In this document: positions 1 to 64,000 of the stretch, one piece after another | How the letters are laid out: each line of letters starts with the position of its first letter | Position numbering within the stretch: position 1 is the stretch's first letter | Source of the DNA: an uncultured Candidatus Saccharibacteria bacterium | GTDB taxonomy: Bacteria > Patescibacteriota > Minisyncoccia > Phycocordibacterales > UBA9973 | Length of the DNA: 64,000 nt | Assembly: GCA_964563715.1 (NCBI GenBank) | Contig: CAZLXA010000002.1 | Coordinates: forward strand, 9,467 to 73,466 | Reading direction: 5' to 3' | The notes under the pieces: model-generated | Seen by the model: only the letters and a program-made list of their open reading frames with translations | Database searches by the model: none | What the model was told of the DNA's origin: nothing | Position numbers and translations under genes: made by a program

Positions 1-127
1 TAAAATGTAGCTTTTTTTATTTTTCCAATATATTCATTTGAACATCGTCCCATATGCAGATTAATTTGACAAGATAGTATTTTATGATATTGTAAATACA
101 GTATCGATCTTTTACATTTTCATTTAA

Positions 128-685
128 TTGGTTTTCAGAGAAGCTTTGGGCTTTTGTGATAACCAATTAAATCTAAAAATTATGTATCTCAATGAAAATC
201 AATTAATCCTTTGGATAGAAGAAGCCGGCCAGGTAGAACAAGCAGTAAATAATGTTCTAAGAGAATATAAACCTGAATATCACGATGAGGTTCTTAAAAA
301 AATTGCCTTTGTAGCAATGAAACAGGGCCTGTTTAAGGGTTCAAGGCGAGCCGTGAGTCATATATCAGAACCAGTAAAACAAGAAGTTTTACTTGAAATG
401 ATCAAGCAACACAAGAGAGGATTTGGTTTTATAAATCACAATTTCTTTTTTACCGCATGGTTGGAAACAATAAAATTGCTTTCTGAAGAAAATCGAGACA
501 ACGAACTCGTGTATTATATTATGTTTATAGTGCAAAAATATGCCCCTTCAGATCACTTAATTTCGCTAGTGAGTAAAGCAATAGGACTTATTGATTCTTC
601 TATGTTGAAACCTATTCCGTATGGTGTTCGAGAATGGGAAAATACGATTGAGGATTTGTATTTTGAATCATTTCGAGTTTATTAA
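128..685 (+). CDS. hypothetical protein (185 aa)
   Basis: Long ORF followed 11 nt later by a hairpin plus T-run. The track start is TTG; the first ATG is at 182. No motif recognised. Confidence 0.4.
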   Translation: MVFREALGFCDNQLNLKIMYLNENQLILWIEEAGQVEQAVNNVLREYKPEYHDEVLKKIAFVAMKQGLFKGSRRAVSHISEPVKQEVLLEMIKQHKRGFGFINHNFFFTAWLETIKLLSEENRDNELVYYIMFIVQKYAPSDHLISLVSKAIGLIDSSMLKPIPYGVREWENTIEDLYFESFRVY

Positions 686-696
686 TATCTAAATTC

Positions 697-726
697 AGGT
701 CTTGCATAACGCAAGACCTTTTTTGT
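697..726 (+). terminator. intrinsic terminator-like hairpin
   Basis: AGGTCTTGC-ATAAC-GCAAGACCT followed by TTTTTTG, directly after the stop at 685. Confidence 0.55.
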
Positions 727-920
727 TTTATCTCTTTTAATATGGTTCCAACGTCATCCAAGTTCGGAGCTTATATAATTGTAGCAAGAACCGTTCTTAC
801 TACAACTTGCTACAATAATTTAAAGGTTATTTTTCGGAGGTTATATAAGTTCGAACCTATTGACTTTACATATAGTTAGAAGTAATGTGAAGAAAAAACC
901 ATTAATAAAAATTTAATGTT

Positions 921-1121
921 ATGGTGCCAAACAAAAATATAGAAAAGGTTAAGACACAAATATCAAATATGAGTGTCCCAGATAAAAAAGTAAGAAAAGC
1001 TGTAGAAAATCTTACTACTACACGCCAACAAGACAAGGAAGAAATTCTTGCCTTGCTCAAGAAAAAACGACCCACATTCTTTTCTCAGTGGCAATTAGAA
1101 ATTGCCTCTAAGTACATGTAA
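921..1121 (+). CDS. hypothetical small protein (66 aa)
   Basis: ORF only. Lys-rich, no motif. Confidence 0.3.
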   Translation: MVPNKNIEKVKTQISNMSVPDKKVRKAVENLTTTRQQDKEEILALLKKKRPTFFSQWQLEIASKYM

Positions 1122-1152
1122 AAAGATAGTATAAACCTTAAACTTTTCAGAA

Positions 1153-1365
1153 ATGAAATACACAGTGTATAGTTATGAAATAATCGATGGAGACATTGAC
1201 TTCATTGAAAGACAGGAAAATAAGGGTGAAAAATTTGACCCAGTTGAGGCTAAGGAATTGGCTAAAGTGCTAGATGAAGAACAGAAAGGGATAAGGGCTA
1301 GGGGTGAAGACCTTCGCTCCATAGTTCACCTTGTTTACGATGAAAATTATCATAGGATTAACTAA
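1153..1365 (+). CDS. hypothetical small protein (70 aa)
   Basis: ORF only. Acidic, no motif. Confidence 0.3.
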   Translation: MKYTVYSYEIIDGDIDFIERQENKGEKFDPVEAKELAKVLDEEQKGIRARGEDLRSIVHLVYDENYHRIN

Positions 1366-1538
1366 TTGGAAATATAAATACGAATTACAAAGAGTAGATT
1401 AAAATCGCTCTTTTTTATTTTTCCAATATATTCATTCGAATATCATCGCAGGTTTGGAGTCTACTAGAATATGATTATTTATTAAGGTTATTTTTGTTAC
1501 CTATGTAGAAGTTTTAATTTGTGGTAATATATTTTTAT

Positions 1539-2102
1539 ATGATAAATATAAATAGTTTAGTTCCAGATTTTGAAGTTGAGTCATATCAAGATAATGACAT
1601 TAAAAAAATAAAATTATCAGATTATAAGGGAAAATGGGTAATATTGATTTTTTATCCTGCTGATTTTACATTCGTTTGCCCCACAGAGCTTGAGGATGCT
1701 CAAAATCATTATGAAGAGGTAAAAAAACTTGACGGAGAAATTATGAGCATCAGTACAGACACTGCTTTTGTTCATAAGGCTTGGCATGATAATTCTCCTG
1801 CTGTTGGAAAAATAGAGTATCCAATGCTATCTGACACAACAGGGAATATATCAAGGATGTTTGGAACATATATTGAAAATGAAGGTTTATCTCTTCGTGG
1901 AACTTTTATTATTGACCCAGATGGAATATTAAAAACAATAGAAATTCATGATAATAACATAGGAAGAAGTGCAAAAGAGATGCTTAGAAAACTTGAAGCA
2001 GCAAAATTTGTGAGAGAACATGATGGCAGTGTATGCCCAGCTAGTTGGGAGCCAGGAGCAGAAACTTTAAAACCAGAGGTTAATTTAATTGGCAAAATAT
2101 AA
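1539..2102 (+). CDS. 2-Cys peroxiredoxin (AhpC/Tsa family)
   Basis: FYPADFTFVCPTEL peroxidatic-Cys motif and a C-terminal VCPASW resolving-Cys motif. The ATG at 1539 is preferred over the GTG at 1521. Confidence 0.85.
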   Translation: MININSLVPDFEVESYQDNDIKKIKLSDYKGKWVILIFYPADFTFVCPTELEDAQNHYEEVKKLDGEIMSISTDTAFVHKAWHDNSPAVGKIEYPMLSDTTGNISRMFGTYIENEGLSLRGTFIIDPDGILKTIEIHDNNIGRSAKEMLRKLEAAKFVREHDGSVCPASWEPGAETLKPEVNLIGKI

Positions 2103-2121
2103 TTTATCGATAATATAAAAT

Positions 2122-2706
2122 ATGAAATTAATTGTTGGTTTAGGAAATCCAGGAGAAGAATATAAAATATCCAGACATAATACTGGTTTTATTGTCCTTG
2201 GTAATGTTTTGGGAAATGTTGATTGGAAACAAAGCTCTGGAACAAAAGCTCTTTTTTATAAAGATTCAATTTTAAAGAAGCAAGTGTTGTATTTAAAACC
2301 TCAAACATTTATGAATAATTCTGGCGTGGCTGTTTCTTATACACAGAATGAAAAAGCACTTATTAAATCAGAAGATATAATCGTTATCTATGACGATATT
2401 GATTTACCACTCGGTAGTTTAAAAATTTCTTTTAATCGATCTTCTGGCGGACACAATGGACTCGAATCAATAATTAAAAAAGTTAAAACAAAAGAATTTA
2501 TTCGTATACGTGTTGGTATTTCACCAACTACGCCGTCAGGAAAAATCCGAAAACCAAAAGGAGAGGAAGCAATATTAAAATTTTTATTAGGAAAATTTAA
2601 GGAAGACGAATTAAAAGAATTAAAAAAGATATCAAAAAAGGTTGCCGAAATTATTGAAATGATTGTAAGTGAAGGAAAAGATAAAGCGATGAGTGTGTTT
2701 AACTAG
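2122..2706 (+). CDS. pth: peptidyl-tRNA hydrolase
   Basis: N-terminal MKLIVGLGNPGEEYxxxRHNxGF and GGHNGLxSI motifs, typical of Pth. Confidence 0.9.
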   Translation: MKLIVGLGNPGEEYKISRHNTGFIVLGNVLGNVDWKQSSGTKALFYKDSILKKQVLYLKPQTFMNNSGVAVSYTQNEKALIKSEDIIVIYDDIDLPLGSLKISFNRSSGGHNGLESIIKKVKTKEFIRIRVGISPTTPSGKIRKPKGEEAILKFLLGKFKEDELKELKKISKKVAEIIEMIVSEGKDKAMSVFN

Positions 2707-2722
2707 TGATTAGTGATTAGTC

Positions 2723-2755
2723 AAAAGGCCAGTCGACGAAGTCGACTGGCCTTTT
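2723..2755. terminator. bidirectional terminator hairpin between convergent pth and rpsA
   Basis: AAAAGGCCAGTCGAC-GAA-GTCGACTGGCCTTTT, a perfect 15-bp stem with A/T runs on both sides. Confidence 0.65.
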
Positions 2756-2770
2756 GTATTTTCCTAGAAC

Positions 2771-3904
2771 CTAGTTACTAGAACCTGCCTTATTGTCTTC
2801 TAAATAAACGAGCGTCATTCTCTGGTCTTTTGGTTCAAAAAGAGTCACTTGGAAATTATATGTTTTACCAAGTTCGAGCGTTTTCTTTAATTTCTCCTCA
2901 GAGCCAAATCCTGAATTATGAGCAAGTCCAGCAACGCCTTGTTTAATAGAGATAAGAGCTCCGTGTTTATTGAATTTGATAACAACTCCAGAGACGATGT
3001 CGCCCTTTTTAAGTGTATTTTCAAATTCTTTCCAAGGATTATCTTTTAAGGCTTTAACTGAAAGTGATATTTTACCATCTTTGATTTCAATAATTCTTGC
3101 TTTAACTTTATCACCAACTTTAAACATTGTTCGTGGATCTTCAACTAGACCCCAATCAATTTCAGAAATGTGAACTAAACCTTCAAGACCTTCTTCAACT
3201 TTTAAGAAAATACCAAAGTCAACAATTCCAGCCACGGTACATTCAATATCATCACCAACAGCATATTTACCAACAATTTCTTGTCTTTCTTCTGGGTTAT
3301 TGTCTTTTTCAGAGAAAATAAGTTTTCCTTCTTTGGGTAAAGCAGAAATCATAACAACACTGATTCTTTTACCAATCAGTAATTTCAAGGCCTTCAAAAT
3401 TTTATCTTTATCAGAATCTTCTACCCTTGGATAGTGTTCACTCTTAAGTTGAGAAGCCGGAAGGAAACCTGCGATTCCTTGCCATTCTAATATTAAACCA
3501 CCTTTATTGGCTTCTTTGATTGTTAATTCAAGAGCAACTTTTGATTTAATAGCTTTTTCAGCTTCACTCCAAATCAAAGCTTGCTTGGCTTCTTTTAGTG
3601 ATAACTCGAAATATCCTTCTTCATTATCAATAGAAACAACTTTCGCTTTAACAACATCGCCGATATTTATTTTCTTAATAATATCTTTGGCGTTAATAAA
3701 TTCACGGCCATAAATAATACCTGTTCCAAAAGGAGCCAGATCAATATAAACCGATGATTTTTGAATTGAAATAACCGGACCTTCAACTAGAGCTTCTATT
3801 TGAGGTGGTAATTCGACTTTGTCTAACATTTTACCAATACTCGAAAGTTCGATTTTGGCATTTTCGGCAATACTATCTATAACGTCTTTATCTTCATTTT
3901 TCAT
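2771..3904 (-). CDS. rpsA: 30S ribosomal protein S1-like (four S1 domains)
   Basis: Repeated S1-domain signatures (GxVxxxxxFGxFVxL, GLxHxSE), 377 aa. Confidence 0.8.
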   Translation of the reverse strand: MKNEDKDVIDSIAENAKIELSSIGKMLDKVELPPQIEALVEGPVISIQKSSVYIDLAPFGTGIIYGREFINAKDIIKKINIGDVVKAKVVSIDNEEGYFELSLKEAKQALIWSEAEKAIKSKVALELTIKEANKGGLILEWQGIAGFLPASQLKSEHYPRVEDSDKDKILKALKLLIGKRISVVMISALPKEGKLIFSEKDNNPEERQEIVGKYAVGDDIECTVAGIVDFGIFLKVEEGLEGLVHISEIDWGLVEDPRTMFKVGDKVKARIIEIKDGKISLSVKALKDNPWKEFENTLKKGDIVSGVVIKFNKHGALISIKQGVAGLAHNSGFGSEEKLKKTLELGKTYNFQVTLFEPKDQRMTLVYLEDNKAGSSN

Positions 3905-4076
3905 ATTTATTAATATTTAGTTATCAGAAATTCTTCTTCTGGCACTAAAAAAACCGCATCTTGCGGCACAGTTGAAGATCTTTTTGTTTTACTTAATCAA
4001 ACTACAAAAAGGGGTAACCTTCAAACCGAGCTTATAATTTAATTAATATACTATATATATAATAATTAATCAACTC

Positions 4077-4103
4077 CCAGATAGCGGCAAGGCCGCTATC
4101 TGG
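4077..4103. repeat. REP-like hairpin copy 1 (CCAGATAGCGGC-AAG-GCCGCTATCTGG)
   Basis: Perfect 12-bp stem, 29 nt upstream of the ATG at 4133. Confidence 0.9.
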
Positions 4104-4132
4104 TATTTTTTGTTTGTAGTATAATAAATATT

Positions 4133-4861
4133 ATGAGTATAAGGAGACAGCCATTGATAACAGAACAAATTTATCATATTTACAATCGTGGGGTTGATAA
4201 ACGTGATATTTTCATAGATAAAAACGACGTTTATCGTTTTGTTGAAAGTACCAAAGAATTCAATAGAGAAGACAAAATACTTAGCCTTGCGAATCTTCAT
4301 AAACCTAAACTAAATTCCCAGATAGCGGCCTTGCCGCTATCTGGGGAAGAAAACAAAAAACCACTAGTTGAAATAATTGGGTATTGTTTAAATCCAAATC
4401 ATTTTCATTTTATTTTAAAACAATCTGTTGATGATGGTATATCTAAATTCATGCATAAACTGCAAGGGGGGTATACATCATATTTTAATATAAAAAATAA
4501 TAGATCAGGGTGTCTTTTTCAGGGAAAATTTAAATCACAAATAATTGTTAATGAAGATTATTTTAATAAATTGATAGGTTATGTAAATAAAAATTATTTA
4601 ATCCATAGTATCCCAGAAAATAAAAATGATTTAGTTTTTTCAGGTGATTATGAATATGAAAATAATAAATTTAATATTATTTCCAAAAATGAAGGCGAAA
4701 GAATTTTAGAAGTTTTTGGAGGAATCAATAAATTTAAAAGACATTGCGATTCTGTGGTTTCGGCAGTTAGAGAAGAAAGAGGAAAAAACTCTTTACTTCA
4801 AGATGAGGATTTCAATACAGTCATCGAAAGCCTTCCAGATAGCGGCCTTGCCGCTATCTAG
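4133..4861 (+). CDS. HUH / Y1 transposase-like protein (IS200 TnpA / REP-associated tyrosine transposase family)
   Basis: IYHIYNRG N-terminus, HUH motif NPNHFHFIL, RSGCLFQGKFKS, then YVNKNYLIH as a candidate Tyr region. The cognate-looking hairpins flank it. Confidence 0.65.
   Translation: MSIRRQPLITEQIYHIYNRGVDKRDIFIDKNDVYRFVESTKEFNREDKILSLANLHKPKLNSQIAALPLSGEENKKPLVEIIGYCLNPNHFHFILKQSVDDGISKFMHKLQGGYTSYFNIKNNRSGCLFQGKFKSQIIVNEDYFNKLIGYVNKNYLIHSIPENKNDLVFSGDYEYENNKFNIISKNEGERILEVFGGINKFKRHCDSVVSAVREERGKNSLLQDEDFNTVIESLPDSGLAAI
4318..4344. repeat. REP-like hairpin copy 2, inside the HUH ORF and in frame
   Basis: CCAGATAGCGGC-CTT-GCCGCTATCTGG, translated as QIAALPLSG. Confidence 0.9.
4835..4861. 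repeat. REP-like hairpin copy 3, containing the stop codon of the HUH ORF
   Basis: Same 27-mer with one G>A change (CTATCTAGG), which creates the TAG stop. Confidence 0.9.
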
Positions 4862-4945
4862 GGATTTGGGCAATTTAGGATGTATATATTTGGTTTTTGA
4901 ACTAGTATTCTTTCTTTTTTAAGTATTATTTGGTATAATATATTT

Positions 4946-5572
4946 ATGATTATCACATATTTTGGAAAGCAATTCTTTAAAATCGGTCAAGGTAGTTTAA
5001 CAGTGGCTTTTAATCCTATCAGTAAAGATTCAAAATTTGCTTCACTCGCTAGTCGTTTTGGTTCGGATATTGCTCTTTCGACAATTAATCATCCAGATTA
5101 TAATGGTTTTGAAATGGTTACTCACGGAGAAACGGTACCTTTTGAAATAAAAGGCCCAGGTGATTATGAAATTAAAGATATTTTTATTAAAGGAGTAATG
5201 ACTAACACCGAAATAGATGGAAAGAAATATATTAATACAATATATTCATTGTCTATTGAAAATATTTCCCTTTGTTTTTTGGGTGCAGTATCAGATGAAA
5301 AATTTAATGCTATAGTTCGCGAACAAATAGAATCACCAGATATACTATTTGTGCCAATTGGTAACAATGATTTACTAAGCCCAATCGAAGCTTATAAATT
5401 AGCTGTGACCCTAGAACCCAAAATAATTATCCCAATGGATTATGATGAAAAAACGTTGAAAATATTTTTGAAAGAAGCTGGTCAAGAAAAAGTAGCATCG
5501 ATTGAGAAACTTACAATAAAAGCTAAAGAGTTAATTGGTCGTGAAGGGGAGATTGTCGTATTATCATCATAA
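4946..5572 (+). CDS. MBL-fold (UPF0173/YtkL-like) hydrolase, putative
   Basis: MIITYFGxxxFKI N-terminus and overall pattern resemble Lactamase_B_3-type proteins. No clear HxHxDH motif. Confidence 0.5.
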   Translation: MIITYFGKQFFKIGQGSLTVAFNPISKDSKFASLASRFGSDIALSTINHPDYNGFEMVTHGETVPFEIKGPGDYEIKDIFIKGVMTNTEIDGKKYINTIYSLSIENISLCFLGAVSDEKFNAIVREQIESPDILFVPIGNNDLLSPIEAYKLAVTLEPKIIIPMDYDEKTLKIFLKEAGQEKVASIEKLTIKAKELIGREGEIVVLSS

Positions 5573-5587
5573 TTTTTAATTTATTTT

Positions 5588-5893
5588 ATGCGAGCATATA
5601 TAAAAAAATTGCAATCTAAATCAGAAATCGCCAGAAAACAAATTTTTATTGGTTCACTTGTTGTTTGTATGTCGGTAGTAGGTGTTGTTTGGGTTAGTAG
5701 TTTGGGTTATAAATTTAATAAAGAAAGTACAGCGAAGGTTCAAGAAGATATAAAACCATTTGCATTGTTTGGTCAAACAATTTCTGAGACATATAACAAT
5801 GTGACTGCTAGTGTTGGAAATATTTCAACTAAAAAGATTGAAGAAAAGAATGACGAAAAGATTATAGAACTTATTCCGGTTGAATACCAATAG
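5588..5893 (+). CDS. small membrane-anchored protein
   Basis: One N-terminal TM helix (IFIGSLVVCMSVVGVVWV). Stop lies 3 nt before the gyrA start. Confidence 0.4.
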   Translation: MRAYIKKLQSKSEIARKQIFIGSLVVCMSVVGVVWVSSLGYKFNKESTAKVQEDIKPFALFGQTISETYNNVTASVGNISTKKIEEKNDEKIIELIPVEYQ

Positions 5894-5896
5894 ATT

Positions 5897-8347
5897 ATGG
5901 ATAAAAAAGATGAAGAGATAAAAGATAAGCATATTAACGTTGTTTCTGTCGATATTGGATCAGAAATGAAAGAATCGTTCATCGATTACGCGATGTCGGT
6001 TATTACTGATCGAGCATTACCCGATGTTCGTGATGGTTTAAAACCAGTTCATCGTCGTATTTTATATGCAATGTATGAGATGGGTCTAACTCACCAAGGG
6101 CGTTTTCGTAAAAGTGCGGCTGTAGTCGGAGATGTTCTCGGAAAATATCATCCTCATGGTGATGTGGCTGTGTATGATTCGATGGTTAATATGGCCCAAG
6201 ATTTTTCTTATCGTTATCCACTTATTCACGGTCAAGGAAACTTTGGTTCGATCGATGGAGATGGAGCGGCGGCGATGCGTTATACTGAAGCAAAAATGTC
6301 AAAAGTCTCATCGCTTTTATTACTTGATTTAGAAAAAGAGACAGTTGATTTTCGCCCCAATTATGATCAAACTCGTAAAGAACCAATTGTTTTACCGACC
6401 GCAGTGCCAAGTTTAATTTTAAATGGAACATTAGGTATCGCTGTTGGAATGGCTACTAATATTCCACCTCATAATTTAGCTGAAGTCGTTGATGCGACAA
6501 TTCACTTAATCGACAATAAAGATGCAACAACTGAAGATTTAATGCAATTTATTAAAGGTCCTGATTTTCCAGTCGGAGGAATAGTTTACGGCCAAGCCGA
6601 TTTACTTCACGCCTATTCCACTGGCCGAGGTGGAGTAGTGACTCGGGGAGAAGCAGAAATTGTTGAACAAAAAAGTGGGACATTCCAAATTATAATTACC
6701 TCTATTCCTTATCGAGTTAATAAGTCAGCTTTAATTGAAGCAATTGCGGCTCTTATTCAAGAAAAAAAATTAGAAGGTATAAAAGGACTTCGAGATGAAT
6801 CAACAAAAGATATTCGAGTTGTTATTGATTTAAAAAATGGAGTTATTCCTCAGAAAGTCTTAAATTATATTTACAAGCACACTCAACTTGAACAATCTTT
6901 CAATTTTAATATTGTGGCACTAGTTGATGGTGTCCCTCAGACATTATCGCTTAAGAGTTTACTTTCTGAATTTATTTCTCATCGAGTTGTCGTTGTTCGA
7001 CGTCGAACAGAATATGATTTGCGTAAAGCGAAAGACCGAGAACATATTTTACTTGGTTTAAAAAAAGCCCTCGACCATATAGATCGCGTAATTTCAATTA
7101 TTCGAGCTTCGAAAGATACAGCCGTGGCTAAATTAAATTTAATGAAAGAATTTAAATTCTCTGATATTCAAGCCACAGCTATTTTAGAAATGAAACTTCA
7201 AAAATTAGCTGGACTTGAAAGAAAGAATGTTGAGCTTGAATTAAAAGAAAAACAAGAATTGATTAAAGAATTAGAAGCTTTACTTGCCAGTCCTAAAAAA
7301 ATGCTCAAAATTATTGGAGATGAGCTCAAGGAAATTAAAGAAAAATATAACGATATAAGAAAAACAAGAATTGTCAAAGGTGGAGTTAAGGCTATTAATG
7401 AAGAAGATTTAATTCCAGAAAAAGAATCAGTCTTGGTCTTTACAAAAGGTGGCTATGTTAAAAGAACTGACCCAAGTGAGTATCACACTCAAAAACGTGG
7501 AGGGGTTGGGGTGATTGACATTGAGACGAAAGAAGAAGATTTTGTCACGATGCTTGTCTCGGCTAATACACATTCGGATTTACTTTTCTTTACGAATTTA
7601 GGCAAAGCGTATCAAATTAAAATGTACGATATCCCTGAAGGCAAACGCGCCACAAAAGGTAAGTCAATTATGAATTTTATTTCACTGGGTGGCGAAGAAA
7701 AAGTTACTTCAATTTTACCAATTGATAAAGAAACTAAAAAGACAATAGAAACACTGATGATGGTGACAAAAATGGGTATTACTAAAAAAGTTGGAGCTGA
7801 AAGCTTTAAGGATGTTCGTCGAAGTGGTTTGATTGCTATTAAATTAGATGATGGAGATGAACTTCAGGCTGTGCTTTCTATCTCAAAAGGTGATGATGTC
7901 ATGCTCGCCACAACACTCGGTCAATCTATTCGTTTTCAAGAAAAGGATGTTCGCGAAATGGGCCGAAGTGCCGGAGGAGTTCGAGCTATTAAACTTAGTA
8001 AAGGTGATTTCGTGATCGGAGTTGATAAAGTTCCAAAAGGAGAGAATTCACTTTCAATCTTAACTTTGTCATCTAATGGTTTGGGCAAAAAAACAAATAT
8101 TAAAGAATATAAAACACAAAACAGAGGTGGATCTGGAATTAAAACAGCCAAAGTTACACCTAAAACTGGTAAATTAATTGTGGCTAAAATTGTAAAAGAT
8201 GAAACTGAAATTATCGCTGTCTCACAAAAAGGCCAAGTGATCAGGGTCAGCCTTGATTCATTGCCGACTTCTGGTCGTCAAACTCAAGGAGTGACGGTTA
8301 TGAAATTGCGACCTGGGGATAATATTGCTTCAATCACATTTTTGTAA
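5897..8347 (+). CDS. gyrA: DNA gyrase subunit A
   Basis: [28 protein letters not shown], AAAMRYTE (active-site Tyr) and C-terminal beta-pinwheel repeats. Confidence 0.95.
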
Positions 8348-8379
8348 TATTTATTTTTAATTTGTGATATAATATAAAC

Positions 8380-8913
8380 ATGTTTACAAATCCAGAACAA
8401 AATATTTTACCACTCGGCTTAAGAGATGGAATGAAAGTAGCAGATTTTGGAGCCGGAACAGGTTTCTACTCTAAAGCAGCAAGTAGTATAGTTGGATATT
8501 CTGGAAAAGTTTATGCTATTGAGGTTCAAAAAGATTTAGTAAAAAAATTAGAAAGTGAAATAATACACTGGGGACTGAAAAATGTAGAATGTATTTGGGG
8601 TGATATTGAAAGAAGCGGGGGAACTAAAATTTCTGATCATTCTATGGATGCAGTTATTATTTCGAATGTTTTATTCCAAGCTGAAGATAGACTTGGTTTA
8701 ATTGATGAAGCTAAAAGGGTTTTAAAAATAGGTGGCCACATTCTCTTGATTGATTGGAGTGATTCTTTTGGAGGTATGGGTCCAACAGCTCATAATGTTG
8801 TGAATGAAAGTATGGCACGGGAATTATTTGAAAAAAGAGGGCTTAAATACGAAAAAAGAATTTCCGCAAATGACCATCATTATGGTATAATTTTTAAGTA
8901 TGAGTCCCGTTAG
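8380..8913 (+). CDS. class I SAM-dependent methyltransferase
   Basis: VADFGAGTGFYS motif I, IISNVLFQ, LKIGGHILLIDW. Confidence 0.75.
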   Translation: MFTNPEQNILPLGLRDGMKVADFGAGTGFYSKAASSIVGYSGKVYAIEVQKDLVKKLESEIIHWGLKNVECIWGDIERSGGTKISDHSMDAVIISNVLFQAEDRLGLIDEAKRVLKIGGHILLIDWSDSFGGMGPTAHNVVNESMARELFEKRGLKYEKRISANDHHYGIIFKYESR

Positions 8914-9020
8914 AAGCCACGATCACGATATAAAAATGAAATTAATATATAATTATAAATTAAGAAAAGTAAGTCAACGTAGTTGTAAAAATACAACGAT
9001 CGTGACCTGCTTCTAACGGG
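8906..9020. repeat. 115-bp inverted-repeat (MITE-like) element filling the intergenic gap
   Basis: Left arm CCCGTTAGAAGCCACGATCACGAT. The right arm, reverse-complemented, is CCCGTTAGAAGCAGGTCACGAT. The interior is AT-rich with small hairpins. Confidence 0.55.
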
Positions 9021-10322
9021 ATGAGTAATTTCCAAACAATTTTAATTGCTATTTTTCTTTCCTTTTTTGTTTTTGGAGTTTTAATTTTCTCAGGTCTAAT
9101 TGATATTGGTAAAACCAAAGAAAATACTAGCCTACAAGGTAAGGTTGTTATTTGGGGTACTTTTCCAAGTGGAGTGATGATTGATGTGATTAAAAATATT
9201 AAATCAAATAATAAAGATTTAAATATAAGTTATATTAGAAAAGACCAAATGACTTACCAACAAGATTTAATTGAAGCCTTTGCCAATGGAGTTGCCCCTG
9301 ATTTGTTTATAATTACTCCAGATATGATAATCAGGAATACCAATTTCTTCTATAAAATCCCTTATGAAAGTTATGCGGAAAAAACTTATCGAGATACATT
9401 TATAAATGGAGCAGAAATTTATTTAGACACAGAAGGGGCTTTAGCATTTCCACTAGTCGTAGACCCAATGGTTTTGTATTATAACAAAGACATTTTATCA
9501 AATGAAGGTATTGTTTCTCCTCCGACAACTTGGGATGAATTATTTACCTTAAATTCGACATTAACCAAAAAAGAAAATAATGGAACTATTAGTCAAAGTA
9601 TGATTGCTCTTGGGCAGTACGATAATGTTAATAATGCAAAAGATATTTTAGTAAATTTACTTTTACAAAATAATAATTCCTTAATTAAGAAAAATGAAAA
9701 AGGTCTATATATTTCAACTCTAAGTAGTAATCCATCAAATCTATCAGTCACTCCAGCCCAATCGGTTTTGACTTTCTATAATGAGTTTTCAAATCCATCA
9801 AATATTGCTTATTCATGGAATAAATCTCTACCAGAATCGCGAGATATGTTTACGAGCGGTAAAATGGCATTTTATTTAGGACGGGCTAGTGAATTATTTA
9901 GTATTGAATCGATTAATCCTAATTTAAGTTTTGATGTTACTCAAATTCCACAAATTAAAAATTCCACAACCAAACGGGCATATGGAGAAATTTATGCTAT
10001 GGCTATCAATAAAAAGTCGCCCAATGTGTCTACGGCTTTTAACGTCGCAAGTAATATAGCTTTAGGAGATGAGGCGAAAAATTTTGCTACCGCATCTTCA
10101 CTCCCACCAGCATCGAAAGTTTTACTTTCCGATAAGCCTAAAGACCCATATCTATTTACTTTTTTTAATTCGGCTTTAATTGTCCGTTCATGGATAGACC
10201 CAGATAAAATTAAAAGTGATTTAATTTTTAGTGAATTAGTAGATAACATATTATCAAATAGATTGTCGATAGGTGAGGCTATTAATAAAGCTCAAGGCCA
10301 ACTTGAGATTTTAATTAAATAA
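9021..10322 (+). CDS. membrane-anchored extracellular solute-binding protein (ABC SBP family 1-like)
   Basis: N-terminal TM helix and an SBP_bac_1-like pattern (GxAPDLFI, VLYYNKD, PxTWDEL). No permease or ATPase genes adjacent. Confidence 0.55.
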   Translation: MSNFQTILIAIFLSFFVFGVLIFSGLIDIGKTKENTSLQGKVVIWGTFPSGVMIDVIKNIKSNNKDLNISYIRKDQMTYQQDLIEAFANGVAPDLFIITPDMIIRNTNFFYKIPYESYAEKTYRDTFINGAEIYLDTEGALAFPLVVDPMVLYYNKDILSNEGIVSPPTTWDELFTLNSTLTKKENNGTISQSMIALGQYDNVNNAKDILVNLLLQNNNSLIKKNEKGLYISTLSSNPSNLSVTPAQSVLTFYNEFSNPSNIAYSWNKSLPESRDMFTSGKMAFYLGRASELFSIESINPNLSFDVTQIPQIKNSTTKRAYGEIYAMAINKKSPNVSTAFNVASNIALGDEAKNFATASSLPPASKVLLSDKPKDPYLFTFFNSALIVRSWIDPDKIKSDLIFSELVDNILSNRLSIGEAINKAQGQLEILIK

Positions 10323-10327
10323 TAAAT

Positions 10328-10750
10328 ATGATTAAAAAATCGTTAATGTTTGTGCTGGCTTTTGTTATAATTTTCTTACCATCTTTTTTTGTCCTTGAGG
10401 CAAAAGAAGTTCAATTTAAAGGACTAGTGCCAATTTGTAATACTATGGTTGATGGAGCCAAAGGTGGTTTTTCTGATCCTTGTGATTTTGATGTGTTACT
10501 TGCTTTTGTAAATAAAATCATAAATTTTCTTTTAGTTGTCATGGCCACACCACTTTTTGCTCTTATTTTAGTTTATGTGGGTTGGTTGTACCTTAGTGAC
10601 ATGGGTAGTGCTGAGAATATTGGTAAGGCCAAAAAGATTTTGAAAAATGTTGTCATTGGTTATATCATAGCACTGGCTGCGTGGTTAATTGTTAAAACCA
10701 TACTTTCAACATTAGGCTTTAATCCAAAAGATGCATTTTTGCTTTTTTAA
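10328..10750 (+). CDS. TrbC/VirB2-like T4SS pilin family protein, paralog 1
   Basis: Signal peptide, GLVPIC...PCDF motif, then two hydrophobic helices split by a GSAENIGKAKKILKN loop. Confidence 0.55.
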   Translation: MIKKSLMFVLAFVIIFLPSFFVLEAKEVQFKGLVPICNTMVDGAKGGFSDPCDFDVLLAFVNKIINFLLVVMATPLFALILVYVGWLYLSDMGSAENIGKAKKILKNVVIGYIIALAAWLIVKTILSTLGFNPKDAFLLF

Positions 10751-10796
10751 TTATTATTAATCGTCGTTTTTAATATAGAATATATTTAATAAAAAA

Positions 10797-11234
10797 ATGA
10801 AGTTTTTAAAAAGAAGAAAATATGGTTTGATGTCAAATATTTTAAAGTATAGTTTTGTTATAGTTTTTGCATTAATGTTGATCACTCCAGTTTTATTGGT
10901 AAATGCAGAATTTGAGACAGGCGATGGTGTAAGCACTGGTACAAATATTACTACCGGTATTGAAAATCCACTGGGTCAAGATGGCCCTCAAGATATCCCG
11001 GCATTCATTCGTCTTATTGTCCGAGCGATTTTATATGTCGGAGTACCAATTGTCGCTTTAGCTATTATTTATACTGGATTTTTATTTGTGGAAGCGCAAG
11101 GCAATCCCGAGAAAATTACGAAAGCTAAGAAGGCTTTAACCTATACACTGATTGGGGCAGCATTATTATTAGGAGCATTTGTTGTCGCAGAAGCGATACA
11201 AGCAACGGTCGAAGAAATTACAAGCACAACATAA
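10797..11234 (+). CDS. TrbC/VirB2-like pilin family protein, paralog 2
   Basis: Signal peptide plus two TM helices separated by QGNPEKITKAKKAL. Confidence 0.5.
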   Translation: MKFLKRRKYGLMSNILKYSFVIVFALMLITPVLLVNAEFETGDGVSTGTNITTGIENPLGQDGPQDIPAFIRLIVRAILYVGVPIVALAIIYTGFLFVEAQGNPEKITKAKKALTYTLIGAALLLGAFVVAEAIQATVEEITSTT

Positions 11235-11265
11235 TATTATGTTGATTATTAATAAATATTAATTT

Positions 11266-11679
11266 ATGAAGAAAAAATTTGTATTACTCAGTAGTTTAAT
11301 TATTGTTGGATTGTTAATGTTTACCTCCGTAGGGGCAGTTTCTCCTGCAGATGGTAGTCCAGCTGTAACATCAACTACAACTGAGAGAATTTGTAGTAAT
11401 AATTCATTGACAGATGTAACCGGTATAATTAATTGGGCTAGTTGTTTGTTGGTTAAAACAATAATTCCATTTTTATTTGCTCTGGCAACAGTAGCCTTTA
11501 TTTGGGGAGTGATTCAATATTATTTGAATCCTGATAATGAAGAGAAAAGAAAAAAAGGTAAAAGTTTTATTATTGGAGGTTTGATTGCATTATTTGTCAT
11601 GTTGTCAGTCTGGGGCCTAGTCGCAATCTTAACTAACACATTTGGGTTGAGTAATACTATTCCACAGCTTCCACAATAG
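11266..11679 (+). CDS. TrbC/VirB2-like pilin family protein, paralog 3
   Basis: Signal peptide, FIWGVIQYY, loop NPDNEEKRKKGKS, second TM helix. Confidence 0.5.
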   Translation: MKKKFVLLSSLIIVGLLMFTSVGAVSPADGSPAVTSTTTERICSNNSLTDVTGIINWASCLLVKTIIPFLFALATVAFIWGVIQYYLNPDNEEKRKKGKSFIIGGLIALFVMLSVWGLVAILTNTFGLSNTIPQLPQ

Positions 11680-11793
11680 GGTAGATATTGTTTTTTGTTT
11701 TTGTGTTATACTTAGTTAGTAAAGGTAAAAGTCTTTTTCACTTTGGTCGGTAGAAAAGACAATATTATAAAAATGTTTTATTATTAAAAATAT

Positions 11794-12159
11794 ATGAAGA
11801 AAATTATTTCGTTTGGGGCAGTTTTGGGAGCTTTCCCAGTTGTGGCTTTAGCTGCTGATGCTTGGTCAATTTTGGGTAATATTGGTAATCTATTAGGATT
11901 TGTTATTCCAATACTTATTACTTTAGCAGTTGTTTATTTTATCTGGGGTGTCATTCAATACACTGTTTCAAATGATGAAGAAGCTAAGAAGGGTGCTCGT
12001 GGTAAAATTATTCAAGGACTTATCGGTTTGTTTGTTATTGTGGCCTTCTGGGGCATTTTATCACTTATAACAAGTACATTTGGAGTAGGACCTGAACAAT
12101 TAGACCCAAGTATGATTCCTTGTATTCCAAATGAACAAGCAGGAGTATTTTGTAATTAA
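11794..12159 (+). CDS. TrbC/VirB2-like pilin family protein, paralog 4
   Basis: Signal peptide, FIWGVIQYT, loop SNDEEAKKGARGK, second TM helix. Closest to paralog 3. Confidence 0.5.
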   Translation: MKKIISFGAVLGAFPVVALAADAWSILGNIGNLLGFVIPILITLAVVYFIWGVIQYTVSNDEEAKKGARGKIIQGLIGLFVIVAFWGILSLITSTFGVGPEQLDPSMIPCIPNEQAGVFCN

Positions 12160-12162
12160 TTT

Positions 12163-12486
12163 ATGTTTCAAATTATTCCCATAGCTGAAGCTAATATTGT
12201 GACTTTAATGGAAAGTATTAATCGGGTTATTATTAATCCATTAATTATTTTACTTTTTGCTTTGGCTGCCGTTTACTTCCTATTTGGTGTGGCTAAATTT
12301 TTATTAGCCCAAGGCAATGAAGAAGTTCGTAAGACAAGTAAAAGTCATATGGTTTGGGGAATAGTTGGAATGTTTATTATGATTGCCGTTTTCGGAATAA
12401 TGAATATTATTCTTACAACTCTAGATGAGGATAGAATAAATTTAGAAGATAATGGTAATTACACAATACAAGAGATGGTTCAATAG
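12163..12486 (+). CDS. TrbC/VirB2-like pilin family protein, paralog 5
   Basis: Two TM helices separated by QGNEEVRKTSKSH. Starts 3 nt after paralog 4. Confidence 0.45.
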   Translation: MFQIIPIAEANIVTLMESINRVIINPLIILLFALAAVYFLFGVAKFLLAQGNEEVRKTSKSHMVWGIVGMFIMIAVFGIMNIILTTLDEDRINLEDNGNYTIQEMVQ

Positions 12487-12511
12487 TATAAACAAAAATA
12501 TACAAAAGAAA

Positions 12512-12547
12512 AACGCCTCCTCATTTGATTGAGGGGGCGTTTTGTTT
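12512..12547. terminator. bidirectional terminator hairpin
   Basis: AAACGCCTCCTCA-TTTGAT-TGAGGGGGCGTTT followed by a T-run, between convergent genes. Confidence 0.55.
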
Positions 12548-12562
12548 TTTGAAATGTACAAA

Positions 12563-12991
12563 TTATATATCTCGCTTTCGCAAGATTAAGTAACCAGATT
12601 CTCCATTGCTTGATTTAAACCAAAGTTGTTCATTGTGCTCTGATTTTCCAAACTTAGAGGAAATGTCTTGTTTCTTTTGTCCACATTTTTCAACACCATT
12701 CGCATTTATTACGCAGTATGGCTGTGTTGAATTTAGGAAAGCTCCACGACAAGAGCTGGGCACATAAACAGGATCTCCATATTCACCAGTATAATACACT
12801 GTGTCGTATGTGTATTCGATATTGGCGACGGTAGTGGAAGAATTTGCTCCAGGACTATACTCCATTTTTGGCGGATCATAATTCAATTCATCGTTATCTT
12901 TTGCTTTGGAATTTTTTATTCCGGAGATGATAAAAGGAATTACGATAATCAAAATGAGTGCAATACTCAAGAAAATTTTTAACTTATTCAT
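12563..12991 (-). CDS. secreted/membrane-anchored hypothetical protein (142 aa)
   Basis: N-terminal TM helix or signal peptide, and 3 Cys. Its start overlaps the upstream gene's stop (ATGA). Confidence 0.45.
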   Translation of the reverse strand: MNKLKIFLSIALILIIVIPFIISGIKNSKAKDNDELNYDPPKMEYSPGANSSTTVANIEYTYDTVYYTGEYGDPVYVPSSCRGAFLNSTQPYCVINANGVEKCGQKKQDISSKFGKSEHNEQLWFKSSNGESGYLILRKRDI

Positions 12992-14184
12992 GATTTGCCT
13001 CCTTTCATAATGTTAGAAATTAAATCACCAATTCCAGCGATATTTCCTAAAGAACCTTCATAAATAAATCCAGTTCCTGGTTTAAAGTTTTTCCATTTCA
13101 TGATAGCATTATAGCAATCAATATATGGAACATTCGGTACACCACTCTTTTCTAACGCGGACCTAAGAAGGTCCACTTTTTTGATATCCGTTTCTACTTC
13201 ATAGGTTTCTGAATTTCGCTCTTTTTCTTCTTTCTGAAGAGCAATATCAGCTAAATAGATATCCCCAAATGGTTTAACATCACCGACCGTCAACCTTTTT
13301 AGATAGGTGCCAGTATTAGCGATCTTAATTCTGGCGTTACCATTTTTAATTTTTTCGAGCAGAATTTTCCTTTTTTTTATCTTATCTCTAAGAATGTCGA
13401 TGTCAATATTTAGGCGGTTAATCGTACTTAAGAGTTTTTCCCAATTAAGGTTAAATTGATCAGACCAATCATCTTTAAAATCTTTCCCATCCCCCCATTC
13501 TTCTCTAATAATTGCATTTTGCGGATTTTTATTAAGATACCAATCCAAAAGAATAGGAGTAGGAATATGATCATTAATTTTTTCAAAATGATCATATCCA
13601 TCGCTAGGAGGGTTGTCTTCAGAAGAACAAAGAGATTTAGCTAGAAAATCTAAGGTTTTTAATCCTGAACTTATCATTTCTTTCCATTCCATAGGTCCCT
13701 CAGTTATACTTCTTGAATATTCCCTAAGACCACCTTCTAAAATATCAGAAATGTGTTTATCAACCTTAGAATCTTCCCCAATTTCAATAAAAGTTCGAAT
13801 ATCTTCTTCCACTATATTCCACTCAAGTGAAATAGGAATTTTAATATTTATATTGTCTGGAGTTAATACATCTTGCGGATCAAGATCTTTTATTCGACGA
13901 TCTACTGAAAAAATTAGAATATCAAACAGTAATCTTTTTAAGAAGATCCAGTTATAACCTTCTCTCAAAATTACAGGTTTGTTATCAGGTTTCCAAATTT
14001 TTTTGTTTAATCTTGTTAGAACTCCAATTTGGGGAGGTCGATTTTTTATACTATCGTCGATTCCCTGAATTATTACTATTCCAACAATTAGAACTGGAAG
14101 TCCTGTCCAAAGATTTGGAAAAAGAAAAATGAAGATAATTAGGATAATCATTAAAATGATTAGAACCCAGAGTGTGTTTTTCAT
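12988..14184 (-). CDS. membrane protein with possible SPFH/band-7-like domain
   Basis: Two N-terminal TM helices. The segment IGVLTRLNK...REGYNWIF...DVLTPDNINIKIPISLEWNIVE resembles the SPFH core. Assignment is weak. Confidence 0.4.
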   Translation of the reverse strand: MKNTLWVLIILMIILIIFIFLFPNLWTGLPVLIVGIVIIQGIDDSIKNRPPQIGVLTRLNKKIWKPDNKPVILREGYNWIFLKRLLFDILIFSVDRRIKDLDPQDVLTPDNINIKIPISLEWNIVEEDIRTFIEIGEDSKVDKHISDILEGGLREYSRSITEGPMEWKEMISSGLKTLDFLAKSLCSSEDNPPSDGYDHFEKINDHIPTPILLDWYLNKNPQNAIIREEWGDGKDFKDDWSDQFNLNWEKLLSTINRLNIDIDILRDKIKKRKILLEKIKNGNARIKIANTGTYLKRLTVGDVKPFGDIYLADIALQKEEKERNSETYEVETDIKKVDLLRSALEKSGVPNVPYIDCYNAIMKWKNFKPGTGFIYEGSLGNIAGIGDLISNIMKGGKS

Positions 14185-14531
14185 GTCGTTTTGTTTTTTT
14201 GTATTAGTTGTTTATGATTTATTGATTTGATTATTTCATCGCCAATTATTTTGAGAGGGGATTAGCGCACAAAATAATCAAATCAATTGAATTAACAACA
14301 TTTGTCAAAAAGCCTTAAATTTAACGTATTATATCACACATAATGGCTATTTGTCAAGGAGATAATTTGAAAAATATACATACATTTTAAGGTCAATTTA
14401 TTGAATATATTTGATTTTTTAGATAAAAATGCTATACTCACAAGTAATTAATGATAATAGATTACTGATTATAAACTTGGATTCATTTTTTTAATTCGTA
14501 ATTCTTAATTATTAATTCGTAATTATTTTAC

Positions 14532-14606
14532 GGCCTTATCGTCTAACGGTTAGGACATCGGCTTTTCAAGCCGGTAATCCGGGTTCGATTCCCGGTAGGG
14601 TCACCA
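14532..14606 (+). tRNA. tRNA-Glu (anticodon UUC), CCA encoded
   Basis: Cloverleaf folded by hand: acceptor GGCCTTA/TAGGGTC, anticodon stem TCGGC/GCCGG, loop TTTTCAA, T-arm CCGGG-TTCGATT-CCCGG. Confidence 0.9.
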
Positions 14607-16275
14607 ACAAGCCTTTTGAAGTATATTTTTCTCTATTTATCCTTAAAACTAAAGTCAATTTAGGTGTTCCACTAATTATTTCTTTACAAGTTGGAAACTC
14701 TTCAAAGATCAAACTAAATACTGCCTGCAATTCTTCGGGAGAAGTAATATCTTCAAGCATTTTAGCTGGGTGTTCCATTAAATCTTTTGAAGATTTAATA
14801 TACTCGATTACATCTTCTTCTCTTAATTCAACAGTTTTTCTATTTTCTTTCGATTTATTTATTTTAACTTGTAGTTCTGCTATTTGTTCTTCAATACCAT
14901 TTCTAACAGCGTCCATCGTAGCTAATGGAAAAGATTTTATTAAGTTTGCCTTCTCTAACTCCAAATCTGCAATATGTTGATTTGCTTGAGAAGAAGAAAT
15001 AGCAAGATCACCTTCTTGTTCACGATACTTGAAAAGCAAAACTCTATCAAGAATTTTTATAAAACTATCCGTATAACGAAGTTTGTTTATAAAAGTAAAA
15101 AATTGTTTTTCAATCTCAATTTGATTATAAGAGACTCTTTTATGATTTCTTTCACAGTGATACGCGCCAAATTTAGCACCACTTTTACCAGTTGAAAAAC
15201 TAGCCTTCATAGATTTCCTACAAATATCACAAAGAAGCACCCCTTTAATCGGAAAACTAGGATTATATTTTTTTCTTTTTGCAGAAAGACTAGAAAGATT
15301 TTTCTTTAAAATTAACTGATCTTTACTAATACTTTCAAGATAAATTTTACCTCTGTTTGCTTTATTAAAAGTATCTATAGATACTAAGCCTTTATATTTA
15401 GCAATAATAGGTTGATTTTTTGTCCATTTTTCACATATAACACCACAATAAGTTGTTCTTTTAATTATTGCCTGTAAATGTTTTACTGTCATCTGATGTC
15501 CTCCTATTGAACCCAAAACTTTTTGTTTTGATTTATCCCATCTTTTTTGTAATGGTGTTTTATATCCGATAGTATTTAACTCATCACAAATTTGTTTATC
15601 GGACAATAAACCATCAGCTCGTAAATTAAAAACTTTAATTATAAAAAGTGATCTTTCAGGGTCTGGAACTTGTATACATTTCTTTTTATTTTCAACAAAA
15701 ATTTGTTTATTTACATATCCTTCATCAGGTCTACCTATTTGATAACCATCTTGGGTAAGGCGTATTTCTGGCTTAATAAGACGATGCAAAATTTTTATTC
15801 TTTCTTTTCTTGCGTCTTCAACTTTCTGCCTTTCTGCGTCTTCGCTCGGTCTTGCCACAGCCCAAGAATATTCAAAATCAAAACCAAATTCCTCGAAAGA
15901 ATTTTTCTCATCTTGAATTATTTCTGTTGTATCTCTTAATTTTACATCGAATTGTTTTACATCTTCCCATATTTGATCATAGTCAATGGTTCCAGCTCTA
16001 GTCAATCTATCAAAATCCCAAAAAACAAAATATTTTATATTTACTTGCTTTTTATTGCCCTTTAGTATTTCCATTATTTGTAAATAAACAGGTCTATTTT
16101 TCTTTGTCCCTGTGTAAGGTTCTTTAAAAACAATACCTTGAGGAAAGAGTTTCCAACCCATTTTTTCACAATGAAGTTTTATTTCTCTTTCTTGATCATC
16201 TAAACCCTCGCCATTTTGAGCTTGTTTTGGGCTACTAACTCTTGCATATCCAATTACATAAATAGGTTCGTTCAT
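14566..16275 (-). CDS. large serine recombinase (resolvase/invertase N-domain + recombinase domain + zinc ribbon)
   Basis: YARVSSPKQ catalytic-Ser motif, central recombinase domain, CDICRKS...YHCERNH zinc ribbon and a coiled-coil tail. The last 13 codons are antisense to tRNA-Glu. Confidence 0.85.
   Translation of the reverse strand: MNEPIYVIGYARVSSPKQAQNGEGLDDQEREIKLHCEKMGWKLFPQGIVFKEPYTGTKKNRPVYLQIMEILKGNKKQVNIKYFVFWDFDRLTRAGTIDYDQIWEDVKQFDVKLRDTTEIIQDEKNSFEEFGFDFEYSWAVARPSEDAERQKVEDARKERIKILHRLIKPEIRLTQDGYQIGRPDEGYVNKQIFVENKKKCIQVPDPERSLFIIKVFNLRADGLLSDKQICDELNTIGYKTPLQKRWDKSKQKVLGSIGGHQMTVKHLQAIIKRTTYCGVICEKWTKNQPIIAKYKGLVSIDTFNKANRGKIYLESISKDQLILKKNLSSLSAKRKKYNPSFPIKGVLLCDICRKSMKASFSTGKSGAKFGAYHCERNHKRVSYNQIEIEKQFFTFINKLRYTDSFIKILDRVLLFKYREQEGDLAISSSQANQHIADLELEKANLIKSFPLATMDAVRNGIEEQIAELQVKINKSKENRKTVELREEDVIEYIKSSKDLMEHPAKMLEDITSPEELQAVFSLIFEEFPTCKEIISGTPKLTLVLRINREKYTSKGLLVTLPGIEPGLPA
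14590..14604. repeat. attL core (direct repeat)
   Basis: TCCCGGTAGGGTCAC, identical to 21491-21505. Confidence 0.8.
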
Positions 16276-16290
16276 CGCAAGTATATTTTA

Positions 16291-16452
16291 TCATTTATTA
16301 TCTAAATCTTTAAGCTTTTTATCAATAAACATTTTAAAAGCTATATCAGCAAAGCGAGAAGACATACCAAATAGTTGCTCAATTTCTTTTTCAGAAAATT
16401 GTTTTAATTCCTGTTCTGTAAGTATTTGAGTTTTAAACTCATTAAGCGTCAT
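16291..16452 (-). CDS. small ORF (53 aa) directly upstream of the recombinase; possible directionality factor or regulator
   Basis: Hand-translated as MTLNEFKTQILTEQELKQFSEKEIEQLFGMSSRFADIAFKMFIDKKLKDLDNK. Its stop is 15 nt before the recombinase ATG. It is below the ORF-track size cutoff. Confidence 0.3.
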   Translation of the reverse strand: MTLNEFKTQILTEQELKQFSEKEIEQLFGMSSRFADIAFKMFIDKKLKDLDNK

Positions 16453-16504
16453 TCATAGAGTTTATTCTTAAAAATCTATACAGTAAAAACTGCTTTAAAC
16501 TATA

Positions 16505-17257
16505 CTACTTAGACATCTTAGAAATTATTTTTCTTATTGATCCATTAGATAACTTCTGTTTAAATACTTTTTTAACATAAATTTGAATGATTGTTTCTTT
16601 TCTTTCAAAATTCTTTAATTTACTTTGTATTTCAGGCAAAAGCCCATCATTTTTTGCCAAAAGAAGAAGATCTTTAATCTTTATCTTATGATAATGAAAT
16701 ATAAAATTATCTCTTAAAAAATATTGAGACGGTTTCAGTTTTATAGCCTTGTTTCCACTTAATTTTAATTGAGTTTCAGAAATTATTTTTGAATTAGAAA
16801 GTATAAAAGTTTTAATATTATTAACTGGATTATTTGTTCCAATTCTTACATAGACACCTTTTGGTAAAAACAGACTTTTGTTAGGTAAATCAATAGCTTC
16901 AGATAAAGAAAAAAATTCACAGCCTGTTAAATTTATATTCTTTATAGTTTTATCTGATACTTGATTAAAAATAAAATATTCTTGAAGAAAATCATTAACC
17001 GTCTGGTCTTGAGATATAAATGTGTCAAAATGACTAGGATTATTGTGGGCTAATATAGCTTTATACACGCCTAAATGTCTTACAACAGTAGTTAAATCAT
17101 ATTTACTAAGATCTATGCCATTACCAAAAGCAATACCATATTTAGGCAAACCAGCCCTTTCTCGATGGACAAAAAGAAGTTCCTTGTTTTTCTTTTTAGC
17201 AAGTAATTGAAATAAAACTTGTATTTTTGAAGTGTCTTTTTTCTTTATCATAAACAA
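16505..17257 (-). CDS. island hypothetical protein (250 aa)
   Basis: ORF only. No motif recognised. Very AT-rich. Confidence 0.45.
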   Translation of the reverse strand: MFMIKKKDTSKIQVLFQLLAKKKNKELLFVHRERAGLPKYGIAFGNGIDLSKYDLTTVVRHLGVYKAILAHNNPSHFDTFISQDQTVNDFLQEYFIFNQVSDKTIKNINLTGCEFFSLSEAIDLPNKSLFLPKGVYVRIGTNNPVNNIKTFILSNSKIISETQLKLSGNKAIKLKPSQYFLRDNFIFHYHKIKIKDLLLLAKNDGLLPEIQSKLKNFERKETIIQIYVKKVFKQKLSNGSIRKIISKMSK

Positions 17258-17367
17258 TTACAGTTTACCATTTTTGCTTCAATTTTCCTTAGTTTTTTGT
17301 TATACTAAAATCACAACTAAATAAGTTTTCCTAACCCCTATGAGATTTATTATAGGATATGGAATTT

Positions 17368-17507
17368 AATCGCGACGAACTTAAAGAACCTATCATTAGG
17401 GCGTTCGTCGCGTTATATTGGGAAACCGATATATAGATCTTCGGATCTTCCTAGTGGTAGGCTTTTTGCGTCTTACGCTAGGAATTTATCATTAAATCGC
17501 GACGAAC
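17368..17507. promoter_or_regulatory. iteron/operator-like repeats in the divergent intergenic region
   Basis: AATCGCGACGAAC at 17368-17380 and 17495-17507, with an inverted copy GTTCGTCGCG at 17403-17412. Also an AGATC-TTCG-GATCT hairpin. Confidence 0.45.
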
Positions 17508-17512
17508 AATTT

Positions 17513-17872
17513 ATGGATAAAAAGACAAAAATAATATTGGTAATTGTTTTAATAATAGGTTTATTTTATATATCAAAAAATCTTTTCTCAAATAAAGAAG
17601 CTGATTTATTTCAGAAAAAACAAGAGTGTTCTAAAAACTATGATTTAGTAAATCAAAAAATTAAGGATAGTGGCAGAATTATGAGTAATGAAAGCTACAC
17701 ACTCAATGAGATCTTTTATAGCCCTAAAATGAATACTTGTTTATATGCTTACACTATTCACACTGGAGGCGGAGAAGAAATTTATAGTATTTATGATGTC
17801 TTTGGTGGGGATATTTTTGGAGGTAGTCTTTCTGATGAATTTCAAAAGGAAAGAACAAAATTAAAACAATAA
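17513..17872 (+). CDS. island small membrane-anchored/secreted protein (119 aa)
   Basis: N-terminal TM helix (IILVIVLIIGLFYI) and 2 Cys. Confidence 0.4.
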   Translation: MDKKTKIILVIVLIIGLFYISKNLFSNKEADLFQKKQECSKNYDLVNQKIKDSGRIMSNESYTLNEIFYSPKMNTCLYAYTIHTGGGEEIYSIYDVFGGDIFGGSLSDEFQKERTKLKQ

Positions 17873-18253
17873 TTAAAACTTTCGTATAACTTCTTCAGCA
17901 ATTCTTTGATGATCGAAACTAAATTCAGGAAGTTCCTCGAGATGATTTTTTTCAAAAATTGTATTGGTTGAAAATTCTCTTTTGTATTTTCTTTCTAATA
18001 GCCAAGCACAGGCTTTCCAATCTTTCACTCCAGCCTTTCTGATTGTTTCCAATAGTGTTTGCTTGTATTCAATCACACTTTTGGCAACTTTATCCGAAAA
18101 GTCCGAATTTGAACGCTTCCAATTACAAAGCGTATCTTCGTCTATCCCAGCGAGCAAAGAGGCTTCTTTTTGGGTTAAACCATTGCTTAAAGCCTCAGTG
18201 ATAATAGCAACCCTCTCAGGGGTCATCTTGTATTGTATTTTAGAATTAACCAT
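17873..18253 (-). CDS. HTH DNA-binding protein (phage terminase-small-subunit-like / homeodomain-like)
   Basis: GLTQKEASLLAGIDEDTLCNWKR HTH, followed by WKACAWLLERKY, a pattern common in small phage/mobile-element HTH proteins. Confidence 0.5.
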   Translation of the reverse strand: MVNSKIQYKMTPERVAIITEALSNGLTQKEASLLAGIDEDTLCNWKRSNSDFSDKVAKSVIEYKQTLLETIRKAGVKDWKACAWLLERKYKREFSTNTIFEKNHLEELPEFSFDHQRIAEEVIRKF

Positions 18254-18313
18254 AAATTATTCTTAGCGATTAACTAATAATTTACGATTTGATAATTTAA
18301 TTATAACAGAGAA

Positions 18314-18787
18314 TTAAGGATTTACAACATACAAATAACCCCCTTTGATAGCTTGATTTCTTTGTTGATTTTCAATTATTCTAGGCACAAGATAAAAGAC
18401 AGTGGAAATAAGTAAAAGTGATGTAGCTAAAAGAAATAGAGGTTTTTTATAAAATAAATTATCTTCTTTAATAACCGACTGAAGAGTAATTACAAAAAAC
18501 ATCATCATTGATACAAGTAATATTGAGAGTGATATAAAATCACCCATATTAACAACTTTTTCAAAAAGCTTAAATTCCACTGAAACAAAAGTGATAAAAG
18601 AAGCAAAAATACCTAATATGGTTATTAGTTCTCTTTTTGACTGTTCAATACTGTTAGTCAATTCTTTTGTTTTTTCTTTTAGTGTTCTGATATCAAAATT
18701 TACTGAGTCATCAGAACTTTCTTCAATATTTTTAGCACCCTTATCATCAACTAAACCTATTACTTTTTCTTCTTTTTCTTTCTCCAT
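18314..18787 (-). CDS. island membrane protein (157 aa; acidic N-terminus, 3 predicted TM helices)
   Basis: Hydrophobic segments ILGIFASFITFVSV, FISLSILLVSMMMFFVITL and LFLLATSLLLISTVFYLV. Confidence 0.45.
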   Translation of the reverse strand: MEKEKEEKVIGLVDDKGAKNIEESSDDSVNFDIRTLKEKTKELTNSIEQSKRELITILGIFASFITFVSVEFKLFEKVVNMGDFISLSILLVSMMMFFVITLQSVIKEDNLFYKKPLFLLATSLLLISTVFYLVPRIIENQQRNQAIKGGYLYVVNP

Positions 18788-18790
18788 ATA

Positions 18791-19045
18791 TTATTTTAAT
18801 TCAAGATTTGGAATAAGTGCCTTTAGTGCAAAATAATAGATCCTTCCTGTTGTATTTCCAACAACAATAACCATTGGAACAGATTTTCCACCAAGAATAA
18901 ATCCTGCTGTTTGATCTTGTATTGTTTGAATTGCAAAACCATCCACAAGAGTAAAGCCAGTAGTTTCTCCAAGAAAAGCTTCTCTGTTTTGAAATTTTTG
19001 ATTTAATGCTGTAGTTATTTGACTTTTAAGTGAATTAAAATCCAT
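18791..19045 (-). CDS. island small protein (84 aa)
   Basis: ORF 3 nt upstream of the membrane-protein gene. No motif. Confidence 0.35.
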   Translation of the reverse strand: MDFNSLKSQITTALNQKFQNREAFLGETTGFTLVDGFAIQTIQDQTAGFILGGKSVPMVIVVGNTTGRIYYFALKALIPNLELK

Positions 19046-19119
19046 ATGTATTATTGTAGCATTTTATATACCAAAAATAAATAGTTAAAATTACTAAAAA
19101 GTGGTAAAATACTTTTTAT

Positions 19120-19944
19120 ATGACGACTAAATTACTACAGAATATCAACAAAAAACCACACTTTTTAAGTGATGATTTTGTTTTGTATCAAGGAGATAGC
19201 ATTGAGCATTTAAGCCAACTTCCAGAAGGAAGTGTTGATATGATTTTTGCAGATCCCCCTTATAATTTATCAAATGGTGGTTTTACTGTTCACGCAGGAA
19301 AAATGGTTAGTGTCCACAAGGGAGACTGGGATAAAAGTAAGGGATTTGATAGTGATTATGATTTTCATTTAAAATGGCTAGAAGCTTGCCATAGAGTTTT
19401 AAAAGAAAATGGCACTATTTGGGTAAGTGGAACATATCATTCAATATATCAATGTGGAACAGCAATGCAACAGATTGGATTTCATATTTTAAATGATATA
19501 TCTTGGTTTAAACCAAATGCTTCGCCAAATCTTTCTTGTAGATTTTTTACCGCTTCTCACGAAACATTGATATGGGCAAGAAAAAGCAAAAAAGGTAAAC
19601 ATTATTTTGATTACAAGTTGATGAAAAATGGAGACTGGAAAGATGACTTTATAAAAAAGCCTAATTTACAAATGCGTTCTGTTTGGTCAATACATCCACC
19701 GAAGAATTGGGAAAAAGTTCACGGAAAACATCCAACCCAAAAGCCCATAGAATTATTACGTCGTTGTATTTTAGCAAGCACAAAAAAGGGAGATATAATT
19801 ATTGATCCTTTTACAGGAAGTTCAACAACAGGAATTGCTTCAAAAATGATAGGTGGAAGAAAATTTGTTGGTTTTGATTTAGATAAAAACTTCTTAGACT
19901 TGTCTGTCAAAAGATATAAAGAAATTATTAAAAATAATAAATAA
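19120..19944 (+). CDS. DNA methyltransferase, N4/N6 type (beta class, PF01555-like)
   Basis: Motif IV IFADPPYN comes before motif I DPFTGSSTTG. HPTQKP motif present. Confidence 0.85.
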   Translation: MTTKLLQNINKKPHFLSDDFVLYQGDSIEHLSQLPEGSVDMIFADPPYNLSNGGFTVHAGKMVSVHKGDWDKSKGFDSDYDFHLKWLEACHRVLKENGTIWVSGTYHSIYQCGTAMQQIGFHILNDISWFKPNASPNLSCRFFTASHETLIWARKSKKGKHYFDYKLMKNGDWKDDFIKKPNLQMRSVWSIHPPKNWEKVHGKHPTQKPIELLRRCILASTKKGDIIIDPFTGSSTTGIASKMIGGRKFVGFDLDKNFLDLSVKRYKEIIKNNK

Positions 19945-19949
19945 TATTT

Positions 19950-20495
19950 ATGATAAAAGATGGTAAGGGTGGAGCAAATACAAAAACAGGTCTTGTTTTT
20001 GAAATAGAAAAAGATTTAGTTGTTTTTTTAAGTAAGCAAAAAGGATATACAACTCAAAAAATCGAAGGCTATAAACAATCATATTTTATTCTATACAACA
20101 AAGAACAAGTGGCGAGAACTTTTCCCAAGAATGATTTATATACATTTTTAGAAAAAGAACATAATCTTGATTGGGCTTCTATCCTGTCAAAAAAACTTTT
20201 ACCAGACGATGCCTTATATGTTGTTCTGAATAATACTGTTTATATTATTGAAAAGAAAAATCAACAAGTAGCTGGTTCTGTAGATGAAAAATTACAAACC
20301 TGTGATTTCAAAAGAAAACAATATAAAAAACTTTTTTCAAGATTAAATTTTGAAGTTGAATATATTTATCTTTTATCTGATTGGTTTAAACATCCATCTT
20401 ATAAAGATTATTTGGATTACATTATTTCAGTAGATTGTCAGTATTACTTTGAATATATACCCTTGCAGAAATTAGGACTTCCTATTCCTAAATAA
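19950..20495 (+). CDS. putative type II restriction endonuclease (PD-ExK)
   Basis: Starts 5 nt after the MTase. LPDD...(13 aa)...IIEKK fits the PD-(D/E)xK pattern. Confidence 0.45.
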   Translation: MIKDGKGGANTKTGLVFEIEKDLVVFLSKQKGYTTQKIEGYKQSYFILYNKEQVARTFPKNDLYTFLEKEHNLDWASILSKKLLPDDALYVVLNNTVYIIEKKNQQVAGSVDEKLQTCDFKRKQYKKLFSRLNFEVEYIYLLSDWFKHPSYKDYLDYIISVDCQYYFEYIPLQKLGLPIPK

Positions 20496-20504
20496 TTTTT
20501 ATAT

Positions 20505-21152
20505 ATGGCAAACGAACAAGAAATTAAAGATAACCTAAAAGCACTAGAAGATAGTATTTTTGAAGCTAAATCTGCTTATACACTTTGGAAAGTAATTGCA
20601 TACTCTAGGTCAAGTGGAGTTGTTCCGCTAGAATTAGCTGAAAAATATGTAAAATCTCAGCAAACAGCACCTGCTTTTTTTATTATGGCAGAAAGAACTG
20701 CTTTAATTTCTTTTGTTATTCTTATTCTACACCCCATAGATCAAGACTCTAGATCTTTTTCTCTTTTTAATGTTAATAAAGAAAAAACAAATGAATTTAT
20801 AAAACAAAACGAAAAAACAGTTGAAAATCTTAGATTAGTAAGAAATAAAGTATTTGCACACAAGGATAGTGTAGACGCTTTAAAAATTTTAGTTCCATCA
20901 ATAGAGATAATGGACAATTTTTTTGAAAATATGATTAGTTTTTATAATAATTTAACCAGTGAACACAACCAAAGCATAACTGATTTTAATGCTAGTTGTG
21001 ATAATCTTATTCACGAAATGGAGTATATGTTTATGAACTTAACAAGAGGAGAAAAAATTAGGCTAGAAGAAATAGATCTTGAATGGATGTGGGAAAAAAA
21101 TCCTAAAAAAATATCGGACATTTTTGATAGTAAGAATAATAAAAAATCTTAA
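20505..21152 (+). CDS. HEPN-domain protein (AbiU2-like), putative RNase / abortive-infection effector
   Basis: LRLVRNKVFAHKD contains the RNxxxAH form of the HEPN Rx4-6H motif. Helical composition. Starts 9 nt after the endonuclease ORF. Confidence 0.45.
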   Translation: MANEQEIKDNLKALEDSIFEAKSAYTLWKVIAYSRSSGVVPLELAEKYVKSQQTAPAFFIMAERTALISFVILILHPIDQDSRSFSLFNVNKEKTNEFIKQNEKTVENLRLVRNKVFAHKDSVDALKILVPSIEIMDNFFENMISFYNNLTSEHNQSITDFNASCDNLIHEMEYMFMNLTRGEKIRLEEIDLEWMWEKNPKKISDIFDSKNNKKS

Positions 21153-21337
21153 CAAGTTAATGATAGACAGTTCTACTCCTATAACGGTATAAATATTTTA
21201 GTAATTTTTTAATTTTAAGTATATTTTACAACCTCAGTTTTATTTATAAGTAAATACCCATAGGTAGATAAAACACTTTTCCATTTTAAAATCTCTATTT
21301 CAAAGGTGTTCCACTCTATGGACTGTAAGCTCACAAA

Positions 21338-21372
21338 TGAAAAAACCTGTCGCAAGATAGGTCTTTTCATTT
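21338..21372. repeat. hairpin repeat copy 1 (ATGAAAAAACCTGTCGCAAGATAGGTCTTTTCATTT)
   Basis: Near-identical to 22272-22307. Sits within a longer perfect stem at 21332-21375. Confidence 0.8.
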
Positions 21373-21490
21373 GTGATCCTAAGCGAGATATCTGCATATC
21401 TCGCGTCCGGGAGTCGAAAAGCTTTTGTGTCTTTTTTAAAATTCATTTTAAAAAAGTACAAAAGGTATACTGTTCTCGTAGAGAAAGATA

Positions 21491-21505
21491 TCCCGGTAGG
21501 GTCAC
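21491..21505. repeat. attR core (direct repeat)
   Basis: TCCCGGTAGGGTCAC, identical to the tRNA-Glu 3' segment. Confidence 0.8.
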
Positions 21506-21580
21506 AGATTGACGTATATATAAAATAATGTTATTGTCAAAACAATAAACGAATTTTGTTGTACCTAAAATAATTTAAGA

Positions 21581-22117
21581 ATGGAAAATGTTTTAGAAAT
21601 GATCCGCCAAAAAGCGGAAGAAGTTATTAGTGCTTATGTTAAACTGCCAGAAAGTCTTACAGAAAGAAATGGCCGTGAAGGTGGTTACCTTACAATCAAA
21701 AATATCCAATCAGGAATGATTGAAGCTATTTATTTGATTGGATGCATTCAAAAAGGTAAGGAAGAAAAATACCTTACCTTATCGCAGGAAAAAGCTAATC
21801 GTCTTTTCAGAGTTAGAATGTCAGGAGGAAACGATCGAACTTCTTGGGAGAGTAGAAATGAGGAAAAAATGGAATATGGTGGGGCTATCTTTTTTCCTGC
21901 TTGGGATGAAGAATACATATTATCATTTTCTGGTCTTCCTGAACTTGGAGATGAAGCTTGCATGTTCATTACTCAAGCATTAATTTCTTCAAAATCAGCT
22001 GAAACGATTGAGCTCGAAGCTTCGTCTATACTACATTCAATTTATTTCAGTAAGTTAGGAAGGCCCGGACAACCCCTATTCCATGCTTTGTTGGAAGCAT
22101 TTAAAATAAAAATTTAA
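21581..22117 (+). CDS. hypothetical protein (178 aa); faint GlcG/DUF336-like GGAI...SG...DE pattern
   Basis: ORF followed by a terminator hairpin. The motif resemblance is weak. Confidence 0.45.
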   Translation: MENVLEMIRQKAEEVISAYVKLPESLTERNGREGGYLTIKNIQSGMIEAIYLIGCIQKGKEEKYLTLSQEKANRLFRVRMSGGNDRTSWESRNEEKMEYGGAIFFPAWDEEYILSFSGLPELGDEACMFITQALISSKSAETIELEASSILHSIYFSKLGRPGQPLFHALLEAFKIKI

Positions 22118-22137
22118 TATTTTGGTTGAAGAATTTT

Positions 22138-22170
22138 ATAGCCCTCAATTTTAAAGAGGGCTATTTTATT
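22138..22170 (+). terminator. intrinsic terminator
   Basis: ATAGCCCTC-AATTTTAAA-GAGGGCTAT followed by TTTTATT. Confidence 0.6.
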
Positions 22171-22271
22171 GTTAATTTACTGTATCCTTTTATATTCTCT
22201 ACAATCTGATTCCCCGCCTACTCACGAGTACACGAGGGCGGGCGGGCAATTTGAACTACAAAGAGTCATAG

Positions 22272-22307
22272 ATGAAAAAACCTGTCGTAAGATAGGTTTT
22301 TTCATTT
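22272..22307. repeat. hairpin repeat copy 2
   Basis: ATGAAAAAACCTGTCGTAAGATAGGTTTTTTCATTT. Confidence 0.8.
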
Positions 22308-22415
22308 AAGTGTAGCAAGAACGGTTCTTGTTATTCTCAATTTTGTCCCGAATTGCATTGAAGCTTAAAAAAGCCATTCCTAATTCATAGAAATGGCTTT
22401 TAAATTTTAATTAAT

Positions 22416-22682
22416 TCAACATTTTTCAACCAAGTGGCTAATTTGTTTTTTGATAAAAGTTTTACTCCAAAATACTTCATTATTGGTAGCTTCGTGATAG
22501 TAACCACAATTACACCTTACAAATATTGGTTCCTCATTACTCATTTTATCTCTACAAACATGGTTTACAGAGCATTTTGAAGGCCGTGGCCTAGTTAAAT
22601 TATATTGTCTGATCAGTTGACGATCAGGATTAAAATTTTGGGTTACACTAAACCCTTGTTGACTGTCTGTAAAATAAACCAT
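22416..22682 (-). CDS. small Cys/His-rich hypothetical protein (88 aa)
   Basis: ORF with CSVNHVC...CNCGYYHE, a possible zinc-binding pattern. Confidence 0.35.
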   Translation of the reverse strand: MVYFTDSQQGFSVTQNFNPDRQLIRQYNLTRPRPSKCSVNHVCRDKMSNEEPIFVRCNCGYYHEATNNEVFWSKTFIKKQISHLVEKC

Positions 22683-23082
22683 GTTGCCTCCTTTTTTGGT
22701 TAAATTAATTATTGAATTATAAAGAACAAAAAACAGCTTTTTTGAAAGCTGATTTTTAAAAATAAATTAGTTTGGGTTTTATTATCAAAAATCAACTTTC
22801 AAATTGAAAGTATAAATAAAAATTGTCCAAGTATTTTTATTTTGATTTCTGCTAATATTTAACATATATTTATAATTACATTTTTGAAAAAAGAAGTCAA
22901 TAAAATTAATCTAATGCAATAATGCAAAAACCATTTAACAGAGCGAGGTCTTGCCTCGCTCTGTTTAGATGTATATTATTTTGATATACTGTATTTATGG
23001 AACCCCGAATAAATTTTCAAGATTAATTACGGGGGATATGAAATTTTATAGATTTGTATTATTAATTAATTTATTATAATTT

Positions 23083-23730
23083 ATGAGCGAAAATTCAAAC
23101 GGGGCAGGCAGAAAAATTGGGAAGCTTATAATTGCTCGGCATCACGAGTCGGAATGGAATAAATTGGGAAAATGGACAGGGGTTACAGAGGTCCATTTAA
23201 GCCCTGAAGGGTTTGAGGGAGCCAAAGAAATGGGGAAGTTAATTAGAGATTTTAATTTTGACTATATATTTACATCTACTCAAATCCGGGCTCATGAGAC
23301 ATTAGAAAATATAATGGCCACAGCAGGTATTGGGGTAGATACACCGATAGAAAAAGCTAGAGAATTAAATGAGCGTGATTACGGAGATTATACTGGAAAA
23401 AATAAACTAGAAATTAAAGATATTTTAGGTGAAATAGAGTTTAAAAAGTTGAGACGAGGTTGGGATGTTCCGATTTCTAATGGAGAAAGTTTAAAAATGG
23501 TTTATGGAAGATCTGTTCCTTATTATTTAAATAAGATATTACCACTAATTAAACAAGGGAAAAATGTTCTAATCGTGGCGCATGGTAATTCAATTAGATC
23601 AATCATGAAATATATAGAAGATATTTCAGACGAAGGAATTGCTGATGTTGAGATGCCTTTTGGTAGTTTTCTAATTTATGATTTAGATGAAAAGGGTCAT
23701 ACAAAAAATAAAGAAATACGCCAATTGTAA
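23083..23730 (+). CDS. gpmA: histidine phosphatase family protein, 2,3-bisphosphoglycerate-dependent phosphoglycerate mutase-like
   Basis: ARHHESEWN (RHGE-type motif) and a distal VAHGNSIR motif. Confidence 0.75.
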   Translation: MSENSNGAGRKIGKLIIARHHESEWNKLGKWTGVTEVHLSPEGFEGAKEMGKLIRDFNFDYIFTSTQIRAHETLENIMATAGIGVDTPIEKARELNERDYGDYTGKNKLEIKDILGEIEFKKLRRGWDVPISNGESLKMVYGRSVPYYLNKILPLIKQGKNVLIVAHGNSIRSIMKYIEDISDEGIADVEMPFGSFLIYDLDEKGHTKNKEIRQL

Positions 23731-23892
23731 AAATTGATTTTTAGGCCTTATTTTTGTATACTAAAAATGTTAGTTTGGAAGTGTGGTAATGAAAAGTAAA
23801 CTGCTTTACTTTTCATCCGGTTGCAAAGCAAATTACCGTTACGAAGTAGGTAATAGGGGAAAGGTTGAGTGTACTAATTTCGTCCCTAATAC

Positions 23893-23979
23893 GGAGGGTT
23901 GGCAGAGAGGTTGAATGCACCGCTTTCGAAAAGCGGAATCTTCGAAAGAGGATCACAGGTTCAAATCCTGTACCCTCCG
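23893..23979 (+). tRNA. tRNA-Ser (anticodon CGA), class II with long variable arm
   Basis: Hand fold: acceptor GGAGGGT/ACCCTCC, anticodon stem CCGCT/AGCGG, loop TTCGAAA, variable arm ATCTTC-GAAA-GAGGAT, T-arm ACAGG-TTCAAAT-CCTGT. Confidence 0.9.
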
Positions 23980-24089
23980 CTTGGTATAGAAAAATGATTT
24001 TTTGAATTTAAAATTTGTGCGGTTATGCTGTTTTGGTAGGTTCGAAGAGGTTTGAGATATGTTTAGTTCTAAGATAACTTGAAAATTTT

Positions 24090-24162
24090 GCGCGGTTAGC
24101 TCAGTTGGTAGAGCGCGTCATTGACGTTGACGATGTCGGGGGTTCAAATCCCTCACCGCGCA
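24090..24162 (+). tRNA. tRNA-Val (anticodon GAC)
   Basis: Hand fold: acceptor GCGCGGT/ACCGCGC, D-arm GCTC-AGTTGGTA-GAGC, anticodon stem CGTCA/TGACG, loop TTGACGT. Followed by a hairpin terminator. Confidence 0.9.
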
Positions 24163-24339
24163 CAAAAATTACAGTAGTAATTTTTGTGCGGTAACGAGCC
24201 AACTGCTTGGCTCGTGAGTGGGATTTGAAGACCTTGAGCTTGGATTTTGAAATTTTAATTTCAAAATACGCGAAAGGTGTACAGAATCTGTAAGATTCGA
24301 AAAGCGTACTCGCGGTCCTGTATCGCGTATATTAACATC

Positions 24340-25101
24340 ATGAAAAATACACAAATAATAATTTTAGCAGCCGGAAAAGGTAAAAGAATGGAGTCAGACG
24401 ACCCCAAGGCTTTGGCTATGCTTCAAGGTAAACCATTTTTGCGTCATATTTTAGATACGGTTTCGCATTTAAATTTATCAATTGATCCTGTCATTGTTGT
24501 TGGACATAAGAAAGAAAGAATTTTTGAGGTATTTGGTGAAGACTTAAATTATGCTCATCAGAGCGAGCAATTAGGAACTGGGCATGCGGTTTTATCGGCC
24601 AAAGACAAAGTCCATCCTGACCATAAGATTGTATTGGTTTTATCAAACGATCAACCTTTGCTTTCAAAAGAAACTATAGAAAGCATAATTGAAGCTCATA
24701 ATAAAACAGGTGCGACAATAACCATGGGCACAGTCATCTTACCTGATTTTAAAGACTGGCGGGCTGGGGCATATTATTTAGGAAGAATTGTACGAAATGA
24801 AAAAGGGGAAGTTGCAGAAGTTATAGAATATAAAGATGCAAATGAAGAGCAAAGGGAAATAAAAGAAATCAACCCAGCACTTTATGCATTTGATTCCGTT
24901 TGGCTTTGGGAAAATATAAATAAAATAAAAAATGATAATGCCGCTGGAGAATATTATTTGCCGGATTTAATTAAATTGGCATTCAAACAAGGACAAAAAA
25001 TGGAAGGAGTACCACTTAAAAATATGATGGAAATTTTCCAACCTAATTCAAAAGAAGAACTAGAAATTCTAGAAGGGATTTTAGCAAACCAAAATTTATA
25101 A
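24340..25101 (+). CDS. sugar-phosphate nucleotidyltransferase, GlmU N-terminal-domain-like (no acetyltransferase domain)
   Basis: [12 protein letters not shown] and QLGTGHAV motifs. The ATG at 24340 is preferred over the GTG at 24277, which would read through tRNA-flanking hairpins. Confidence 0.75.
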
Positions 25102-25125
25102 ACAATATAATTTAAAATAAAAACT

Positions 25126-25222
25126 AAAATAGCTCTTCTCAAAGGGCATACCAATTTCTTGCTAGAAATTGGCTCAGCGTTCGCGCCGTCGCGCTTACGA
25201 GCCCCTTTGATAAGACTATTTT
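25126..25222 (+). repeat. structured ~100-nt repeat, copy A
   Basis: Terminal inverted arms AAAATAGCTCTTCTCAAAGGG / CCCCTTTGATAAGACTATTTT, inner hairpin CCAATTTC-TTGCTA-GAAATTGG, and a GC-rich third segment. Confidence 0.75.
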
Positions 25223-25245
25223 GTTTTTATTATTGTAAAAAATAT

Positions 25246-26172
25246 TTATTTATTTTTGTGAATCCAAATATAGGCGTCCTCGAGAGCTTTAACAGCATCG
25301 CCAGTGGCGATGTTGTTTTGATGATAACGGCCATTTGTACAGTCACCAGCGGCCCATATACCCGGAACGGATGACATTTGAGTCATTGGATCAACAACAA
25401 TTTTACCAATTGTATCAATTTCGACGACATCTTTCATAAAACTAGTATTTGGTGTTTGACCGATTTCAACAAAAATACCAGTAGTTGGAATTGTAATTTC
25501 TTCATTTGAAATTTTATCTTTATAAGTTAAAGATTTAACAAATTGTTCGCCATCAACTCTTAAAATATCGGCGTTGGTAATAGCTTTAAACTTAGGATTT
25601 TCTTGTGTTTTCTTAACCGTAATTTCATCAGCTTTAAATTCAGCACTTCGGTGAATTAAAGTCACACTTTTACAATAAGCTAGTAACTGAATAGAGGTTT
25701 CAAAAGCGGCATTACCTCCACCAATAACTAAAACATCTTGATCGGCAAATAATGGTCCGTCACATGAAGCACAATAAGTAATTCCTTTGTGCTCAAAAAT
25801 ATCGGCATTGATAGCTTCTAATTTTCGGCGACCACTACCAGTAGCAACGAGTATAGCTTTCGTCTCATAACTTTTATCACTTTCTGTTTTAATTAAAAAG
25901 ACATCAAGAACCTTATTAACCTCAGTAATTTTTTCTCCATCAATAATATCTAAAAACGGACCTTTGTAATATTCGACGTGTTTTTTCAAACTCTCACCTA
26001 GTTGGGCTCCAGAAATTTCTGGCGTACCAATCCAATTGTAGATAGTAGTCGAAACAGTTGACTGACCTCCAAATTCGGCAGTTATAATAGCTGTTTTTAA
26101 TTGTTTGCGGGCGGCGTAGACGGCGGCGGCTGTGCCAGCTGGTCCTCCTCCTAATATTATTAAATCGTACAT
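25246..26172 (-). CDS. trxB: thioredoxin-disulfide reductase
   Basis: GGGPAGTAAAVYAAR FAD motif, CASCDG redox-active site, GGGNAAFE NADPH motif. Confidence 0.9.
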   Translation of the reverse strand: MYDLIILGGGPAGTAAAVYAARKQLKTAIITAEFGGQSTVSTTIYNWIGTPEISGAQLGESLKKHVEYYKGPFLDIIDGEKITEVNKVLDVFLIKTESDKSYETKAILVATGSGRRKLEAINADIFEHKGITYCASCDGPLFADQDVLVIGGGNAAFETSIQLLAYCKSVTLIHRSAEFKADEITVKKTQENPKFKAITNADILRVDGEQFVKSLTYKDKISNEEITIPTTGIFVEIGQTPNTSFMKDVVEIDTIGKIVVDPMTQMSSVPGIWAAGDCTNGRYHQNNIATGDAVKALEDAYIWIHKNK

Positions 26173-26198
26173 AGTTTTATCTTAACACATAAAATAAA

Positions 26199-26310
26199 AA
26201 TCTTAAATAAGTTCTTCTTAAAAGGTTCGGATAATTTCTTGTTAGAAATTTCCTCATTGCTCGCGCCGTCATGCTTGCGCACTCTCTCCTAATAAGACTT
26301 ATTTAAGATT
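26199..26310 (+). repeat. structured ~100-nt repeat, copy B
   Basis: Arms AATCTTAAATAAGTTCTTCTTAAAAGG / CTCCTAATAAGACTTATTTAAGATT, inner hairpin AATTTC-TTGTTA-GAAATT, and shared core TCGCGCCGTC. Confidence 0.75.
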
Positions 26311-26318
26311 TTTAAACT

Positions 26319-27500
26319 TTATTTTTTATTTCTTCGTAAAAATGCAGGGACGGTGTTCCAATCATCTGTGTCGTCGATGAATAAATCATCTTCAATTTTT
26401 TCAGTTTTCTTTATGTAATCAGTATTACCATTTTTTGATTGGTCTTTTGTCACAGCTTGAATTATTTCTTCTTTTGATGAATTTGAAACTGTTGGTTCAA
26501 TTGGTTTATTTTGGCCGATTTGGAAAAGTGAGCGTTTAGGCATATCGGTTGGGAAACCAGTCGCGATGACGGTAACTTTCATTTCACCTTTTTTTAATTT
26601 ATCATCTTGAATTGTTCCAAATATAACTTTGGCATCCTTATCGATTGATTCGGTGATTATCTTGGCAGCATCTTGAATTTCGTGGATAGTTAAATCATCG
26701 CCACCGGAGATTGCAAACAAAACTCCACGGGCCCCAGAAATAGATAAATCAAGAAGGGGGGAGTTAATAGCAGAAAGAGCTGCTTTTTCTGCTCGGCCTT
26801 CACCTGCGGCAATACCAACACCCATTAAAGCCGATCCAGCATCTGACATGACGGCTTTAATATCAGCAAAGTCAACATTGATCATACCGGGAGTTGTAAT
26901 TAATTCTGAGATTCCTTCTACCGCTTGTTTTAGAACTTCATCACACATAGCGAATGCTTGACGGAAGCCTAGGTCTTTTCCTGAAATAACGATTAAGCGA
27001 TCATTTGGAATAACTAAAATAGCATCAACTTCTTTTTCAAGTTCAGCTAATCCCATTTCAGCTATTTTCATTCTCTGATTTCCTTCGAATGAAAATGGTT
27101 TAGTTACAACAGCAACTGTCAGTATTCCTTGTTCTTTAGCAGCTTGAGCCACAATTGGAGCAGCACCTGTTCCAGTACCTCCACCCATTCCACAAGCAAT
27201 AAAAACCATATCAGCCCCCTTAATGACATCTTGGATTTCTGCTTTAGTTTCTTCGGCGGCTCGGCGTCCAACTTCTGGATTCATTCCTGAACCTAATCCT
27301 TTGGTTAGGTTTTTCCCCAAGTGAACCTTTTTTTCAGCAAGTGAATTATGAAGATCCTGAGTATCAGTATTCATAACAATGAATTCGACTCCTCGAACCT
27401 TTGATGTAATCATATGATTAAGCGCGTTTTTACCTGAACCACCGACGCCGATAACTTTAATTCGGGCAAATGATTCAATGTCTGGATTTAATTTAGGCAT
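26319..27500 (-). CDS. ftsZ: cell division protein FtsZ
   Basis: IKVIGVGGSGKNA and GMGGGTGTGAAP tubulin signature. The ATG at 27500 is preferred over the TTG at 27587. Confidence 0.92.
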   Translation of the reverse strand: MPKLNPDIESFARIKVIGVGGSGKNALNHMITSKVRGVEFIVMNTDTQDLHNSLAEKKVHLGKNLTKGLGSGMNPEVGRRAAEETKAEIQDVIKGADMVFIACGMGGGTGTGAAPIVAQAAKEQGILTVAVVTKPFSFEGNQRMKIAEMGLAELEKEVDAILVIPNDRLIVISGKDLGFRQAFAMCDEVLKQAVEGISELITTPGMINVDFADIKAVMSDAGSALMGVGIAAGEGRAEKAALSAINSPLLDLSISGARGVLFAISGGDDLTIHEIQDAAKIITESIDKDAKVIFGTIQDDKLKKGEMKVTVIATGFPTDMPKRSLFQIGQNKPIEPTVSNSSKEEIIQAVTKDQSKNGNTDYIKKTEKIEDDLFIDDTDDWNTVPAFLRRNKK

Positions 27501-27669
27501 ATATTTGTGAGACTTTAGTCTTTCGTTAATAATAAGTTTATGTAAGTACATAATACCAGATATTAGGAAAAAGGAAACATTTGACAATATTTATATATGT
27601 TTTCTTATTATGTCTAAAACAATTTGTATAACAAATTATGCGCCCGAACATTTTATAAAACAAAATGTT

Positions 27670-28842
27670 TTAGGGTAGGAGTTGAGAAAAAATTGATTTA
27701 AAAAAACTTTTTACTTCTTTAATATTATTACCCAGAGAACTATTTAGATCATTTGAAAATTCGTCACTTTCAGTTAGAGCCAAACCAAGAGCGGTATACC
27801 AAGAAGCATCTCGAATCTTAAATTTATTATTTAATGTTCCATCAGCCGGTCCAACTTTTACTGGAAGTTTTAATTGATTGCGAGCAATATTCTCAATATT
27901 TTTAATCAGTGAACCATTACCAGTTAAAATTATTCCAGCCGGTAGAAGTTCATTTCTTTTTAGTCGTTTAAGTTGATTGCTGATAAGTTCAAAAATATCA
28001 TCAAGACGAGCTTCAATTATTTCATCGATTTTTTTCTTTGAATAATCAGCCCCGATGACACTACCTAGTTTAATACTCTCCGCTTCATCAAGTGAAATTT
28101 TTAAACCGAGAGCAATATCTTTAGTGATGTCCATACTCCCAATTGGAAATACCGAAACTGAAATTGGTAAATTATTTTCAAAAACGGCTGTTGAAACAGT
28201 CTCTGAACCAATATCGACTAAAATACAACCAGCAATTTTTTGCTTATTATTAAGGAGTAGATTGCCCGAAATAATAGGCGAGGCCGATATTTCCTCAATA
28301 TCTATTTTAGCCAAGGTCAAACAAGTTATTAGGTCTTCAATATTTTGTTTTAAACAAGTAATAAATAGAGTTTTAACTTCAAGTTTAATTCCACGCAATC
28401 CTTCAGGCCTGGCATAAATATCTTTACCATCTAATTTATAACCGATAGGAATGGTGTGAATAATTTTTTTATTTATAATATCAAGATTCTCTTCACTATT
28501 GGCAATAACTTTTTGTACATCTAAATTTGTTATTTCTTGGTCAGCCTTAGAAATAATTACTGAGCCAGTTGAAAATGTCGAACCGAGACTTATCCCACCA
28601 ATAGAAACATAAGCCCGGCGGATTTTAATTCCTAAAATATTTTCAGCTTGCTTAACAGCTTTTTTAATACTATCGGTGACACTTTCAATATTTGTAATAT
28701 AACCAAAACGCATACCAACGGTTGGGGACATGCCGGTTGCTAAAACAGTCGGCTCGGTTTTGCCTTTGTCGAAACCAACGACAATAACTTTAGTCGAATG
28801 TGTTCCTATGTCTATTCCGCAAGTATAATTATTTTTTATCAT
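27670..28842 (-). CDS. ftsA: cell division protein FtsA
   Basis: Actin-fold phosphate motifs GIDIGTHSTKV and LVDIGSETVS, immediately upstream of ftsZ. Confidence 0.85.
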   Translation of the reverse strand: MIKNNYTCGIDIGTHSTKVIVVGFDKGKTEPTVLATGMSPTVGMRFGYITNIESVTDSIKKAVKQAENILGIKIRRAYVSIGGISLGSTFSTGSVIISKADQEITNLDVQKVIANSEENLDIINKKIIHTIPIGYKLDGKDIYARPEGLRGIKLEVKTLFITCLKQNIEDLITCLTLAKIDIEEISASPIISGNLLLNNKQKIAGCILVDIGSETVSTAVFENNLPISVSVFPIGSMDITKDIALGLKISLDEAESIKLGSVIGADYSKKKIDEIIEARLDDIFELISNQLKRLKRNELLPAGIILTGNGSLIKNIENIARNQLKLPVKVGPADGTLNNKFKIRDASWYTALGLALTESDEFSNDLNSSLGNNIKEVKSFFKSIFSQLLP

Positions 28843-28860
28843 GAATTAAAAAATTGAATG

Positions 28861-29250
28861 TTATGAAAACATTTTAAGGTATTTCTTCTCTTGTCTTTCC
28901 ATTGTACTACTATGTTCGAAACCTTTCAAATGCAAACAACCGTGGATAACTAATAATTTGAAAAATTGAGTATAAGTCATCATAAAAAGTGGAGCATCCT
29001 TTTTGACCTTTTTTGGATCAATGGTTATTTCCCCAGAATTTTCTGATAAAGGAAAAGATAAAATATTTGTTGTTTCATTTCTGCCTCGGTATTTTAAATT
29101 GATTTGTTTTTGTTTCTGTGGCGATAGTAGACTTAGTCCGAATTCATAATCTTTACCTAGGATTTTATTTTTTATCGAAACAAAAGGCACTCCGACCGGG
29201 GTCGGAGTGCCTTTTGTTTTGTTTACAATAGTACAAAAACCAGTATTCAT
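28861..29250 (-). CDS. ybeY: rRNA maturation RNase YbeY
   Basis: HGCLHLKGFEH zinc motif. The true start may be the in-frame GTG at 29190, because 29183-29215 is a terminator-like hairpin. Confidence 0.8.
   Translation of the reverse strand: MNTGFCTIVNKTKGTPTPVGVPFVSIKNKILGKDYEFGLSLLSPQKQKQINLKYRGRNETTNILSFPLSENSGEITIDPKKVKKDAPLFMMTYTQFFKLLVIHGCLHLKGFEHSSTMERQEKKYLKMFS
29183..29215 (-). terminator. hairpin/T-run downstream of rpsU
   Basis: AAAAGGCACTCCGAC-CGG-GGTCGGAGTGCCTTTT, about 45 nt after the rpsU stop. Confidence 0.5.
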
Positions 29251-29256
29251 AATTTT

Positions 29257-29508
29257 CTATTTATGACCTCTTTTTTTAGTGAACTTTGTAGCCTTACCTA
29301 ATTTGAAAAGTTTTTCAGTATTTTTCCGACGAGCCAATCTTTTTAGGGTTGCCGCCTTAATTTTAATTTTAGACTCAGCTCTTTTATTATAACGCTTACT
29401 TTTAACCTTTTGAATGATGCCAGATTCCTGAACTTTACGAGTAAATCTGCGAACAAGATTCATATTGCTTTCATTTGCGTTTTTCTTTACTTCTATGACT
29501 GTTATCAT
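29257..29508 (-). CDS. rpsU: 30S ribosomal protein S21
   Basis: MITVIEVKK...LVRRFTRKVQESGI...KRYNKRAESK pattern. The internal ATG at 29508 is preferred over the long hydrophobic N-extension. Confidence 0.75.
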   Translation of the reverse strand: MITVIEVKKNANESNMNLVRRFTRKVQESGIIQKVKSKRYNKRAESKIKIKAATLKRLARRKNTEKLFKLGKATKFTKKRGHK

Positions 29509-29600
29509 ATGTTTTATACTAGCATGTTTTAAGAATATGGGCAAGTGTGGGAGAAATATAGTATAGATAATTATCAAAATGTAATAAAAAAGTGAGGAGG

Positions 29601-29885
29601 TTAATCTTTCAAATGAATTACCTTTAGGTTATAGATTTTTGATTTTTGTGAGTCCTTTTCTGTTTTATCTGTGGATAACTTTTTGTAAGTATGCCTTAGA
29701 GGTCTTTCTCCTGATTCAATTTTCTTAATAATATCATGTACATCCTCAGATCGATAGACCCTGTAATTGTTGATAGGGTGCCTAAAAGCAGTCAGTTTAC
29801 CTTGTTTATCCCAGTTGCGTAGAGTCAATTTAGATACTCCAAGTATTTGGGCTGCATCTTTAATTTGAATCAATTTACTGTTCAT
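29601..29885 (-). CDS. MerR/excisionase-type HTH DNA-binding protein
   Basis: IKDAAQILGVSKLTLRNWDKQGKL...YRVYRSEDV. Confidence 0.65.
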   Translation of the reverse strand: MNSKLIQIKDAAQILGVSKLTLRNWDKQGKLTAFRHPINNYRVYRSEDVHDIIKKIESGERPLRHTYKKLSTDKTEKDSQKSKIYNLKVIHLKD

Positions 29886-30405
29886 TGATAGTATTATACA
29901 GTACTAAACATTAATAAACAATATTATGGTTAATAAACTGTAGTAATGTTTATATATCTTTTACGAATTAGTTATATTTGTTTAAAAATATTTAATTTGA
30001 TGATTTGAATTAGTTTAAAATAATTATATATTTTAATTCAAATAATACATTTGAAAATAATGTACCATTAAAAAATAAACTTATGAGATTAAATTCTAAA
30101 TTATTTTATATAAAATTATTTATAAACCATAGTATTATTTTTTACATATTATTAATAGAAATATATTGTTAAATATTATTAATTAAGATATAATTTAAAA
30201 TATAATATCATTTATGAATATTTACTCCAATCAAAAACAAATTTAAAAAAATAATTAATATCAAATAATTTTGCTTAACGAAAAAAGTAACTTAATAAAA
30301 CTACCAGATAAAATTCCACCTGAAGATGGAAGCTGGTTCTCAATGTTTCATACGATAGTAAAAGAATACAAATTAAAATTATCAATATTAAAAAAAGAAT
30401 ACAAA

Positions 30406-33400
30406 ATGAAAAATATATTTTTAAAACTAAATAACAAAACTATAAATATTAAAAGTAAGATATTTATAAAAACATTTGCACCAATTTTTGTCGCCTTTTT
30501 AATTTTTACATCTTTTTCTTTCCTCTCCCAAAAAGCATTCGCAGACGATGTTTCACTTAACTGGGGAAAAGGAATAAATGGATATTTATCTTTCGCAAAA
30601 GAATACATAGTAGCTGATTCTACTGGGAATATTTATATTGTGGGAAATTTTACTGGTACAGTTGATTTTGACCCAGGCGGAGGTGTATATAATTTAACCG
30701 CTGTAGGAAGTTATGATGCATATATTTTGAAATTAGATTCATTGGGAAATTTTTTATGGGCGAAAGCAATTGGTGGAGTAGATTATGATGTAGCAAATAT
30801 TATAGCTATTGACTCTACTGGGAATATCGCTGTTGCTGGAAATTTTGCTGGTACAGTTGATTTTGACCCAGATGCTAGTGTGTATAATTTAACCGCTGTA
30901 GGAAGTTATGATGCATATATTTTGAAATTAGATTCATTGGGAAATTTTTTATGGGCGAAAGCAATTGGTGGAGTAGATTATGATGTAGCAAATATTATAG
31001 CTATTGATTCTACTGGGAATATCGCTGTTGCTGGAAAATTTCAAAGTACAGTTGATTTTGACCCAGGTATTGGTGTATATAATTTAACTTCTTCGGGGAG
31101 CAATGATGCCTTTATTTCAAAGTTTGATTCATCGGGAAATTTTATATGGGCAAAAACAATTGGTGGAACAGGTGATGATGTAGCTAACTCTATTGTTGTC
31201 GAAGTAACAACTGGAAATATTTATATAGCTGGAAAATTTCAAAGTACAGTTGATTTTGACCCAGGTATTGGTGTATATAATTTAACTTCTACTTCAAGTG
31301 AGGATGCTTTTTTTGCAAAATTAGATTCTTCTGGAAATTTTGTATGGGCAAGAAGAATAGGTGGGGTAAATAATGATGTTGCTAGTAATATAGCTATTGA
31401 TTCTGCTGGTAATCTGGGTGTATCAGGTAATTTCGCTGGGACAGTTGATTTTGACCCAGGTGTTGGTGTTTATAACTTGAGTGGTTTTAATTCATACAAC
31501 AATCCATTTCTTTCAAAATTTGATTCATCGGGAAATTTTATATGGGCGAAAGTCTTTTACACAACAAATCATGCTTCTGTTGATTCTCTAGTATCAGATG
31601 CAAATAATAACTTTTATTTGGCGGGTTCATTTCAAGGGACCATGGATGCGAATCCTAATTCTGGTACAAAAAATCTTTCTGGTACAAGTCCTTCAAAAAA
31701 TTTTATTATTAAATTAGACACTTTAGGAAATCATATTTGGTCAAATACCTATAATGTAAGTAGAAGTTATATAACCATAGATTTAAGTGGGGATATTTTA
31801 GTTACGGGTCCTTTTTATGGTACAACTGATTTTGATCCAAGCGCTGGTGTCTTTAATTTAACCTCTGTAGGTGTTATAACCAATACTTATATAGTTAAAC
31901 TTTCACCAATTCCTTCAGATTTTATTCCAAATGCATTTACTTTCAACGACCAAATACTAAAAGCTGTAAATACTTCTTATGAATCGAATACTATTACATT
32001 GTCAGGATTAAATGAAGTTGTAGCTATTTCTATATCATCCTGTAGTAGTTCTATTTGTGAATATTCAATAAATAACGGAACATATACTTCAGTTCCTGGT
32101 ATTATAATAAGCGGGGATACTGTAAAGGTCCGACAAAAATCTTCTATCAATGATTCGACCACTACTGATTTAATTTTAAATATAGGTGGAGTTAGTGATA
32201 CATTTTCTGTAACTACAGACGACTGGACTAAACCTTTAATTTCTTCTTTTTCTGTCCCAGCAAAATCAACTTCATATATTATTCCTATAACCAATTTTGT
32301 TGCAACCGATGATCAGTTTGTTGCTGGGTACTTAATCACAGAATCATCAACTACTCCATCTATAAATTCTCCTGATTGGACAGTTACTCCTCCATCAACC
32401 TATCTTGTATTCACAAATGGACTAAAGACACTATATTCTTGGGCAAAGGATAATACAGATAGAATTTCAAACCCAATAAGTGCTCAAATTCTAGTTGATA
32501 CTTCACCTGTGGTTTCTACTTTTACTATTCCGTTAAATTATAATTCTGCAACAGTTCCTATTAATACTTTTAATGTTACTGATAATGTTGGTGTTGCAGG
32601 TTATATGGTTACAGAAAATCTGACTCCACCAAATATAAATGATTCAAGATGGACTGAGACTGCTCCCTCTTCGTATACGTTTGAAAATATAAATGACTCA
32701 GTACCGAGTACCTGGAATCAAAGGACAGCAGCTACTTTTTCAACATCATGGCGTACCATCGCTTCTTCGGCCGATGGGAATAAATTGGCTGCTGCTATTG
32801 GACAAATCGGTGGAGCTAGTAATTGTAGTTCACCAAGTTGTTATATATATACATCAACTGATGCTGGAAATACTTGGACCGCACGAACTAGTGCTGGCTC
32901 CCGTAATTGGTCAGGTATCGCTTCATCATCAGATGGAACAAAATTAGTAGCAGTAATTGGTGGGGATTATATTACCGGATACGTATATACTTCAATAGAT
33001 AGTGGAGCGACTTGGGTAGCCAGGACTGGAAATGGTTCTCTAAGATGGCACGATGTTACTTCGTCTTCGGATGGAACTAAATTGGCTGCCATAACAGGAG
33101 GGCGATATTATAATGGATCAATATATACTTCAATAAATAGTGGGGAAACATGGACAGCACAAGCTGGAGCAGGTTCACGTTATTGGATGTCAATAGCTTC
33201 ATCATCTGATGGTACAAAATTAGTAGCAAATCCCGGATATGGTTATATTTACACTTCAAATAATAGTGGGGTGACTTGGATAGAGAGAACAAGTTCTGGT
33301 ATACGTTCTTGGGTAGACGTGGCGTCTTCTGCTGATGGATTAAAATTAGTAGCGACTTCAGGAAATGGTTATATTTATACTTCAAATGATGGTGGGGCTA

Positions 33401-36400
33401 CATGGATAGAGAAAACAAGTTCTGGTATACGTAGCTGGGGCCAGGTTGCATCTTCGTCGGACGGAGTAAGGCTAATTGCGGCAACGAGTAATTCGGGATA
33501 TATATATTACTCAAGTGACTCGGGGACAACGTGGCTTGAGCAAGCATCAATGGGATTAAAGGAACGTGCTGGTGTTGCTTCCTCTTCTGATGGAACTAAA
33601 ATAGCTATCGGAGATAGATATGGAGATATATATACTTCCAAATTTGGGAATGAACTTCATGGTTGGGCTAAAGATTCAGAAGGGTTGGTGTCAAGTTCTA
33701 CAATATATTCAAATGATACAGTGATAATTGATTTTAATACTCCAGTAGTTACAGCATTTTCAATACCCACTAATTCATCTTCATTAACTGTTCCGATTAC
33801 AACTTTTACAGCGACCGATAATGTTGGAGTGACTGGATACATACTAACCGAAAGTCCTACAGTTCCACCGTCTAATGATATTGGTTGGACGACTGATGCT
33901 CCGGCGACATATACATTTTCTTCGTACGGGAATAAGACTTTATATGCCTGGGTAAAAGATGGGAATAATAGTATTTCAAATCCACTTTCAGCTTCAATAT
34001 TTCTTAATTCCGCTCCGTCTGTAACCTCTTTTGTAATTAATTCTGATTATAATTCTTTTACTATTCCAATCTCGACTTTCACTGCAACTGATGATACTCA
34101 AGTTACTGGATATAAAATAACGGAGAATAACGATGTACCGTCCCCATTTGATAATGGTTGGAGTGACACAGCTCCCACAAATTATACTTTTAGTATACAA
34201 ACAGATATTTCTCCTAAAAATTGGGTGCAAAAAACGAGTGATGCCAATAGGAGTTGGCAGGCAATAGCTTCCTCTTCTGATGGAACAAAAATTGTTGCAG
34301 TAGTAGGTGCAGATTTTAATTCTGGTTACATTTATACTTCAGATAATAGTGGAACTACATGGATAGAAAGAACAAATGCGGGACTACGTAAGTGGAAAAC
34401 TGTTGCTTCTTCTTCAGACGGAACAAAATTAGTAGCTGGTGCATATGACGGTTATGTGTATACTTCTGATGACTCGGGTGCTACCTGGATAGAAAGACAA
34501 CCTGAAGTTGGGAGAAAATTTAATTTTTACCGTCCAATCGTTTCTTCAGCCAATGGAACAAAATTGGCATTTGTTGAAAACATGTGTGTAAACCAAGGTA
34601 GATTATATACATCGACAGATGGTGGAGATACATGGACAAATAAAATTATTTCAGGTTCGCAAATTATTTCCTATTCGTCTGATGGTAATATATTGATTGC
34701 AGGTGATAATTATGGTGGTACAGGATGTACCAGTGGAACTAATGGGGGTTATATTTCTACTTCAACTGATAATGGTAATACTTGGACACAAAGAACCAGT
34801 GCTGGTTTACGAAAATGGAGTGCGGTGGCTTCTTCTTCAGACGGAACAAAACTATTTGCTACAGCTGATAAAGAAATTAATAGTCCTGGATATATATACA
34901 CATCTATCGACGGAGGGGTAACTTGGTTAGAAAGAGTATCGGCAGGCTCACATGAATGGAAATCAATTATTTCCTCATCGGATGGAACAAAATTAGTAGC
35001 TCAAGTTAGAGGGCAGAATGGTGCAGGAGATATTTATTCTTCGACAGACGGTGGAATTAATTGGAGTCTAAGAAATAGTAATAATTCATGGTATGGAGTG
35101 TCATTATCCGCTGATGGAAATAAATTAGCTACTATTGTTAACGGTGGATATATTTATACTTCAACTGCCATTTATACCGCCGAGGGTGCAAAAACTTTAT
35201 ATGCTTGGGCTAAAGATGAAAATGGTGGTGTTTCGAATCCATCTACCGGGCAAATAGTTGTCCATGTAAATCCTCCCACGTCCACAATTAATCCCCTTTG
35301 TGACATTTCAGAAAATAGATGTACTGCTTCAGGAATAGTTTCTAGTCCACAGCAAGTTTATGCTGTTCAATTAATTTCTGGTATTTCTTCAGAAGCTATT
35401 TCCGATATTGAAATTTCGATAAAAGATGATACTTTGGATAAATGGTTTTCGAACGGAGTATTTTCTTCAGATGTTGAAATATATTCTACAATAACTAATA
35501 CGACGGAGTGGTCATATGGTACAAAAACTTGGGCATATGATTTATCTACACTTCCTCTAACTATTGGTAATGTTTATAAACTTAATGTAAAGGCTACAGA
35601 TACATTTGGTAGTGTTGAAAACCCTGTTTCGACAACATCTTTCGTTTTTTCGAGTTTAACACTAGATAACGCCGCTCCTGTTATTACTCTGACCGGGTTA
35701 AATCCGATGAACGTAACACTAGGTCAATCATATTCTGAGCCGGGGGCAGATGCTGTGGATGCTATTAGTGGCCCACGTCCGGTAAGTATTTCTGGTACTG
35801 TTAACAATAATGCTCTTGGGTCCTATACTATTACGTATACCGCGACAGATATGACAGGGAATATTGGAACAGCTACGAGAACAGTAAATATAATTCCATC
35901 TCCAACAGTGTCTTTTGATACTGTTTCTAATAACGGAGATGAAAGTGCGAGTCCTTATGATGCTATGGTAAGTATTTCACGTGCTGATGCTCAAAATACA
36001 ACTGTTGAATATATTGTCTCAGGAACAACAACCAATGCCGATCATACACTTGTCAGTGGAACTGTTACTTTCTTGGCAGGAGAAGTATCGCAAGAGATAT
36101 CCATTCCAATAATTGACGACATTCTAAAAGAATTAAATGAGACAGTAATCTTGACCCTTTCGAATCCTATTAATGGGATATTAGGAACTAATGTGTCATT
36201 TACTTACACAATTAATGATAATGATATTGCGTCAGGAATAGAATTTTCAACTGGCGAATCCTCTAACCTAGAAAGTCTTAATATGGTAGATATTCCGATT
36301 TCATTAGCTAGTATCTCTGGTACAAACACGACAATTGATTATACTATTTCTGGAACAGCGACAAGTGGAGATGATTATTACTTAGATGAAGGGACAGCAA

Positions 36401-39195
36401 CTATTATTGCAGGAGAAACAACAACGAATATTAATATTGAGATTATAGATGATATTCTGAAGGAAGAAAATGAGACTGTTATTATTGCATTATCTAATCC
36501 TACAAATTCAACTCTCGGATCAAATAGCACTTATACTTATACCATTACAGATGATGATATCTTACCCTCAATTGGTTTTGATGTTGTCTCAAGTGAAGGA
36601 GATGAAAATGTTACAACCGTAAATATTCCAGTTTCAATATCCTCTCCTTATGCGGAAGATGTTACTTTCACTTATTCGGCGACAGACGGGACCGCCACGG
36701 GTGGAGATGTTGACTACTCACTTGTAAGTGGAACTGGTACAATAATAGCAGGGGAAACTTCAACTGAAATAACTATCGTTATATTTGACGATGATATTTC
36801 TGAAGAAACTGAAACATTATTAGTTACTATTTCAAACCCTGTTAATGCAACACTTGGAAAGAACATTAGTCATATTTATTCTATCTTAGATAATGAAATT
36901 TCAATTACAAGTGTGACTGGAAATAATATTAAAGCAACAAGTGCAAAAATAGTTTGGACTACAGCAGATTTTACTGATGGATTAATAGAATATGGAATTA
37001 TTGCTCCAGGGAATGAAGGAGCATATAATCTTCAAAAATCTAATGAAGATAAAATATTAGACCATAGTTTCTATTTAGGAAATTTAACTCCTGAAACAAC
37101 TTATTATTTTAGAACAACTTCTACTAATCTAAATAATGAGACGACAGTTTTTGAGTCAGAATTTGCAACAACACCTGGACCAGTAATTAGCGATGTATTA
37201 TCAAGTGAAATAACTGATACTACCGTACTAATTACTTGGACAACAGACATTCCTACGACTTCACAAGTAAATTATGGAATAGATATAAATCTCGCGGATT
37301 TTGATAGGTCGGGCTCTGATGAATTAGTTACAACCCACTCAGTTTTACTTACAAACCTTGCTTCGGCTAATACTTATTACTATTTAGTGGCTGGAATTGA
37401 TGCTGATACAAATGAAACGGAAGATGCAAATAATGGTGATTATTATATTTTTATTACAGGGGATGACCAAACTCCTCCAATACTATCTGAAATATCAGTT
37501 CCTATTATAACTTCAACTCAAGCAGCAATTGTTTGGTTGTCCAATGAGCCGGTTGATGGTAAGGTAATGTATGGAACAAATGTAGGAGTTTATGAAAATG
37601 AGACTGATTTAATATTAACACCACTCACAAATCATTTAGCAATAACGGGAGAATTGTCGGAGACAACAACTTATTTCTATGTAGTGGAATCTTCAGATGC
37701 AAATGGAAATACAACTACTTCTGAAGAACACTCCTTTGTAACACAAGCGCCAGGGGAAGTCATTGTTTATAGAGGCGGAGGTAGTGGAATAATGGGTGTA
37801 GCTCAAGAAATGTATGACTTACTCCTTAATGAAAATAAAATTTACAAAGATAGAATTGGGTCTATTGAAAATGAGCCAGTAATTTCAAATATTCAAATTT
37901 CTAATGTAACGGCTTTTGGAGCCACAATTTCATTTGAAACAGATAAAGACACAATAGGATTTATAGATTATGATAGAAATACAAACTATAGTCTTTTGGC
38001 GGCGGATAAAAATTGGTCCAAAAGTCATTCGATTATTTTACATGGTCTAAATTTTGGAACAGATTATTTTTTCAAAATTTCAGCCATGAATAAATCTAAT
38101 CTAAGAAGTGTTTCCGAAGAGCAAAACTTTAAAACGAAATTTTTTAGTGAGAATATTGATCAGTTAACAAAAGTTGAAAACATTGAGCAATTTCAGAAAG
38201 AGTTAGAGTCAACTATTGAGTCAATATTACCTTCGATTGTACCCCCATTTATAGATAAACCAGTTGTTTCTGATATTACCGAGAATAGTGCAATTATTTC
38301 ATTTCGTACAAATGTTAGTGCTTATCCAATAGTTAGCTTCACTCCAGAAAGTTCTTATGACGCAAACAAAGAAAATTCTTACAATGGTGAAATATCAGAT
38401 ACAACAAAAAAAGGTATATCCCATAAACTTAATTTAGTTAATCTAAAACCTAATACAAAGTATCATTTCATTGTAAAAGCTTTCTCCTTACCACAAGTTA
38501 TAGGTAAATCAGATGATTTCACTTTTATGACCAAGGCTTCTAAAATTCAAGGATCAATTATTGACATTAAAAAAGATTCATTTATTGTTGTCTGGAACAC
38601 AGATGAACCAACATCATCAATTGTAGAGTATAAGAATATAAATTCTGGCAGAGTATCTCGTATTGCAGATAGTACAATAAATAGTTCCCACTCACTTAAG
38701 ATTGAAAACCTTACTCCTGGTACTCAATACCAAGTTACAATTTCTGGAATAAATAGTAAGGGTAATATTATAGAGGGAGGAAGTCCTCTTAATATTAAAA
38801 CTTCAACAGATAATATTCCTCCTACAATTTCAGGTATAAAAGTTGATAGTTCTTTAGTTGCAGGAAGAGAAGATAAAGTTCAAACAATAATTTCATGGCA
38901 GACTGATGAACCTTCTACCTCTGCTGTCTATTATGAAGAGGGTTCTGGTTCGATAGATTCACCTCTCTCAAGTAAACAAGAGGACTCTGAATTAACTAAA
39001 AATCATGTTGTTATATTAAATTCCCTAAAGCCTGGCACGGTTTATAGATTTTCTGTTGAATCTATGGATGGGGCAGATAATATAAACAAACAACCAGTTA
39101 GAACCATAATTACACCTAAAAAATCAGAATCAATTATTGATGTAATCTTTAAAAATTTTGATGACACATTTAATTTTATTAATAATGTTAGATAA
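30406..39195 (+). CDS. giant secreted multidomain surface protein (SBBP repeats, 2 Asp-box/BNR propellers, Ig-like repeats, DUF5011, 3 Calx-beta, 7 FN3-like)
   Basis: Signal peptide at the ATG at 30406 (…FSFLSQKAFA). GNxxVAGxFxGTVDFDPG repeats, 12 SxDxGxTW Asp-boxes in two blocks, DDIxKExNET Calx-beta motifs and repeated IxWxTDxP...YG FN3-like units. Confidence 0.85.
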   Translation: MKNIFLKLNNKTINIKSKIFIKTFAPIFVAFLIFTSFSFLSQKAFADDVSLNWGKGINGYLSFAKEYIVADSTGNIYIVGNFTGTVDFDPGGGVYNLTAVGSYDAYILKLDSLGNFLWAKAIGGVDYDVANIIAIDSTGNIAVAGNFAGTVDFDPDASVYNLTAVGSYDAYILKLDSLGNFLWAKAIGGVDYDVANIIAIDSTGNIAVAGKFQSTVDFDPGIGVYNLTSSGSNDAFISKFDSSGNFIWAKTIGGTGDDVANSIVVEVTTGNIYIAGKFQSTVDFDPGIGVYNLTSTSSEDAFFAKLDSSGNFVWARRIGGVNNDVASNIAIDSAGNLGVSGNFAGTVDFDPGVGVYNLSGFNSYNNPFLSKFDSSGNFIWAKVFYTTNHASVDSLVSDANNNFYLAGSFQGTMDANPNSGTKNLSGTSPSKNFIIKLDTLGNHIWSNTYNVSRSYITIDLSGDILVTGPFYGTTDFDPSAGVFNLTSVGVITNTYIVKLSPIPSDFIPNAFTFNDQILKAVNTSYESNTITLSGLNEVVAISISSCSSSICEYSINNGTYTSVPGIIISGDTVKVRQKSSINDSTTTDLILNIGGVSDTFSVTTDDWTKPLISSFSVPAKSTSYIIPITNFVATDDQFVAGYLITESSTTPSINSPDWTVTPPSTYLVFTNGLKTLYSWAKDNTDRISNPISAQILVDTSPVVSTFTIPLNYNSATVPINTFNVTDNVGVAGYMVTENLTPPNINDSRWTETAPSSYTFENINDSVPSTWNQRTAATFSTSWRTIASSADGNKLAAAIGQIGGASNCSSPSCYIYTSTDAGNTWTARTSAGSRNWSGIASSSDGTKLVAVIGGDYITGYVYTSIDSGATWVARTGNGSLRWHDVTSSSDGTKLAAITGGRYYNGSIYTSINSGETWTAQAGAGSRYWMSIASSSDGTKLVANPGYGYIYTSNNSGVTWIERTSSGIRSWVDVASSADGLKLVATSGNGYIYTSNDGGATWIEKTSSGIRSWGQVASSSDGVRLIAATSNSGYIYYSSDSGTTWLEQASMGLKERAGVASSSDGTKIAIGDRYGDIYTSKFGNELHGWAKDSEGLVSSSTIYSNDTVIIDFNTPVVTAFSIPTNSSSLTVPITTFTATDNVGVTGYILTESPTVPPSNDIGWTTDAPATYTFSSYGNKTLYAWVKDGNNSISNPLSASIFLNSAPSVTSFVINSDYNSFTIPISTFTATDDTQVTGYKITENNDVPSPFDNGWSDTAPTNYTFSIQTDISPKNWVQKTSDANRSWQAIASSSDGTKIVAVVGADFNSGYIYTSDNSGTTWIERTNAGLRKWKTVASSSDGTKLVAGAYDGYVYTSDDSGATWIERQPEVGRKFNFYRPIVSSANGTKLAFVENMCVNQGRLYTSTDGGDTWTNKIISGSQIISYSSDGNILIAGDNYGGTGCTSGTNGGYISTSTDNGNTWTQRTSAGLRKWSAVASSSDGTKLFATADKEINSPGYIYTSIDGGVTWLERVSAGSHEWKSIISSSDGTKLVAQVRGQNGAGDIYSSTDGGINWSLRNSNNSWYGVSLSADGNKLATIVNGGYIYTSTAIYTAEGAKTLYAWAKDENGGVSNPSTGQIVVHVNPPTSTINPLCDISENRCTASGIVSSPQQVYAVQLISGISSEAISDIEISIKDDTLDKWFSNGVFSSDVEIYSTITNTTEWSYGTKTWAYDLSTLPLTIGNVYKLNVKATDTFGSVENPVSTTSFVFSSLTLDNAAPVITLTGLNPMNVTLGQSYSEPGADAVDAISGPRPVSISGTVNNNALGSYTITYTATDMTGNIGTATRTVNIIPSPTVSFDTVSNNGDESASPYDAMVSISRADAQNTTVEYIVSGTTTNADHTLVSGTVTFLAGEVSQEISIPIIDDILKELNETVILTLSNPINGILGTNVSFTYTINDNDIASGIEFSTGESSNLESLNMVDIPISLASISGTNTTIDYTISGTATSGDDYYLDEGTATIIAGETTTNINIEIIDDILKEENETVIIALSNPTNSTLGSNSTYTYTITDDDILPSIGFDVVSSEGDENVTTVNIPVSISSPYAEDVTFTYSATDGTATGGDVDYSLVSGTGTIIAGETSTEITIVIFDDDISEETETLLVTISNPVNATLGKNISHIYSILDNEISITSVTGNNIKATSAKIVWTTADFTDGLIEYGIIAPGNEGAYNLQKSNEDKILDHSFYLGNLTPETTYYFRTTSTNLNNETTVFESEFATTPGPVISDVLSSEITDTTVLITWTTDIPTTSQVNYGIDINLADFDRSGSDELVTTHSVLLTNLASANTYYYLVAGIDADTNETEDANNGDYYIFITGDDQTPPILSEISVPIITSTQAAIVWLSNEPVDGKVMYGTNVGVYENETDLILTPLTNHLAITGELSETTTYFYVVESSDANGNTTTSEEHSFVTQAPGEVIVYRGGGSGIMGVAQEMYDLLLNENKIYKDRIGSIENEPVISNIQISNVTAFGATISFETDKDTIGFIDYDRNTNYSLLAADKNWSKSHSIILHGLNFGTDYFFKISAMNKSNLRSVSEEQNFKTKFFSENIDQLTKVENIEQFQKELESTIESILPSIVPPFIDKPVVSDITENSAIISFRTNVSAYPIVSFTPESSYDANKENSYNGEISDTTKKGISHKLNLVNLKPNTKYHFIVKAFSLPQVIGKSDDFTFMTKASKIQGSIIDIKKDSFIVVWNTDEPTSSIVEYKNINSGRVSRIADSTINSSHSLKIENLTPGTQYQVTISGINSKGNIIEGGSPLNIKTSTDNIPPTISGIKVDSSLVAGREDKVQTIISWQTDEPSTSAVYYEEGSGSIDSPLSSKQEDSELTKNHVVILNSLKPGTVYRFSVESMDGADNINKQPVRTIITPKKSESIIDVIFKNFDDTFNFINNVR
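30691..31080 (+). repeat. near-perfect 195-bp tandem duplication inside the giant gene (one SBBP unit)
   Basis: 30691-30838 matches 30886-31033 with a single mismatch seen (GACTCT vs GATTCT). Period is 195 nt, or 65 codons. Confidence 0.85.
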
Positions 39196-39339
39196 ATATT
39201 TATTAAATATTTAATTAAGTAGCAAAAAAGTATTATAACCAATAATATTAACATTAATAAAAAACCCATATATTAGTTGATAATTTAAGGAAAAATATGT
39301 TATAATTTTAAGGTAACTTTATTAAATAACAAAAATAAA

Positions 39340-39786
39340 ATGGAACAAAGTAAAAAAAAGATAAATATACTGATTGTTGATGATGACGAAATGATGCGTA
39401 TATATTTTCGTGATATCTTTTGGATCCACGGAAGAAATGATATTTATGAAGTAGTTATGGCCTCTTCAATAGAAGAAGGTGAAAAGAAAATATTAGATAA
39501 AGAAAACAAACCCGAAATTATTTTTCTTGATTTGATGATGCCTGTTAAAGACGGAGATAATAGTTCTGATGGGCAGATGAGAAGATGTTTGGCTTTTATT
39601 GAAAAAGTAAAGAATGATAAAGATTTATCGTCTAAAATAATAATTTATTCTGGCCAAAAAGAAAAAATTATCGAAGATGCTGTTAAAAGGGCCGGAGCTG
39701 ATGGATATTTATTGAAGGGAGAATTAATGCCCAAAGAGATAATTGCTTTTACTGATAAAATTTATGAACCAAATAATAAGAATTGA
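39340..39786 (+). CDS. stand-alone response-regulator receiver (CheY-like)
   Basis: ILIVDDDEMM, IIFLDLMMP (phospho-accepting Asp context), and a conserved Lys region YLLKG. Confidence 0.75.
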   Translation: MEQSKKKINILIVDDDEMMRIYFRDIFWIHGRNDIYEVVMASSIEEGEKKILDKENKPEIIFLDLMMPVKDGDNSSDGQMRRCLAFIEKVKNDKDLSSKIIIYSGQKEKIIEDAVKRAGADGYLLKGELMPKEIIAFTDKIYEPNNKN

Positions 39787-41083
39787 AAATTTAAATTTAT
39801 GGTATGAGAAAGATAAGCCTATTGAAGTTCACGCATTAAAAAATATTAATTTATCTATAGATAAAGGTGACTATGTAGCTTTCTTTGGACCTTCAGGGTG
39901 TGGTAAGACAACCATGCTTTATTCTATTTCTGGAATTGATCATTTCCAAGAGGGCAAAGTCTTTATTAATGATAGAGATATTTCTTGTCTTAGTAATCAA
40001 GAACTCGCAATTTTTAGACAAACTGGAATTGGAATTATTTTTCAACAATTTAACCTAGTCCCATCATTAAACGTTTTGAAAAACGTAGCCTTACCTATGC
40101 TTTTTGTTGGTATTTCTTCGGCAAAAGCCGAAATTGAAGCTCGGAAGTTACTTGAACGACTTGATTTGATAAAATATGCCGATAGGTATCCTTTTGAGCT
40201 CTCAGGGGGACAGCAACAAAGAGTTGGTATTGCCAGAGCCTTAGCTAATGACCCTCCAATTATAATTGCCGATGAACCTCTGGGTAACTTAGACTCAGTT
40301 AATGCGAAAAATGTTCTTGAATTTTTAAAGGAATTGAATGAAAAGGACGGTAGAACCATAATCATGGTAACTCACGAAGCTTGGAGTTTAAGGGATGTAA
40401 AAACTATTTTTCATATGAAAGATGGTACGATTTCTGATATTGAAAAAGTTAATAATTTTAATATTGCTGATTCTTTATCGAAACATTTATACAAACAGAT
40501 GTCTTCGGTCTCCAGCGGTGATGGAATTAATGATAAAAATAAAGAAGAAAAAATTTCGGCTCGTATACTAGCTAACTTTTTGCTTCGCGGATATTCGATG
40601 GACGAAATTAGGCGCTTTGAATTGTTTGTAAATGATCGATTTGATAATAAAATAGATAAAAAACAATTAAAAAAACTAATTAATAAACCATTTAAAGATG
40701 GGGGAGTTGGGCTTTGGAAGAAAAAAGCAGAAAGAGTGACAGAATATTTAGAAGGGATTATAGAAGAAAGAAAATCAGTTAAACATATTTATGATATTAT
40801 TGAAAAAAATCCAGAACTATCTATAGGTGATGAAATAAAGAATATTAGAGACTGGTTGATAGAAGGATATACTGGTAATTTATCACAATTACAAATTATC
40901 GCGCTTGATCAAGTAATTTCCGATAGAATTAGGTATAATTTACCTGCTGATAAGGTGGTTGAAATATTAGATCTATCGAATAATAAATTCGGCGTCGGCT
41001 TGTCGTTTAGAGCATCTCAGTTAATTTCAGAAAAACTTGAATTAATATTAAATGAAAACTCCGAAAATAAAGACAATGAATAA
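39764..41083 (+). CDS. ABC transporter ATP-binding protein (MacB/LolD/FtsE-like) with ~220-aa C-terminal extension
   Basis: Walker A GPSGCGKTT, signature LSGGQQQR, Walker B IIIADEP. The ATG at 39764 overlaps the receiver gene by 23 nt. Confidence 0.85.
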   Translation: MNQIIRIENLNLWYEKDKPIEVHALKNINLSIDKGDYVAFFGPSGCGKTTMLYSISGIDHFQEGKVFINDRDISCLSNQELAIFRQTGIGIIFQQFNLVPSLNVLKNVALPMLFVGISSAKAEIEARKLLERLDLIKYADRYPFELSGGQQQRVGIARALANDPPIIIADEPLGNLDSVNAKNVLEFLKELNEKDGRTIIMVTHEAWSLRDVKTIFHMKDGTISDIEKVNNFNIADSLSKHLYKQMSSVSSGDGINDKNKEEKISARILANFLLRGYSMDEIRRFELFVNDRFDNKIDKKQLKKLINKPFKDGGVGLWKKKAERVTEYLEGIIEERKSVKHIYDIIEKNPELSIGDEIKNIRDWLIEGYTGNLSQLQIIALDQVISDRIRYNLPADKVVEILDLSNNKFGVGLSFRASQLISEKLELILNENSENKDNE

Positions 41084-41109
41084 TTTTAGGTTCATATAAT
41101 TATATAAAA

Positions 41110-42327
41110 ATGATAAACCAAACATTAAAAATACGTGAACTATTATCACTTTCATTTAGAACTTTCCGAACTAAACCACAAAGAGCCTTTTTAACTATTA
41201 TGGGTATGTCTATTGGTATTGCGACTGTTCTCTTGCTGGTTTCTTTGGGATATGGGTTACAATATATTTTAATTGGTAAGTTGATGACGACAGAAGACTC
41301 ACTTGTTACTATGGAAATTTCTTATCCATCTGAAAGTAATACAACAATCGGAAAACCATTATTAGAAAAAATAAAACAATATCAAAATGTAGCCGAAGTA
41401 AGCCCAATTGCAGAATTTTCTGGTGAAATAAATGAAGATGGCCACTCAGGTCTTTTGGTTGATGCTCGGATTGTTGAACCATCATATTTTAGGTTGGCAG
41501 GTTTGTTGCCAACTGTTGGTGAACCACTTTTTGACTCAGATAAAGAACCAGGGTTAGTAGCTTCTAGTCAGACATTAATTCCGCTTAATTTACCTCCTAA
41601 TGAAAATTCTTTGAATAAATCACTTTCTTTTAAAGTTTTTTATCCTAATAATGATGAGAATGAATCAGTCGAATCAATTTCAAATATTCCTCTGAAAATT
41701 AAAGGTATAATTGCTGATGAAGCCATGCCCCCAACAACTATTATTTTTGCTAATTCTCTGTCACTAGAACCACCTTTCTATCAAAAAATTTTAGTTAAAG
41801 CAGGTGATATAGATTTCGTTGAAGGATTAAGAGATAGATTTTTAGAAGAAGGTTTTTTGGTTTCGGCAAGAATTGACTTAGTTACTCAAGCAAGAAAAAT
41901 TACCAATATAATTACGATTATTTTAGGAGTATTTGGGGTTACAGCCTTAGTTGTCTCGGCGATAGGAATGTTTAATACGATGCTCGTTGGCTTTTTAGAA
42001 CGTATTTACGAAGTTGGTATTTTAAAATCTATTGGTGCTACAGATTATGATGTTCGTAATTTATTTTTAGTTGAAGCAACTATAATGGGTTTCCTAGGAG
42101 GTATTGGTGGTATTATTATTGGGATAGGTGGTGGTGAGATATTAAATTTAGTTCTTAGTGCTTTAGCTGTTAGGTTTGGTGGTGAAGCTATAAGATTATT
42201 CTTAACCCCATGGTGGTTTATCTTTTTAATATTAGTCTTTTCTTTAATTATTGGTTTTATTTCTGGTTGGTGGCCAGCCCATCGAGCGGCAGGTCTTTCT
42301 CCTAAAGAGGCATTTACGAAAAAGTAA
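41110..42327 (+). CDS. ABC transporter permease, FtsX/MacB family
   Basis: N-terminal TM helix, large extracytoplasmic domain, and a C-terminal FtsX-type 3-TM bundle (LKSIGATDYDVRNLF). Confidence 0.8.
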   Translation: MINQTLKIRELLSLSFRTFRTKPQRAFLTIMGMSIGIATVLLLVSLGYGLQYILIGKLMTTEDSLVTMEISYPSESNTTIGKPLLEKIKQYQNVAEVSPIAEFSGEINEDGHSGLLVDARIVEPSYFRLAGLLPTVGEPLFDSDKEPGLVASSQTLIPLNLPPNENSLNKSLSFKVFYPNNDENESVESISNIPLKIKGIIADEAMPPTTIIFANSLSLEPPFYQKILVKAGDIDFVEGLRDRFLEEGFLVSARIDLVTQARKITNIITIILGVFGVTALVVSAIGMFNTMLVGFLERIYEVGILKSIGATDYDVRNLFLVEATIMGFLGGIGGIIIGIGGGEILNLVLSALAVRFGGEAIRLFLTPWWFIFLILVFSLIIGFISGWWPAHRAAGLSPKEAFTKK

Positions 42328-44283
42328 TCACAATAAATCTTCCGGATCAACATTTATTGAGAAAGAAGGCGGAAGATCTTCTAGATTTTGTAGTAACTCA
42401 GGGTTGATGACTAACTTATCATTTGTTGGAAGAGGCCAGATTTCTGGATTTACTTTGATGACTGTATTTGTTATATATTGACCCTTAATCCTACTGACAA
42501 ATGCACTAAAAACTTGTGGCTCATAATCACCCAACTTTTGCTCGATAAAATTTCTGGCTCTCTCGGTGTCACGAGCTGAACCTTCAAATGTAATTTTAAT
42601 TAATCTTTTAAATGGAGGATAACCAAAATCTCGTCTTTCAGTTAAATCTTCACGACAGAGTGGTAAAACATTACCACTTAAAATATATTGCAATATTTTA
42701 TTATCAGGGATTCTGGTTTGAATAACTAAACTTTCTTCTGTAATGTTATGTAATTTTTCAATAATATGTAGAATTTTTTGTGTAATGTTAAAATTTGGAA
42801 TTGAAAATAAGCCATCGATTGAAATAATTGCGCTACTTGAAACTTTGTTTTGTAAATATGAAAAAACCATTTCTGTGCCAATTAAAATACTTCCGGGATT
42901 TTTATTAAATTCACTTATAATACTACGAGCCTCTTTAACAGTACTTGTTGATTCTTTGTCGATTTGAAAGATTTTTGTTTTTGGAAATAAATTATTTATT
43001 TCTTCTCTAACTTTATCTGTACCAATACCTAGGGGTGTTAAATTCCAGCTTAGACAGTTCGGGCAGGAGACTTCCGTTTTTTCTTTACGGCCACATTTAT
43101 TACACATAAAAATTCTAGGCGTTGTTGATTTTGTAGCAGTTATTTGCTTTGTGCCATACAAAACAATTGGTGTTGAGCACGATGGACATAGTAAGGTTTG
43201 ACCACAATCATTACAAATTGTGATTGGAGCTAAACCTTTGCGAACTGAAAAAAGAAGAACGGATTTATTATTTAAGATTGAATCTCCAATCATCTTTTTT
43301 GTGTCTTTTGAAATTGTGGTAAAAATTTTTTTACCACTTTGATCTACTTCGTCTTTCATGTCAACAACGATTTGATTTTCAGTTTGTGGAAGGCGATAAA
43401 GAGGTGAAGAAATTTCTCCAAATTCGCCTATATCATGCCTATACAATGTCTCTGGACGAAGCAAGGTATCACCAAAAATTAATTTAGTCTTTGAAACTGA
43501 GGATAAGATTTCAGCAAAACTTCTGATATCAATATATGGTCGATTCATTTGTTTATAAGTATCAGAACTTTCGTGCTCTAAGATAATTGTTTTAATGTCA
43601 TAGCGAGGAATTGACAAAAATATTCCAGTTCCGATAATTAAAATAGGATGTTTTTCTTCAACAACACCGTTGTAATTATTAATTAAAATACTTTTAGTCA
43701 TATCCGAATGAAAAGAAAAAACATATTGTTCTATGCCACGGGCAAGTTCTTTATTGAAGTGATCAATGTCAAATCTATTTGGAACACAAATAAAAATCGA
43801 TTCTTTTTTAGCAAAGGCTTCTCTAATTAAAGTCCGATAAAAAGCCAAACGGTCTTCTGGGGTGGCTTGAAAAATTAATTTTTCGTGTCCAACATTAACT
43901 TTTTCCTCATTTAAATCTCCATCTTGATTGTGTTTTTTTAATTTTTGAACATTGTCTATATAAATGGAAGGTAAGAGTGATTTTATGATTGAACCAGAGT
44001 TACTGACGGTATAGTTTTTTAATTTTTGACAAGCAACGAAAAAACTTTTATTGAATGGCGAATCACCTTTAATTTTAATTATTTTCTTTAATTGATAGTC
44101 GGCATTTTTTAAATCAGATTTAACATTTCTGGCTTCTTCGATATTAATAACAATTGCATCAATTACTTTCAACCGAACTGGTATAGAAACAATACTACCA
44201 AGCGGAACATCGTTCAAAGAAAAATACGAAAGATATTCTCTTTGATTTCCTTTTGAAAGTGGTATAACTGTAGCGATATACAT
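42328..44283 (-). CDS. priA: primosomal protein N' (PriA)-like, with degenerate ATPase motifs
   Basis: Collinear with PriA: four CxxC zinc-ribbon pairs (CNDCG..CPSC, CNKCG..CPNC), SDTYKQ and FGYPPF. No GxxxxGK[ST] anywhere. DEEH is replaced by LEHE. Confidence 0.7.
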   Translation of the reverse strand: MYIATVIPLSKGNQREYLSYFSLNDVPLGSIVSIPVRLKVIDAIVINIEEARNVKSDLKNADYQLKKIIKIKGDSPFNKSFFVACQKLKNYTVSNSGSIIKSLLPSIYIDNVQKLKKHNQDGDLNEEKVNVGHEKLIFQATPEDRLAFYRTLIREAFAKKESIFICVPNRFDIDHFNKELARGIEQYVFSFHSDMTKSILINNYNGVVEEKHPILIIGTGIFLSIPRYDIKTIILEHESSDTYKQMNRPYIDIRSFAEILSSVSKTKLIFGDTLLRPETLYRHDIGEFGEISSPLYRLPQTENQIVVDMKDEVDQSGKKIFTTISKDTKKMIGDSILNNKSVLLFSVRKGLAPITICNDCGQTLLCPSCSTPIVLYGTKQITATKSTTPRIFMCNKCGRKEKTEVSCPNCLSWNLTPLGIGTDKVREEINNLFPKTKIFQIDKESTSTVKEARSIISEFNKNPGSILIGTEMVFSYLQNKVSSSAIISIDGLFSIPNFNITQKILHIIEKLHNITEESLVIQTRIPDNKILQYILSGNVLPLCREDLTERRDFGYPPFKRLIKITFEGSARDTERARNFIEQKLGDYEPQVFSAFVSRIKGQYITNTVIKVNPEIWPLPTNDKLVINPELLQNLEDLPPSFSINVDPEDLL

Positions 44284-44373
44284 ACATATATATCGTAACA
44301 TATAGACGCGAAATAAACACAATTTATAAATTCTATATTTTATGCTATAATCACTTTATTATTTAAATATATT

Positions 44374-45387
44374 ATGGCTTTATTTTCAAAAAAACTTGGA
44401 ATTGATTTAGGGACAGCAAATACGCTTGTGTATCTTCCTGGTAAGGGCATTGTTTTAAATGAGCCTTCAGTTGTGGCTGTTTCTGAACAAGATAATACAA
44501 TTTTAGCCATTGGTATTGAGGCTAAAAATATGATTGGTAAGACACCAGAGAATATTATTGTCTATCGACCCATGAAAGACGGAGTGATTGCCGATTATCG
44601 AGTGACCGAAGCCATGCTAAGATATTTTATTGGTAAAACTCTCGGTAAGTATAATTTATTTAAACCTGATGTTATGGTTTCAGTGCCAGCTGGTATTACT
44701 TCTACAGAACGCCGAGCGGTGGTTGAAGCGGCCATTCGGGCCGGGGCCAAGAATGCTTATGTTGTTAAAGAACCAATTTTAGCGGCGATAGGAGCTGGAA
44801 TTCCGATTCAAGAATCACGAGGTTATATGATTATGGATATTGGTGGTGGAACGACAGATGTGGCAGTTATAGCCCTAGGTGGCATTGTGGCCTCAACTTC
44901 TGTTAAATGTGCAGGCGACAAAATTGATCAAGCTATAACTGATTACATAAAGAAAACATTTAACTTGGCAATTGGTGATAAAACAGCAGAAGCCATAAAA
45001 GTTAAAATAGGAGCGGCTGTACCACTTGAAGAAGAATTAACTATTACTATTAAGGGCCGTGATTTTATTCAAGGTTTGCCAAGAACGGCTCAAATATCAA
45101 CCAATGAAATAGTTCGAGCAATTGATAAAGAATTGCGCATTATGGTTGGAGCAGTGAAAGATGTTTTGTCTCAGACTCCACCAGAATTAGCATCAGATAT
45201 CATAGATGACGGAATAATAATGACAGGAGGGTCTAGTCAGCTTAGAAATCTGAGTGATTTAATTTATCGCCGAACGGGGGTTAAAGCTCGAATGGCTGAT
45301 GAACCGCTTTTGTGTGTGGCCAAAGGAACAGGTGAAGCCTTGAATCATTTGGACACTTACAAAAAAAGTATTTTAAGTAAAAAATAA
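44374..45387 (+). CDS. mreB: rod shape-determining protein MreB
   Basis: GIDLGTANTLVY, MDIGGGTTDVAV, GIIMTGGSS. Confidence 0.92.
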   Translation: MALFSKKLGIDLGTANTLVYLPGKGIVLNEPSVVAVSEQDNTILAIGIEAKNMIGKTPENIIVYRPMKDGVIADYRVTEAMLRYFIGKTLGKYNLFKPDVMVSVPAGITSTERRAVVEAAIRAGAKNAYVVKEPILAAIGAGIPIQESRGYMIMDIGGGTTDVAVIALGGIVASTSVKCAGDKIDQAITDYIKKTFNLAIGDKTAEAIKVKIGAAVPLEEELTITIKGRDFIQGLPRTAQISTNEIVRAIDKELRIMVGAVKDVLSQTPPELASDIIDDGIIMTGGSSQLRNLSDLIYRRTGVKARMADEPLLCVAKGTGEALNHLDTYKKSILSKK

Positions 45388-46454
45388 TGAGAGCGAATTA
45401 TCAAAAAATTAAACGAAACTTTTTTCGACTATTTTTATTTGGCTTTGCAATAGCAGGGTTTGTTTTTTTTATAGTTTATATTTCTATGCAATATGGCTGG
45501 TTGAATGTTCGAGGTTCAACTTCGACAAGAAATTCATATTTTAATATTGATAAAAATTTAGAAAATAATAATACTGGAGATTTAAAAATTATTTGTCAAA
45601 TTAATGTTTTAAATAAATATGCTCCTTTAACTTCAGTTAATATTTATAAAAATCTAACATCAGGAACAAGTGACGTGACATTAAATAAAATGATATTCGT
45701 AGCCAAGCGGCGTTTTGAAAATGATTATTACTTTAATAAAGAAATTAACAATTGTGAAGATTCTAGTCAAAGTCATGAGTTAGAAGTATTAATTTCAGCA
45801 TATAATTGGGCTGATACGGACCAATGGGCTTTAATGAAAGAGGTTTTTACTCGTGATCAAGAGATTATTAAAAAAGCAGCTCGTGATGCCAAGATTTCTC
45901 CGCGATTAATTATTAGTGGGGTAATTGGTGAGCAATTTAGATTTTTTAGTAATCGACGAGAAAGTTTTAAAAGTTATTTTGAGCCGTTAAAAATATTAGC
46001 ATCACTTTCTAATACTTCTTTCGGTATAGCTGGTTTAAAACCAAAAACTCTTGGACAAATAGAAGATAATTTAAAAAATAAAAATTCTGCTTTTTATTTG
46101 GGGCCCGAGATGGAAAAAATAATTAGTTATAAAGAGGGAGCTGACATTGAAACAGAAAGGATGAATAGAATTACAAATGTTAAAGATCCTTATTATTCAT
46201 ATTTATATGTCGGCTTGTATATGAAGCAACTTATCGCCCAATGGCAAAAAGCCGGATATGATATAAGCGAAAAACCAGAAATCCTTGGCACTCTTTATAA
46301 TCTTGGTTTTTATTATTCAGTGCCAAAAGAAAATCCACAAGCTGGGGGTTCGACTATAAATATCAATGGGGTTGATTATATTTTTGGTGATATTGCTTAT
46401 GAATTTTATTACTCGGGTGAACTTTCCGATATTTATCCAATTGAGGTACAATAA
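45387..46454 (+). CDS. membrane-anchored hypothetical protein translationally coupled to mreB
   Basis: Its ATG overlaps the mreB stop by 1 nt. One N-terminal TM helix. No MreC signature recognised. Confidence 0.5.
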   Translation: MRANYQKIKRNFFRLFLFGFAIAGFVFFIVYISMQYGWLNVRGSTSTRNSYFNIDKNLENNNTGDLKIICQINVLNKYAPLTSVNIYKNLTSGTSDVTLNKMIFVAKRRFENDYYFNKEINNCEDSSQSHELEVLISAYNWADTDQWALMKEVFTRDQEIIKKAARDAKISPRLIISGVIGEQFRFFSNRRESFKSYFEPLKILASLSNTSFGIAGLKPKTLGQIEDNLKNKNSAFYLGPEMEKIISYKEGADIETERMNRITNVKDPYYSYLYVGLYMKQLIAQWQKAGYDISEKPEILGTLYNLGFYYSVPKENPQAGGSTININGVDYIFGDIAYEFYYSGELSDIYPIEVQ

Positions 46455-46459
46455 GAGAT

Positions 46460-47155
46460 ATGGATGATTTAGAAAAATTATTTCCAATCAATTTATATCA
46501 TAGTTATGTGATTGAAGGCGATTCTAGTTTGACTGATGACTTACTTAGATTTTTAGAGATACGAGGTGAAATTGAAAAACTAAGCCCAGATGTTATTTGT
46601 CAAAATTACGAATCATTTACGATCGATGATAGTTATGCAATTAAGGATTGGCATAGTCGTTTGGGAGTAACAAATGGTAAAAAAATTTGTATTTTATCTA
46701 CTAAGTTTATAAACCGCGAAGCTGAACAAACACTACTAAAAATTATTGAGGAGCCTGCAATTAATACTCATTTTTTTATTATTATTCCAGATTCATCTAA
46801 GTTGCTTGAGACGATAATTTCACGGGTTCATGTTTTAAAAATAAAACCAAATGAAAATATTGAAATTAAAAAATCCGTTTTACTATTTATAAAAAATGAC
46901 CCAAAAGCAAGAATTGAGATGATAGCTCTCATTATTAAAAATAATAAAAATGAAGAAAATAGTGGACAGTTAAGATCATATGCCACAAATTTTGTTAACG
47001 AACTGGAATCTATTTATTATCAAAAATTTAAAAATGATAAAAACGATAAAAATATTAAAGACATTTTAAATGAATTACAAAAGTCTCGTGATTATCTAAG
47101 CACCCCCGGCGCTTCAGTCAAAATGATTTTGGAGCATTTAGCACTTGTGATATAA
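46460..47155 (+). CDS. holB: DNA polymerase III delta' subunit-like (clamp-loader AAA+, degenerate)
   Basis: LLKIIEEPAINTHFFII....TIISRVHV matches the LLKtLEEPp...TIxSRc sensor region. Confidence 0.6.
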   Translation: MDDLEKLFPINLYHSYVIEGDSSLTDDLLRFLEIRGEIEKLSPDVICQNYESFTIDDSYAIKDWHSRLGVTNGKKICILSTKFINREAEQTLLKIIEEPAINTHFFIIIPDSSKLLETIISRVHVLKIKPNENIEIKKSVLLFIKNDPKARIEMIALIIKNNKNEENSGQLRSYATNFVNELESIYYQKFKNDKNDKNIKDILNELQKSRDYLSTPGASVKMILEHLALVI

Positions 47156-47164
47156 TAAAAAAAT

Positions 47165-47698
47165 ATGGCATACAACACACAAAATTTTAAAATAGAATTA
47201 AAAAAGGTTGAAGAGTGGTTGAGTAAAGAATATTCGCAAGTTCACACTGGTCGGGCAACACCGATGATATTAGATAGTATTATGGTGGAGAGTTATGGTA
47301 GTCATCAGCCAATTAAAAATGTGGCTGGGATTACGATTGAAGATCCAAAGACCTTAAGAATTGCCCCCTGGGATAAAAATCAAATTAAAGAAATAGAAAA
47401 TGCTATTAATGCGGCCAATTTGGGATTATCGATTGTTTCTGATAGTGATGGTGTTCGTGCTATCTTCCCAATGCTAACAACTGAAAATCGAACTAAGTTG
47501 GTAAAAGTTTTAAAAGAAAAATTAGAAGATGCACGGATTAGTGTTCGAAAAGAAAGACAAAATGAAATCGATAAATTGACCGATTTATCTGAAGATGAAG
47601 TCAAAAGAGGAAAAGATGATATTCAAAAATGTGTTGATGAATCAAATAATAATTTAGAAGCAATTTTTACTAAAAAAGAAACAGAAATAATGAATTAA
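47165..47698 (+). CDS. frr: ribosome recycling factor
   Basis: HTGRATPMILDSIMVESYG, ENAINAANLGL and the length are typical of RRF. Confidence 0.9.
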   Translation: MAYNTQNFKIELKKVEEWLSKEYSQVHTGRATPMILDSIMVESYGSHQPIKNVAGITIEDPKTLRIAPWDKNQIKEIENAINAANLGLSIVSDSDGVRAIFPMLTTENRTKLVKVLKEKLEDARISVRKERQNEIDKLTDLSEDEVKRGKDDIQKCVDESNNNLEAIFTKKETEIMN

Positions 47699-47701
47699 AT
47701 A

Positions 47702-48823
47702 ATGTCTATAATAATTTTTATAATAATTTTACTTGTGCTTGTTGTTTCTCATGAATTCGGGCATTTCTTTGTGGCTAAAAAAGCTGGGATCCGAGTTGAT
47801 GAATTTTCTTTTGGTTTTCCTCCAAAACTTTTTGGTAAAAAAATTGGTGAGACGACTTATAATTTTAATGCGCTCCCACTTGGTGGCTATGTAAAAATTT
47901 ATGGTCAAGGGTCAGATGATTTTCCTGGACAAAATGGTGAAGAGGTAACTGAGGCAGATAAAGAAAGAAGTTTTATGCACAAGCCCCGATATATCCAGGC
48001 GGCTGTTTTATTTGCTGGTGTATTTATGAACCTACTTGTCGCATGGTTACTTTTGTCTGTTGGTTTTATTTCTGGCCTACCTACTTCAGTCGGTAGTGTT
48101 CCTAAAGGGGGTGTTATTGAAAATCAAGCATTAACTATTACGAGTGTTTTAGGTGGTTCACCAGCAGAAATTGGAGGACTTAAAACTGGCGATAAGATAT
48201 TATCACTCGAAACAATAGATGATTCAACAAAACTTTTATCATTAGAGTTAGGAACAGAGAGTGTTCAGTCTTTTGTTAAAGCAAATAGTGGTAAAGAAAT
48301 AAAAGTTTCATTAATTCGTGGTAAAGAACAAAAAGAAGTCACTGTTATTCCTGAACAAAATGATAACGGTAGTGCTGTAATCGGTATTTCAATGGATACG
48401 ATTGGAACTATGAAATTGCCAGTACATATGGCTATTTGGGAAGGATTAAAATTAACTGGTGATGTAACGAAAGCTACAGTATTTGGTTTTTATAATTTAA
48501 TTAAAAGTGCCATATTGGGTAAAGCTGATATGTCGACATTAACTGGTCCGGTTGGAATTGTTGGGGTGGTTGGAGATGCAGCTGAATTTGGTTTTATTTA
48601 TTTATTATCTTTCACCGCTTTAATTTCGATAAATTTAGCCGTTATAAACTTAGTTCCATTCCCAGCTCTTGATGGAGGAAGATTACTTTTCTTATTGATT
48701 GAAAAAATTAAAGGTTCTCGTATCAAACCTCAAATTGCTAATTGGGTAAATATGATCGGTTTTGGGCTTCTAATGCTTCTAATGGTGGTTATAACTTATC
48801 ACGATATCGTTAAACTTTTGTAA
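47702..48823 (+). CDS. rseP: RIP metalloprotease RseP (site-2 protease)
   Basis: HEFGHF zinc motif in TM1, a PDZ segment, and NLVPFPALDGG. Confidence 0.88.
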   Translation: MSIIIFIIILLVLVVSHEFGHFFVAKKAGIRVDEFSFGFPPKLFGKKIGETTYNFNALPLGGYVKIYGQGSDDFPGQNGEEVTEADKERSFMHKPRYIQAAVLFAGVFMNLLVAWLLLSVGFISGLPTSVGSVPKGGVIENQALTITSVLGGSPAEIGGLKTGDKILSLETIDDSTKLLSLELGTESVQSFVKANSGKEIKVSLIRGKEQKEVTVIPEQNDNGSAVIGISMDTIGTMKLPVHMAIWEGLKLTGDVTKATVFGFYNLIKSAILGKADMSTLTGPVGIVGVVGDAAEFGFIYLLSFTALISINLAVINLVPFPALDGGRLLFLLIEKIKGSRIKPQIANWVNMIGFGLLMLLMVVITYHDIVKLL

Positions 48824-48879
48824 TAGCTCGAGTTTCTAAGTTGATTTATTGTGATTTTTGTTGTATTATCGGCATCTAT

Positions 48880-49398
48880 ATGAGATGGATAATTTTTACG
48901 GGAACTTGGAGGTTAACAAATAAAGAAGTTGAAAATGATGTCAGGCTGGCAGCTAGGCAAGTTTTTGAGAGTGGCGATGGAATTTGTACCGGCGGAGCCA
49001 CGGGAGTGGATTATTTTGCTATGGATGAATTTGTTAAGTTAAATCCTGAGTGTAATCGTATTAGAGTTTTTATTCCTGCACGATTGGATCATTTTATTGC
49101 CGATTATCGTAAGAATTGGAAACATAGTCCGATTGATGATAACGATATAAACAATTTAGAACATATTTTAAAAATAATTAAAACCAGAAATCCTAGTGCG
49201 GTTTTTGAGGTTAGAAAAAATTCTGGTGATATAACTCAAGAAGAATATGATATTCGCAATAGTGAAGAGGTGACTTTCTCCGATGAAGTTTATGCCTTTC
49301 AAGTCAACAATAGTACTGGAACAAGCGACACAATTAACAAAGCCAATAATGTAAATTTACCTATTACCCTCCATAAAAATTATATTATAAAAGAATAA
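48880..49398 (+). CDS. hypothetical protein, possible SLOG/DprA-like Rossmann fold
   Basis: CTGGATGVDYFA glycine-rich motif. The ATG at 48880 is preferred over the TTG at 48841. Confidence 0.35.
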   Translation: MRWIIFTGTWRLTNKEVENDVRLAARQVFESGDGICTGGATGVDYFAMDEFVKLNPECNRIRVFIPARLDHFIADYRKNWKHSPIDDNDINNLEHILKIIKTRNPSAVFEVRKNSGDITQEEYDIRNSEEVTFSDEVYAFQVNNSTGTSDTINKANNVNLPITLHKNYIIKE

Positions 49399-49479
49399 TA
49401 TTTTTATATTTTACATTTCAGTAAATATATGATATTATAATTATGTATTCATCGTTATGATGATTTCATTTAAGCGCTG

Positions 49480-49500
49480 TCCGCACTTTGCGGATGTTTT
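49480..49500 (+). terminator. small hairpin/T-run upstream of typA
   Basis: CCGCA-CTT-TGCGG followed by ATGTTTTTATTT. Confidence 0.35.
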
Positions 49501-49527
49501 TATTTAATAAACAAAAATAATTAATAT

Positions 49528-51336
49528 ATGGAAATAAGAAATATTGCAATAATAGCCCACGTTGACCATGGTAAAACAACACTGACTGACCAGATGATGA
49601 AACAGTGTGGCATGGTTGAAGAAGGCATTACAATGGATTCAAACGCTCTTGAACTTGAGCGTGGTATTACTATATATTCTAAAAATACTTCTGTTATATA
49701 TAAAGGAACGAAAATAAATATTGTTGATACACCAGGACATGCTGATTTTGGTTCAGAAGTTGAACGAGTTTTGCGAGCCATTGATTCAGTTTTACTTTTA
49801 GTTGATGCCCAAGAAGGTCCAATGCCTCAAACCCGTTTCGTGTTAAAAAAATCCCTAGAACTTGGCTTAAAACCGATTGTCGTTATAAATAAAATTGATA
49901 AACCGGCCGCAAATCCAGATCGAGTTCACGATGAAATTTTGGAACTATTCTTAGAATTGGGAGCTTCACAAGAGCAAATTGATTTTAAATATTTATATGC
50001 TATCAGCCGTCAAGGCGTAGCTAAATTACACTTGGAAGATGAATCAAAAGACTTAACTCCATTGTTTGACTTAATTTTGTCGGAAGTAAAAGAAGCTTCA
50101 ATAAACAAAGAGGATCCATTTAGAGCCCAAGTGTTTAATTTGGGTTATGATAATTTTTTAGGTCGTTTAGCTATTGTCCGAGCCTATGCTGGGTCAATAA
50201 AAACTAGTTCGCCGATTATTGTTAAAGATTCCAATGGAAATTCTCGTAATGCTAAAATTTCAAAAATGTTTACTTTTGAAGGCATAAATAGAAAAGAAGT
50301 AAGTATTTTAAATACTGGTGATATTGCAATTATGGCTGGAATCCCCGATGTATATATTGGCGAAACGATTTGTGATGACATAAATACGGAAGCTCTTCCC
50401 TCTATTGATATTGATGAACCAACAATTTCTTTAAACTTTTTAGTTAATGATTCTCCTTTTTGTGGACGAGAGGGTAAATATGTTACTAGTCGACAAATTA
50501 GAGAAAGACTTGAAAAAGAATTAGAAATGAATGTTGGACTTCGTATAAATTTTGATGGCACCGATGAAGAAGAAATCCAAGAAGGATTTTTAGTTTACGG
50601 ACGAGGGGAATTACACATTGCTGTTTTACTTGAAAATATGCGTCGGGAAGGATATGAAATTCAAGTTTCGCAACCACATGTAATTATAAAAGAAGAAAAT
50701 GGAATGAAATTGGAACCTTATGAAGAAGCAACTATTGATGTTCGAAATGAATTTTCAGGAAGTGTTATTGAAAAATTAACTGCTCGTCGTGGTTTGATTA
50801 CATCTATGCATGAAAAAGAAGGAATCGTTCGAATGCTAATTGAAATTCCGACTCGTGGACTACTTGGCTACCGAGGGCAATTTGTAGTTGATACAAAAGG
50901 TGAGGGAATACTAGCTTCAAGATTTATTGGTTTTAAAAATTATGCAGGAGAAATTAAAAAAAGAGATGTTGGTTCGATGACCTCGATGGTCTCAGGTAAA
51001 GTTGTTGCTTTTTCACTTTGGACTTTACAAGAAAGAGGTATTTTATATGTTGAACATGGAGATGAAGTTTATGAAGGAATGGTTATTGGAAATGTTACAA
51101 AAGGTGATGAAATGGCCGTTAACCCAACTAAAGGTAAACAACTTTCAAATATGCGTTCAAGTGGTACAGATGAAGCTGTTAATGTCAAACCATCATTTAA
51201 ATTATCAATTGAAAGGGGTCTTGAAATTATGGCTGAAGATGAATTTTTAGAAATTACACCCAAAAGTGTTCGATTGCGTAAGAAGTTATTGACTGAAATG
51301 GATAGATCAAAAGCAAAAACCAGCCTTAAAAAATAA
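49528..51336 (+). CDS. typA: translational GTPase TypA/BipA
   Basis: AHVDHGKTTL, DTPGHADF and NKIDK G-motifs, with BipA-type C-terminal domains. Confidence 0.92.
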   Translation: MEIRNIAIIAHVDHGKTTLTDQMMKQCGMVEEGITMDSNALELERGITIYSKNTSVIYKGTKINIVDTPGHADFGSEVERVLRAIDSVLLLVDAQEGPMPQTRFVLKKSLELGLKPIVVINKIDKPAANPDRVHDEILELFLELGASQEQIDFKYLYAISRQGVAKLHLEDESKDLTPLFDLILSEVKEASINKEDPFRAQVFNLGYDNFLGRLAIVRAYAGSIKTSSPIIVKDSNGNSRNAKISKMFTFEGINRKEVSILNTGDIAIMAGIPDVYIGETICDDINTEALPSIDIDEPTISLNFLVNDSPFCGREGKYVTSRQIRERLEKELEMNVGLRINFDGTDEEEIQEGFLVYGRGELHIAVLLENMRREGYEIQVSQPHVIIKEENGMKLEPYEEATIDVRNEFSGSVIEKLTARRGLITSMHEKEGIVRMLIEIPTRGLLGYRGQFVVDTKGEGILASRFIGFKNYAGEIKKRDVGSMTSMVSGKVVAFSLWTLQERGILYVEHGDEVYEGMVIGNVTKGDEMAVNPTKGKQLSNMRSSGTDEAVNVKPSFKLSIERGLEIMAEDEFLEITPKSVRLRKKLLTEMDRSKAKTSLKK

Positions 51337-51443
51337 GATTATTTACAATATTGATAATATATGATGTAAAAAATTTGACTTTATCCTATTACAATGATAT
51401 TGTATAGAGAGATAAATAATTAATAAATTAAATTTTAATTCAA

Positions 51444-52475
51444 ATGGCTACAATAGTTACATTTAAACCTAAACAAGTTACAAAAAATATGCTCTCAGGT
51501 TTGCCCACAAGAGCTCATGAAGTGATAATTAATCGCTTCGGATTAACATCCGATGCTGAAAGAAAAACTTTAGAAGCAATTGGACAAAAATATGGAATTA
51601 CCCGCGAGCGTGTGCGTCAAATTGAAAATTCGGCGCTTGCTCTTATTCGTAAATCTGAATCATTTAAAAATGAAAAAGATGTTTTCGAAGAGTTGAAGAA
51701 ATTAATGCACTCATTAGGAGCTATAGTTTCTGAGCAGGATTTCTTGTCTCATTTATCTAAAGATAAATTAACCCAAAATCATATTCATTTATATCTAACT
51801 TTAGGTAATGATTTTACTAAACACAAAGAAGATGAACACTTTAAGTCTCGTTGGAGTGTTGATGATGAAATAGCGGTTCAAATACATAAATCTCTTAAAA
51901 ATCTTTTTGAAAATCTAACTGATGATGAATTAATTTCAGAAGGAGAATTGATTTCAAAATTTTTAGAAGAAGTGAAAGAATTAGCTGAACAATATAAAAA
52001 TGAAGAAATCGCAAAACGATGGCTTTCAATTTCAAAAAAGATTAGCAAAAATCCATTAGGTGAATGGGGTAAGTCTACATCTTCTTCCATCAAAACTCGT
52101 GGTGTGAAAGATTTTGCTTTTTTAATGATGCGTAAACATGGTAGCCCAATGCATTTCCGAGAAGTAGCCAAAGCAGTAGCTAGTACTTTTGATAAAAAAT
52201 GTCATGTTGCAACTTGTCATAATGAACTAATTAAGGACCCTCGTTTTGTTTTAGTTGGCCGAGGTATTTATGCACTTTCTGAATGGGGATATAAAACTGG
52301 TGTTGTTCGAGAAGTTATTAAAGAATTAATAAAAAAGAATGGGCCTATGACAAAAGAAGATATCATCGATCAAGTTATGAAAGAAAGATATTTGAAGAAA
52401 AATACCATTTTGGTTAATTTGCAAAATTCTAAATATTTTAAGAAAAATAAAACTGGTGAGTATACAATAGTCTAA
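51444..52475 (+). CDS. sigma-70 region-4 HTH protein with C-terminal HARE-HTH-like domain
   Basis: LEAIGQKYGITRERVRQIENSAL (region 4.2) near the N-terminus. C-terminal MHFREVA...DPRFVLVGRGIYALSEWGY. Confidence 0.6.
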   Translation: MATIVTFKPKQVTKNMLSGLPTRAHEVIINRFGLTSDAERKTLEAIGQKYGITRERVRQIENSALALIRKSESFKNEKDVFEELKKLMHSLGAIVSEQDFLSHLSKDKLTQNHIHLYLTLGNDFTKHKEDEHFKSRWSVDDEIAVQIHKSLKNLFENLTDDELISEGELISKFLEEVKELAEQYKNEEIAKRWLSISKKISKNPLGEWGKSTSSSIKTRGVKDFAFLMMRKHGSPMHFREVAKAVASTFDKKCHVATCHNELIKDPRFVLVGRGIYALSEWGYKTGVVREVIKELIKKNGPMTKEDIIDQVMKERYLKKNTILVNLQNSKYFKKNKTGEYTIV

Positions 52476-52478
52476 ATT

Positions 52479-52512
52479 AAAATCCTCTCTGACCTAGATC
52501 AGAGAGGATTTT
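52479..52512 (+). terminator. intrinsic terminator
   Basis: AAATCCTCTCTGA-CCTAGA-TCAGAGAGGATTT followed by TAATTT. Confidence 0.6.
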
Positions 52513-52549
52513 AATTTGCTTATATAGTATTTATTGATATAATCAAGAT

Positions 52550-52636
52550 ATGAAGAATGGTATAATTTTTGATATTATATTAGTTGTGGCAGGGCTGATT
52601 GTTGTAGCTATCTTGATTGGATATTTTACAAATTAA
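52550..52636 (+). CDS. possible 28-aa hydrophobic micropeptide
   Basis: Hand-translated as MKNGIIFDIILVVAGLIVVAILIGYFTN. A TATAAT-like box lies upstream, and the stop is 6 nt before the next gene. Below the track cutoff. Confidence 0.25.
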   Translation: MKNGIIFDIILVVAGLIVVAILIGYFTN

Positions 52637-52642
52637 TAATTT

Positions 52643-53938
52643 ATGATCCAAGATTTTTTTGTTTCACACAATTTAAATTTAATTCAAATGCTACTTGTAG
52701 CAATAGGTTATTTGATGCCTCTACCACTTGCGTATATTGCTTTTCATTTGTGGCACCATTACCGCCAGGAGCGTTTTATTATGAATATCAAGTGGGTTTT
52801 ACTTGAAATTCAAGTACCTCGTGATGTTATTAAAACACCAGCAGCGATGGAATTAATTTTCTCCAATGCTCTTTACCACAAAAGCATTAAAGGTTTCTGG
52901 GAAGAATTTATGATTGGTGCACCTTGGTTGTGGTTTTCTCTTGAAATTGTTTCAATTGACGGCCGAGTACATTTTTACATACGAACTCCAAGTAGAATTC
53001 GAGATTTAGTTGAAACTCAAGTTTATGCTCAATATCCCCAGGCTAAAGTAATAGAAGCAGAGGATTATGTTTGGAATGTTCCACAATATAAAAAAGATGG
53101 AGATTGGAATATGTGGGGTTGTGAATTTACTAAAATGAAAGATGATGCTCAGCCAATCAAAACATATCGGCAAGTTGAAGAAATGAAATCAGGAACGAAA
53201 GAAGAATTTAAAATTGATCCGATTACTCCAATTATTGAATTTTTGGGTTCATTGCCTAAAGGTCAACAGGTTTGGATTCAAATTGTTGTCCGACAAAGTA
53301 TTAAAAAATACCATAGCCATACTGGTAAACATGTAGGTTTTGTTGAGCACGCTGAAGAGCATATGAAAGAAATGCTTAAAATTTATACTAAATATGGTAA
53401 GGGTGCCGGACAGGGAGGTATCGATACTTTTGAAGTTCGAGCCCCAGGATTTTTAGACCCAATTATCAAGCAAATGGTTGTAATTATTCAACAGATTCAT
53501 TTTGATACCGGAATTAGAGTTGTAACATTATCTGACAAACGTTTAACAACTGACGACCAATTTAATAATTTAAGGCGAAATTCTCGTTTGATGTTTAGGC
53601 AATTTGCTCAACCATATTCAAATGAATTAAATAGAATAAGTGCAACCCAGTTTGATGCTCCGTGGTCAGATCCAACCGGATTGGCTTTAACTTCTATTAA
53701 AAGACGCATGCTTAATTTTTACCGAATGAGAACTTTTTTCCACCCGCCAATACAATATGCATTTAAGTACCCAGCAGTTTTATCGATGTTTTTTCCATCT
53801 GGTAAGCCGCAAATCTTTGTTTTGTCTTCAGAAGAACTAGCTTCACTCTATCATTTCCCTGGTATGGTTTCCGAAACTCCAAGCTTCAAGCGTATCGAAT
53901 CAAAGATTGCCAAACCACCATCCAATTTGCCTATATAG
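52643..53938 (+). CDS. hypothetical membrane protein (431 aa)
   Basis: N-terminal TM helix, then a soluble domain (LLEIQVPRD...FSLEIVSIDGRVHFYIRTP). No function recognised. Confidence 0.5.
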   Translation: MIQDFFVSHNLNLIQMLLVAIGYLMPLPLAYIAFHLWHHYRQERFIMNIKWVLLEIQVPRDVIKTPAAMELIFSNALYHKSIKGFWEEFMIGAPWLWFSLEIVSIDGRVHFYIRTPSRIRDLVETQVYAQYPQAKVIEAEDYVWNVPQYKKDGDWNMWGCEFTKMKDDAQPIKTYRQVEEMKSGTKEEFKIDPITPIIEFLGSLPKGQQVWIQIVVRQSIKKYHSHTGKHVGFVEHAEEHMKEMLKIYTKYGKGAGQGGIDTFEVRAPGFLDPIIKQMVVIIQQIHFDTGIRVVTLSDKRLTTDDQFNNLRRNSRLMFRQFAQPYSNELNRISATQFDAPWSDPTGLALTSIKRRMLNFYRMRTFFHPPIQYAFKYPAVLSMFFPSGKPQIFVLSSEELASLYHFPGMVSETPSFKRIESKIAKPPSNLPI

Positions 53939-53947
53939 TTTATCAAT

Positions 53948-54850
53948 ATGGATAATGATAATTTTAAATTTGGTCAAAAAATCAAAAAGATTAAAATAAT
54001 ATTATTAAGTATACTTATACTTGTTGGTTTTATTTTTATATTTTCTTATTATTTTTTATCTTATCCGTTGGGCAGTAAGGATGTAATTATTCATATATCA
54101 TCTGGTCAGTCAGTTGATTCTGTTGTAGATGAATTAAAAGATAAAAAAGCTATTCGAAATAATTTAACATTAAAAGTTTTTATTAAGTTTTTTAAAAAGG
54201 GTAATGGAATAATTGCCGGAGATTATTTAATTGAAAAAAAATCTCCTGTTTGGGTTGTTGCTTGGCAATTGGGGCAGGGTAAACATAAAATTGAGCCGAT
54301 CAAAATCACAATTAGAGAAGGTTTAACTAATATTGCTATAGCTGATTTATTGGCTGATAAGTTAGCAGGATTCAGACGTGATTTATTTTTGTCTCAAATT
54401 GAAAATATGCAAGGTTATTTATTCCCTGATACTTATTTTTTCTTTCCACACGAAACACCAGAAGAAATAGTTAAAAAATTATCAGATAATTTTAATCAGA
54501 GAATTAAAAATATCGACATAAATAATAAGAATTTAAGAGATGTAATAATTATGGCTTCAATTTTAGAAGGCGAAGCAAACGGTAAAGAAGATATAAAAAT
54601 TATTTCGGGTATTTTATGGAAAAGAATAAGTTTGGGAATGCCACTTCAGGTTGATGTTGATAAAAATACTTATGAGATAAAAGGACTTCCAGTTGCTCCG
54701 TTAAATAATCCAGGACTTTTGTCGATTGAATCTGCTGTTAATCCTGTTAGTTCTCCATATTTATATTATCTTCATGATAAAAATGGTAAAGTACACTATG
54801 CAATAAATTTTGAAGAGCATAAAAATAATATTAATAAATATCTAAAATAA
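53948..54850 (+). CDS. mltG: endolytic murein transglycosylase MltG (YceG family)
   Basis: N-terminal TM helix, GYLFPDTYFF, ASILEGEA. Confidence 0.82.
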   Translation: MDNDNFKFGQKIKKIKIILLSILILVGFIFIFSYYFLSYPLGSKDVIIHISSGQSVDSVVDELKDKKAIRNNLTLKVFIKFFKKGNGIIAGDYLIEKKSPVWVVAWQLGQGKHKIEPIKITIREGLTNIAIADLLADKLAGFRRDLFLSQIENMQGYLFPDTYFFFPHETPEEIVKKLSDNFNQRIKNIDINNKNLRDVIIMASILEGEANGKEDIKIISGILWKRISLGMPLQVDVDKNTYEIKGLPVAPLNNPGLLSIESAVNPVSSPYLYYLHDKNGKVHYAINFEEHKNNINKYLK

Positions 54851-54883
54851 TCCGTCTGCGTATTATACTACGACGAGATAAGT

Positions 54884-55795
54884 ATGATTTTAAAAACAAT
54901 TAAACAAAAAGAATATGAATTACTTGATTGTGGTCAAGGGGAAAAACTAGAAAGATATGGGTCGTATGTTTTACGACGACCAGACCCGGAGGCACTTTGG
55001 ATAAAATCAAAAAGTAATGATTTTTGGGAGAAAGCTGAATTAAAATTTATTAGAACTGGAATTAAAACCAAGTGGATAGTTAAAGAAGGTACACCAAAGA
55101 ATTGGGATATTTCATTTGGGGATTTAAATTTTTCAATTAGACCAACATCTTTCAAACATACCGGCCTTTTCCCTGAACAATTACCAAATTGGCAATGGAT
55201 GGAAGAGATAATTACTAGTGTGAGCGGAAAAAGGCCTTGCCTTAAGGGAGCCCAAGGCAAGGCCTTAAGGAGCGAACCCGTCTCTGTCTTAAATCTTTTT
55301 GGCTATACAGGAGGAGCAACACTTGCTTGTGCTAAAGCTGGAGCCGAAGTTTGTCATGTTGATGGCTCCAAAACGGCAGTTGAATGGGCTCGTATTAATG
55401 CGAAATTATCAGGTTTGGAAGATGACCCAATTCGTTGGATTGTTGAAGATGTTTTGGTTTTTTTAAAAAGAGAAATTAAAAGAGGAAGAAAATATGATGC
55501 AATTATTATGGACCCACCGTCATTTGGCCATGGACCAAAAGATGAATTATGGAAAATAGAAGAGCATTTTCTTATATTAATGGAACTTTGTCGTGAGCTA
55601 CTTTCTGATGACCCACTTTTTGTTATTATTAATGGTTATACAGCCGGATATTCAGCCATTGCTTACGAAAATAACTTAAAAGATATGATGAAAGATCATA
55701 CAGGGCAAATTGAAATTGGTGAATTGGCCATAGAACAAACAGACAGTGACAGATTGCTTCCTTGTGGTATATTTGCAAGGTGGAGTACGAATTAG
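54884..55795 (+). CDS. class I SAM-dependent rRNA methyltransferase (RlmI/YwbD-like)
   Basis: VLNLFGYTGGATLACAKAGA motif I and IIMDPPSFG motif IV. Confidence 0.7.
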   Translation: MILKTIKQKEYELLDCGQGEKLERYGSYVLRRPDPEALWIKSKSNDFWEKAELKFIRTGIKTKWIVKEGTPKNWDISFGDLNFSIRPTSFKHTGLFPEQLPNWQWMEEIITSVSGKRPCLKGAQGKALRSEPVSVLNLFGYTGGATLACAKAGAEVCHVDGSKTAVEWARINAKLSGLEDDPIRWIVEDVLVFLKREIKRGRKYDAIIMDPPSFGHGPKDELWKIEEHFLILMELCRELLSDDPLFVIINGYTAGYSAIAYENNLKDMMKDHTGQIEIGELAIEQTDSDRLLPCGIFARWSTN

Positions 55796-55836
55796 GTTCT
55801 AGTAATTAGTTTCTAGTAATTAGTGTAAATTGTGAA

Positions 55837-55940
55837 ATAAAATAAGTCTTTGAAAAATGCCTTGCGCAGAGCGACTGGCTCGAGCAGAGCAAAAACCTAG
55901 CAAGGTTTTATGTGTGCATTTTGAGAAGAGCTTATTTTAT
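55837..55940 (-). repeat. structured ~100-nt repeat, copy C (inverted relative to A and B)
   Basis: The reverse complement aligns with copies A and B. Arms ATAAAATAAGCTCTTCTCAAAATGC / GCATTTTTCAAAGACTTATTTTAT, inner hairpin AAAACC-TTGCTA-GGTTTT. Confidence 0.7.
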
Positions 55941-55958
55941 GAAGCACTTTTTAAATAA

Positions 55959-57122
55959 ATGAATTTAAATAAAAAAACAGTTTTTGTGGGAGTTTCAGGA
56001 GGAGTAGATTCGGCTGTTTCTGCAGCATTACTTAAAGACCAAGGCTACAATGTTATTGGGGTTTTTATCCGAACCTGGACACCTGATTTCATAGAATGTA
56101 CTTGGCGTGATGAAAGACGAGATGCCATGCGAGTTTGCGCTCATTTAGAAATTCCATTTTTAGAATGTGATGCAGAAGATGAATACAAAAAAGGCGTGGC
56201 TGATTATATGATAGAAGAATATAAAAAGGGTAATACTCCTAATCCTGATGTGATGTGTAATCGAGAAGTTAAATTTGGGGTCTTTTTGAATTTTGCCAAA
56301 GAGAGGGGAGCCGATTTTATTGCTACCGGACACTACGCTCGCAATAAGCGAGCTAGTAGAAAGTTGAAAGTAGAAAGTTATAAAGTAAAGAATTTAAAAA
56401 AAATTTATGAACTTGATGAACCTTATGAACTTTTAACTGGGTGCGATAGCACTAAAGACCAAGTGTATTTTTTGTGGACACTTACTCAAGATGATTTAGC
56501 TCATACACTTTTCCCGATTGGTCATTTAAATAAGATTGAAGTGCGCAAATTAGCTATCAAATATAAAATCCCAAATGCTAAAAAAAAAGACAGCCAAGGA
56601 GTTTGTTTCTTAGGACCACTTGATATGAAAGATTTTTTGAAACATTATATTGAAACAAAAAAAGGTGATGTGCTTGATATTGAAGGAAAAATTATTGGCA
56701 GTCATGATGGAGCAGTATTTTTCACATTGGGTGAAAGACATGGATTTACTATTTTTAAACATTCTGAAAAAGATAAGCCTTTATATATTATTGTCAAAGA
56801 CTTAGAAAAAAATACGGTTACGGTATCTACTAAAAATAATTTACCTCTCCCAACCCTCCCCTTATTAAAGGGAGGGCAAGGTTGGGGTCTAAATATGGTA
56901 AACACCAATTGGATTTCTCGTATCCCTGAAAAAGACAAAATTTATACAGCTCAGATTCGTTATCATGGCGAATTACTAAACTGTCAAATTTCTAGAAGTT
57001 TTGGAAGTCCGACTTCCAAAAATATGGAAATTATTTTTGATAAGGAGGTTTTAGTTAATAAAGGCCAATCAATAGTTATATATGATAGCGATATTTGCCT
57101 CGGTGGAGGTGTTGTGGAATAA
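55959..57122 (+). CDS. mnmA: tRNA 2-thiouridine(34) synthase MnmA
   Basis: PP-loop VGVSGGVDSAV, ATGHYAR, KDQVYFL, DSQGVCFLG. Confidence 0.9.
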   Translation: MNLNKKTVFVGVSGGVDSAVSAALLKDQGYNVIGVFIRTWTPDFIECTWRDERRDAMRVCAHLEIPFLECDAEDEYKKGVADYMIEEYKKGNTPNPDVMCNREVKFGVFLNFAKERGADFIATGHYARNKRASRKLKVESYKVKNLKKIYELDEPYELLTGCDSTKDQVYFLWTLTQDDLAHTLFPIGHLNKIEVRKLAIKYKIPNAKKKDSQGVCFLGPLDMKDFLKHYIETKKGDVLDIEGKIIGSHDGAVFFTLGERHGFTIFKHSEKDKPLYIIVKDLEKNTVTVSTKNNLPLPTLPLLKGGQGWGLNMVNTNWISRIPEKDKIYTAQIRYHGELLNCQISRSFGSPTSKNMEIIFDKEVLVNKGQSIVIYDSDICLGGGVVE

Positions 57123-57251
57123 TAATTAAGTAGCAAGTAGCAAGATAATAGTGATTAAGTTTTATGTGATTTACTGGACCAGCGCTATCGCATCCATTTG
57201 GTAAAAAGTAAAACTAATGTTTTTATTTTATAATTTGGTATAATATAAAAT

Positions 57252-57734
57252 ATGCAAAATTTATTTGATTCGGTAACTATTGATATTATTATTCGTTTAT
57301 TTGTGGCTTTGATTTTGGGAATGATTATTGGTACTGAGCGAGTTTGGGCTCATAAAACTGCGGGAATGCGTACTTATGCACTTGTGTCTATGGGTTCAGC
57401 TTTATTTGTTATCATTTCAAATGAAATGGTCGAATACTATGCGAATTTTTCAGGATTGAATCCCTTAATTCTAGTTTCGCAAATTGTTGTTGGGGTTGGA
57501 TTTATTGGGGCAGGTTTAATTTTTACTAAAGATTCGAAATTAGTTGGCTTGACCACAGCCACATCATTATGGGTTTCGGCTGGTATTGGAATGGCTGTCG
57601 GTTTCGAATTATATAATATTGCAATTGTTGCCACATTCCTAACTTTATTTATCTTTATTGTATTATGGTTCGTTGAAGAGCAATTAAAAAAATCAAAATA
57701 TTTCAAAGAAAATAATATTAATGATAGTAATTAA
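57252..57734 (+). CDS. MgtC/SapB family membrane protein
   Basis: GTERVWAHKTAGMRTYALVSMGSALF motif and 4-5 TM helices. Confidence 0.75.
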   Translation: MQNLFDSVTIDIIIRLFVALILGMIIGTERVWAHKTAGMRTYALVSMGSALFVIISNEMVEYYANFSGLNPLILVSQIVVGVGFIGAGLIFTKDSKLVGLTTATSLWVSAGIGMAVGFELYNIAIVATFLTLFIFIVLWFVEEQLKKSKYFKENNINDSN

Positions 57735-57747
57735 AAACTCAAATTAT

Positions 57748-57790
57748 AAATCCACCAGTAGGACTGGTGGATTTAGGGCTTTTTTAATTG
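57748..57790 (+). terminator. intrinsic terminator
   Basis: AAATCCACCAGT-AGG-ACTGGTGGATTT, followed shortly by GGGCTTTTTTAA. Confidence 0.6.
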
Positions 57791-57814
57791 TAGATTTTGT
57801 TGTATATTAAAAAG

Positions 57815-59629
57815 ATGCACTCAAGTGAAATAAGAAACAGGTTTTTAAAATTTTTTCAAAATAGAGAACACGCTCTTGTCCCTTCGGCGTCCCTAGTTAC
57901 CACAACCGAAGCAGGTGAAATGGACGCAACACTATTTAATACAGCAGGAATGCAACCATTTGTTCCATATCTTTTAGGAGAACCCCATCCAAAAGGAGTA
58001 AGATTGGTTAATGTCCAAAAATGCTTAAGAACTATTGATCTAAGTGAAGTGGGTGATAATACGCATAATACATTTTTTGAAATGATGGGGAATTGGTCGC
58101 TTGGGGATTATTTTAAAAAAGAAGCAATAACTTGGAGTTATCAATTTCTCACTTCAAAAGAAGAAGGATTAGGGTTAGATGTTAATCGTCTGTACGTAAC
58201 TGTTTTTTCTGGAAATGAAAAAGTTGAGCGAGACATAGAATCAGTTGAAGTCTGGAAATCATTAGGAATACCAGATCATCGAATATATTACAAGAATTCA
58301 AAATCTAATTGGTGGAGTGCAGGTTTGAATTCTCCAGCCGGACCAAGTACAGAAATGTTTTACGACATCACCGGAGAATTAGGAGATTTAACTCCAGATG
58401 AATTTAATAAATACGAAGATGAGCAGAAAGTCGTTGAAATATGGAATGATGTTTTCATGATGTATAAACTTGAAAATGGTGAAATCAATTCTGAGCTTCC
58501 CCAGAAAAATATTGACACTGGTGCTGGACTTGAACGCATAACTACGATGGTTCAAGGCAAGCAAAGTGTTTATGAGACAGATTTATTTTTACCAATAATT
58601 CGAAAAATAGAAGAACTTTCAGGATTGGAGTATGGAAACAAACGCGATGATGAATATGTAAAAAATGGAGATCACTGCTGGGTTGAAACAAGAAGAAAAA
58701 TTAGAATTGTAGCAGACCATATACGAACTGCAGTTTTTATAATTGCTGATGGAGTTACATCTTCAAATACTGGCCGAGGATATATTTTACGTAGAATTAT
58801 TCGTCGAGCAGTAAGATATTCAGATTTGATTTCTCTTAAACATGGGTCTTTACTTAATCTGGCAGAAATAATAATTGATGAATATAAAGAAGTATATCCT
58901 GAATTATTAGAGAATATAAATATTATTATAAAAGAAATAAAAGAAGAAGAAAATAAATTTCGCCTAACTCTTGAGAATGGTTTAAGAGAATTTGAGAAAG
59001 GTGTGGATGCTTTTGATTTATATCAGAGTTATGGTTTTCCAATCGAGCTGACCGAAGAACTAGCAAAGGAGAAAGGAGTAAAAATCGACAGAGAAGAATT
59101 CGATAAAAAATTAAAAGAACATCAAGTTCTTTCGCGAACATCTAGTGCTGGAATGTTTAAGGGCGGGTTAGCTAATCATAGTGATAAAACTATTCAGCTT
59201 CACACAGCTCATCATCTACTATTAGCTGGATTACAGGCGGTCGTGGGTCTGGAAATCAAACAAAGGGGAAGTAATATAAATGAAGAACGGTTGAGGATTG
59301 ATTTTCTTTGCGACCATAAGTTAACTGATATTGAAAAAAATGAAGTTGAAAATTGGGTTAATGATAAAATAAATAGGAACCTAAGTGTTATTAGAAAAGA
59401 AATGCCACTTCTCGATGCTCAAAAAATTGGAGCGGAAATGGAATTTGGAGCGAAATACCCAGAAGTCGTCTCTATATATTTTGTTCAAGATGAAAATGGT
59501 AATTATGTTTCAAAAGAATTTTGTGGCGGGCCCCATGTTGAAAAAACAGGTGAACTTGGTAATTTCAAAATTCTTAAAGAGGAAGCTGTGGCTTCAGGCA
59601 TTAGACGTATTAAAGCCACTCTTTCCTAA
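57815..59629 (+). CDS. alaS: alanine--tRNA ligase, short form (no C-Ala domain)
   Basis: MHSSEIRNRFLKFFxxxxH, FEMMGNWSLGDYFK, and HTAHHLL plus CGGPHV editing/SAD motifs. 604 aa from the ATG at 57815. Confidence 0.9.
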   Translation: MHSSEIRNRFLKFFQNREHALVPSASLVTTTEAGEMDATLFNTAGMQPFVPYLLGEPHPKGVRLVNVQKCLRTIDLSEVGDNTHNTFFEMMGNWSLGDYFKKEAITWSYQFLTSKEEGLGLDVNRLYVTVFSGNEKVERDIESVEVWKSLGIPDHRIYYKNSKSNWWSAGLNSPAGPSTEMFYDITGELGDLTPDEFNKYEDEQKVVEIWNDVFMMYKLENGEINSELPQKNIDTGAGLERITTMVQGKQSVYETDLFLPIIRKIEELSGLEYGNKRDDEYVKNGDHCWVETRRKIRIVADHIRTAVFIIADGVTSSNTGRGYILRRIIRRAVRYSDLISLKHGSLLNLAEIIIDEYKEVYPELLENINIIIKEIKEEENKFRLTLENGLREFEKGVDAFDLYQSYGFPIELTEELAKEKGVKIDREEFDKKLKEHQVLSRTSSAGMFKGGLANHSDKTIQLHTAHHLLLAGLQAVVGLEIKQRGSNINEERLRIDFLCDHKLTDIEKNEVENWVNDKINRNLSVIRKEMPLLDAQKIGAEMEFGAKYPEVVSIYFVQDENGNYVSKEFCGGPHVEKTGELGNFKILKEEAVASGIRRIKATLS

Positions 59630-59683
59630 TTTTCCACAATTTTAAAAGCTTTTTTATTAATCCTGTAGTATACTATATATATT

Positions 59684-60862
59684 ATGGGATTTTTATTTGG
59701 AAATAAAAAAGAAAAACTAATTGCAATTTTTGATATTGGTTCTGGTAGTGTTGTGGGAGCAATTGTTAAAATACCTAATGATGGTATTGGAATACCAGTC
59801 ATTATAAAATCGATTGATACTGAAATTAAATTTCAAGAAAATTTTGATTTCAATTTATTTATAAATGATATGGTCACAGCTTTACACGCAACAGCTTCTT
59901 CTTTATATAACAAAAAAGTTGGTGCTCCCGATGAAATATATTGTGTCTTAGCTTCTCCGTGGTATTTATCTGAAACTAGAACAATTAAATTATCTCGCGA
60001 TAAACAATTTGTTTTTAATAAAAAATTAGCAAATGAATTAATTCAAAAAGAAGTTGCAAATTTAGCTACAGTCTATGGGGACAAATACAATACCGATGAA
60101 AGTGCTCCAGAAATGATTGAACAACACACTATGGCTGTCGCTCTTAATGGTTACTCCATAAATCAGCCGTTAGGAATTAAATGTAATTCTCTTAAAATGG
60201 AAATGATAATTTCTTTGTCGCCCAAATTATGTTTAGATAAAATTAGACAAACCTTATCAAAAACATTTCATCATACTAAAGTCAATTTCTCATCTTTTAC
60301 TCTAATGTCATATTTAGCTGTGCGCGATAAATATATTAAACAGGATTCTTATCTGTTATTGGATATTAGAGGAGAAATTACCGATGTCGGAATTGTGACA
60401 AAAGGTGTATTGAAGGCGGTATTATCTTTTCCTTTTGGCAAAAAAGCTTTCTTTAAATATATGTGTACAAAAATGGAAATTGAATTACGCGATGCCAAGG
60501 AGTTATTTAAACTATATTCTGATGATAATTTATCGGAAGAATTTAAGAAAAAAGTTATTCCTCTTTTTGATTCAATAAAAAATTCATGGAGTGAAGCTTT
60601 TCGACAGTGTATTAACACACTTCCTCGTTCACTTATTCTCCCAAATACGATTTTCCTAACAGCTGATGATGATATTAAAAATTGGTTTACCGGATTACTT
60701 CAAACTGATGAATATATTAAATCAATGGTTTCTGATCATAAATGTAGTGTTATAACATTAGATGGGCCTGATTTTTTAAATATGTGTGATGTTAAAGATG
60801 GTATTTGTAATCCATTTTTAATGATCGAATCAATCGCCATTATGAGAAAAATTGGTAAATAA
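59684..60862 (+). CDS. actin-fold ATPase-like protein (FtsA/PilM-like), divergent
   Basis: Phosphate-1-like IAIFDIGSGSVVGAIV and phosphate-2-like LLLDIRGEITDVGIV. Confidence 0.45.
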   Translation: MGFLFGNKKEKLIAIFDIGSGSVVGAIVKIPNDGIGIPVIIKSIDTEIKFQENFDFNLFINDMVTALHATASSLYNKKVGAPDEIYCVLASPWYLSETRTIKLSRDKQFVFNKKLANELIQKEVANLATVYGDKYNTDESAPEMIEQHTMAVALNGYSINQPLGIKCNSLKMEMIISLSPKLCLDKIRQTLSKTFHHTKVNFSSFTLMSYLAVRDKYIKQDSYLLLDIRGEITDVGIVTKGVLKAVLSFPFGKKAFFKYMCTKMEIELRDAKELFKLYSDDNLSEEFKKKVIPLFDSIKNSWSEAFRQCINTLPRSLILPNTIFLTADDDIKNWFTGLLQTDEYIKSMVSDHKCSVITLDGPDFLNMCDVKDGICNPFLMIESIAIMRKIGK

Positions 60863-62228
60863 AATGGTTAAAAGAATTTTAGAGGATATTAAAATAGTAA
60901 AAAGGCCAGAATCTTATAAACAAGAAGATAGACAGCTTGATTTACCAACTAAAGAAATAAAAAAAGTTGAACAAGATTATCAGGGAGAAATTAAAAAATC
61001 AAAAATCGACGAATATTTTAGAACTAAAATTTCGAGCGAAAAAAGAATTAACAGAACACCACAAATAAAAAAAGAAAAAAAGATAATTAGTAGACCTGTG
61101 GTTATTATTTTTCTTATTTGTCTTATATTGGGTGCTATTTATTGGGCGGGAAATTTTTTTCAAAAAGCTAATATTGAAATAACTTCAAAACATCAGCCTA
61201 TTTCTTATAATAAGAAGAATTTTACTTCAACCGTAGACGATGATGTAAATACTATTGATTTTGAAATAATGATTGTTTCTGACCAAAAAATAAAAAATTT
61301 TACATTAACAGAACCGGAAAGTGTTTCTATTAAATCAACAGGGATCGTAACTTTTTATAACGAATTTGCAACAACCCCACAAAAATTATTAGCTGGAACA
61401 TTTTTGGCTGATGATACGGGTAAAACATATAAAACTAATGAAATAATAACAATACCGGGATATATACTGGATAATAATAAAAAAATAATTCCCGGCCAAG
61501 CAACTGCCAATATTAGCGCTTTTCTACCAGGTGAAGCTTATAATGGTTCACCCGAAGATTTTTATATAACCTCTTTTAAAAATACTACTAAGTATAATAA
61601 AATATACGCAAAAATAAAGACACCACTAGAAGGTGGGATGAGTGGTATGGTTTATACCTTAAATGAAGATGATAAAACAAATATTAAAACTTTTGCTGAA
61701 ACGATATTTAAAAATGATTTATTGGGAAAAGTTAATGCATTGGTTCCGCCTGGATATATTTTATATCCAAATGCTACGAATTTTTCATATAAAATCAAAG
61801 ATAATGCTATGTCAAAAACATCTGAAGCTGAAATCATAATCGAAGGAGAATTATCAGTAATTTTACTAAATGAAAAAAGCTTGGTTAAAAATATAATTAA
61901 AGTTTCACTTCCTGAAATTACAAAAGAAGAAATAAATGAAATTAAAATTTTAAATATAAATAAGCTTGTGTTTAACTTTTCAAATGTGAATCAATTAATT
62001 ACGAAAGATTTAAATACAATTTCTTTTTCATTAACAGGGGATATTGAGGCTCTTTGGGTACCAAATACAGAAATATTAAAATCGAAATTATTGGGAGTGC
62101 ATAAAGATAATGTCTTGGCAATTTTTCGTCAAGACCCAGGAATATCATCAGCTTTAGTGAAATTATTTCCTCCATGGCAAAAATATATTCCTAGTGATAT
62201 ATCTAAAATAAATATAATCTTAAATTAA
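60852..62228 (+). CDS. bitopic membrane protein (458 aa), overlapping the upstream actin-like gene
   Basis: Basic ~90-aa N-terminus, a single TM helix (VVIIFLICLILGAIYWAG), and a large extracytoplasmic domain. 11-nt overlap with the previous ORF. Confidence 0.5.
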   Translation: MVNKMVKRILEDIKIVKRPESYKQEDRQLDLPTKEIKKVEQDYQGEIKKSKIDEYFRTKISSEKRINRTPQIKKEKKIISRPVVIIFLICLILGAIYWAGNFFQKANIEITSKHQPISYNKKNFTSTVDDDVNTIDFEIMIVSDQKIKNFTLTEPESVSIKSTGIVTFYNEFATTPQKLLAGTFLADDTGKTYKTNEIITIPGYILDNNKKIIPGQATANISAFLPGEAYNGSPEDFYITSFKNTTKYNKIYAKIKTPLEGGMSGMVYTLNEDDKTNIKTFAETIFKNDLLGKVNALVPPGYILYPNATNFSYKIKDNAMSKTSEAEIIIEGELSVILLNEKSLVKNIIKVSLPEITKEEINEIKILNINKLVFNFSNVNQLITKDLNTISFSLTGDIEALWVPNTEILKSKLLGVHKDNVLAIFRQDPGISSALVKLFPPWQKYIPSDISKINIILN

Positions 62229-62450
62229 TTACTTATAAGTTTGGCTTCTAAGTGGTATTGACTATATCGCATAAATGTGCTACTATACAATGATAAGTAG
62301 TTCTTTGATAATTTCGTCTTTTTCATTGGAAACAGTGTTTTAAATATCAATTTTTTGGTATATAGAATACTGTTTCCAAAAATTTCATTTTGGTTCAGTA
62401 AAAATTGAATAATTTAACTCATAAATAATTAACAATTTAAACCTTACCTT

Positions 62451-63986
62451 ATGAAAACCAAATTTTTCTTTTTGACGATCATCGTGGCTTTATGCTTTTC
62501 CACTCAAATAAAAGCACAACAAATTAATTCAGTTGAAACATATATTCAAAGCGTTGGAGTTTCCGGCGCTATGATTAGTGTTACTGCCTACGGTAACACA
62601 ACATACTATTGCTCAATCGTTTATGGCCATGGTGGCTACGGATTAACAGAATTTGAAACGGGAACATATTTTTTGGACCCCAATGTTGAGTGGACGATTC
62701 CGCTTGAAAATTTACTACCAGGTACAACTTACGTGTATATGGTAAAAGTATCCTGGGATAACTACAATTACACTATAACCAGTAGTATCGAAAATTTTTC
62801 GACTTGCGAATGTCCCATGTATGCTAGCTTACAAAATACTTCAAGCACTCAATGCAGTGCTCAACTCGAAGTTATTGAACCGAATGACCCACTTTATAGC
62901 TATCAATGGCTACGAAATGGAGAAATAATTCCTGATGCAAACGATGCTGAGTATAATGCAACTACATCCGGAAATTATTCATTCAGGGCAAGTAGTCTCT
63001 ACTGTGATGTTTCTTCAGATCCAGTATATTTCGAAATCTCAAAGCCTGAATTAATTCTCGTTGCTGATAGTAATTTATGCGCAGGACAAAATACTATGGT
63101 ATTTGCGGGAAATTATGATGAATATCTATGGGAACCTACTAATTTGTTCGATGATCCACATTCGTCACAAACAGTTTTCCGTCCGATTGAAAGCACTGTT
63201 ATAATATTAACAGGCATTTCTAATGGATGTACAGAAGTAAAACAGCAATTCATAGCTATTCATGAACTGCCCCAATTGGGAATATCTTTTCTTGATTCAG
63301 TTTGTATTGAATCAAATGAGCCAATTCAATTGATCGGTTTGCCGTTAGGAGGGACTTTTTTGGGACAAGGAGTTTTTAATCATGGAAATGATTATGCTAC
63401 ATTTAATGCCAACCAGGTAATTTCTTCCGGTATTTACCCAATAGAGTACGTATATCATGACCAATACGGTTGTGGTGGTAGTATTTTCAAACAAATTGTG
63501 GTTACAGAAGAACCCGTTGTGAATGAAATGCTTTCAAAGAACAACAATCTGTATGTTTATGGAATATTCCCGAATCAAATTTTGATTTCTATTAATGGGC
63601 AAAACTATTATTCCTTTCAGCAAAATGAAACGGAGGCAATATTTCCTAACGTGCCAGTTTCAAATGGTGACTATGTTACCATTATGGCAATGGGAACGCA
63701 TGGGTGTTTTATAACCAAAGAATTCCGTTACGGGCTTGGTTATAACGAGGCTGAAAAAGATGAAATTGAAATGTATCCGAATCCATTTTCGGATATCCTT
63801 ACGGTAGAAATACCGGATGGCAAGTATGAAGTTGAAGTTATTGATTTGACTGGCAATATTGCCCAAATGAAATCTGCAACTAGAAATTTCATAATAGAAC
63901 GAAACAATCTTCCTGTTGGTATATACTACTTGAGAATTATTTCAAGTGAAAAAATACTAACCAAAAAAATCCAGGTAATTAATTAA
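62451..63986 (+). CDS. secreted protein with T9SS type-A C-terminal sorting domain
   Basis: Signal peptide ending FSTQIKAQQ, Ig-like YQWLRNGEIIPDANDAEYNATTSGNYSF, and C-terminal MYPNPFSDILTVEI...LPVGIYYLRI...KKIQVIN. Confidence 0.75.
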   Translation: MKTKFFFLTIIVALCFSTQIKAQQINSVETYIQSVGVSGAMISVTAYGNTTYYCSIVYGHGGYGLTEFETGTYFLDPNVEWTIPLENLLPGTTYVYMVKVSWDNYNYTITSSIENFSTCECPMYASLQNTSSTQCSAQLEVIEPNDPLYSYQWLRNGEIIPDANDAEYNATTSGNYSFRASSLYCDVSSDPVYFEISKPELILVADSNLCAGQNTMVFAGNYDEYLWEPTNLFDDPHSSQTVFRPIESTVIILTGISNGCTEVKQQFIAIHELPQLGISFLDSVCIESNEPIQLIGLPLGGTFLGQGVFNHGNDYATFNANQVISSGIYPIEYVYHDQYGCGGSIFKQIVVTEEPVVNEMLSKNNNLYVYGIFPNQILISINGQNYYSFQQNETEAIFPNVPVSNGDYVTIMAMGTHGCFITKEFRYGLGYNEAEKDEIEMYPNPFSDILTVEIPDGKYEVEVIDLTGNIAQMKSATRNFIIERNNLPVGIYYLRIISSEKILTKKIQVIN

Positions 63987-64000
63987 TCTGGATTTACGAA

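Follow-up and report, generated by a model that had tools for sequence, protein, structure and literature searches.

A RAYT-like HUH endonuclease gene of a Candidatus Saccharibacteria bacterium with copies of one palindrome at its promoter, inside its reading frame and at its stop codon

RAYTs, a common type of domesticated transposase, play a cellular role that remains under debate. Escherichia coli RayT (TnpA-REP, YafM; 4ER8) binds REP hairpins and carries out cleavage and strand transfer, and the roles of its active-site residues have been described (PMC3479197). In-frame REPs within tnpA-REP itself have been reported for TnpAY1 subclass 2.4, i.e., the Bertels group 4 RAYTs of Cyanobacteria and Bacteroidetes, whose REPs bear GT[AG]G and are dispersed through the genome (Quentin et al. 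2018, PMC6006769). TnpAY1 subclass 2.1, or TIRYTs, has been reported without REP-like hairpins (Quentin et al. 2018), and the terminal inverted repeats of TIRYTs (GGGGWSAS) are not stem-loops (Di Nocera et al. 2013, PMC3733652); reports of intragenic copies are lacking for this group. Two other groups share part of this organization. Elements of the IS200/IS605 type (IS200, IS608, ISDra2) combine a Y1 HUH enzyme with subterminal DNA hairpins at both ends, and in IS200, hairpins close to the 5' end are known to lower expression. Rickettsia palindromic elements (RPE) and intragenic REPs are short palindromes lying in frame in functional genes, with REP ends known to supply stop codons. The literature on CPR/Patescibacteria with RAYTs or Y1 transposases yielded no description of the family analyzed here, which we take to be a gene-private, position-fixed "REPtron", i.e., a variant of the known in-frame REP/RAYT arrangement that is apparently undescribed in CPR bacteria.

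The gene lies in a 64-kb stretch of DNA (hereafter, the window) from an uncultured Candidatus Saccharibacteria bacterium with a genome of the Nomurabacteria/Paceibacteria (CPR) type. Its ORF (4133 to 4861, forward strand) encodes a protein of 242 aa that is best explained as a Y1 HUH single-stranded DNA (ssDNA) endonuclease of the RAYT/TnpA-REP kind, predicted to be catalytically intact. The identification as IS200/RAYT-like, which the earlier note had made from the letters alone, is upheld by profile and fold comparisons. Pfam Y1_Tnp (PF01797) matches residues 78 to 153 at profile positions 40 to 120 with 27.3 bits (gathering cutoff, 23), and NCBIfam REP_Tyr_transpos (NF047646) scores 29.6 bits, under its cutoff of 80. 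When the family profile was run against PDB sequences, no Y1 match emerged and 4ER8 was missed, so a fold search was needed. With the AF2 model (pLDDT 76.6) as query, the top Foldseek match is 4er8_A, TnpA-REP bound to REP (prob 1.0, target TM-score 0.66), followed by the IS608 and ISDra2 TnpA proteins; the structures matched besides 4ER8 are 2A6M, 2VJV, and 2XM3. The core spans residues 13 to 152 and a helical C-terminal domain residues 162 to 216, and the ORF also contains the motif NRSGCLFQGKFKS.

As in E. coli RayT, the catalytic residues fall on a Y1 HUH fold. The HUH motif H90-F91-H92 (4400 to 4408, forward strand) aligns to RayT H59-M60-H61, and Y150, N154, and H158 of the catalytic helix Y150-V-N-K-N154-Y-L-I-H158 (4580 to 4606, forward strand) align to RayT Y115, N119, and H123, in an hhalign comparison that is weak overall (E 0.019). 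F91, H92, Y150, N154, and H158 do not vary among 99 homologs, and H90 hardly does. The two proteins differ, however, in that their identity is only ~16%, and the present one falls below the NCBIfam RayT cutoff, is longer (242 versus 165 aa), and has a pre-HUH loop larger by ~30 residues as well as the helical C-terminal domain. The tyrosine motif of the window, YVNKNY, retains the Y---N of class 2 with the P of Y---NP replaced, and the distant members L056, L069, and L085 carry YIH[LCA]NP. By motifs rather than by the authors' profiles, these features liken the family to subclass 2.1/TIRYT (NH[YF]H, FQ, and, in the same three distant members, Y[IV]HLNP), a likeness that extends to length (median ~238 aa), an extra C-terminal domain, low copy number, and flanking repeats that are often unamplified. 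The family shares with subclass 2.4 the HUH variant NH[IFV]H (here NHFH), but it has FQ instead of WQ and YVNKNY instead of YIxNNP, again as judged from published motifs and not from subclass profiles.

A TATAAT -10-like box (4120 to 4125, forward strand) precedes the ATG by 7 nt and is present in 12 of the 14 relatives with upstream sequence. A simple sigma-70 scan missed it for lack of a -35 match. As no Shine-Dalgarno sequence precedes the ATG either, this short spacing suggests a leaderless-type promoter. Members of the clade share the layout hairpin, 13 to 17 nt, (TGn)TATAAT, 6 to 9 nt, ATG.

Three copies of a 27-nt palindrome, none assigned to a strand, accompany this ORF, and the earlier note had described them accurately, including their positions, the flipped AAG loop, the spacing to the start codon, and the base change that makes the stop. 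The upstream copy (U, 4077 to 4103) forms a 12-bp perfect stem, CCAGATAGCGGC-aag-GCCGCTATCTGG, with an AAG loop in the opposite orientation to the other two. From its end, it is 29 nt to the ATG at 4133 and 16 nt to the TATAAT box, so that its 3' arm falls at the expected position of a -35 element. The internal copy (I1, 4318 to 4344), CCAGATAGCGGC-ctt-GCCGCTATCTGG, has a CTT loop and a perfect stem that actually comprises 13 bp and spans 4317 to 4345; it corresponds to codons 62 to 71, is translated as (S)QIAALPLSG, and is part of the hypervariable loop that connects helix A to the strand preceding the HUH motif. The 3' copy (T, 4835 to 4861), CCAGATAGCGGC-ctt-GCCGCTATCTAG, also has a CTT loop. 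A single G>A change in its last arm leaves 10 perfect base pairs, then a C·A mismatch and one pair more, and its final three bases are the TAG stop codon. T is translated as PDSGLAAI, i.e., in a different frame from I1; "in frame" thus means for these copies merely that the ORF is unbroken. No further copy occurs in the 64 kb, where the 12-mer arm with at most one mismatch has six half-sites, all within the three copies (shuffle expectation, 0.01; six reached in 0/100 shuffles). Among the 10 GC-rich perfect hairpins of at least 8 bp in the window, three are these copies. In the AF2 model, pLDDT drops below 50 at residues 56 to 74 and 220 to 242, which are also hypervariable alignment columns, and the hairpin-encoded peptides are accordingly modeled as disordered.

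The arrangement is not peculiar to this genome. A homology search collected 1662 homologs of the protein, clustering at 50% identity with E ≤ 1e-30 gave 502 clusters, and perfect GC-rich hairpins occupy matching places in homologs down to ~35% identity, with the same layout in a scan of 80 metagenome loci. The family as a whole carries one hairpin at three or four fixed places per gene, namely, U, I1, T, and a second internal site, I2, which in many distant members lies just past the helix of the catalytic tyrosine. An unbiased folding scan of 40-nt windows over 66 complete loci found strong hairpins (MFE ≤ -14 kcal/mol) at U, over the promoter, in 70% of the loci, at I1 (codons ~58 to 72) in 55%, at I2 in 29%, and at T, over the stop codon, in 71%; of the remaining ORF windows, no more than 0.07% folded this strongly. 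At the position of the window's stop codon, four orthologs read ATC TGA, so the TAG is a variant of a conserved stop position; more distant homologs stop in the loop (TAA or TGA). The lower stem is clade specific (CAGATAG here, with ATAG within the stem, and ACTTGG elsewhere), and the upper stem shows free variation in sequence while remaining Watson-Crick paired. Canonical REPs bear a conserved GT[AG]G (or CGTC) tetranucleotide at the foot of an imperfect stem; here the stems are perfect and lack such a GT[AG]G guide or an unpaired GTAG. The foot is palindromic, as in the "double foot" REPs of subclass 2.4.

These data also bear on the origin of the internal copy. The earlier note had raised the question whether residues ~55 to 80 are an insertion, and a segment there is indeed extra relative to the general family (residues ~45 to 77), given that the Pfam alignment begins at residue 78, that hhalign pairs residue 76 with RayT 45, and that model confidence is low (pLDDT under 50) at residues 56 to 74. 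It is neither recent nor an oddity of this gene, however, as the same codons, hairpin included, occur in all orthologs and in distant homologs. The segment is not found conserved in homologs that lack the palindrome; those conserving it keep the palindrome too. Calling an in-frame copy unusual was an overstatement in view of subclass 2.4 (PMC6006769), with which the locus shares cognate palindromes that flank the gene and sit inside it, an intact frame, and a structurally peripheral encoded segment. What departs from that subclass is the near confinement of the hairpins to the gene, their fixed sites before the HUH motif (I1) and after the tyrosine (I2), their conservation deep into the family, and their concerted change with the flanking copies.

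These hairpins change in concert. All copies at one gene share their stem, paralogs on one contig differ, and copies elsewhere are rare. The 8-nt loop-proximal arm is identical in 123/165 within-locus pairs (75%) versus 254/13863 between-locus pairs (1.8%), with 35 distinct stems among 46 loci. Arm identity amounts to 72 to 94% for every pair of positions (U, I1, I2, T), although copies at one gene lie 240 to 760 bp apart and share only ~25 bp of identity. In L016, two paralogs 6 kb apart on one contig carry the hairpins CAGATAGAGGT and TGCGCAAGGT, respectively, and L037 likewise has paralogs with differing hairpins. The dispersed copies that REPs or REPINs would lead one to expect, as the earlier note did, are scarce: none was found in the remaining 63 kb of the window and seven in 410,502 nt of flanks from 54 loci, so that within this scope, i.e., 64 kb of the source genome and these flanks, the high dispersed copy number that is a hallmark of REPs and REPINs is missing. 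The family thus differs from E. coli REPs in its perfect stems, the lack of a GTAG guide and of high-copy dispersal, and the copies within coding sequence. It also differs from repeats of the RPE type, which form dispersed families in unrelated genes, whereas here the palindromes are position conserved and private to the gene of their presumed own enzyme.

Within I1, changes are compensatory. An earlier covariation count had used rows selected for their hairpins, which is circular for the percentage paired, and it was replaced by the folding scan and by an alignment of orthologs picked by protein homology alone. In the I1 codon alignment so obtained, 89.7% of the cells are paired, five pairs show changes on both sides, and the second base of codon 65 is matched to the third base of codon 68 via four different base pairs. 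The covariation score was 0.287 versus 0.093 shuffled, a value reached by 0/500 shuffles. Compensatory changes alone are no proof of selection, because template switching can keep palindromes perfect by mutation.

We consider it probable, if not assured, that the palindrome is a DNA hairpin private to this gene, and this would be the best explanation of the whole data set. It agrees with the earlier note, which had taken the palindrome for a cognate hairpin flanking the gene with opposite loop orientation, and with E. coli RayT, which is also a single-copy, vertically inherited gene flanked by cognate hairpins, with inverted loops as in the window. By analogy with the binding of REP hairpins by RayT, the protein may bind hairpins extruded from single-stranded or supercoiled DNA, reading the conserved lower stem and requiring of the upper stem nothing but pairing. 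Such a system would work mainly in cis. Copies overlapping the promoter, inside the gene, and at its end might let the enzyme limit its own expression, and the copies may be kept identical by the cleavage and strand transfer of this enzyme combined with template switching that corrects palindromes. The coding copies would be tolerated because the peptides they encode are predicted to be disordered and to lie at the surface. Both cis self-regulation and copy homogenization by the HUH enzyme are thus our inference.

Alternatively, the hairpins could be selfish or neutral REP-like passengers that once inserted around and into a RAYT gene and are of no use to the gene or the host. Disordered loops would permit their survival, template switching would make them perfect, and occasional gene conversion would keep them alike. 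Much is compatible with this reading, which we judge unlikely: the encoded peptides are hypervariable as well as disordered in the model, and 7/66 complete loci lack strong hairpins but keep intact ORFs, which means that hairpins are not indispensable for gene retention. Similarly, tandem extra copies of one arm, suggestive of slippage, adjoin 11/166 hairpins, and published work regards intragenic REPs as insertions that are tolerated. Loop flips are also frequent, with U flipped relative to the internal copies in ~20 loci and in the same orientation in ~14; a fixed inverted orientation of the flanking copies in the style of REPtrons or REPINs is accordingly not conserved among loci. (None of the loci gave split or opposite-strand tblastn matches, and nothing thus hints at phase variation by inversion between U and I1.) Passengers would hardly account, however, for codon positions that stay fixed from 100% down to ~35% protein identity with almost no hairpins elsewhere in the ORF, nor for a U copy that always adjoins the -10 box and a T copy that always overlaps the stop codon. 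The degree of arm identity over such distances would also be hard to reach by passive conversion alone.

Given its hairpin-ORF-hairpin layout with identical hairpins, the locus might instead be an active or recent IS200/IS605-type element, with U and T as subterminal ends and I1 as a spare end. The fold matches to IS608 and ISDra2 TnpA fit this possibility, as do the gene contexts, which differ among distant homologs, and a comparison of L070 with L041 in which homology breaks off precisely where the T hairpin ends on its outer side. The genomic setting makes it very unlikely. The order pth, S1 (reverse strand), HUH, Lactamase_B_3, small ORF, gyrA is kept in seven relatives with neighbor proteins 75 to 92% identical, and because close relatives share this synteny, the HUH gene is best read as vertically inherited and nonmobile. 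It has no paralog in the 64-kb window, and ~85 loci carrying the gene include no near-identical copies in other contexts. Viral contigs hold no relatives, and phages and plasmids show remote matches alone (26 to 31% identity). Moreover, IS200/IS605 elements are mobile and multicopy, with a TnpA of ~150 aa, a Y...Q motif, imperfect hairpins lying on one strand, and often tnpB. None of this is observed here, where the protein is of class 2 (Y...N...H), is longer (242 aa), has an extra C-terminal domain, and lacks a tnpB companion. A defense-system or phage origin was dropped as well, since PADLOC gave no match for the gene and PHROGs only a marginal one of unknown function. The idea of a decaying gene, raised in the earlier note, also fails against the invariant catalytic residues, the synteny of the locus, and the retention of ORF and hairpin in distant homologs.

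Slightly less probable again is that the copies act as mRNA structures, i.e., T as a stabilizer or 3' end, I1 as a translational brake, and U as a terminator or insulator, with a host RNA-binding factor or RNase as the partner. Transcripts of the gene include I1 and T, a stop codon at the foot or in the loop of T is reminiscent of REPs near stop codons, and U with the T run that follows it scores as a forward-strand terminator in the window. Only the window and L005 have that T tail, which led us to discard U as a conserved intrinsic terminator. U also lies upstream of the -10 box and hence outside the gene's own transcript. The stems themselves argue in the same direction: 154 are perfect and nine have one mismatch, and G·U is hardly tolerated, with no strand bias (three sense-strand G·T versus three A·C). 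The G·T bias that would be the signature of RNA or of a single DNA strand is therefore absent, and such strict Watson-Crick pairing points to DNA rather than RNA structure. Loops that flip freely and paralog-specific hairpin sequences, for which a general host factor would have no need, are further difficulties. Least probable of all, and very improbable in our view, are double-stranded operators that never form a hairpin and are bound by a dimeric regulator, possibly via the helical domain at residues 162 to 216 of the HUH protein, which has no assigned function: perfect two-fold symmetry suits a dimer, covariation would be mimicked by symmetric changes in the half-sites, U overlaps the promoter, and subclass 2.1 relatives bear HTH-like tails, but symmetry persists up to the 3-nt loop through freely varying positions (all four base pairs at one of them) that would need none if uncontacted, operators would not be expected within a coding sequence or at a stop codon, the conserved HUH and Tyr point to ssDNA chemistry, and the enzyme that matches best in structure is bound to a hairpin.

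If the favored reading of a private DNA hairpin is taken further, the family could be a CPR lineage of RAYTs whose own-gene hairpins are its only regular substrates, a "REPtron without REPs" that senses and throttles its own expression and rewrites its copies. We regard this extension as doubtful, although its implications are broad. Target and gene would coevolve as one unit, with two surface loops of the enzyme literally encoded by its recognition site. The ancestral and primary activity of domesticated RAYTs would then be maintenance and regulation in cis, not REP dissemination, and dozens of natural orthogonal enzyme-hairpin pairs would be available.

The family condenses the relation between enzyme and hairpin into one 0.8-kb unit, and the very small genomes concerned contain hardly any dispersed repeats that could obscure this relation. 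Its at least 35 natural stem variants, conserved in the lower stem and free in the upper, make up a specificity map for HUH-hairpin recognition that could serve HUH-tag engineering. They also provide a clear case of concerted evolution between coding and noncoding copies of one element. Segments such as QIAALPLSG and PDSGLAAI, "conserved" as they may look, would be dictated by DNA structure and not by protein function, which matters for annotation and for analyses of evolutionary rates. Outside these usual places, five other loci each have one intergenic copy of an identical 27-mer, one of them on a second contig of the L005 MAG, and some dissemination of the hairpin thus exists.

Three copies of one palindrome accompany the HUH gene of the window (4133-4861, +), just as an earlier note had described them: U upstream of the start (4077-4103, CCAGATAGCGGC-aag-GCCGCTATCTGG), I1 inside the ORF ahead of the HUH motif (4318-4344, the same stem with a ctt loop and pairing that extends to 13 bp at 4317-4345), and T at the stop codon (4835-4861), whose final arm (...CTATCTAG) provides the TAG. 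The palindrome is private to the gene and occupies promoter, coding and stop positions. The six half-sites matching the 12-mer arm with at most one mismatch in 64 kb all lie in these copies (shuffles expect 0.01), and the remainder of the window holds no additional hairpin copy. At 32% G+C, the window has ten GC-rich perfect hairpins of at least 8 bp, three of them the HUH copies. I1 is translated as S-QIAALPLSG (codons 62-71), and T, in a different frame, as PDSGLAAI.

This arrangement extends across a deep family of 1662 indexed homologs, with 502 clusters matching at E<=1e-30 in a library of 50%-identity representatives; the named members, Candidatus Nomurabacteria and Paceibacteria, are CPR bacteria. 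Our DNA comparison set of 80 metagenome loci plus three fetched by exact protein displays one common architecture: U about 25-55 nt 5' of the start, I1 at nucleotides +165 to +215, T at the stop codon and, in many distant members, a further site, I2, at +445 to +505, directly past the catalytic-tyrosine helix. An unbiased scan of 66 complete loci in 40-nt windows found strong folding (MFE <= -14 kcal/mol) at U in 70%, I1 in 55%, I2 in 29% and T in 71%; elsewhere in the ORF it was seen in one locus only (0.07% of windows). At least two strong sites were present in 50/66 loci and none in 7/66. All protein alignments contain the I1 peptide, SQI[AGEV]A[LKR]PLS, and the C-terminus LPD[SR]G(xAAI). 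The two covary, QIAA with PDSG and QIGA with PDRG, which is just what a change of one stem pair from C-G to G-C in both copies would produce. The L/R and L/K alternatives reflect loop flips. I1 is not accidental, nor was it inserted recently; the earlier suggestion of a decaying gene or odd insertion must be abandoned, since the peptide is present throughout the homologs and the catalytic residues are kept.

In the window's clade, the hairpin is followed by 13-17 nt, (TGn)TATAAT, 6-9 nt and ATG, without a Shine-Dalgarno sequence; therefore, U covers the -35/spacer region of an apparent leaderless-type promoter. In a clade with ACTTGG stems, by our own reading, a -10-like box comes directly after the hairpin, with the TTG of the 5' arm ~17 nt upstream of the box. 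At the 3' end, most members place the stop (TAA or TGA) inside the loop of T, and in those with CTT, AAG or GCGAAAG loops the reading frame crosses the 3' arm and closes with ATC TGA; at that codon the window has ATC TAG. The Lactamase_B_3-like gene downstream (4946-5572) is likewise preceded by a TTGGTATAAT box of its own, 7-8 nt ahead of the ATG (region 4930-4948), also without Shine-Dalgarno, and leaderless-type starts may be common in the source organism. A G-rich motif (GGATTTTGGGG...) right after the 3' hairpin (region 4862-4945) is common to relatives.

The identification of the 242-aa product as a Y1 HUH, IS200/RAYT-like protein was borne out. Pfam Y1_Tnp matches at 27.3 bits (cutoff 23), aligned only from residue 78 on, and the NCBIfam RayT equivalog scores 29.6 bits, under its cutoff of 80. 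In the AlphaFold2 model (99 homologs, mean pLDDT 76.6), strand 13-17, helix 30-42, strands 79-86 and 91-97, helix 102-121, strand 134-138 and helix 141-152 make up the Y1 core, and residues 162-216 form a C-terminal domain of helices. The model's top PDB match is 4ER8, E. coli TnpA-REP with bound REP hairpin (probability 1.0, target TM-score 0.66), followed by the IS608 and ISDra2 transposases. Besides HFH (4400-4408), the ORF carries NRSGCLFQGKFKS. A weak hhalign match to E. coli RayT (E 0.019) places HFH opposite H59-M60-H61, and Y150, N154 and H158 opposite Y115, N119 and H123; RayT H59/H61, Y115, N119 and H123 are described as active-site residues (PMC3479197). Because these residues align to RayT and are invariant or nearly so in the 99 homologs, the enzyme looks catalytically intact.

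Hairpin copies change in concert. Loop-proximal 8-mers are of 35 kinds in 46 loci, and copies are identical in 123/165 within-locus pairs vs 254/13863 between-locus pairs, with 72-94% identity for all combinations of U, I1, I2 and T. A codon alignment of I1 from fifteen orthologs and close homologs, picked by protein homology only, has the consensus CAG ATA GNG ... CCN CTA TCT; the pairing partner of codon 65 position 2 is the silent position 3 of codon 68 (A-T 5, C-G 3, G-C 3, T-A 2). In this helix 89.7% of cells are paired, five pairs have changes on both sides, and the covariation score is 0.287 vs 0.093 in shuffles, with 0/500 shuffles as high. The syntenic locus L087 has a compensated one-pair difference, AGGC in I1 vs TGGC in U/T. 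Two contigs, L016 and L037, carry two HUH paralogs each, every one with its own hairpin (CAGATAGAGGT and TGCGCAAGGT in L016). The second paralogs (L016:11955-12645, TGCGCAAGGT at -49 and +663; L037:1901-2600, ACTTGGAAAC at +206 and +693) are divergent, at 37-40% identity to the query, with hairpins at the same relative positions.

We infer that the enzyme binds hairpins when they are extruded, that it reads their conserved lower stem and needs no more than pairing in the upper part, and that it works in cis on the gene encoding it. U would exert its effect at the promoter, and the I and T copies would give the enzyme additional sites to bind within the transcribed part of the gene. Cleavage and strand transfer, a chemistry known for RayT (PMC3479197), plus template switching within palindromes, would homogenise the copies. 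The low-confidence regions of the model, residues 56-74 and 220-242, are the two hairpin-encoded peptides, and the coding copies may persist because they encode disordered loops. That the palindromes are neutral passengers is an unlikely reading. The paralog-specific hairpins speak for hairpin and gene being cognate, and tell against the hairpin being a host signal of a general kind.

An active IS is improbable for this locus. The order pth, S1(-), HUH, Lactamase_B_3, small ORF, gyrA, methyltransferase, SBP, T4SS-pilin is common to the window and six relatives (L005, L007, L008, L087, L088, L089), whose neighbour proteins are 75-92% and HUH proteins 72-81% identical. Given this synteny, the lack of an HUH paralog in the rest of the window, and searches that found neither close relatives among viral contigs, phages and plasmids nor near-identical gene copies in different contexts among loci carrying the gene, the HUH gene in the window's clade is resident, vertically inherited and under purifying selection. 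Flanks totalling 410,502 nt from 54 loci contain seven additional copies, and five loci of other CPR-type genomes (L001:5867-5893, L002:7869-7895, L003:2282-2308, L004:2840-2866, L006:1508-1534) have one exact 27-mer each, in every case between genes; the DNA fetched for these loci contains no HUH gene, and one of the five is on a second contig of the MAG also holding L005. Some REP-like dissemination therefore exists, at a very low level. Downstream of the L003 and L004 copies lies the same gene; the copy in L006, a locus of 49% G+C, is 6 nt away from the 3' end of a tRNA gene. The 27-mer stem is identical in these very different genomes, while close HUH orthologs differ in stem.

Stems are perfect in 154/163 hairpins, and nine have a single mismatch; among these nine, G·T and A·C occur three times each in the sense strand. 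The 163 stems thus show no tolerance of wobble pairs and no bias to one strand, U precedes the -10 box, and the loop is often flipped, which together favour a DNA-level palindrome, foldable on either strand, and make RNA structures a very doubtful explanation. Duplex operators are the least probable reading. The lower stem is clade specific (CAGATAG in the window's clade, ACTTGG or GACGT elsewhere), and the upper four pairs vary freely.

RAYT genes with flanking cognate REPs are well known. It is also on record that a REP can supply a stop codon with one of its ends or overlap the end of a tyrosine-transposase gene (PMC3733652), and REPs lying in frame within tnpA-REP genes have been reported for TnpAY1 subclass 2.4 (Quentin et al. 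2018, PMC6006769). By motif set (NHFH / FQ / YVNKNY, YIHLNP in distant members), size (about 240 aa) and C-terminal domain, the family is closer to TnpAY1 subclass 2.1 (Quentin et al. 2018, PMC6006769), in which, unlike here, no REP-like hairpins were found. Literature searches for this family in CPR bacteria found no description. New are, first, coding hairpin copies at fixed positions across a deep family; second, that these strictly co-vary with the copies flanking the gene; and third, the near absence of dispersed copies.

The loci L070:1150-1811 and L041:5400-6100 are 94.7% identical up to the exact outer edge of the 3' hairpin, beyond which ~500 nt differ, coding different small minus-strand proteins, before identity resumes; recombination or insertion may have had its breakpoint at this edge. 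In L041 the 3' arm is also present in about 2.5 tandem copies (ACCGCCAAGTG). An extra direct arm copy (>=8 nt) lies within 30 nt of 11/166 hairpins (rough chance expectation about 0.3; L011, L013, L021, L030, L034, L041, L042, L055, L064, L066), usually the 3' arm repeated downstream at U or T; slippage, additional half-sites or footprints of ligation might account for these. The S1-to-U spacer, empty in the window, L088, L005 and L007, holds a 339-aa SBP_bac_3/Lig_chan gene in L087 (8894-9913) and a 128-aa ORF in L089 (9557-9943), and the S1-to-HUH spacer of L008 is 820 nt; the region may be an insertion hotspot.

Two long perfect hairpins (2722-2756, 16 bp; 29178-29219, 19 bp) are flanked by A-rich and T-rich stretches (CAAAAGG...CCTTTTG) and resemble ordinary bidirectional terminators, with no relation to the HUH hairpin; the first sits where pth and S1 converge, as does its counterpart in L087. 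The leader of the S1 (rpsA-like) gene (2771-3904, -) is conserved in relatives (...CAAAAAGGGGTAACCTTCAAACCGAGCTTATAAT..., 3953-3967, - strand, within 3905-4035) and contains a terminator-like hairpin, GCCGCAAGATGCGGT, then T7; it could be an attenuator or autoregulatory leader. A minus-strand 308-aa ORF (14566-15492, N-terminus MTVKHLQAIIKRTTYCGV...), which might be an integrase-type gene, overlaps the end of a tRNA gene (14532-14603, +). An Rfam LOOT RNA match lies at 17328-17449 (+; 70.9 bits, gathering score 46.4), and a row of small ORFs at 10328-12486 has signal-peptide-like N-termini, its counterparts in L087-L089 matching Pfam T4SS_pilin (PF18895).

Follow-up and report, generated by a model that had tools for sequence, protein, structure and literature searches.

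A probable serine recombinase-moved element at tRNA-Glu, with attP inside the recombinase gene and a LOOT RNA on board

Among the described systems closest to the locus reported here, elements with large serine recombinases (LSRs), e.g., phiC31, Bxb1, TP901-1, A118 and SCCmec CcrAB, have the domain order catalytic domain, recombinase domain, zinc ribbon with coiled coil, a short core and an integrase gene placed at the edge. With regard to tRNA-gene targets, 14 of 297 predicted cases were listed and experimental proof was called for (Mageeney et al., 2020; PMC7192596), while an LSR was found in 27 of 937 tycheposons and cryptic elements (10.1101/2020.12.28.424599). tRNA islands following the Islander definition and tycheposons are small, sit at tRNA genes and carry defence or adaptive cargo. 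In the SSV1-type "suicidal" integrases of archaeal viruses and plasmids, attP resides in the integrase gene, and integration into a tRNA gene splits the integrase gene, one piece coming to lie at each end of the element (PMC8371274). In mycobacteriophage BPs, the C-terminus of a regulatory protein is changed by integration because attP lies inside the coding sequence (PMC4557955). The LOOT motif (Rfam RF03000; Weinberg et al., 2017; PMC5737381) is listed by Rfam as an sRNA gene, and our literature search found neither a function nor a genetic context for it.

The DNA studied here is a stretch of 64,000 nucleotides (the window) from a Patescibacteria (CPR) genome, to which all positions refer. 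Its segment 14605-21330 is, we consider, probably an integrative element moved by an LSR, with attP inside the recombinase gene, that has inserted at the end of tRNA-Glu. The target and boundary features are:

14532..14606, + strand: tRNA-Glu(UUC), integration target, intact (ARAGORN; Rfam tRNA, 63.2 bits)
14601..14604, + strand: left core copy TCAC, attL (Logan contig ends; junction table)
14605..21330, no strand: variable (mobile) segment, 6,726 bp (Logan contig ends, GC, GANTC count)
21331..21334, + strand: right core copy TCAC, attR (Logan contig ends; junction table)
21335..21372, + strand: terminator-like palindromic hairpin in the chromosomal flank (sequence)
21373..21505, + strand: tRNA-derived repeats, chromosomal flank and not island (sequence; contigs L001 and L002 unbroken across)

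The boundaries were derived from Logan contigs of five public samples and from a comparison of 79 related loci. Contig L095 is 100% identical to positions 14575-21360, it ends at 21360 together with three others (L096, L097 and L098), and L001 and L002 begin at 21331; on the left, L005 ends at 14604 and L095 begins at 14575, which gives an overlap of 30 nt. In the five samples the overlaps at both junctions are exactly 30 nt, i.e., k-1 if the contigs are assumed to be k=31 unitigs, and the positions of the breaks match, to the base, those of the junctions that the related loci predict. Because contig ends and the comparison of 79 loci set the right junction at 21331-21334, the variable segment comprises 14605-21330, and the right end at 21505 given in the sequence-only reading is not supported. 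Under the assumed unitig reading, we infer from the end points that an empty allele exists in the source population; another insert at the same site would give identical end points. No empty-site or circular junction sequence was directly seen in Logan contigs or JGI metagenome contigs: one scan of the latter for all four junction types gave no match, and the Logan contig ends showed no sign of a circular form or of the attP junction that had been proposed as a check.

TCAC is the sole sequence common to the left and right junctions in the window. Its left copy is made up of the two final bases of the acceptor stem, followed by the discriminator A and one C, and TCA is the only part of the core common to all aligned related loci; by sequence, the terminal CA of the encoded CCA (14605-14606) already belongs to the island.

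The GC content is 0.287 in 14605-21334 vs. 0.327 in the remainder of the window, and all 176 stretches of equal size taken elsewhere have higher values, such that the AT-richness noted earlier by eye is real but modest. GANTC occurs three times in the island vs. 12.7 expected and GAWTC not at all vs. 9.5 expected, the host DNA being without GAWTC depletion, and a syntenic relative (L085/L086) has no island. The lowest GC, the absence of GAWTC and the island-free relative speak for a foreign origin of the segment. The view of a compact, integrated foreign island at tRNA-Glu is upheld, and the island is polymorphic in the source population.

The recombinase is encoded in two parts at opposite ends:

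14566..16275, - strand: large serine recombinase, 569 aa, integrated form (Pfam, PHROG, fold)
21215..21334, - strand: displaced recombinase 3' end, also P arm of attR (tail HMM, E = 2.9e-7; P0040 DNA)

Judged from sequence and modelled fold, the integrase belongs to the large serine recombinases and not to the tyrosine class. It matches Pfam Resolvase (1.8e-14) and Recombinase (6.5e-07) as well as PHROG integrase (2.9e-36), 424 homologues were found, S14 and a Cys/His cluster are invariant in an alignment of 40 homologues, and the family profile matches the catalytic domain of TP901-1 integrase. A homologue with 43% identity was modelled with AF2, and its best Foldseek matches were complexes of full-length serine integrases with att sites (Bxb1 and phiC31). 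Serine recombinases do not depend on long repeat identity at their junctions and, because the integrase belongs to this class, no long repeat is needed at att.

The recombinase gene adjoins attL, as had been recognized before; a point absent from that earlier account is that its ORF (14566-16275) reaches into the tRNA gene by 39 nt. The complementary strand of this gene supplies the final 11 codons (TLPGIEPGLPA) together with the stop, and the codon of the preceding Val spans the shared core. The displaced tail reads VSLQSIEWNTFEIEILKWKSVLSTYGYLLINKTEVVKYT*, and near-identical DNA occurs inside the intact ORF of homologue P0040, which contains TTTGTGAGCGTACAGTCCCTCGAATGGAAC; the attR of the window reads TTTGTGAGCTTACAGTCCATAGAGTGGAAC. 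In the AF2 model the att-core codons fall into a low-confidence linker (544-560) and the tail forms one helix (563-591).

The same anatomy recurs in the family. Of the 79 related loci, 49 have a recombinase ORF whose end falls within an oppositely oriented tRNA gene, and tRNA-like tails were seen at contig ends in eight more. Searched with an HMM built from the intact tail, about 24 related loci and the window proved to contain an orphan tail 3-9 kb upstream in the same orientation, and the right junction lies ~27 nt before the Trp codon of the tail fragment in 22 tabulated related loci. Left and right junctions have only (G)TGA in common in 11 alignable tRNA-Glu loci and the window. The island belongs to a large and apparently so far undescribed family in which the element's own integration site interrupts the recombinase gene and LOOT RNA is present; LOOT RNA and a small conserved protein are common to the islands, the remaining content being variable cargo.

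According to the proposed mechanism, the element would join tRNA-Glu at its last bases (terminal acceptor-stem positions and discriminator), with attP within the 3' end of the recombinase gene. The free circular form would encode a recombinase of 596 aa, in which a flexible linker precedes a helix of roughly 28 residues (WNTFEIEILKW...). A shared core of 3-4 bp (TCAC) would be enough for recombination with the tRNA end, and the attP arm beside it resembles the tRNA (GAATGGAAC in attP vs. GAATCGAAC in the T-loop complement). Integration would leave the tRNA intact, swap the last 38 recombinase codons (the predicted C-terminal helix) for 11 codons read from the tRNA and strand the DNA that encodes the tail at the right-hand boundary (21215-21334). 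The expected empty site would be tRNA-Glu...GGGTCAC followed by AAATGAAAAAACC. The model would further entail a circular form, a crossover at some position within TCAC, activity of one or the other protein form and travel from cell to cell.

The tRNA-fused recombinase may be inactive and the element then stuck, and the conserved W-N codons could represent a DNA binding site rather than a protein function. A fixed remnant, with the recombinase disabled by tail loss, the element immobile and the contig breaks caused by other strain variation, nevertheless seems unlikely. Such a remnant would fit the lack of an attP signal in contig ends and the absence of the predicted 596-aa free-form protein from the protein collection searched, and integrases that split their own gene have been termed "suicidal" (review PMC8371274). 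However, recombinase body (555 codons) and tail (38 codons) are both without stops, the tail in the window retains the family motif well past the roughly 25 bp needed by an att arm, the break points agree to the base with the family-predicted junctions, and the distinct GC and GAWTC depletion argue for recent arrival. In addition, an intact recombinase lies upstream of the tRNA-fused one at loci L046 and L039, a pattern that would be expected from repeated insertion.

With regard to the core, the sequence-only reading had assigned this role to a 15-bp direct repeat. Its observation that an exact 15-mer recurs, and is unlikely to do so by chance, holds: TCCCGGTAGGGTCAC is present exactly twice in the window, at 14590-14604 and 21491-21505, even with two mismatches allowed, and 0 of 100 shuffles gave at least two matches. 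The first copy comprises the 3' strands of T-stem and acceptor stem, the discriminator A and the first C. If the repeat were the att core, the island would be 14605-21490 and the tRNA 3' end would have been duplicated on integration in the manner of classical islands at tRNA genes, which would agree with a match far beyond chance to the tRNA 3' end, in direct orientation and near the far end of the foreign DNA, and with direct copies of the tRNA 3' end of 16-19 nt in three related loci (L027, L040 and L059). We regard this as very improbable, since the chromosomal contigs L001 and L002 cross 21491-21505 unbroken, whereas all island contigs and all chromosomal contigs break at 21331/21360. Moreover, a direct repeat of at least 12 nt within 10 kb was present in only three of 47 tRNA-fused loci tested, in those three it lies about 150-190 nt past the tail-fragment junction, a junction at the 15-mer would make the free-form recombinase end in YLSLREQYTFCTFLK* with the conserved tail left untranslated, and long identity is dispensable for serine recombinases.

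The second 15-mer sits 157 bp outside the variable segment, in the chromosomal flank. There, an inverted copy of the tRNA-Glu 3' end with a 25-nt insert occupies 21373-21418, and the direct copy that contains the 15-mer forms one arm of an inverted repeat. The same inverted and direct layout occurs in L027 and L059, and L040 has a direct copy and, by eye, an inverted T-loop remnant. The second 15-mer is probably older tRNA-derived debris and not an att site, which comes close to the degenerate tRNA remnant considered earlier as the alternative. That tRNA-derived inverted repeats lie beside several unrelated islands is outside what the LSR-island model accounts for. The hairpin at 21335-21372, of which a 90% identical copy lies at 22266-22307, probably serves tRNA-Glu as its terminator when the site is empty, and terminator-like hairpins were found just outside attR in about nine tabulated related loci.

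Between the two recombinase parts, the island contains:

16291..16452, - strand: small conserved protein of 53 aa, immediately 5' of the recombinase gene (BLAST groups F1, F10)
16505..17257, - strand: 250-aa protein (homologue search)
17328..17449, + strand: LOOT RNA, Rfam RF03000 (70.9 bits vs. gathering score 46.4)
17450..17512, + strand: LOOT 3' extension (sequence)
17513..17872, + strand: 119-aa protein with N-terminal hydrophobic segment, gene 3' of LOOT (LOOT-downstream ORF comparison)
17873..18253, - strand: HTH protein, 126 aa (PHROG 4102 "terminase small subunit", 1.2e-17)
18314..19045, - strand: two ORFs of 157 aa (hydrophobic C-terminal half) and 84 aa, no family match (ORF list)
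19120..19944, + strand: Type II beta-class N6/N4 DNA methyltransferase, CcrM/HinfI-like (Pfam N6_N4_Mtase, 6.5e-56)
19950..20495, + strand: candidate restriction endonuclease, 181 aa (weak PDDEXK_11 match, 4.2e-4, below cut-off)
20505..21152, + strand: HEPN AbiU2-family protein, 215 aa (Pfam HEPN_AbiU2, 34.6 bits vs. cut-off 26.8)

The methyltransferase, endonuclease and HEPN operon, the HTH protein and the orphan ORFs named in the sequence-only reading are all present, five ORFs being without a family match; its verdict of hardly any recognizable cargo beyond this module was right as to the defence type and overlooked the LOOT leader and the conserved small protein. The methyltransferase also matches PADLOC MTase_II (5.6e-94) and, under its cut-off, NCBIfam CcrM (4.4e-73), and the R-x5-H motif (RNKVFAH) of the HEPN protein is visible in the translation. 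Operon position and the GAWTC depletion of the island lend indirect support to the candidate endonuclease, and we read the methyltransferase, the putative nuclease and the HEPN AbiU2 protein as a defence operon. The 53-aa protein, which gave no match in family searches, has equivalently placed counterparts in 16 of 23 islands, which share, by eye, the motif EFKK.LG..SDEQIE..LA..F..W, and is a candidate accessory or directionality factor. For the 250-aa protein only three homologues and no PDB match were found, and its AF2 model was unusable (pLDDT 49); for one of the three, the longest contig has the length (11,131 nt) also recorded for the family recombinase P0049.

In agreement with the sequence-only reading, family searches of the island gave no match to capsid, tail or conjugation genes, and no transfer machinery was identified. 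The sole phage-like match is that of the HTH protein to "terminase small subunit" PHROG families (best 1.2e-17). Together with the small size, the integrase, a superinfection-immunity domain in 3 of 27 scanned LOOT-downstream proteins and the prophages reported in Patescibacteria genomes (PMC12455944), this could suggest a phage satellite or decayed prophage packaged by a helper phage, with the HTH protein as small terminase. Such an origin is improbable, as no portal, large terminase, primase or replication gene appeared among the family matches either, no more than 5 of 23 islands have a member of the HTH family and the protein also scores, weakly, as HTH_Tnp_1 and as a PADLOC control protein. 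Furthermore, relatives of the recombinase numbered 2 in 2.9 million viral contigs vs. 207 in genome contigs.

Exactly one LOOT RNA was found in 28 of the 79 related loci, and in the alignment 95% of cells are paired and 33 of 35 pairs have changes on both sides. Its 3' extension contains a short GC hairpin and a U-run (about 17450-17470), followed by 13 nt that repeat the 5' strand of LOOT P3 (17494-17506) and lie 7 nt ahead of the AUG; an alternative pairing with the sequence immediately 5' of the start codon exists in a subset of LOOT loci. A same-strand ORF follows 4-84 nt downstream of all 29 LOOT copies (33-84 nt in 26), 24 of the 29 products have an N-terminal hydrophobic segment, and Pfam matches among the 27 scanned were Imm_superinfect (three), SHOCT (two) and PG_binding_1 (two). 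Judging from this arrangement, LOOT behaves as a 5' leader of a small envelope-protein gene, and the orphan RNA is here a component of LSR islands.

Compared with the Rfam listing, the LOOT copy in the window likewise exceeds the gathering score and has a structure backed by covariation, but it is part of an LSR island, is followed by a terminator-like hairpin and has an envelope-protein gene at a fixed short distance 3'. The island resembles the known LSR elements in domain order, fold (Foldseek), short core and edge-placed integrase gene and differs from them in targeting the 3' end of a tRNA gene, in an attP inside the recombinase ORF and in an extra C-terminal module past the coiled coil (small helical domain, linker, tail helix). 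With tRNA islands and tycheposons it has in common small size, location at a tRNA gene, defence-type cargo and a site resembling a hotspot with debris of earlier events; unlike the classical ones, it has no tyrosine integrase and no tRNA fragment duplicated at the true boundary, and the tRNA body would stay host-derived because the crossover is at the discriminator. BPs likewise has attP inside a coding sequence, but there it is the repressor gene that is affected and a tyrosine recombinase that integrates, whereas in the island the integrase's own C-terminus is changed. The SSV1-type integrases share attP in the integrase gene and the splitting of that gene at a tRNA; they are, however, tyrosine recombinases, reported from archaea only, in which the split parts the N-terminal portion from the catalytic domain, whereas the island enzyme is a bacterial serine recombinase that exchanges no more than its C-terminal 38 residues (of 596) for 11 encoded by the tRNA.

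The sequence-only reading had placed a mobile island at a tRNA-Glu(UUC) gene (14532-14606), and both the gene, which was found by ARAGORN and Rfam, and the mobile nature of the island hold, as does the list of genes that had been given for it. The island is modestly but clearly AT-rich (GC 0.287 vs. 0.327; each of 176 windows of equal size elsewhere has a higher GC) and, in agreement with that reading, capsid or conjugation genes were not recognised within it; primase and replication genes were not found there either. The boundary and mechanism proposed for it have to be revised.

Judged from its predicted domains, the 569-aa recombinase is a large serine recombinase consisting of a catalytic domain, a Recombinase domain and a zinc ribbon with inserted coiled coil. 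The Resolvase domain (PF00239, 1.8e-14) was assigned by Pfam to residues 7-130, and PF07508 (Recombinase) reaches 30 bits against a cut-off of 21.1, while PF13408 is recorded for several homologues. In an alignment of 40 homologues S14 (in YARVSS) as well as C349, C352, C374 and H378 are invariant, and a profile of these homologues matched the catalytic domain of TP901-1 integrase at 6e-13. The protein also matched a PHROG integrase family; a PDB sequence search with it returned nothing useful. Structural information stems from an AF2 model of P0040, a 43%-identical homologue with an intact tail, and not from the window protein itself. This model features long paired helices (401-477), and its top Foldseek matches are the full-length serine integrase-DNA complexes of Bxb1 and phiC31. 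A total of 424 homologues were found at E <= 1e-10; only a few have a named source, in each case a MAG of Parcubacteria, Patescibacteria or Gracilibacteria.

Features of the window
14532-14606: tRNA-Glu(UUC) gene
14566-16275, minus strand: body of the recombinase gene
14605-21330: island
17328-17449: LOOT RNA (RF03000), Rfam score 70.9 bits vs. a gathering score of 46.4
21215-21334, minus strand as the body: displaced recombinase tail of the split gene
21331-21334: attR core, from the junction line-up of related loci
21373-21418: inverted tRNA 3'-end copy, GTGATCCTA, 25-nt insert, CCGGGAGTCGAA
21487-21505: direct tRNA 3'-end copy, GATATCCCGGTAGGGTCAC, after a spacer of about 70 nt from the inverted copy

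The stop codon of the recombinase ORF falls within the tRNA gene, and the final residues TLPGIEPGLPA are the translated complement of its acceptor and T-arm. C-termini of the homologues form two classes, tRNA-complement tails such as ...VTLRGIEPRLQE and longer tails with the motif WNTIE..L.W..F. We fetched 79 related loci (one genome per species), and in 49 of them the recombinase ORF ends inside an opposite-strand tRNA gene (29 Glu, 6 Lys, 4 His, 4 Arg, 3 Trp, 1 Gly, 1 Tyr, 1 Gln); tRNA-like tails are present at contig ends in 8 further loci and the intact WN tail in 13. An HMM built from 32 intact tails detected an orphan tail fragment in about 24 tRNA-fused loci, always on the recombinase strand and 3-9 kb upstream. 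In the window the match extends over 21218-21442 (minus strand, E = 2.9e-7) and reads ...FVSLQSIEWNTFEIEILKWKSV.... The intact gene of P0040 contains TTTGTGAGCGTACAGTCCCTCGAATGGAAC in frame, and the right end in the window is TTTGTGAGCTTACAGTCCATAGAGTGGAAC. Taken together, the in-frame junction and the right end imply that integration cuts the recombinase gene, such that attP lies inside the ORF, within its 3' end, and the gene is partitioned upon integration.

In two loci, L046 (543-2198) and L039 (2055-3884), a tRNA-fused recombinase is preceded, at a distance of 6-8 kb and in the same orientation, by one with an intact tail. Such pairs would be the expected product of a second element inserting beside the first, with the newer tail joined to the older recombinase body. 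Tandem insertion is perhaps also the reason why the LOOT copy of locus L006 lies outside the mapped island. Distant relatives with an intact WN tail (30-38% identity; L014, L034, L035, L038, L057, L060, L062, L063, L068, L070, L076 and L080) are situated on contigs binned outside Patescibacteria, e.g., in Rhodobacteraceae, Rhizobiaceae, Verrucomicrobiia and Saprospiraceae, with no adjoining tRNA.

For the junctions, the window was lined up with 11 tRNA-Glu loci; three more attR windows could not be anchored. The attL consensus, ..ttgGTGA followed by CCCTACsGGGAATCGAACC, is the complement of the tRNA, and the attR consensus is ..tttGTGA followed by GCCCAtTGTACCTaGAATGGAAC. Common to both sides are only (G)TGA or TGA in the 11 aligned loci and TCAC in the window. 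On the tRNA strand the shared (G)TGA is TCA(C), i.e., the final two bases of the acceptor, then the discriminator and a C. With attR at 21331-21334, a palindromic hairpin at 21335-21372 would be chromosomal, and a terminator-like hairpin is found directly outside attR in about nine related loci, as expected downstream of a tRNA gene. Next to the core, the attP arm is similar to the arm of the tRNA, above all in GAATGGAAC compared with the T-loop complement GAATCGAAC. The use of eight tRNA species by the family may be due to this similarity, which may also be part of the reason for the strong conservation of the W-N codons. In the presence of the island tRNA-Glu encodes CCA (TCAC+CA, 14601-14606), and the predicted empty site (21331-21337) would have TCAC+AA and rely on the CCA-adding enzyme.

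A different boundary had been proposed on the basis of a 15-mer, TCCCGGTAGGGTCAC, taken as att core, which implies an attB of ...TTCGATTCCCGGTAGGGTCAC joined to AGATTGACGTATAT and an attP of ...GTAGAGAAAGATATCCCGGTAGGGTCAC joined to CAACAAGCC. The repeat as such is real: the window contains just two exact copies, 14590-14604 and 21491-21505, and no others even with two mismatches allowed, and two matches were obtained in none of 100 shuffles; its first copy spans the 3' strands of T-stem and acceptor, the discriminator and one more C. Its role as boundary is contradicted by Logan contigs from five sequencing runs, which were found by exact-protein look-up and mapped to the window at 100% identity. 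One of them (L095) corresponds to 14575-21360, three (L096, L097 and L098) all terminate at 21360, two (L001 and L002) begin at 21331 and one (L005) terminates at 14604. The chromosomal contigs to the right of the island cross 21491-21505 unbroken, so that the polymorphic junction is not at the second 15-mer, which lies 157 bp beyond the boundary marked by the contig ends. Contig ends and junction line-up thus both put attR at 21331-21334, and the 15-bp repeat is wrong as boundary and as mechanism. Nor are direct repeats a signature of the family: exact repeats of the tRNA 3' end of at least 12 nt occur upstream in only 3 of 47 tested tRNA-fused recombinases.

The overlaps between contigs are exactly 30 nt, which equals k-1 on the assumption of k=31 unitigs. 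If this applies, 14605-21330 forms a single branch that connects two branch points, with the island contig entering both nodes. The pattern fits a second allele that joins 14604 to 21335, either an empty site or another insert at the same bases. In the five runs the contig end points gave no sign of a circular form, and the alternative junction of 14604 and 21335 itself was not seen. A degenerate attL/attR/attB/attP pattern had no match in JGI metagenome contigs, not even for the known junctions, the source sample being evidently absent from them. The predicted 596-aa recombinase of the free form had no exact match in the protein look-up. Two contigs with intact tails (L090 and L092) have no terminal overlap, tRNA or LOOT and therefore do not demonstrate a circular form.

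With junctions at the shared core, the predicted attB is ...TTCGATTCCCGGTAGGGTCAC joined to AAATGAAAAAACCTGTCGCAAG and the predicted attP ...CCACTCTATGGACTGTAAGCTCAC joined to CAACAAGCCTTTTGAAGTA; integration of the one into the other would be the predicted activity of the recombinase. In the P0040 model (mean pLDDT 76) a small domain of helices (484-533) comes after the coiled coil; residues 544-560 are a linker modelled at low confidence, which holds the att-core codons, and a single terminal helix (563-591) has a conserved Trp at its start. According to this layout integration would exchange a tethered terminal helix on a flexible linker for about 11 tRNA-encoded residues, a swap that might change activity or direction. 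In the window body (555 codons) and tail (38 codons) are both open, and in the tail the family motif is retained over far more than the span of an att arm, which suggests that the tail is still used as protein.

Outside attR, the flank reads in tRNA sense TCAC, the terminator palindrome and then the inverted tRNA 3'-end copy; the second 15-mer belongs to the direct copy further on. The same layout of inverted and direct copy is present outside attR in L027 (2430-2700) and L059 (5430-5910), while L040 (2590-2900; target tRNA-His) has the direct copy plus, by eye, an inverted T-loop remnant, and L026 and L042 have the inverted copy only. In all, tRNA-derived repeats lie outside attR in about 6 of 23 cases (22 loci and the window). 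Across independent islands the inverted copy is located right after the tRNA terminator and the direct copy about 70-110 nt further; were the terminator hairpin extruded, tRNA end and inverted copy would abut as a near-palindrome. More tRNA-like debris and a second hairpin copy (90% identical) occupy 22203-22307, in the order tRNA-3'-end-like remnant GATTCCCCGCCTACTCAC, degenerate tRNA-Glu 3' half and hairpin copy. A 178-aa ORF (21581-22117) between the tRNA remnants may be the leftover of an older insert. The syntenic relative L085/L086 lacks a recombinase island, and here a tRNA-Glu-like remnant, CCCCCTAGGGTCAC, flanks an unrelated 191-aa ORF 1.1 kb from tRNA-Glu (L085, 6445-7645). We read the flank as a hotspot with remains of older events, by which the regular inverted-repeat layout is not accounted for. 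The short motif TCAGATTGTRGAGAATATAARRGGAT adjoins tRNA remnants in both the window genome and L085, where the orientation of tRNA-Glu relative to the SPFH gene is opposite to that in the window. On the other side of the tRNA, host DNA at about 10343-12159 (plus strand) carries four small paralogues in a row, each matching T4SS_pilin (PF18895); for the 107-aa ORF that comes after them (12163-12486) PF18895 is matched only by the copies of relatives. The row adjoins an SPFH/Band_7 gene (12988-14184), an arrangement conserved in L085, L087 and L089.

When the ORFs of 23 islands were clustered into BLAST groups, the recombinase was shared by every island. Immediately upstream of it on the same strand, a small protein (16291-16452 in the window) is encoded in 16 of the 23, a count that merges groups F1 and F10 by their common position and a motif recognised by eye; an HTH protein is present in 5, and the remaining content is variable. 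Cargo of the window comprises a CcrM/HinfI-like methyltransferase, a 181-aa protein and a HEPN AbiU2 protein. The assignment of the methyltransferase is clear; its 181-aa neighbour, a putative nuclease, has a sub-threshold PD-(D/E)XK match and none in PADLOC, NCBIfam or PDB. The two are a candidate type II restriction-modification system, for which depletion of GAWTC in the island is indirect support. The third is a putative abortive-infection protein of the AbiU2 (HEPN) family, with PF18734 at 34.6 bits (cut-off 26.8) and RNKVFAH fitting the R-x4-6-H motif; PADLOC has no model for it or for the putative nuclease. The island contains three GANTC sites, where 12.7 would be expected, and no GAATC or GATTC, where 9.5 would be expected for the two together; neither GANTC nor GAWTC is depleted in the rest of the window. 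This suggests a recently arrived element that avoids its own putative restriction target, GAWTC/GANTC. A 250-aa ORF yielded an AF2 model with a pLDDT of 49, and PDB sequence searches with the 250-aa and 181-aa proteins returned nothing useful.

The LOOT RNA, which the CaCoFold paper mentions in passing (PMC7657543), was also present in 9 of the first 10 related loci scanned. A covariance model made from these copies found exactly one LOOT each in 28 of the 79 loci and none in three host loci without recombinase; the distance upstream to the start of the recombinase is 0.4-3.8 kb in 27 of the 28 and 7 kb in L006. The six-helix structure is strongly supported by 29 copies: pairing is present in 95% of cells, and both sides vary in 33 of 35 pairs. 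A short GC hairpin with U-run comes after LOOT in most copies (L026 and L064 are without), and a same-strand ORF starts 4-84 nt past it in all 29 (33-84 nt in 26). The products, among them Imm_superinfect, SHOCT and PG_binding_1 families, have an N-terminal hydrophobic segment in 24 of 29 cases. In 7 of the 29 loci, the window among them, a second copy of the 5' strand of P3 occurs no more than 30 nt ahead of the start codon (7-15 nt in these seven), compared with 3% in cross-locus controls. The 13-nt copy of the window (17494-17506) is located after the terminator-like hairpin, 7 nt before the AUG, and the minimum-energy fold of the region (17328-17520) adopts the alternative pairing with it. 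As a universal feature such anti-start-codon pairing was dismissed, since 7 of 29 loci are a subset. In view of these features LOOT looks like a cis-acting leader for a cassette of envelope genes and not like a stand-alone sRNA gene. A role as guide or bridge RNA for the recombinase was also considered and rejected: the conserved loop AAAGAACCCAUCAU is the same whatever tRNA is targeted, many tRNA-fused loci are without LOOT, and, although its place ahead of the ORF is constant, it can lie on either strand with respect to the recombinase. The island family places this orphan RNA in a genetic context and assigns it a role that can be tested.

A tentative and, in our estimation, rather doubtful synthesis would be that the large serine recombinases of this family, widespread in Patescibacteria, recognise the universal T-loop/acceptor end of tRNAs, that exchange of the helix at an attP in the linker serves as a built-in switch of direction or activity independent of a separate directionality factor, that T-loop mimicry permits hops between the eight tRNA species used and that LOOT is the riboswitch-like leader of an envelope/superinfection-exclusion cassette. 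The element belongs to a large island family, apparently undescribed, with serine recombinases targeting tRNA ends. In the literature, of which coverage is partial so that earlier work may exist, no description of such a family from Patescibacteria was found. In an earlier survey 14 of 297 cases were predicted to target tRNA genes, which was called unreported before and in need of experimental proof (Mageeney et al., 2020; PMC7192596), and a large serine recombinase is present in 27 of the 937 elements of the tycheposon preprint (10.1101/2020.12.28.424599). The family would provide a natural exception, and a large one, to the published view that serine integrases are not known at tRNA genes. 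It would also supply serine integrases with a near-universal target, the tRNA 3' end, which are of interest for genome engineering, including that of hard-to-modify organisms. In Patescibacteria, a group with poorly known mobile elements, the islands are a common carrier of defence genes. The lesson for annotation is that a perfect tRNA-derived direct repeat by an integrase does not prove an island boundary.

Among known systems, PICI-like phage satellites combine an integrase with replication and packaging or capsid-redirection genes; of these the island has only a small-terminase-like HTH match besides its recombinase, and viral contigs contain hardly any members of its recombinase family. 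Classical tRNA islands (Islander) are characterised by a tyrosine integrase and a displaced tRNA direct repeat at the far end, neither of which is found here, the integrase being of the serine type. With self-splitting integrases of the SSV type the element shares the gene split at an attP inside the ORF, a split that recurs in about 24 related loci. However, SSV-type enzymes are archaeal tyrosine recombinases, whereas the element encodes a serine recombinase and its related loci are from Patescibacteria MAGs; it is thus not a member of that group, and the family would counter the published view of self-splitting integrases as confined to archaea.

What the first reader, a model, noticed from the sequence alone, without database searches (positions are those of the whole stretch)
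14566..16275. Serine recombinase paired with tyrosine-integrase-style tRNA att repeats, and its ORF reads through attL into the antisense tRNA
The only recombinase in the island is a large serine recombinase (YARVSSPKQ, zinc ribbon). Known large serine integrases recombine at a ~2-bp crossover, share little attB/attP identity and rarely target tRNA genes. A 15-bp identity block inside a tRNA 3' end is the hallmark of tyrosine integrases. The recombinase ORF also does not stop inside the island. Its last 13 codons (LVTLPGIEPGLPA) are the reverse complement of tRNA-Glu 14566-14606. By my hand splice of the predicted attP junction, the excised form would end ...LVTLPGYLSLREQYTFCTFLK instead. So the C-terminus of the enzyme would depend on integration state.
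Basis: partly seen in the sequence, partly recalled or inferred. Interest (0 to 1): 0.6.

Follow-up and report, generated by a model that had tools for sequence, protein, structure and literature searches.

The report
Serine integrase that targets tRNA ends

Summary
The ORF 14566-16275(-) is a genuine large serine recombinase (LSR). Its last 13 codons plus the stop are the antisense of tRNA-Glu 14566-14606. The 15-bp direct repeat (14590-14604 / 21491-21505) is also real.

The repeat is not the LSR's att site. Nineteen related elements, including a natural tandem dimer that displays attL, attP and attR together, show an ordinary short LSR core. In the window the core is TCAC, at 14601-14604 and 21331-21334, so the element is about 6.73 kb. 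The 15-bp fragment lies 156 bp outside it.

attP straddles the LSR's own 3' end:
- The free form would encode 596 aa ending ...LLVSLQSIEWNTFEIEILKWK..., a conserved helix.
- Integration replaces that tail with 11 tRNA-antisense residues predicted to be disordered.
- The E-W-N codons copy the tRNA T-loop 5 bp further from the crossover than in the tRNA. This is the known attP/attB zinc-ribbon-motif shift. Their synonymous sites are frozen (AAC in 18/18).

At least 55 of 76 homologous loci, mostly Patescibacteria, overlap an antisense tRNA gene in the same way. tRNA targeting by serine integrases was called unreported in 2020. I rate this a new variant of a known kind.

The parts
14532..14606 (+). 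tRNA-Glu(UUC) gene, the integration target (B arm of attB, now part of attL). It is intact after integration. Its last nucleotides, from the crossover onwards (...CACCA), come from the element, which thereby supplies an encoded CCA.
   Evidence: ARAGORN. An identical tRNA with a different trailer occurs in L082.
14583..14591 (+). T-loop/T-stem motif GTTCGATTC. It starts 18 nt before the core and is the inferred zinc-ribbon-domain motif of the B half-site.
   Evidence: Geometry compared with Rutherford 2013.
14601..14604 (+). attL common core TCAC (tRNA positions 71-74). The inferred crossover dinucleotide is TC (71-72) or CA (72-73).
   Evidence: Across 19 attL/attR pairs in register, only these positions are 95-100% identical. 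The tandem dimer in L094 brackets the crossover to TCACC.
14566..16275 (-). Large serine recombinase, integrated (attL) form, 569 aa. The last 11 residues after ...LLV are encoded by antisense tRNA.
   Evidence: Pfam Resolvase 7-130 and Recombinase 209-308; phrog_95 integrase. AlphaFold2 mean pLDDT 82, tail 552-569 below 50. Foldseek top hits are full-length LSR cryo-EM structures 9dxd, 9dxf, 9iu2.
14605..14640 (-). P' arm of attP, the LSR coding sequence just upstream of the core (...KYTSKGLL).
   Evidence: Position is fixed relative to the tRNA end across the family: 63-67 nt from the GTPKL motif in 29 of 33 loci.
16291..19045 (.). Element genes of unknown function: 53 aa (16291-16452-), 250 aa (16505-17257-), 119 aa (17513-17872+), an HTH protein resembling small terminase and R-M control proteins, 126 aa (17873-18253-), 157 aa (18314-18787-), 84 aa (18791-19045-).
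19120..21152 (+). Cargo: a type II N6/N4 DNA methyltransferase (19120-19944), a weak PD-(D/E)XK nuclease match below Pfam's cut-off (19950-20495), and an AbiU2/HEPN-like protein (20505-21152).
   Evidence: Pfam, PADLOC MTase_II.
21215..21334 (-). P arm of attP, which acts as a detached 3' exon of the LSR. In frame after the core it encodes V-SLQSIEWNTFEIEILKWKSVLSTYGYLLINKTEVVKYT-stop, the conserved 'WN' tail made only from the excised or circular form.
   Evidence: Translation. Homologous tails in 18 other elements and 32 full-length WN-type proteins. W and N are invariant.
21308..21313 (+). GTTCCA, the antisense of the W-N codons TGG AAC. It is a T-loop mimic starting 23 nt before the core, 5 bp further out than the real T-loop in the tRNA.
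   Evidence: The Asn codon is AAC in 18/18.
21331..21334 (+). attR common core TCAC, the distal end of the 6730-bp element.
   Evidence: The Logan contigs L077 and L078 from two samples both start exactly here.
21335..21490 (.). 156-bp spacer outside the LSR element. It contains a terminator-like hairpin and is probably the remnant of an earlier insertion.
21491..21513 (+).
   Evidence: The junction tRNA + AGATTGA exists in another organism, L082, but AGATTGA was part of the search pattern, so only the following C is independent.

Best explanation
Window 14605-21334 is a 6.73-kb integrative element. It carries a type II DNA methyltransferase with a possible nuclease partner and an AbiU2-like gene, and was inserted by its own large serine recombinase at the extreme 3' end of tRNA-Glu.

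Inferred mechanism:
- The enzyme exchanges strands at a 2-bp crossover inside a 4-bp common core, TCAC (tRNA positions 71-74).
- In attB, the recombinase domain reads the acceptor and T-stem strand, and the zinc-ribbon domain reads the T-loop (GTTCGATTC).
- attP lies across the 3' end of the LSR gene itself. The P' arm is the codons for ...KGLL. The P arm is the codons for SLQSIEWNT..., where GAG TGG AAC copies the T-loop 5 bp further from the crossover. This is the standard attP/attB offset of the zinc-ribbon motif.

Shown by sequence:
- The free element encodes a 596-aa enzyme with a conserved C-terminal helix.
- Integration detaches that exon to the far end of the element and fuses the ORF to 11 antisense-tRNA codons, ending at a stop codon antisense to the anticodon loop.

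The 15-bp repeat 156 bp further out is the scar of an earlier, unrelated insertion at the same tRNA.

Whether the tail swap changes activity is not known. My best guess is that it is mainly a by-product of placing a T-loop-like half-site inside the ORF, with a possible regulatory side effect.
For: LSR identity:
- Pfam and PHROG hits.
- Invariant S14 and a Cys/His zinc cluster (C349, C352, H373, C374, H378) in the family alignment.
- AlphaFold2 model with the catalytic domain, a long helix, the recombinase domain, a zinc ribbon and a two-helix coiled coil at 403-482.
- Foldseek E = 1e-15 to 1e-12 against full-length LSR structures over 510-574 alignment columns.

Family-wide link to tRNA genes:
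- 55 of 76 genome loci have an antisense tRNA overlapping the ORF's 3' end (33 Glu; also Arg, His, Val, Gln, Gly, Leu, Lys, Tyr, Asp). The distance from the GTPKL motif is 63-67 nt in 29 of the 33 loci where the motif was found.
- 82 of the 120 closest proteins have tRNA-antisense tails.

All three att sites seen together:
- Contig L094 carries a tandem dimer of a 4333-bp element. The upstream LSR copy (P0127, 595 aa) has the WN tail across the attP junction. The downstream copy (P0125, 571 aa) reads into tRNA-Glu.
- All three mismatches between the two copies lie at the junctions and bracket the exchange to TCACC.

The same architecture elsewhere:
- 19 elements including the window have an in-frame WN-coding P arm 4.3-11 kb upstream and a 3-8-bp core at a fixed register.
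- Identity between attL and attR is 100% only at two adjacent positions.

attP/attB geometry:
- Inner positions match at offset 0 and the outer motif GAAT[C/G]GAAC matches at offset +5, as described for LI integrase (PMC3783163).

DNA-level constraint:
- The Asn codon of W-N is AAC in 18/18 against a background of 0.37, p about 5e-9.

Window-specific evidence:
- The splice at TCAC is in frame and yields a canonical WN tail.
- Contigs from two samples begin exactly at 21331 and one ends exactly at 14604.

Structure of the two tails:
- The WN tail is predicted helical (563-591 in P0040) after a disordered linker.
- The integrated tail is predicted disordered.
Against: - No recombination was observed. 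Neither the window's own empty attB (…GGGTCAC|AAATGAAAAAACC) nor its circular attP was recovered.
- Contig ends are indirect evidence. The end at 14604 could also arise from other species sharing this tRNA.
- The register used for the +5 offset was set from the T-loop and the TGG codon, so part of that match is by construction. The independent parts are the core alignment, positions 16-18 and 26, and the codon bias.
- No clear dyad partner motif was found in the B' or P' arms (inspection of the flanks).
- In tRNA-Gly and tRNA-Val elements one candidate crossover dinucleotide (GC) is palindromic, so the exact dinucleotide is unresolved.
- The origin of the 15-bp scar is unexplained.
Confidence: 0.78

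Rival explanations
1. The LSR recombines within the 15-bp identity block, so the island is 14590-21505. The LSR is then an atypical serine integrase with long tyrosine-style att identity, and its excised form ends ...LVTLPGYLSLREQYTFCTFLK.
For: - The 15-bp repeat is exact and not a chance match.
- Three other loci (L015, L024, L074) also show 16-19-bp tRNA 3'-end repeats distal to the LSR.
- A tRNA-Glu followed by AGATTGA exists in another organism.
Against: - In the window, L015 and L074, a canonical in-frame WN-coding P arm with the short core lies 106-156 bp inside the long repeat.
- The tails predicted from the long repeats are unrelated to each other and to the family.
- The tandem dimer shows exchange within 5 bp.
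- Contigs break at 21331, not at 21491.
- Most family members have no long repeat.
Confidence: 0.06
2. A tyrosine integrase encoded elsewhere mobilised the island in trans, and the LSR is a passenger or has another role.
For: - The 15-bp displaced tRNA fragment is the classical signature of tRNA-targeting tyrosine integrases and needs some explanation.
- Only 64 kb of the genome is visible.
Against: - No Phage_integrase domain appeared in any of the 39 window ORFs scanned, nor in the precomputed Pfam annotation listed for the genes of the 4.3-kb L094 element.
- The fixed, in-frame coupling of the LSR's 3' end to a tRNA end in 55 loci, together with the matching P arm in 19 elements, ties the att sites to the LSR.
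- A tyrosine enzyme could still have produced the older 156-bp scar.
Confidence: 0.04
3. The element is a fixed relic. The LSR integrated once by the mechanism above but is no longer mobile, and the detached WN exon and the read-through tail have no present function.
For: - Neither the circular form nor the empty site was recovered for this element.
- Only two contigs carry this exact LSR.
- The integrated-form tail is predicted disordered.
Against: - Both the 569-aa ORF and the 39-codon detached exon are intact and in frame, with the constrained TGGAACACC preserved.
- Contig start points in two samples coincide with the attR core.
- LSRs sharing at least 90% identity are joined to different tRNA alleles (P0022/P0141, P0004/P0139), and one to an attP junction (P0127). 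This shows recent mobility in the family.
Confidence: 0.12

Closest known systems
Large serine integrases of phages and ICEs (A118/LI, Bxb1, SPbeta SprA, phiC31, TP901-1)
   Same: - Domain order: catalytic domain, recombinase domain, zinc ribbon with embedded coiled coil.
- Short att common core compatible with a 2-bp crossover.
- A shared outer motif placed 5 bp closer to the centre in attB than in attP, at about positions 11-19 versus 16-24 as in LI integrase (PMC3783163).
- Fold matches to 9dxd, 9dxf and 9iu2.
   Different: - The target is the 3' end of tRNA genes, with the T-loop as the inferred zinc-ribbon motif. Characterised LSRs target protein-coding or intergenic sites.
- attP lies inside the enzyme's own coding sequence.
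- There is an extra conserved C-terminal region (about 486-546) plus the WN helix.
- Sequence identity to solved LSRs is only 13-14%.
- The hosts are mostly Patescibacteria, and the elements are very small (4-11 kb).
Myxophage Mx8 integrase (IntP/IntX), a tyrosine integrase
   Same: - attP lies within the integrase coding sequence.
- Integration creates a recombinant gene with a new 3' end (PMC6070905).
   Different: - Mx8 Int is a tyrosine recombinase, an unrelated enzyme family with a different mechanism.
- For Mx8 the altered C-terminus was shown experimentally to change activity. Here that is untested.
SSV-type 'suicidal' integrases of archaeal viruses and plasmids
   Same: The attachment site lies inside the integrase ORF and the targets are tRNA genes (PMC7253208 abstract; PMC4383910).
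   Different: - These are tyrosine recombinases.
- Integration splits the gene into two inactive halves. Here only the last ~39 codons are detached and all catalytic and DNA-binding domains stay intact.
tRNA-targeting genomic islands with tyrosine integrases (Islander/TIGER classes), and the 14 unverified serine-integrase/tRNA calls in Mageeney 2020
   Same: - Integration at a tRNA 3' end with the tRNA kept functional.
- The integrase gene abuts the tRNA.
- The 15-bp displaced fragment in the window looks like such an island's scar.
   Different: - The active element here has no long displaced tRNA fragment, because the crossover is at positions 71-73 and only the last 4-5 nt are replaced.
- The enzyme is a serine recombinase.

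Membership tests
Large serine recombinase (serine integrase) | N-terminal resolvase-type catalytic domain with the serine nucleophile | tested here: met
   Pfam PF00239, E = 1.8e-14, residues 7-130. YARVSS with S14 invariant in 38 homologs. Profile hit to the TP901-1 integrase catalytic domain 3bvp, E = 5.5e-13.
Large serine recombinase (serine integrase) | Recombinase domain followed by a zinc-ribbon domain with an embedded coiled coil | tested here: met
   PF07508 at 209-308. Invariant C349, C352, H373, C374, H378. PF13408 is recorded for several homologs. AlphaFold2 shows strands at 357-401 and helices 403-451 and 455-482. Foldseek hits full-length LSRs over more than 500 alignment columns.
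Large serine recombinase (serine integrase) | Short att sites with minimal attP/attB identity around a 2-bp crossover | tested here: met
   The common core is 3-8 bp in 19 attL/attR pairs, and only two adjacent positions are 100% identical. The tandem dimer limits exchange to 5 bp. The exact dinucleotide is not resolved.
Large serine recombinase (serine integrase) | Zinc-ribbon-domain motif shifted 5 bp toward the centre in attB relative to attP | tested here: met
   GAAT[C/G]GAAC occupies index 16-24 in the tRNA arm and 21-29 in the P arm. Mean identity is 0.48 at offset +5 and 0.17-0.32 at the other offsets. Part of the register is set by construction. Reference geometry from PMC3783163.
Large serine recombinase (serine integrase) | Catalyses unidirectional attP x attB integration, with excision requiring a directionality factor | not testable with these tools
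   No experiment was possible and no directionality factor was identified.
Tyrosine-integrase tRNA island | A Phage_integrase-family gene inside the island next to the tRNA | tested here: not met
   No PF00589 hit in the nine island ORFs scanned or in 30 further window ORFs.
Tyrosine-integrase tRNA island | Direct repeat of the tRNA 3' segment marking both island ends | tested here: inconclusive
   The 15-bp repeat exists, but it lies 156 bp beyond the LSR element's own end. It may mark an older island reduced to 156 bp.
Integrases whose ORF spans attP (Mx8-like) | attP lies inside the integrase coding sequence, so integration changes the C-terminus | tested here: met
   Window splice. The same LSR carries two different tails on one contig.
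Integrases whose ORF spans attP (Mx8-like) | The altered C-terminus changes enzyme activity or specificity | not testable with these tools
   Only structure predictions are available: the WN tail is helical and the tRNA-encoded tail is disordered.

The most novel reading that the evidence does not exclude
A large LSR clade, mostly in Patescibacteria, has evolved to read tRNA genes as attB, with the T-loop as its zinc-ribbon motif. It encodes its own P half-site as the E-W-N codons of a C-terminal helix. Integration would then act as a built-in state switch:
- Only the free circle makes the full-length, helix-bearing integrase.
- The prophage form makes a tail-less enzyme whose mRNA 3' end is complementary to 41 nt of tRNA-Glu.
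- This could tune integration against excision, or silence the gene.

Because the target is a near-universal RNA gene feature, such enzymes could serve as integrases for landing sites that already exist in many genomes.
Probability: 0.25. Interest if true: 0.8.

Novelty: new variant of a known kind. Interest (0 to 1): 0.62.

Why it matters
- Serine integrases are the main tools for inserting large DNA cargos, and their natural targets are thought to be almost never tRNA genes. A systematic survey called such use unreported and in need of proof (PMC7192596).
- Here a whole clade does this: at least 55 genome loci, and 82 of the 120 closest proteins. The 19 delimited elements are very small (4-11 kb) and lie in streamlined Patescibacteria genomes.
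- The att sites can be read from natural attL/attP/attR triplets. They give a clear natural example of the 5-bp zinc-ribbon-motif shift that underlies LSR directionality.
- This is also a serine-recombinase counterpart of the Mx8 and SSV arrangement, in which the integrase gene spans attP. I found no earlier report of it in the searchable literature.
- The enzyme, attP and attB sequences needed to test tRNA-end targeting and the effect of the tail swap are all specified here.
- For annotation: many '569-aa' LSR gene models in metagenome-assembled genomes are fusion products ending in antisense tRNA. tRNA-fragment repeats can also mislead island delimitation.

Tried and rejected
- **Exact and near-exact repeat searches.** I searched for tRNA 3'-end repeats within 10 kb upstream of the LSR in all tRNA-linked loci. 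Only 3 loci had long repeats, and these turned out to be scars outside the elements.
- **Crossover from the long repeats.** I first modelled the crossover at the T-loop edge of the 15-19-bp blocks, with the identity explained as tRNA restoration. I dropped this after the tandem dimer and the 19 P arms.
- **Dyad-symmetry scan.** A scan of the four attB/attP sites reconstructed from the long repeats gave no consistent centre.
It supports AGATTGA as a possible ancestral trailer, but AGATTGA was in the search pattern.
- **Search for circular forms.** Both versions of attP were absent from viral contigs, and the 596-aa protein was absent from the protein collection.
- **Flanking-gene look-ups.** These returned only short contigs. 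Their end points were informative but indirect.
- **Are WN tails specific to non-Patescibacteria genome bins?** No. The same LSR cluster has both tail types. WN-type loci have no adjacent tRNA.
- **Spacer comparison.** The scar spacers of the window, L015 and L074 share no sequence homology.
- **Literature.** I found no description of tRNA-targeting LSRs in Patescibacteria, or of an LSR whose ORF spans attP. The library is incomplete, so absence is not proof.
Full report
**1. What is at the coordinates**

- The ORF 14566..16275 on the minus strand encodes 569 aa beginning MNEPIYVIGYARVSSPKQ.
- ARAGORN finds tRNA-Glu(ttc) at 14532..14606 on the plus strand.
- The ORF's last 13 codons (LVTLPGIEPGLPA) and its TGA stop are the reverse complement of 14566-14606.
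- The stop codon is the antisense of anticodon positions 35-36 plus A37. This explains why so many homologs are exactly 569 aa.
- The repeat TCCCGGTAGGGTCAC occurs at 14590-14604 and 21491-21505. The 17-nt pattern containing it, searched with up to 3 mismatches, was expected 0.01 times in shuffles.

**2. The protein is a large serine recombinase**

- Pfam gives Resolvase (7-130) and Recombinase (209-308). PHROGs gives phrog_95, integrase.
- In an alignment of 38 homologs, S14 and a Cys/His cluster (C349, C352, H373, C374, H378) are invariant.
- The AlphaFold2 model has mean pLDDT 82. It shows the catalytic domain, a long helix, the recombinase domain, zinc-ribbon strands and a two-helix coiled coil at 403-482. 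Residues 552-569 fall below pLDDT 50.
- The three best Foldseek hits in the PDB are full-length LSR cryo-EM structures (9dxd, 9dxf, 9iu2), with E = 1e-15 to 1e-12 over 510-574 alignment columns.
- No tyrosine recombinase domain was found in the nine island ORFs scanned or in 30 other window ORFs.
- The island's cargo is a type II DNA methyltransferase, a weak PD-(D/E)XK nuclease match (below Pfam's cut-off) and an AbiU2/HEPN-like protein. It also has an HTH protein that matches small-terminase and control-protein profiles.

**3. The read-through into a tRNA is a family property**

- The protein has 424 relatives at E ≤ 1e-10, mostly from Patescibacteria metagenome-assembled genomes.
- Of the 120 closest, 82 end in peptides such as ...LVTLRGIEPRFQP. 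These are antisense translations of a tRNA T-arm and acceptor strand.
- In 76 genome loci, 55 have a tRNA gene on the opposite strand overlapping the ORF's 3' end: 33 Glu, and also Arg, His, Val, Gln, Gly, Leu, Lys, Tyr and Asp.
- The distance from a conserved GTPKL motif to the tRNA end is 63-67 nt in 29 of the 33 loci where the motif was found.
- The remaining loci are cut by contig ends, or carry a different tail containing an invariant W-N (the 'WN tail') with no tRNA nearby.

This coupling identifies the LSR, and not an enzyme acting in trans, as the integrase.

**4. Where the att sites really are**

*The tandem dimer.* One 90%-identity protein cluster contains the same LSR with two tails:
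- P0125: ...DLLV-TLRRVELRFQA
- P0127: ...DLLV-SQYYLGWNTIENEIIKWKTVF...

Both lie on one contig (L094) as a tandem dimer of a 4333-bp element. The upstream copy reads across the element-element junction, which is attP, and has the WN tail. The downstream copy reads into tRNA-Glu, which is attL. All three mismatches between the copies are at the junctions. They confine the exchange to GGTGA in the LSR-sense strand, equal to TCACC in the tRNA (positions 71-75).

*The window.* The sequence GGTGTTCCACTCTATGGACTGTAAGC-TCAC-AAATG at 21306-21339 closely resembles the L094 P arm. Spliced at TCAC, it continues the LSR frame as V-SLQSIEWNTFEIEILKWKSVLSTYGYLLINKTEVVKYT-stop.

*Other elements.* A motif search found the same in-frame WN exon 4.3-11 kb upstream of the LSR in 18 further elements: 17 of the tRNA-linked loci and the L094 dimer.
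- Placed in register, the 19 attL/attR pairs share cores of 3-8 bp.
- Only two adjacent positions are identical in all 19, and a third in 18.

*Conclusion for the window.* The element runs from 14605 to 21334 (6730 bp) with core TCAC at 14601-14604 and 21331-21334. The crossover dinucleotide is TC (71-72) or CA (72-73).

*Independent hint.* Short-read contigs from two samples start exactly at 21331, and one ends exactly at 14604. This is what an assembly graph does where occupied and empty sites coexist. The left end could also reflect other species sharing the tRNA.

**5. The att sites have canonical LSR geometry, built on the T-loop**

- Next to the core, the tRNA arm and the P arm are similar at the same offset (positions 8, 9 and 11: 63-74% identity).
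- Further out, the shared motif GAAT[C/G]GAAC is the antisense of the T-loop GTTCGATTC. It sits at index 16-24 in the tRNA arm and 21-29 in the P arm.
- Mean identity is 0.48 at offset +5, against 0.17-0.32 at the other offsets.
- In window coordinates, GTTCGA starts 18 nt before the core in the tRNA, and GTTCCA starts 23 nt before the core at attR.
- With the crossover at index 5-6, the motif occupies half-site positions 11-19 in attB and 16-24 in attP. Rutherford et al. report the same positions for the zinc-ribbon-domain motif of LI integrase (PMC3783163).

In the P arm the motif is spelled by the codons E-W-N (GAA TGG AAC).
- The Asn codon is AAC in 18 of 18 elements, although AAC makes up only 37% of Asn codons in the same genes (p about 5e-9).
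- The following Thr codon is ACC in 15 of 18.

The conserved W-N is therefore at least partly a DNA recognition element.

Caveat: I set the register from the T-loop and the TGG codon. The independent evidence is the alignment of the cores, positions 16-18 and 26, and the codon bias.

**6. The C-terminus does depend on integration state**

- The free form is 596 aa with a WN tail that is conserved across phyla. W and N are invariant in 32 full-length proteins.
- In the WN-type homolog P0040, the tail is predicted to be a helix (563-591) after a disordered linker that coincides with the crossover region.
- The integrated form loses this helix and gains 11 tRNA-encoded residues predicted to be disordered.
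- LSRs sharing at least 90% identity carry tails from different tRNA alleles (P0022/P0141, P0004/P0139). The integrated tail is therefore host sequence, not a selected peptide.
- Whether losing the helix alters activity is unknown. The closest precedent is the tyrosine integrase of phage Mx8, where attP lies in int and integration changes the enzyme's 3' end and its behaviour (PMC6070905). SSV-type integrases are another.

**7. The 15-bp repeat**

- It lies 156 bp outside the element and is followed by AGATTGAC.
- A tRNA-Glu with an identical sequence followed by AGATTGAC exists in another, non-syntenic organism. AGATTGA was part of my search pattern, so this is weak support for its being an ancestral trailer.
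- L015 and L074 show the same arrangement, with a 16-bp tRNA fragment 153 bp and about 106 bp beyond the LSR's attR. Their spacers are not homologous.
- I read these as scars of earlier insertions at a recurrently used tRNA. Their origin is unexplained, and a tyrosine integrase cannot be excluded for them.

**8. Novelty**

- Mageeney et al. found t(m)RNA use by 4.9% of serine integrases against 44.5% of tyrosine integrases. [quoted passage not shown]
- A minority of the tRNA-linked Prochlorococcus elements (tycheposons and related cryptic elements) carry an LSR.
- I found nothing on tRNA-targeting LSRs in Patescibacteria, or on an LSR whose ORF spans attP. The library is incomplete.

The enzyme and its chemistry are of a known kind. 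The target class, the T-loop-mimicking half-site written in codons, and the tail swap are a new variant.

**9. Verdict**

- What remains is a coherent, testable and fairly surprising system.
- No recombination event was observed for this particular element. The exact crossover dinucleotide, the B' and P' half-sites, the directionality factor and the function of the tail swap remain open.

Noticed in passing
window 21335-21513; L015 about 2472-2645; L074 about 2978-3105; L024 2624-2642: A displaced 15-19-bp tRNA 3' fragment lies 106-156 bp beyond the LSR element's attR in the window, L015 and L074. L024 also has such a fragment, but its attR was not located. The spacers are not homologous, each begins with a terminator-like hairpin, and each contains an inverted T-loop-like GG(G)A(A/G)TCGAA. 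They are probably scars of earlier insertions at the same tRNA. Their origin is unexplained.
   Followed up: partly
L094 7340-16017 (contig CAYJED010000004.1): A perfect tandem dimer of a 4333-bp LSR element at tRNA-Glu(ctc) shows attR, attP and attL on one contig. It is either a true tandem integration or an assembly merge of the circular and integrated forms.
   Followed up: yes
window 14601-14606 versus 21331-21337: The reconstructed empty tRNA-Glu gene would end ...GGGTCACAAA, with no encoded CCA. After integration it ends ...GGGTCACCA, so the element supplies the CCA. About two-thirds of the related attL tRNAs encode CCA.
   Followed up: partly
window 17873-18253 (-): A 126-aa HTH protein of the element matches phage small-terminase families (phrog_4102, E = 1e-17) and a restriction-modification control-protein profile. 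It could be an R-M controller, or a hint of satellite-like packaging.
   Followed up: no
window 21331-21372 and 22266-22307: A 42-nt hairpin-containing sequence is repeated at 90% identity. The first copy starts exactly at the attR core. It is probably a recurrent terminator.
   Followed up: no
window 4077-4864: An IS200/Y1-transposase-like ORF (4133-4861) is flanked by, and contains, 30-nt palindromic repeats CCAGATAGCGGCCTTGCCGCTATCTGG (4077, 4318, 4835). This looks like a REP/RAYT-type arrangement.
   Followed up: no
window 30271-39195 (+): A 2974-aa ORF is built from several families of tandem repeats with periods of about 195 and 126-138 nt. It is probably a giant surface protein.
   Followed up: no
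window 10328-12159 (+): Four small paralogous ORFs in a row. In a look-up of the same contig, the same-length gene products carry T4SS_pilin (PF18895) hits, so this looks like a pilin cluster.
   Followed up: no
L091 (1.05-Mb contig), 1-11773: A WN-tail family member sits at the edge of a conjugative-element-like region (coupling protein, relaxase) with no tRNA nearby, next to PemK and CBASS-like genes. This suggests that some family members use non-tRNA sites or were captured in the attP state.
   Followed up: no
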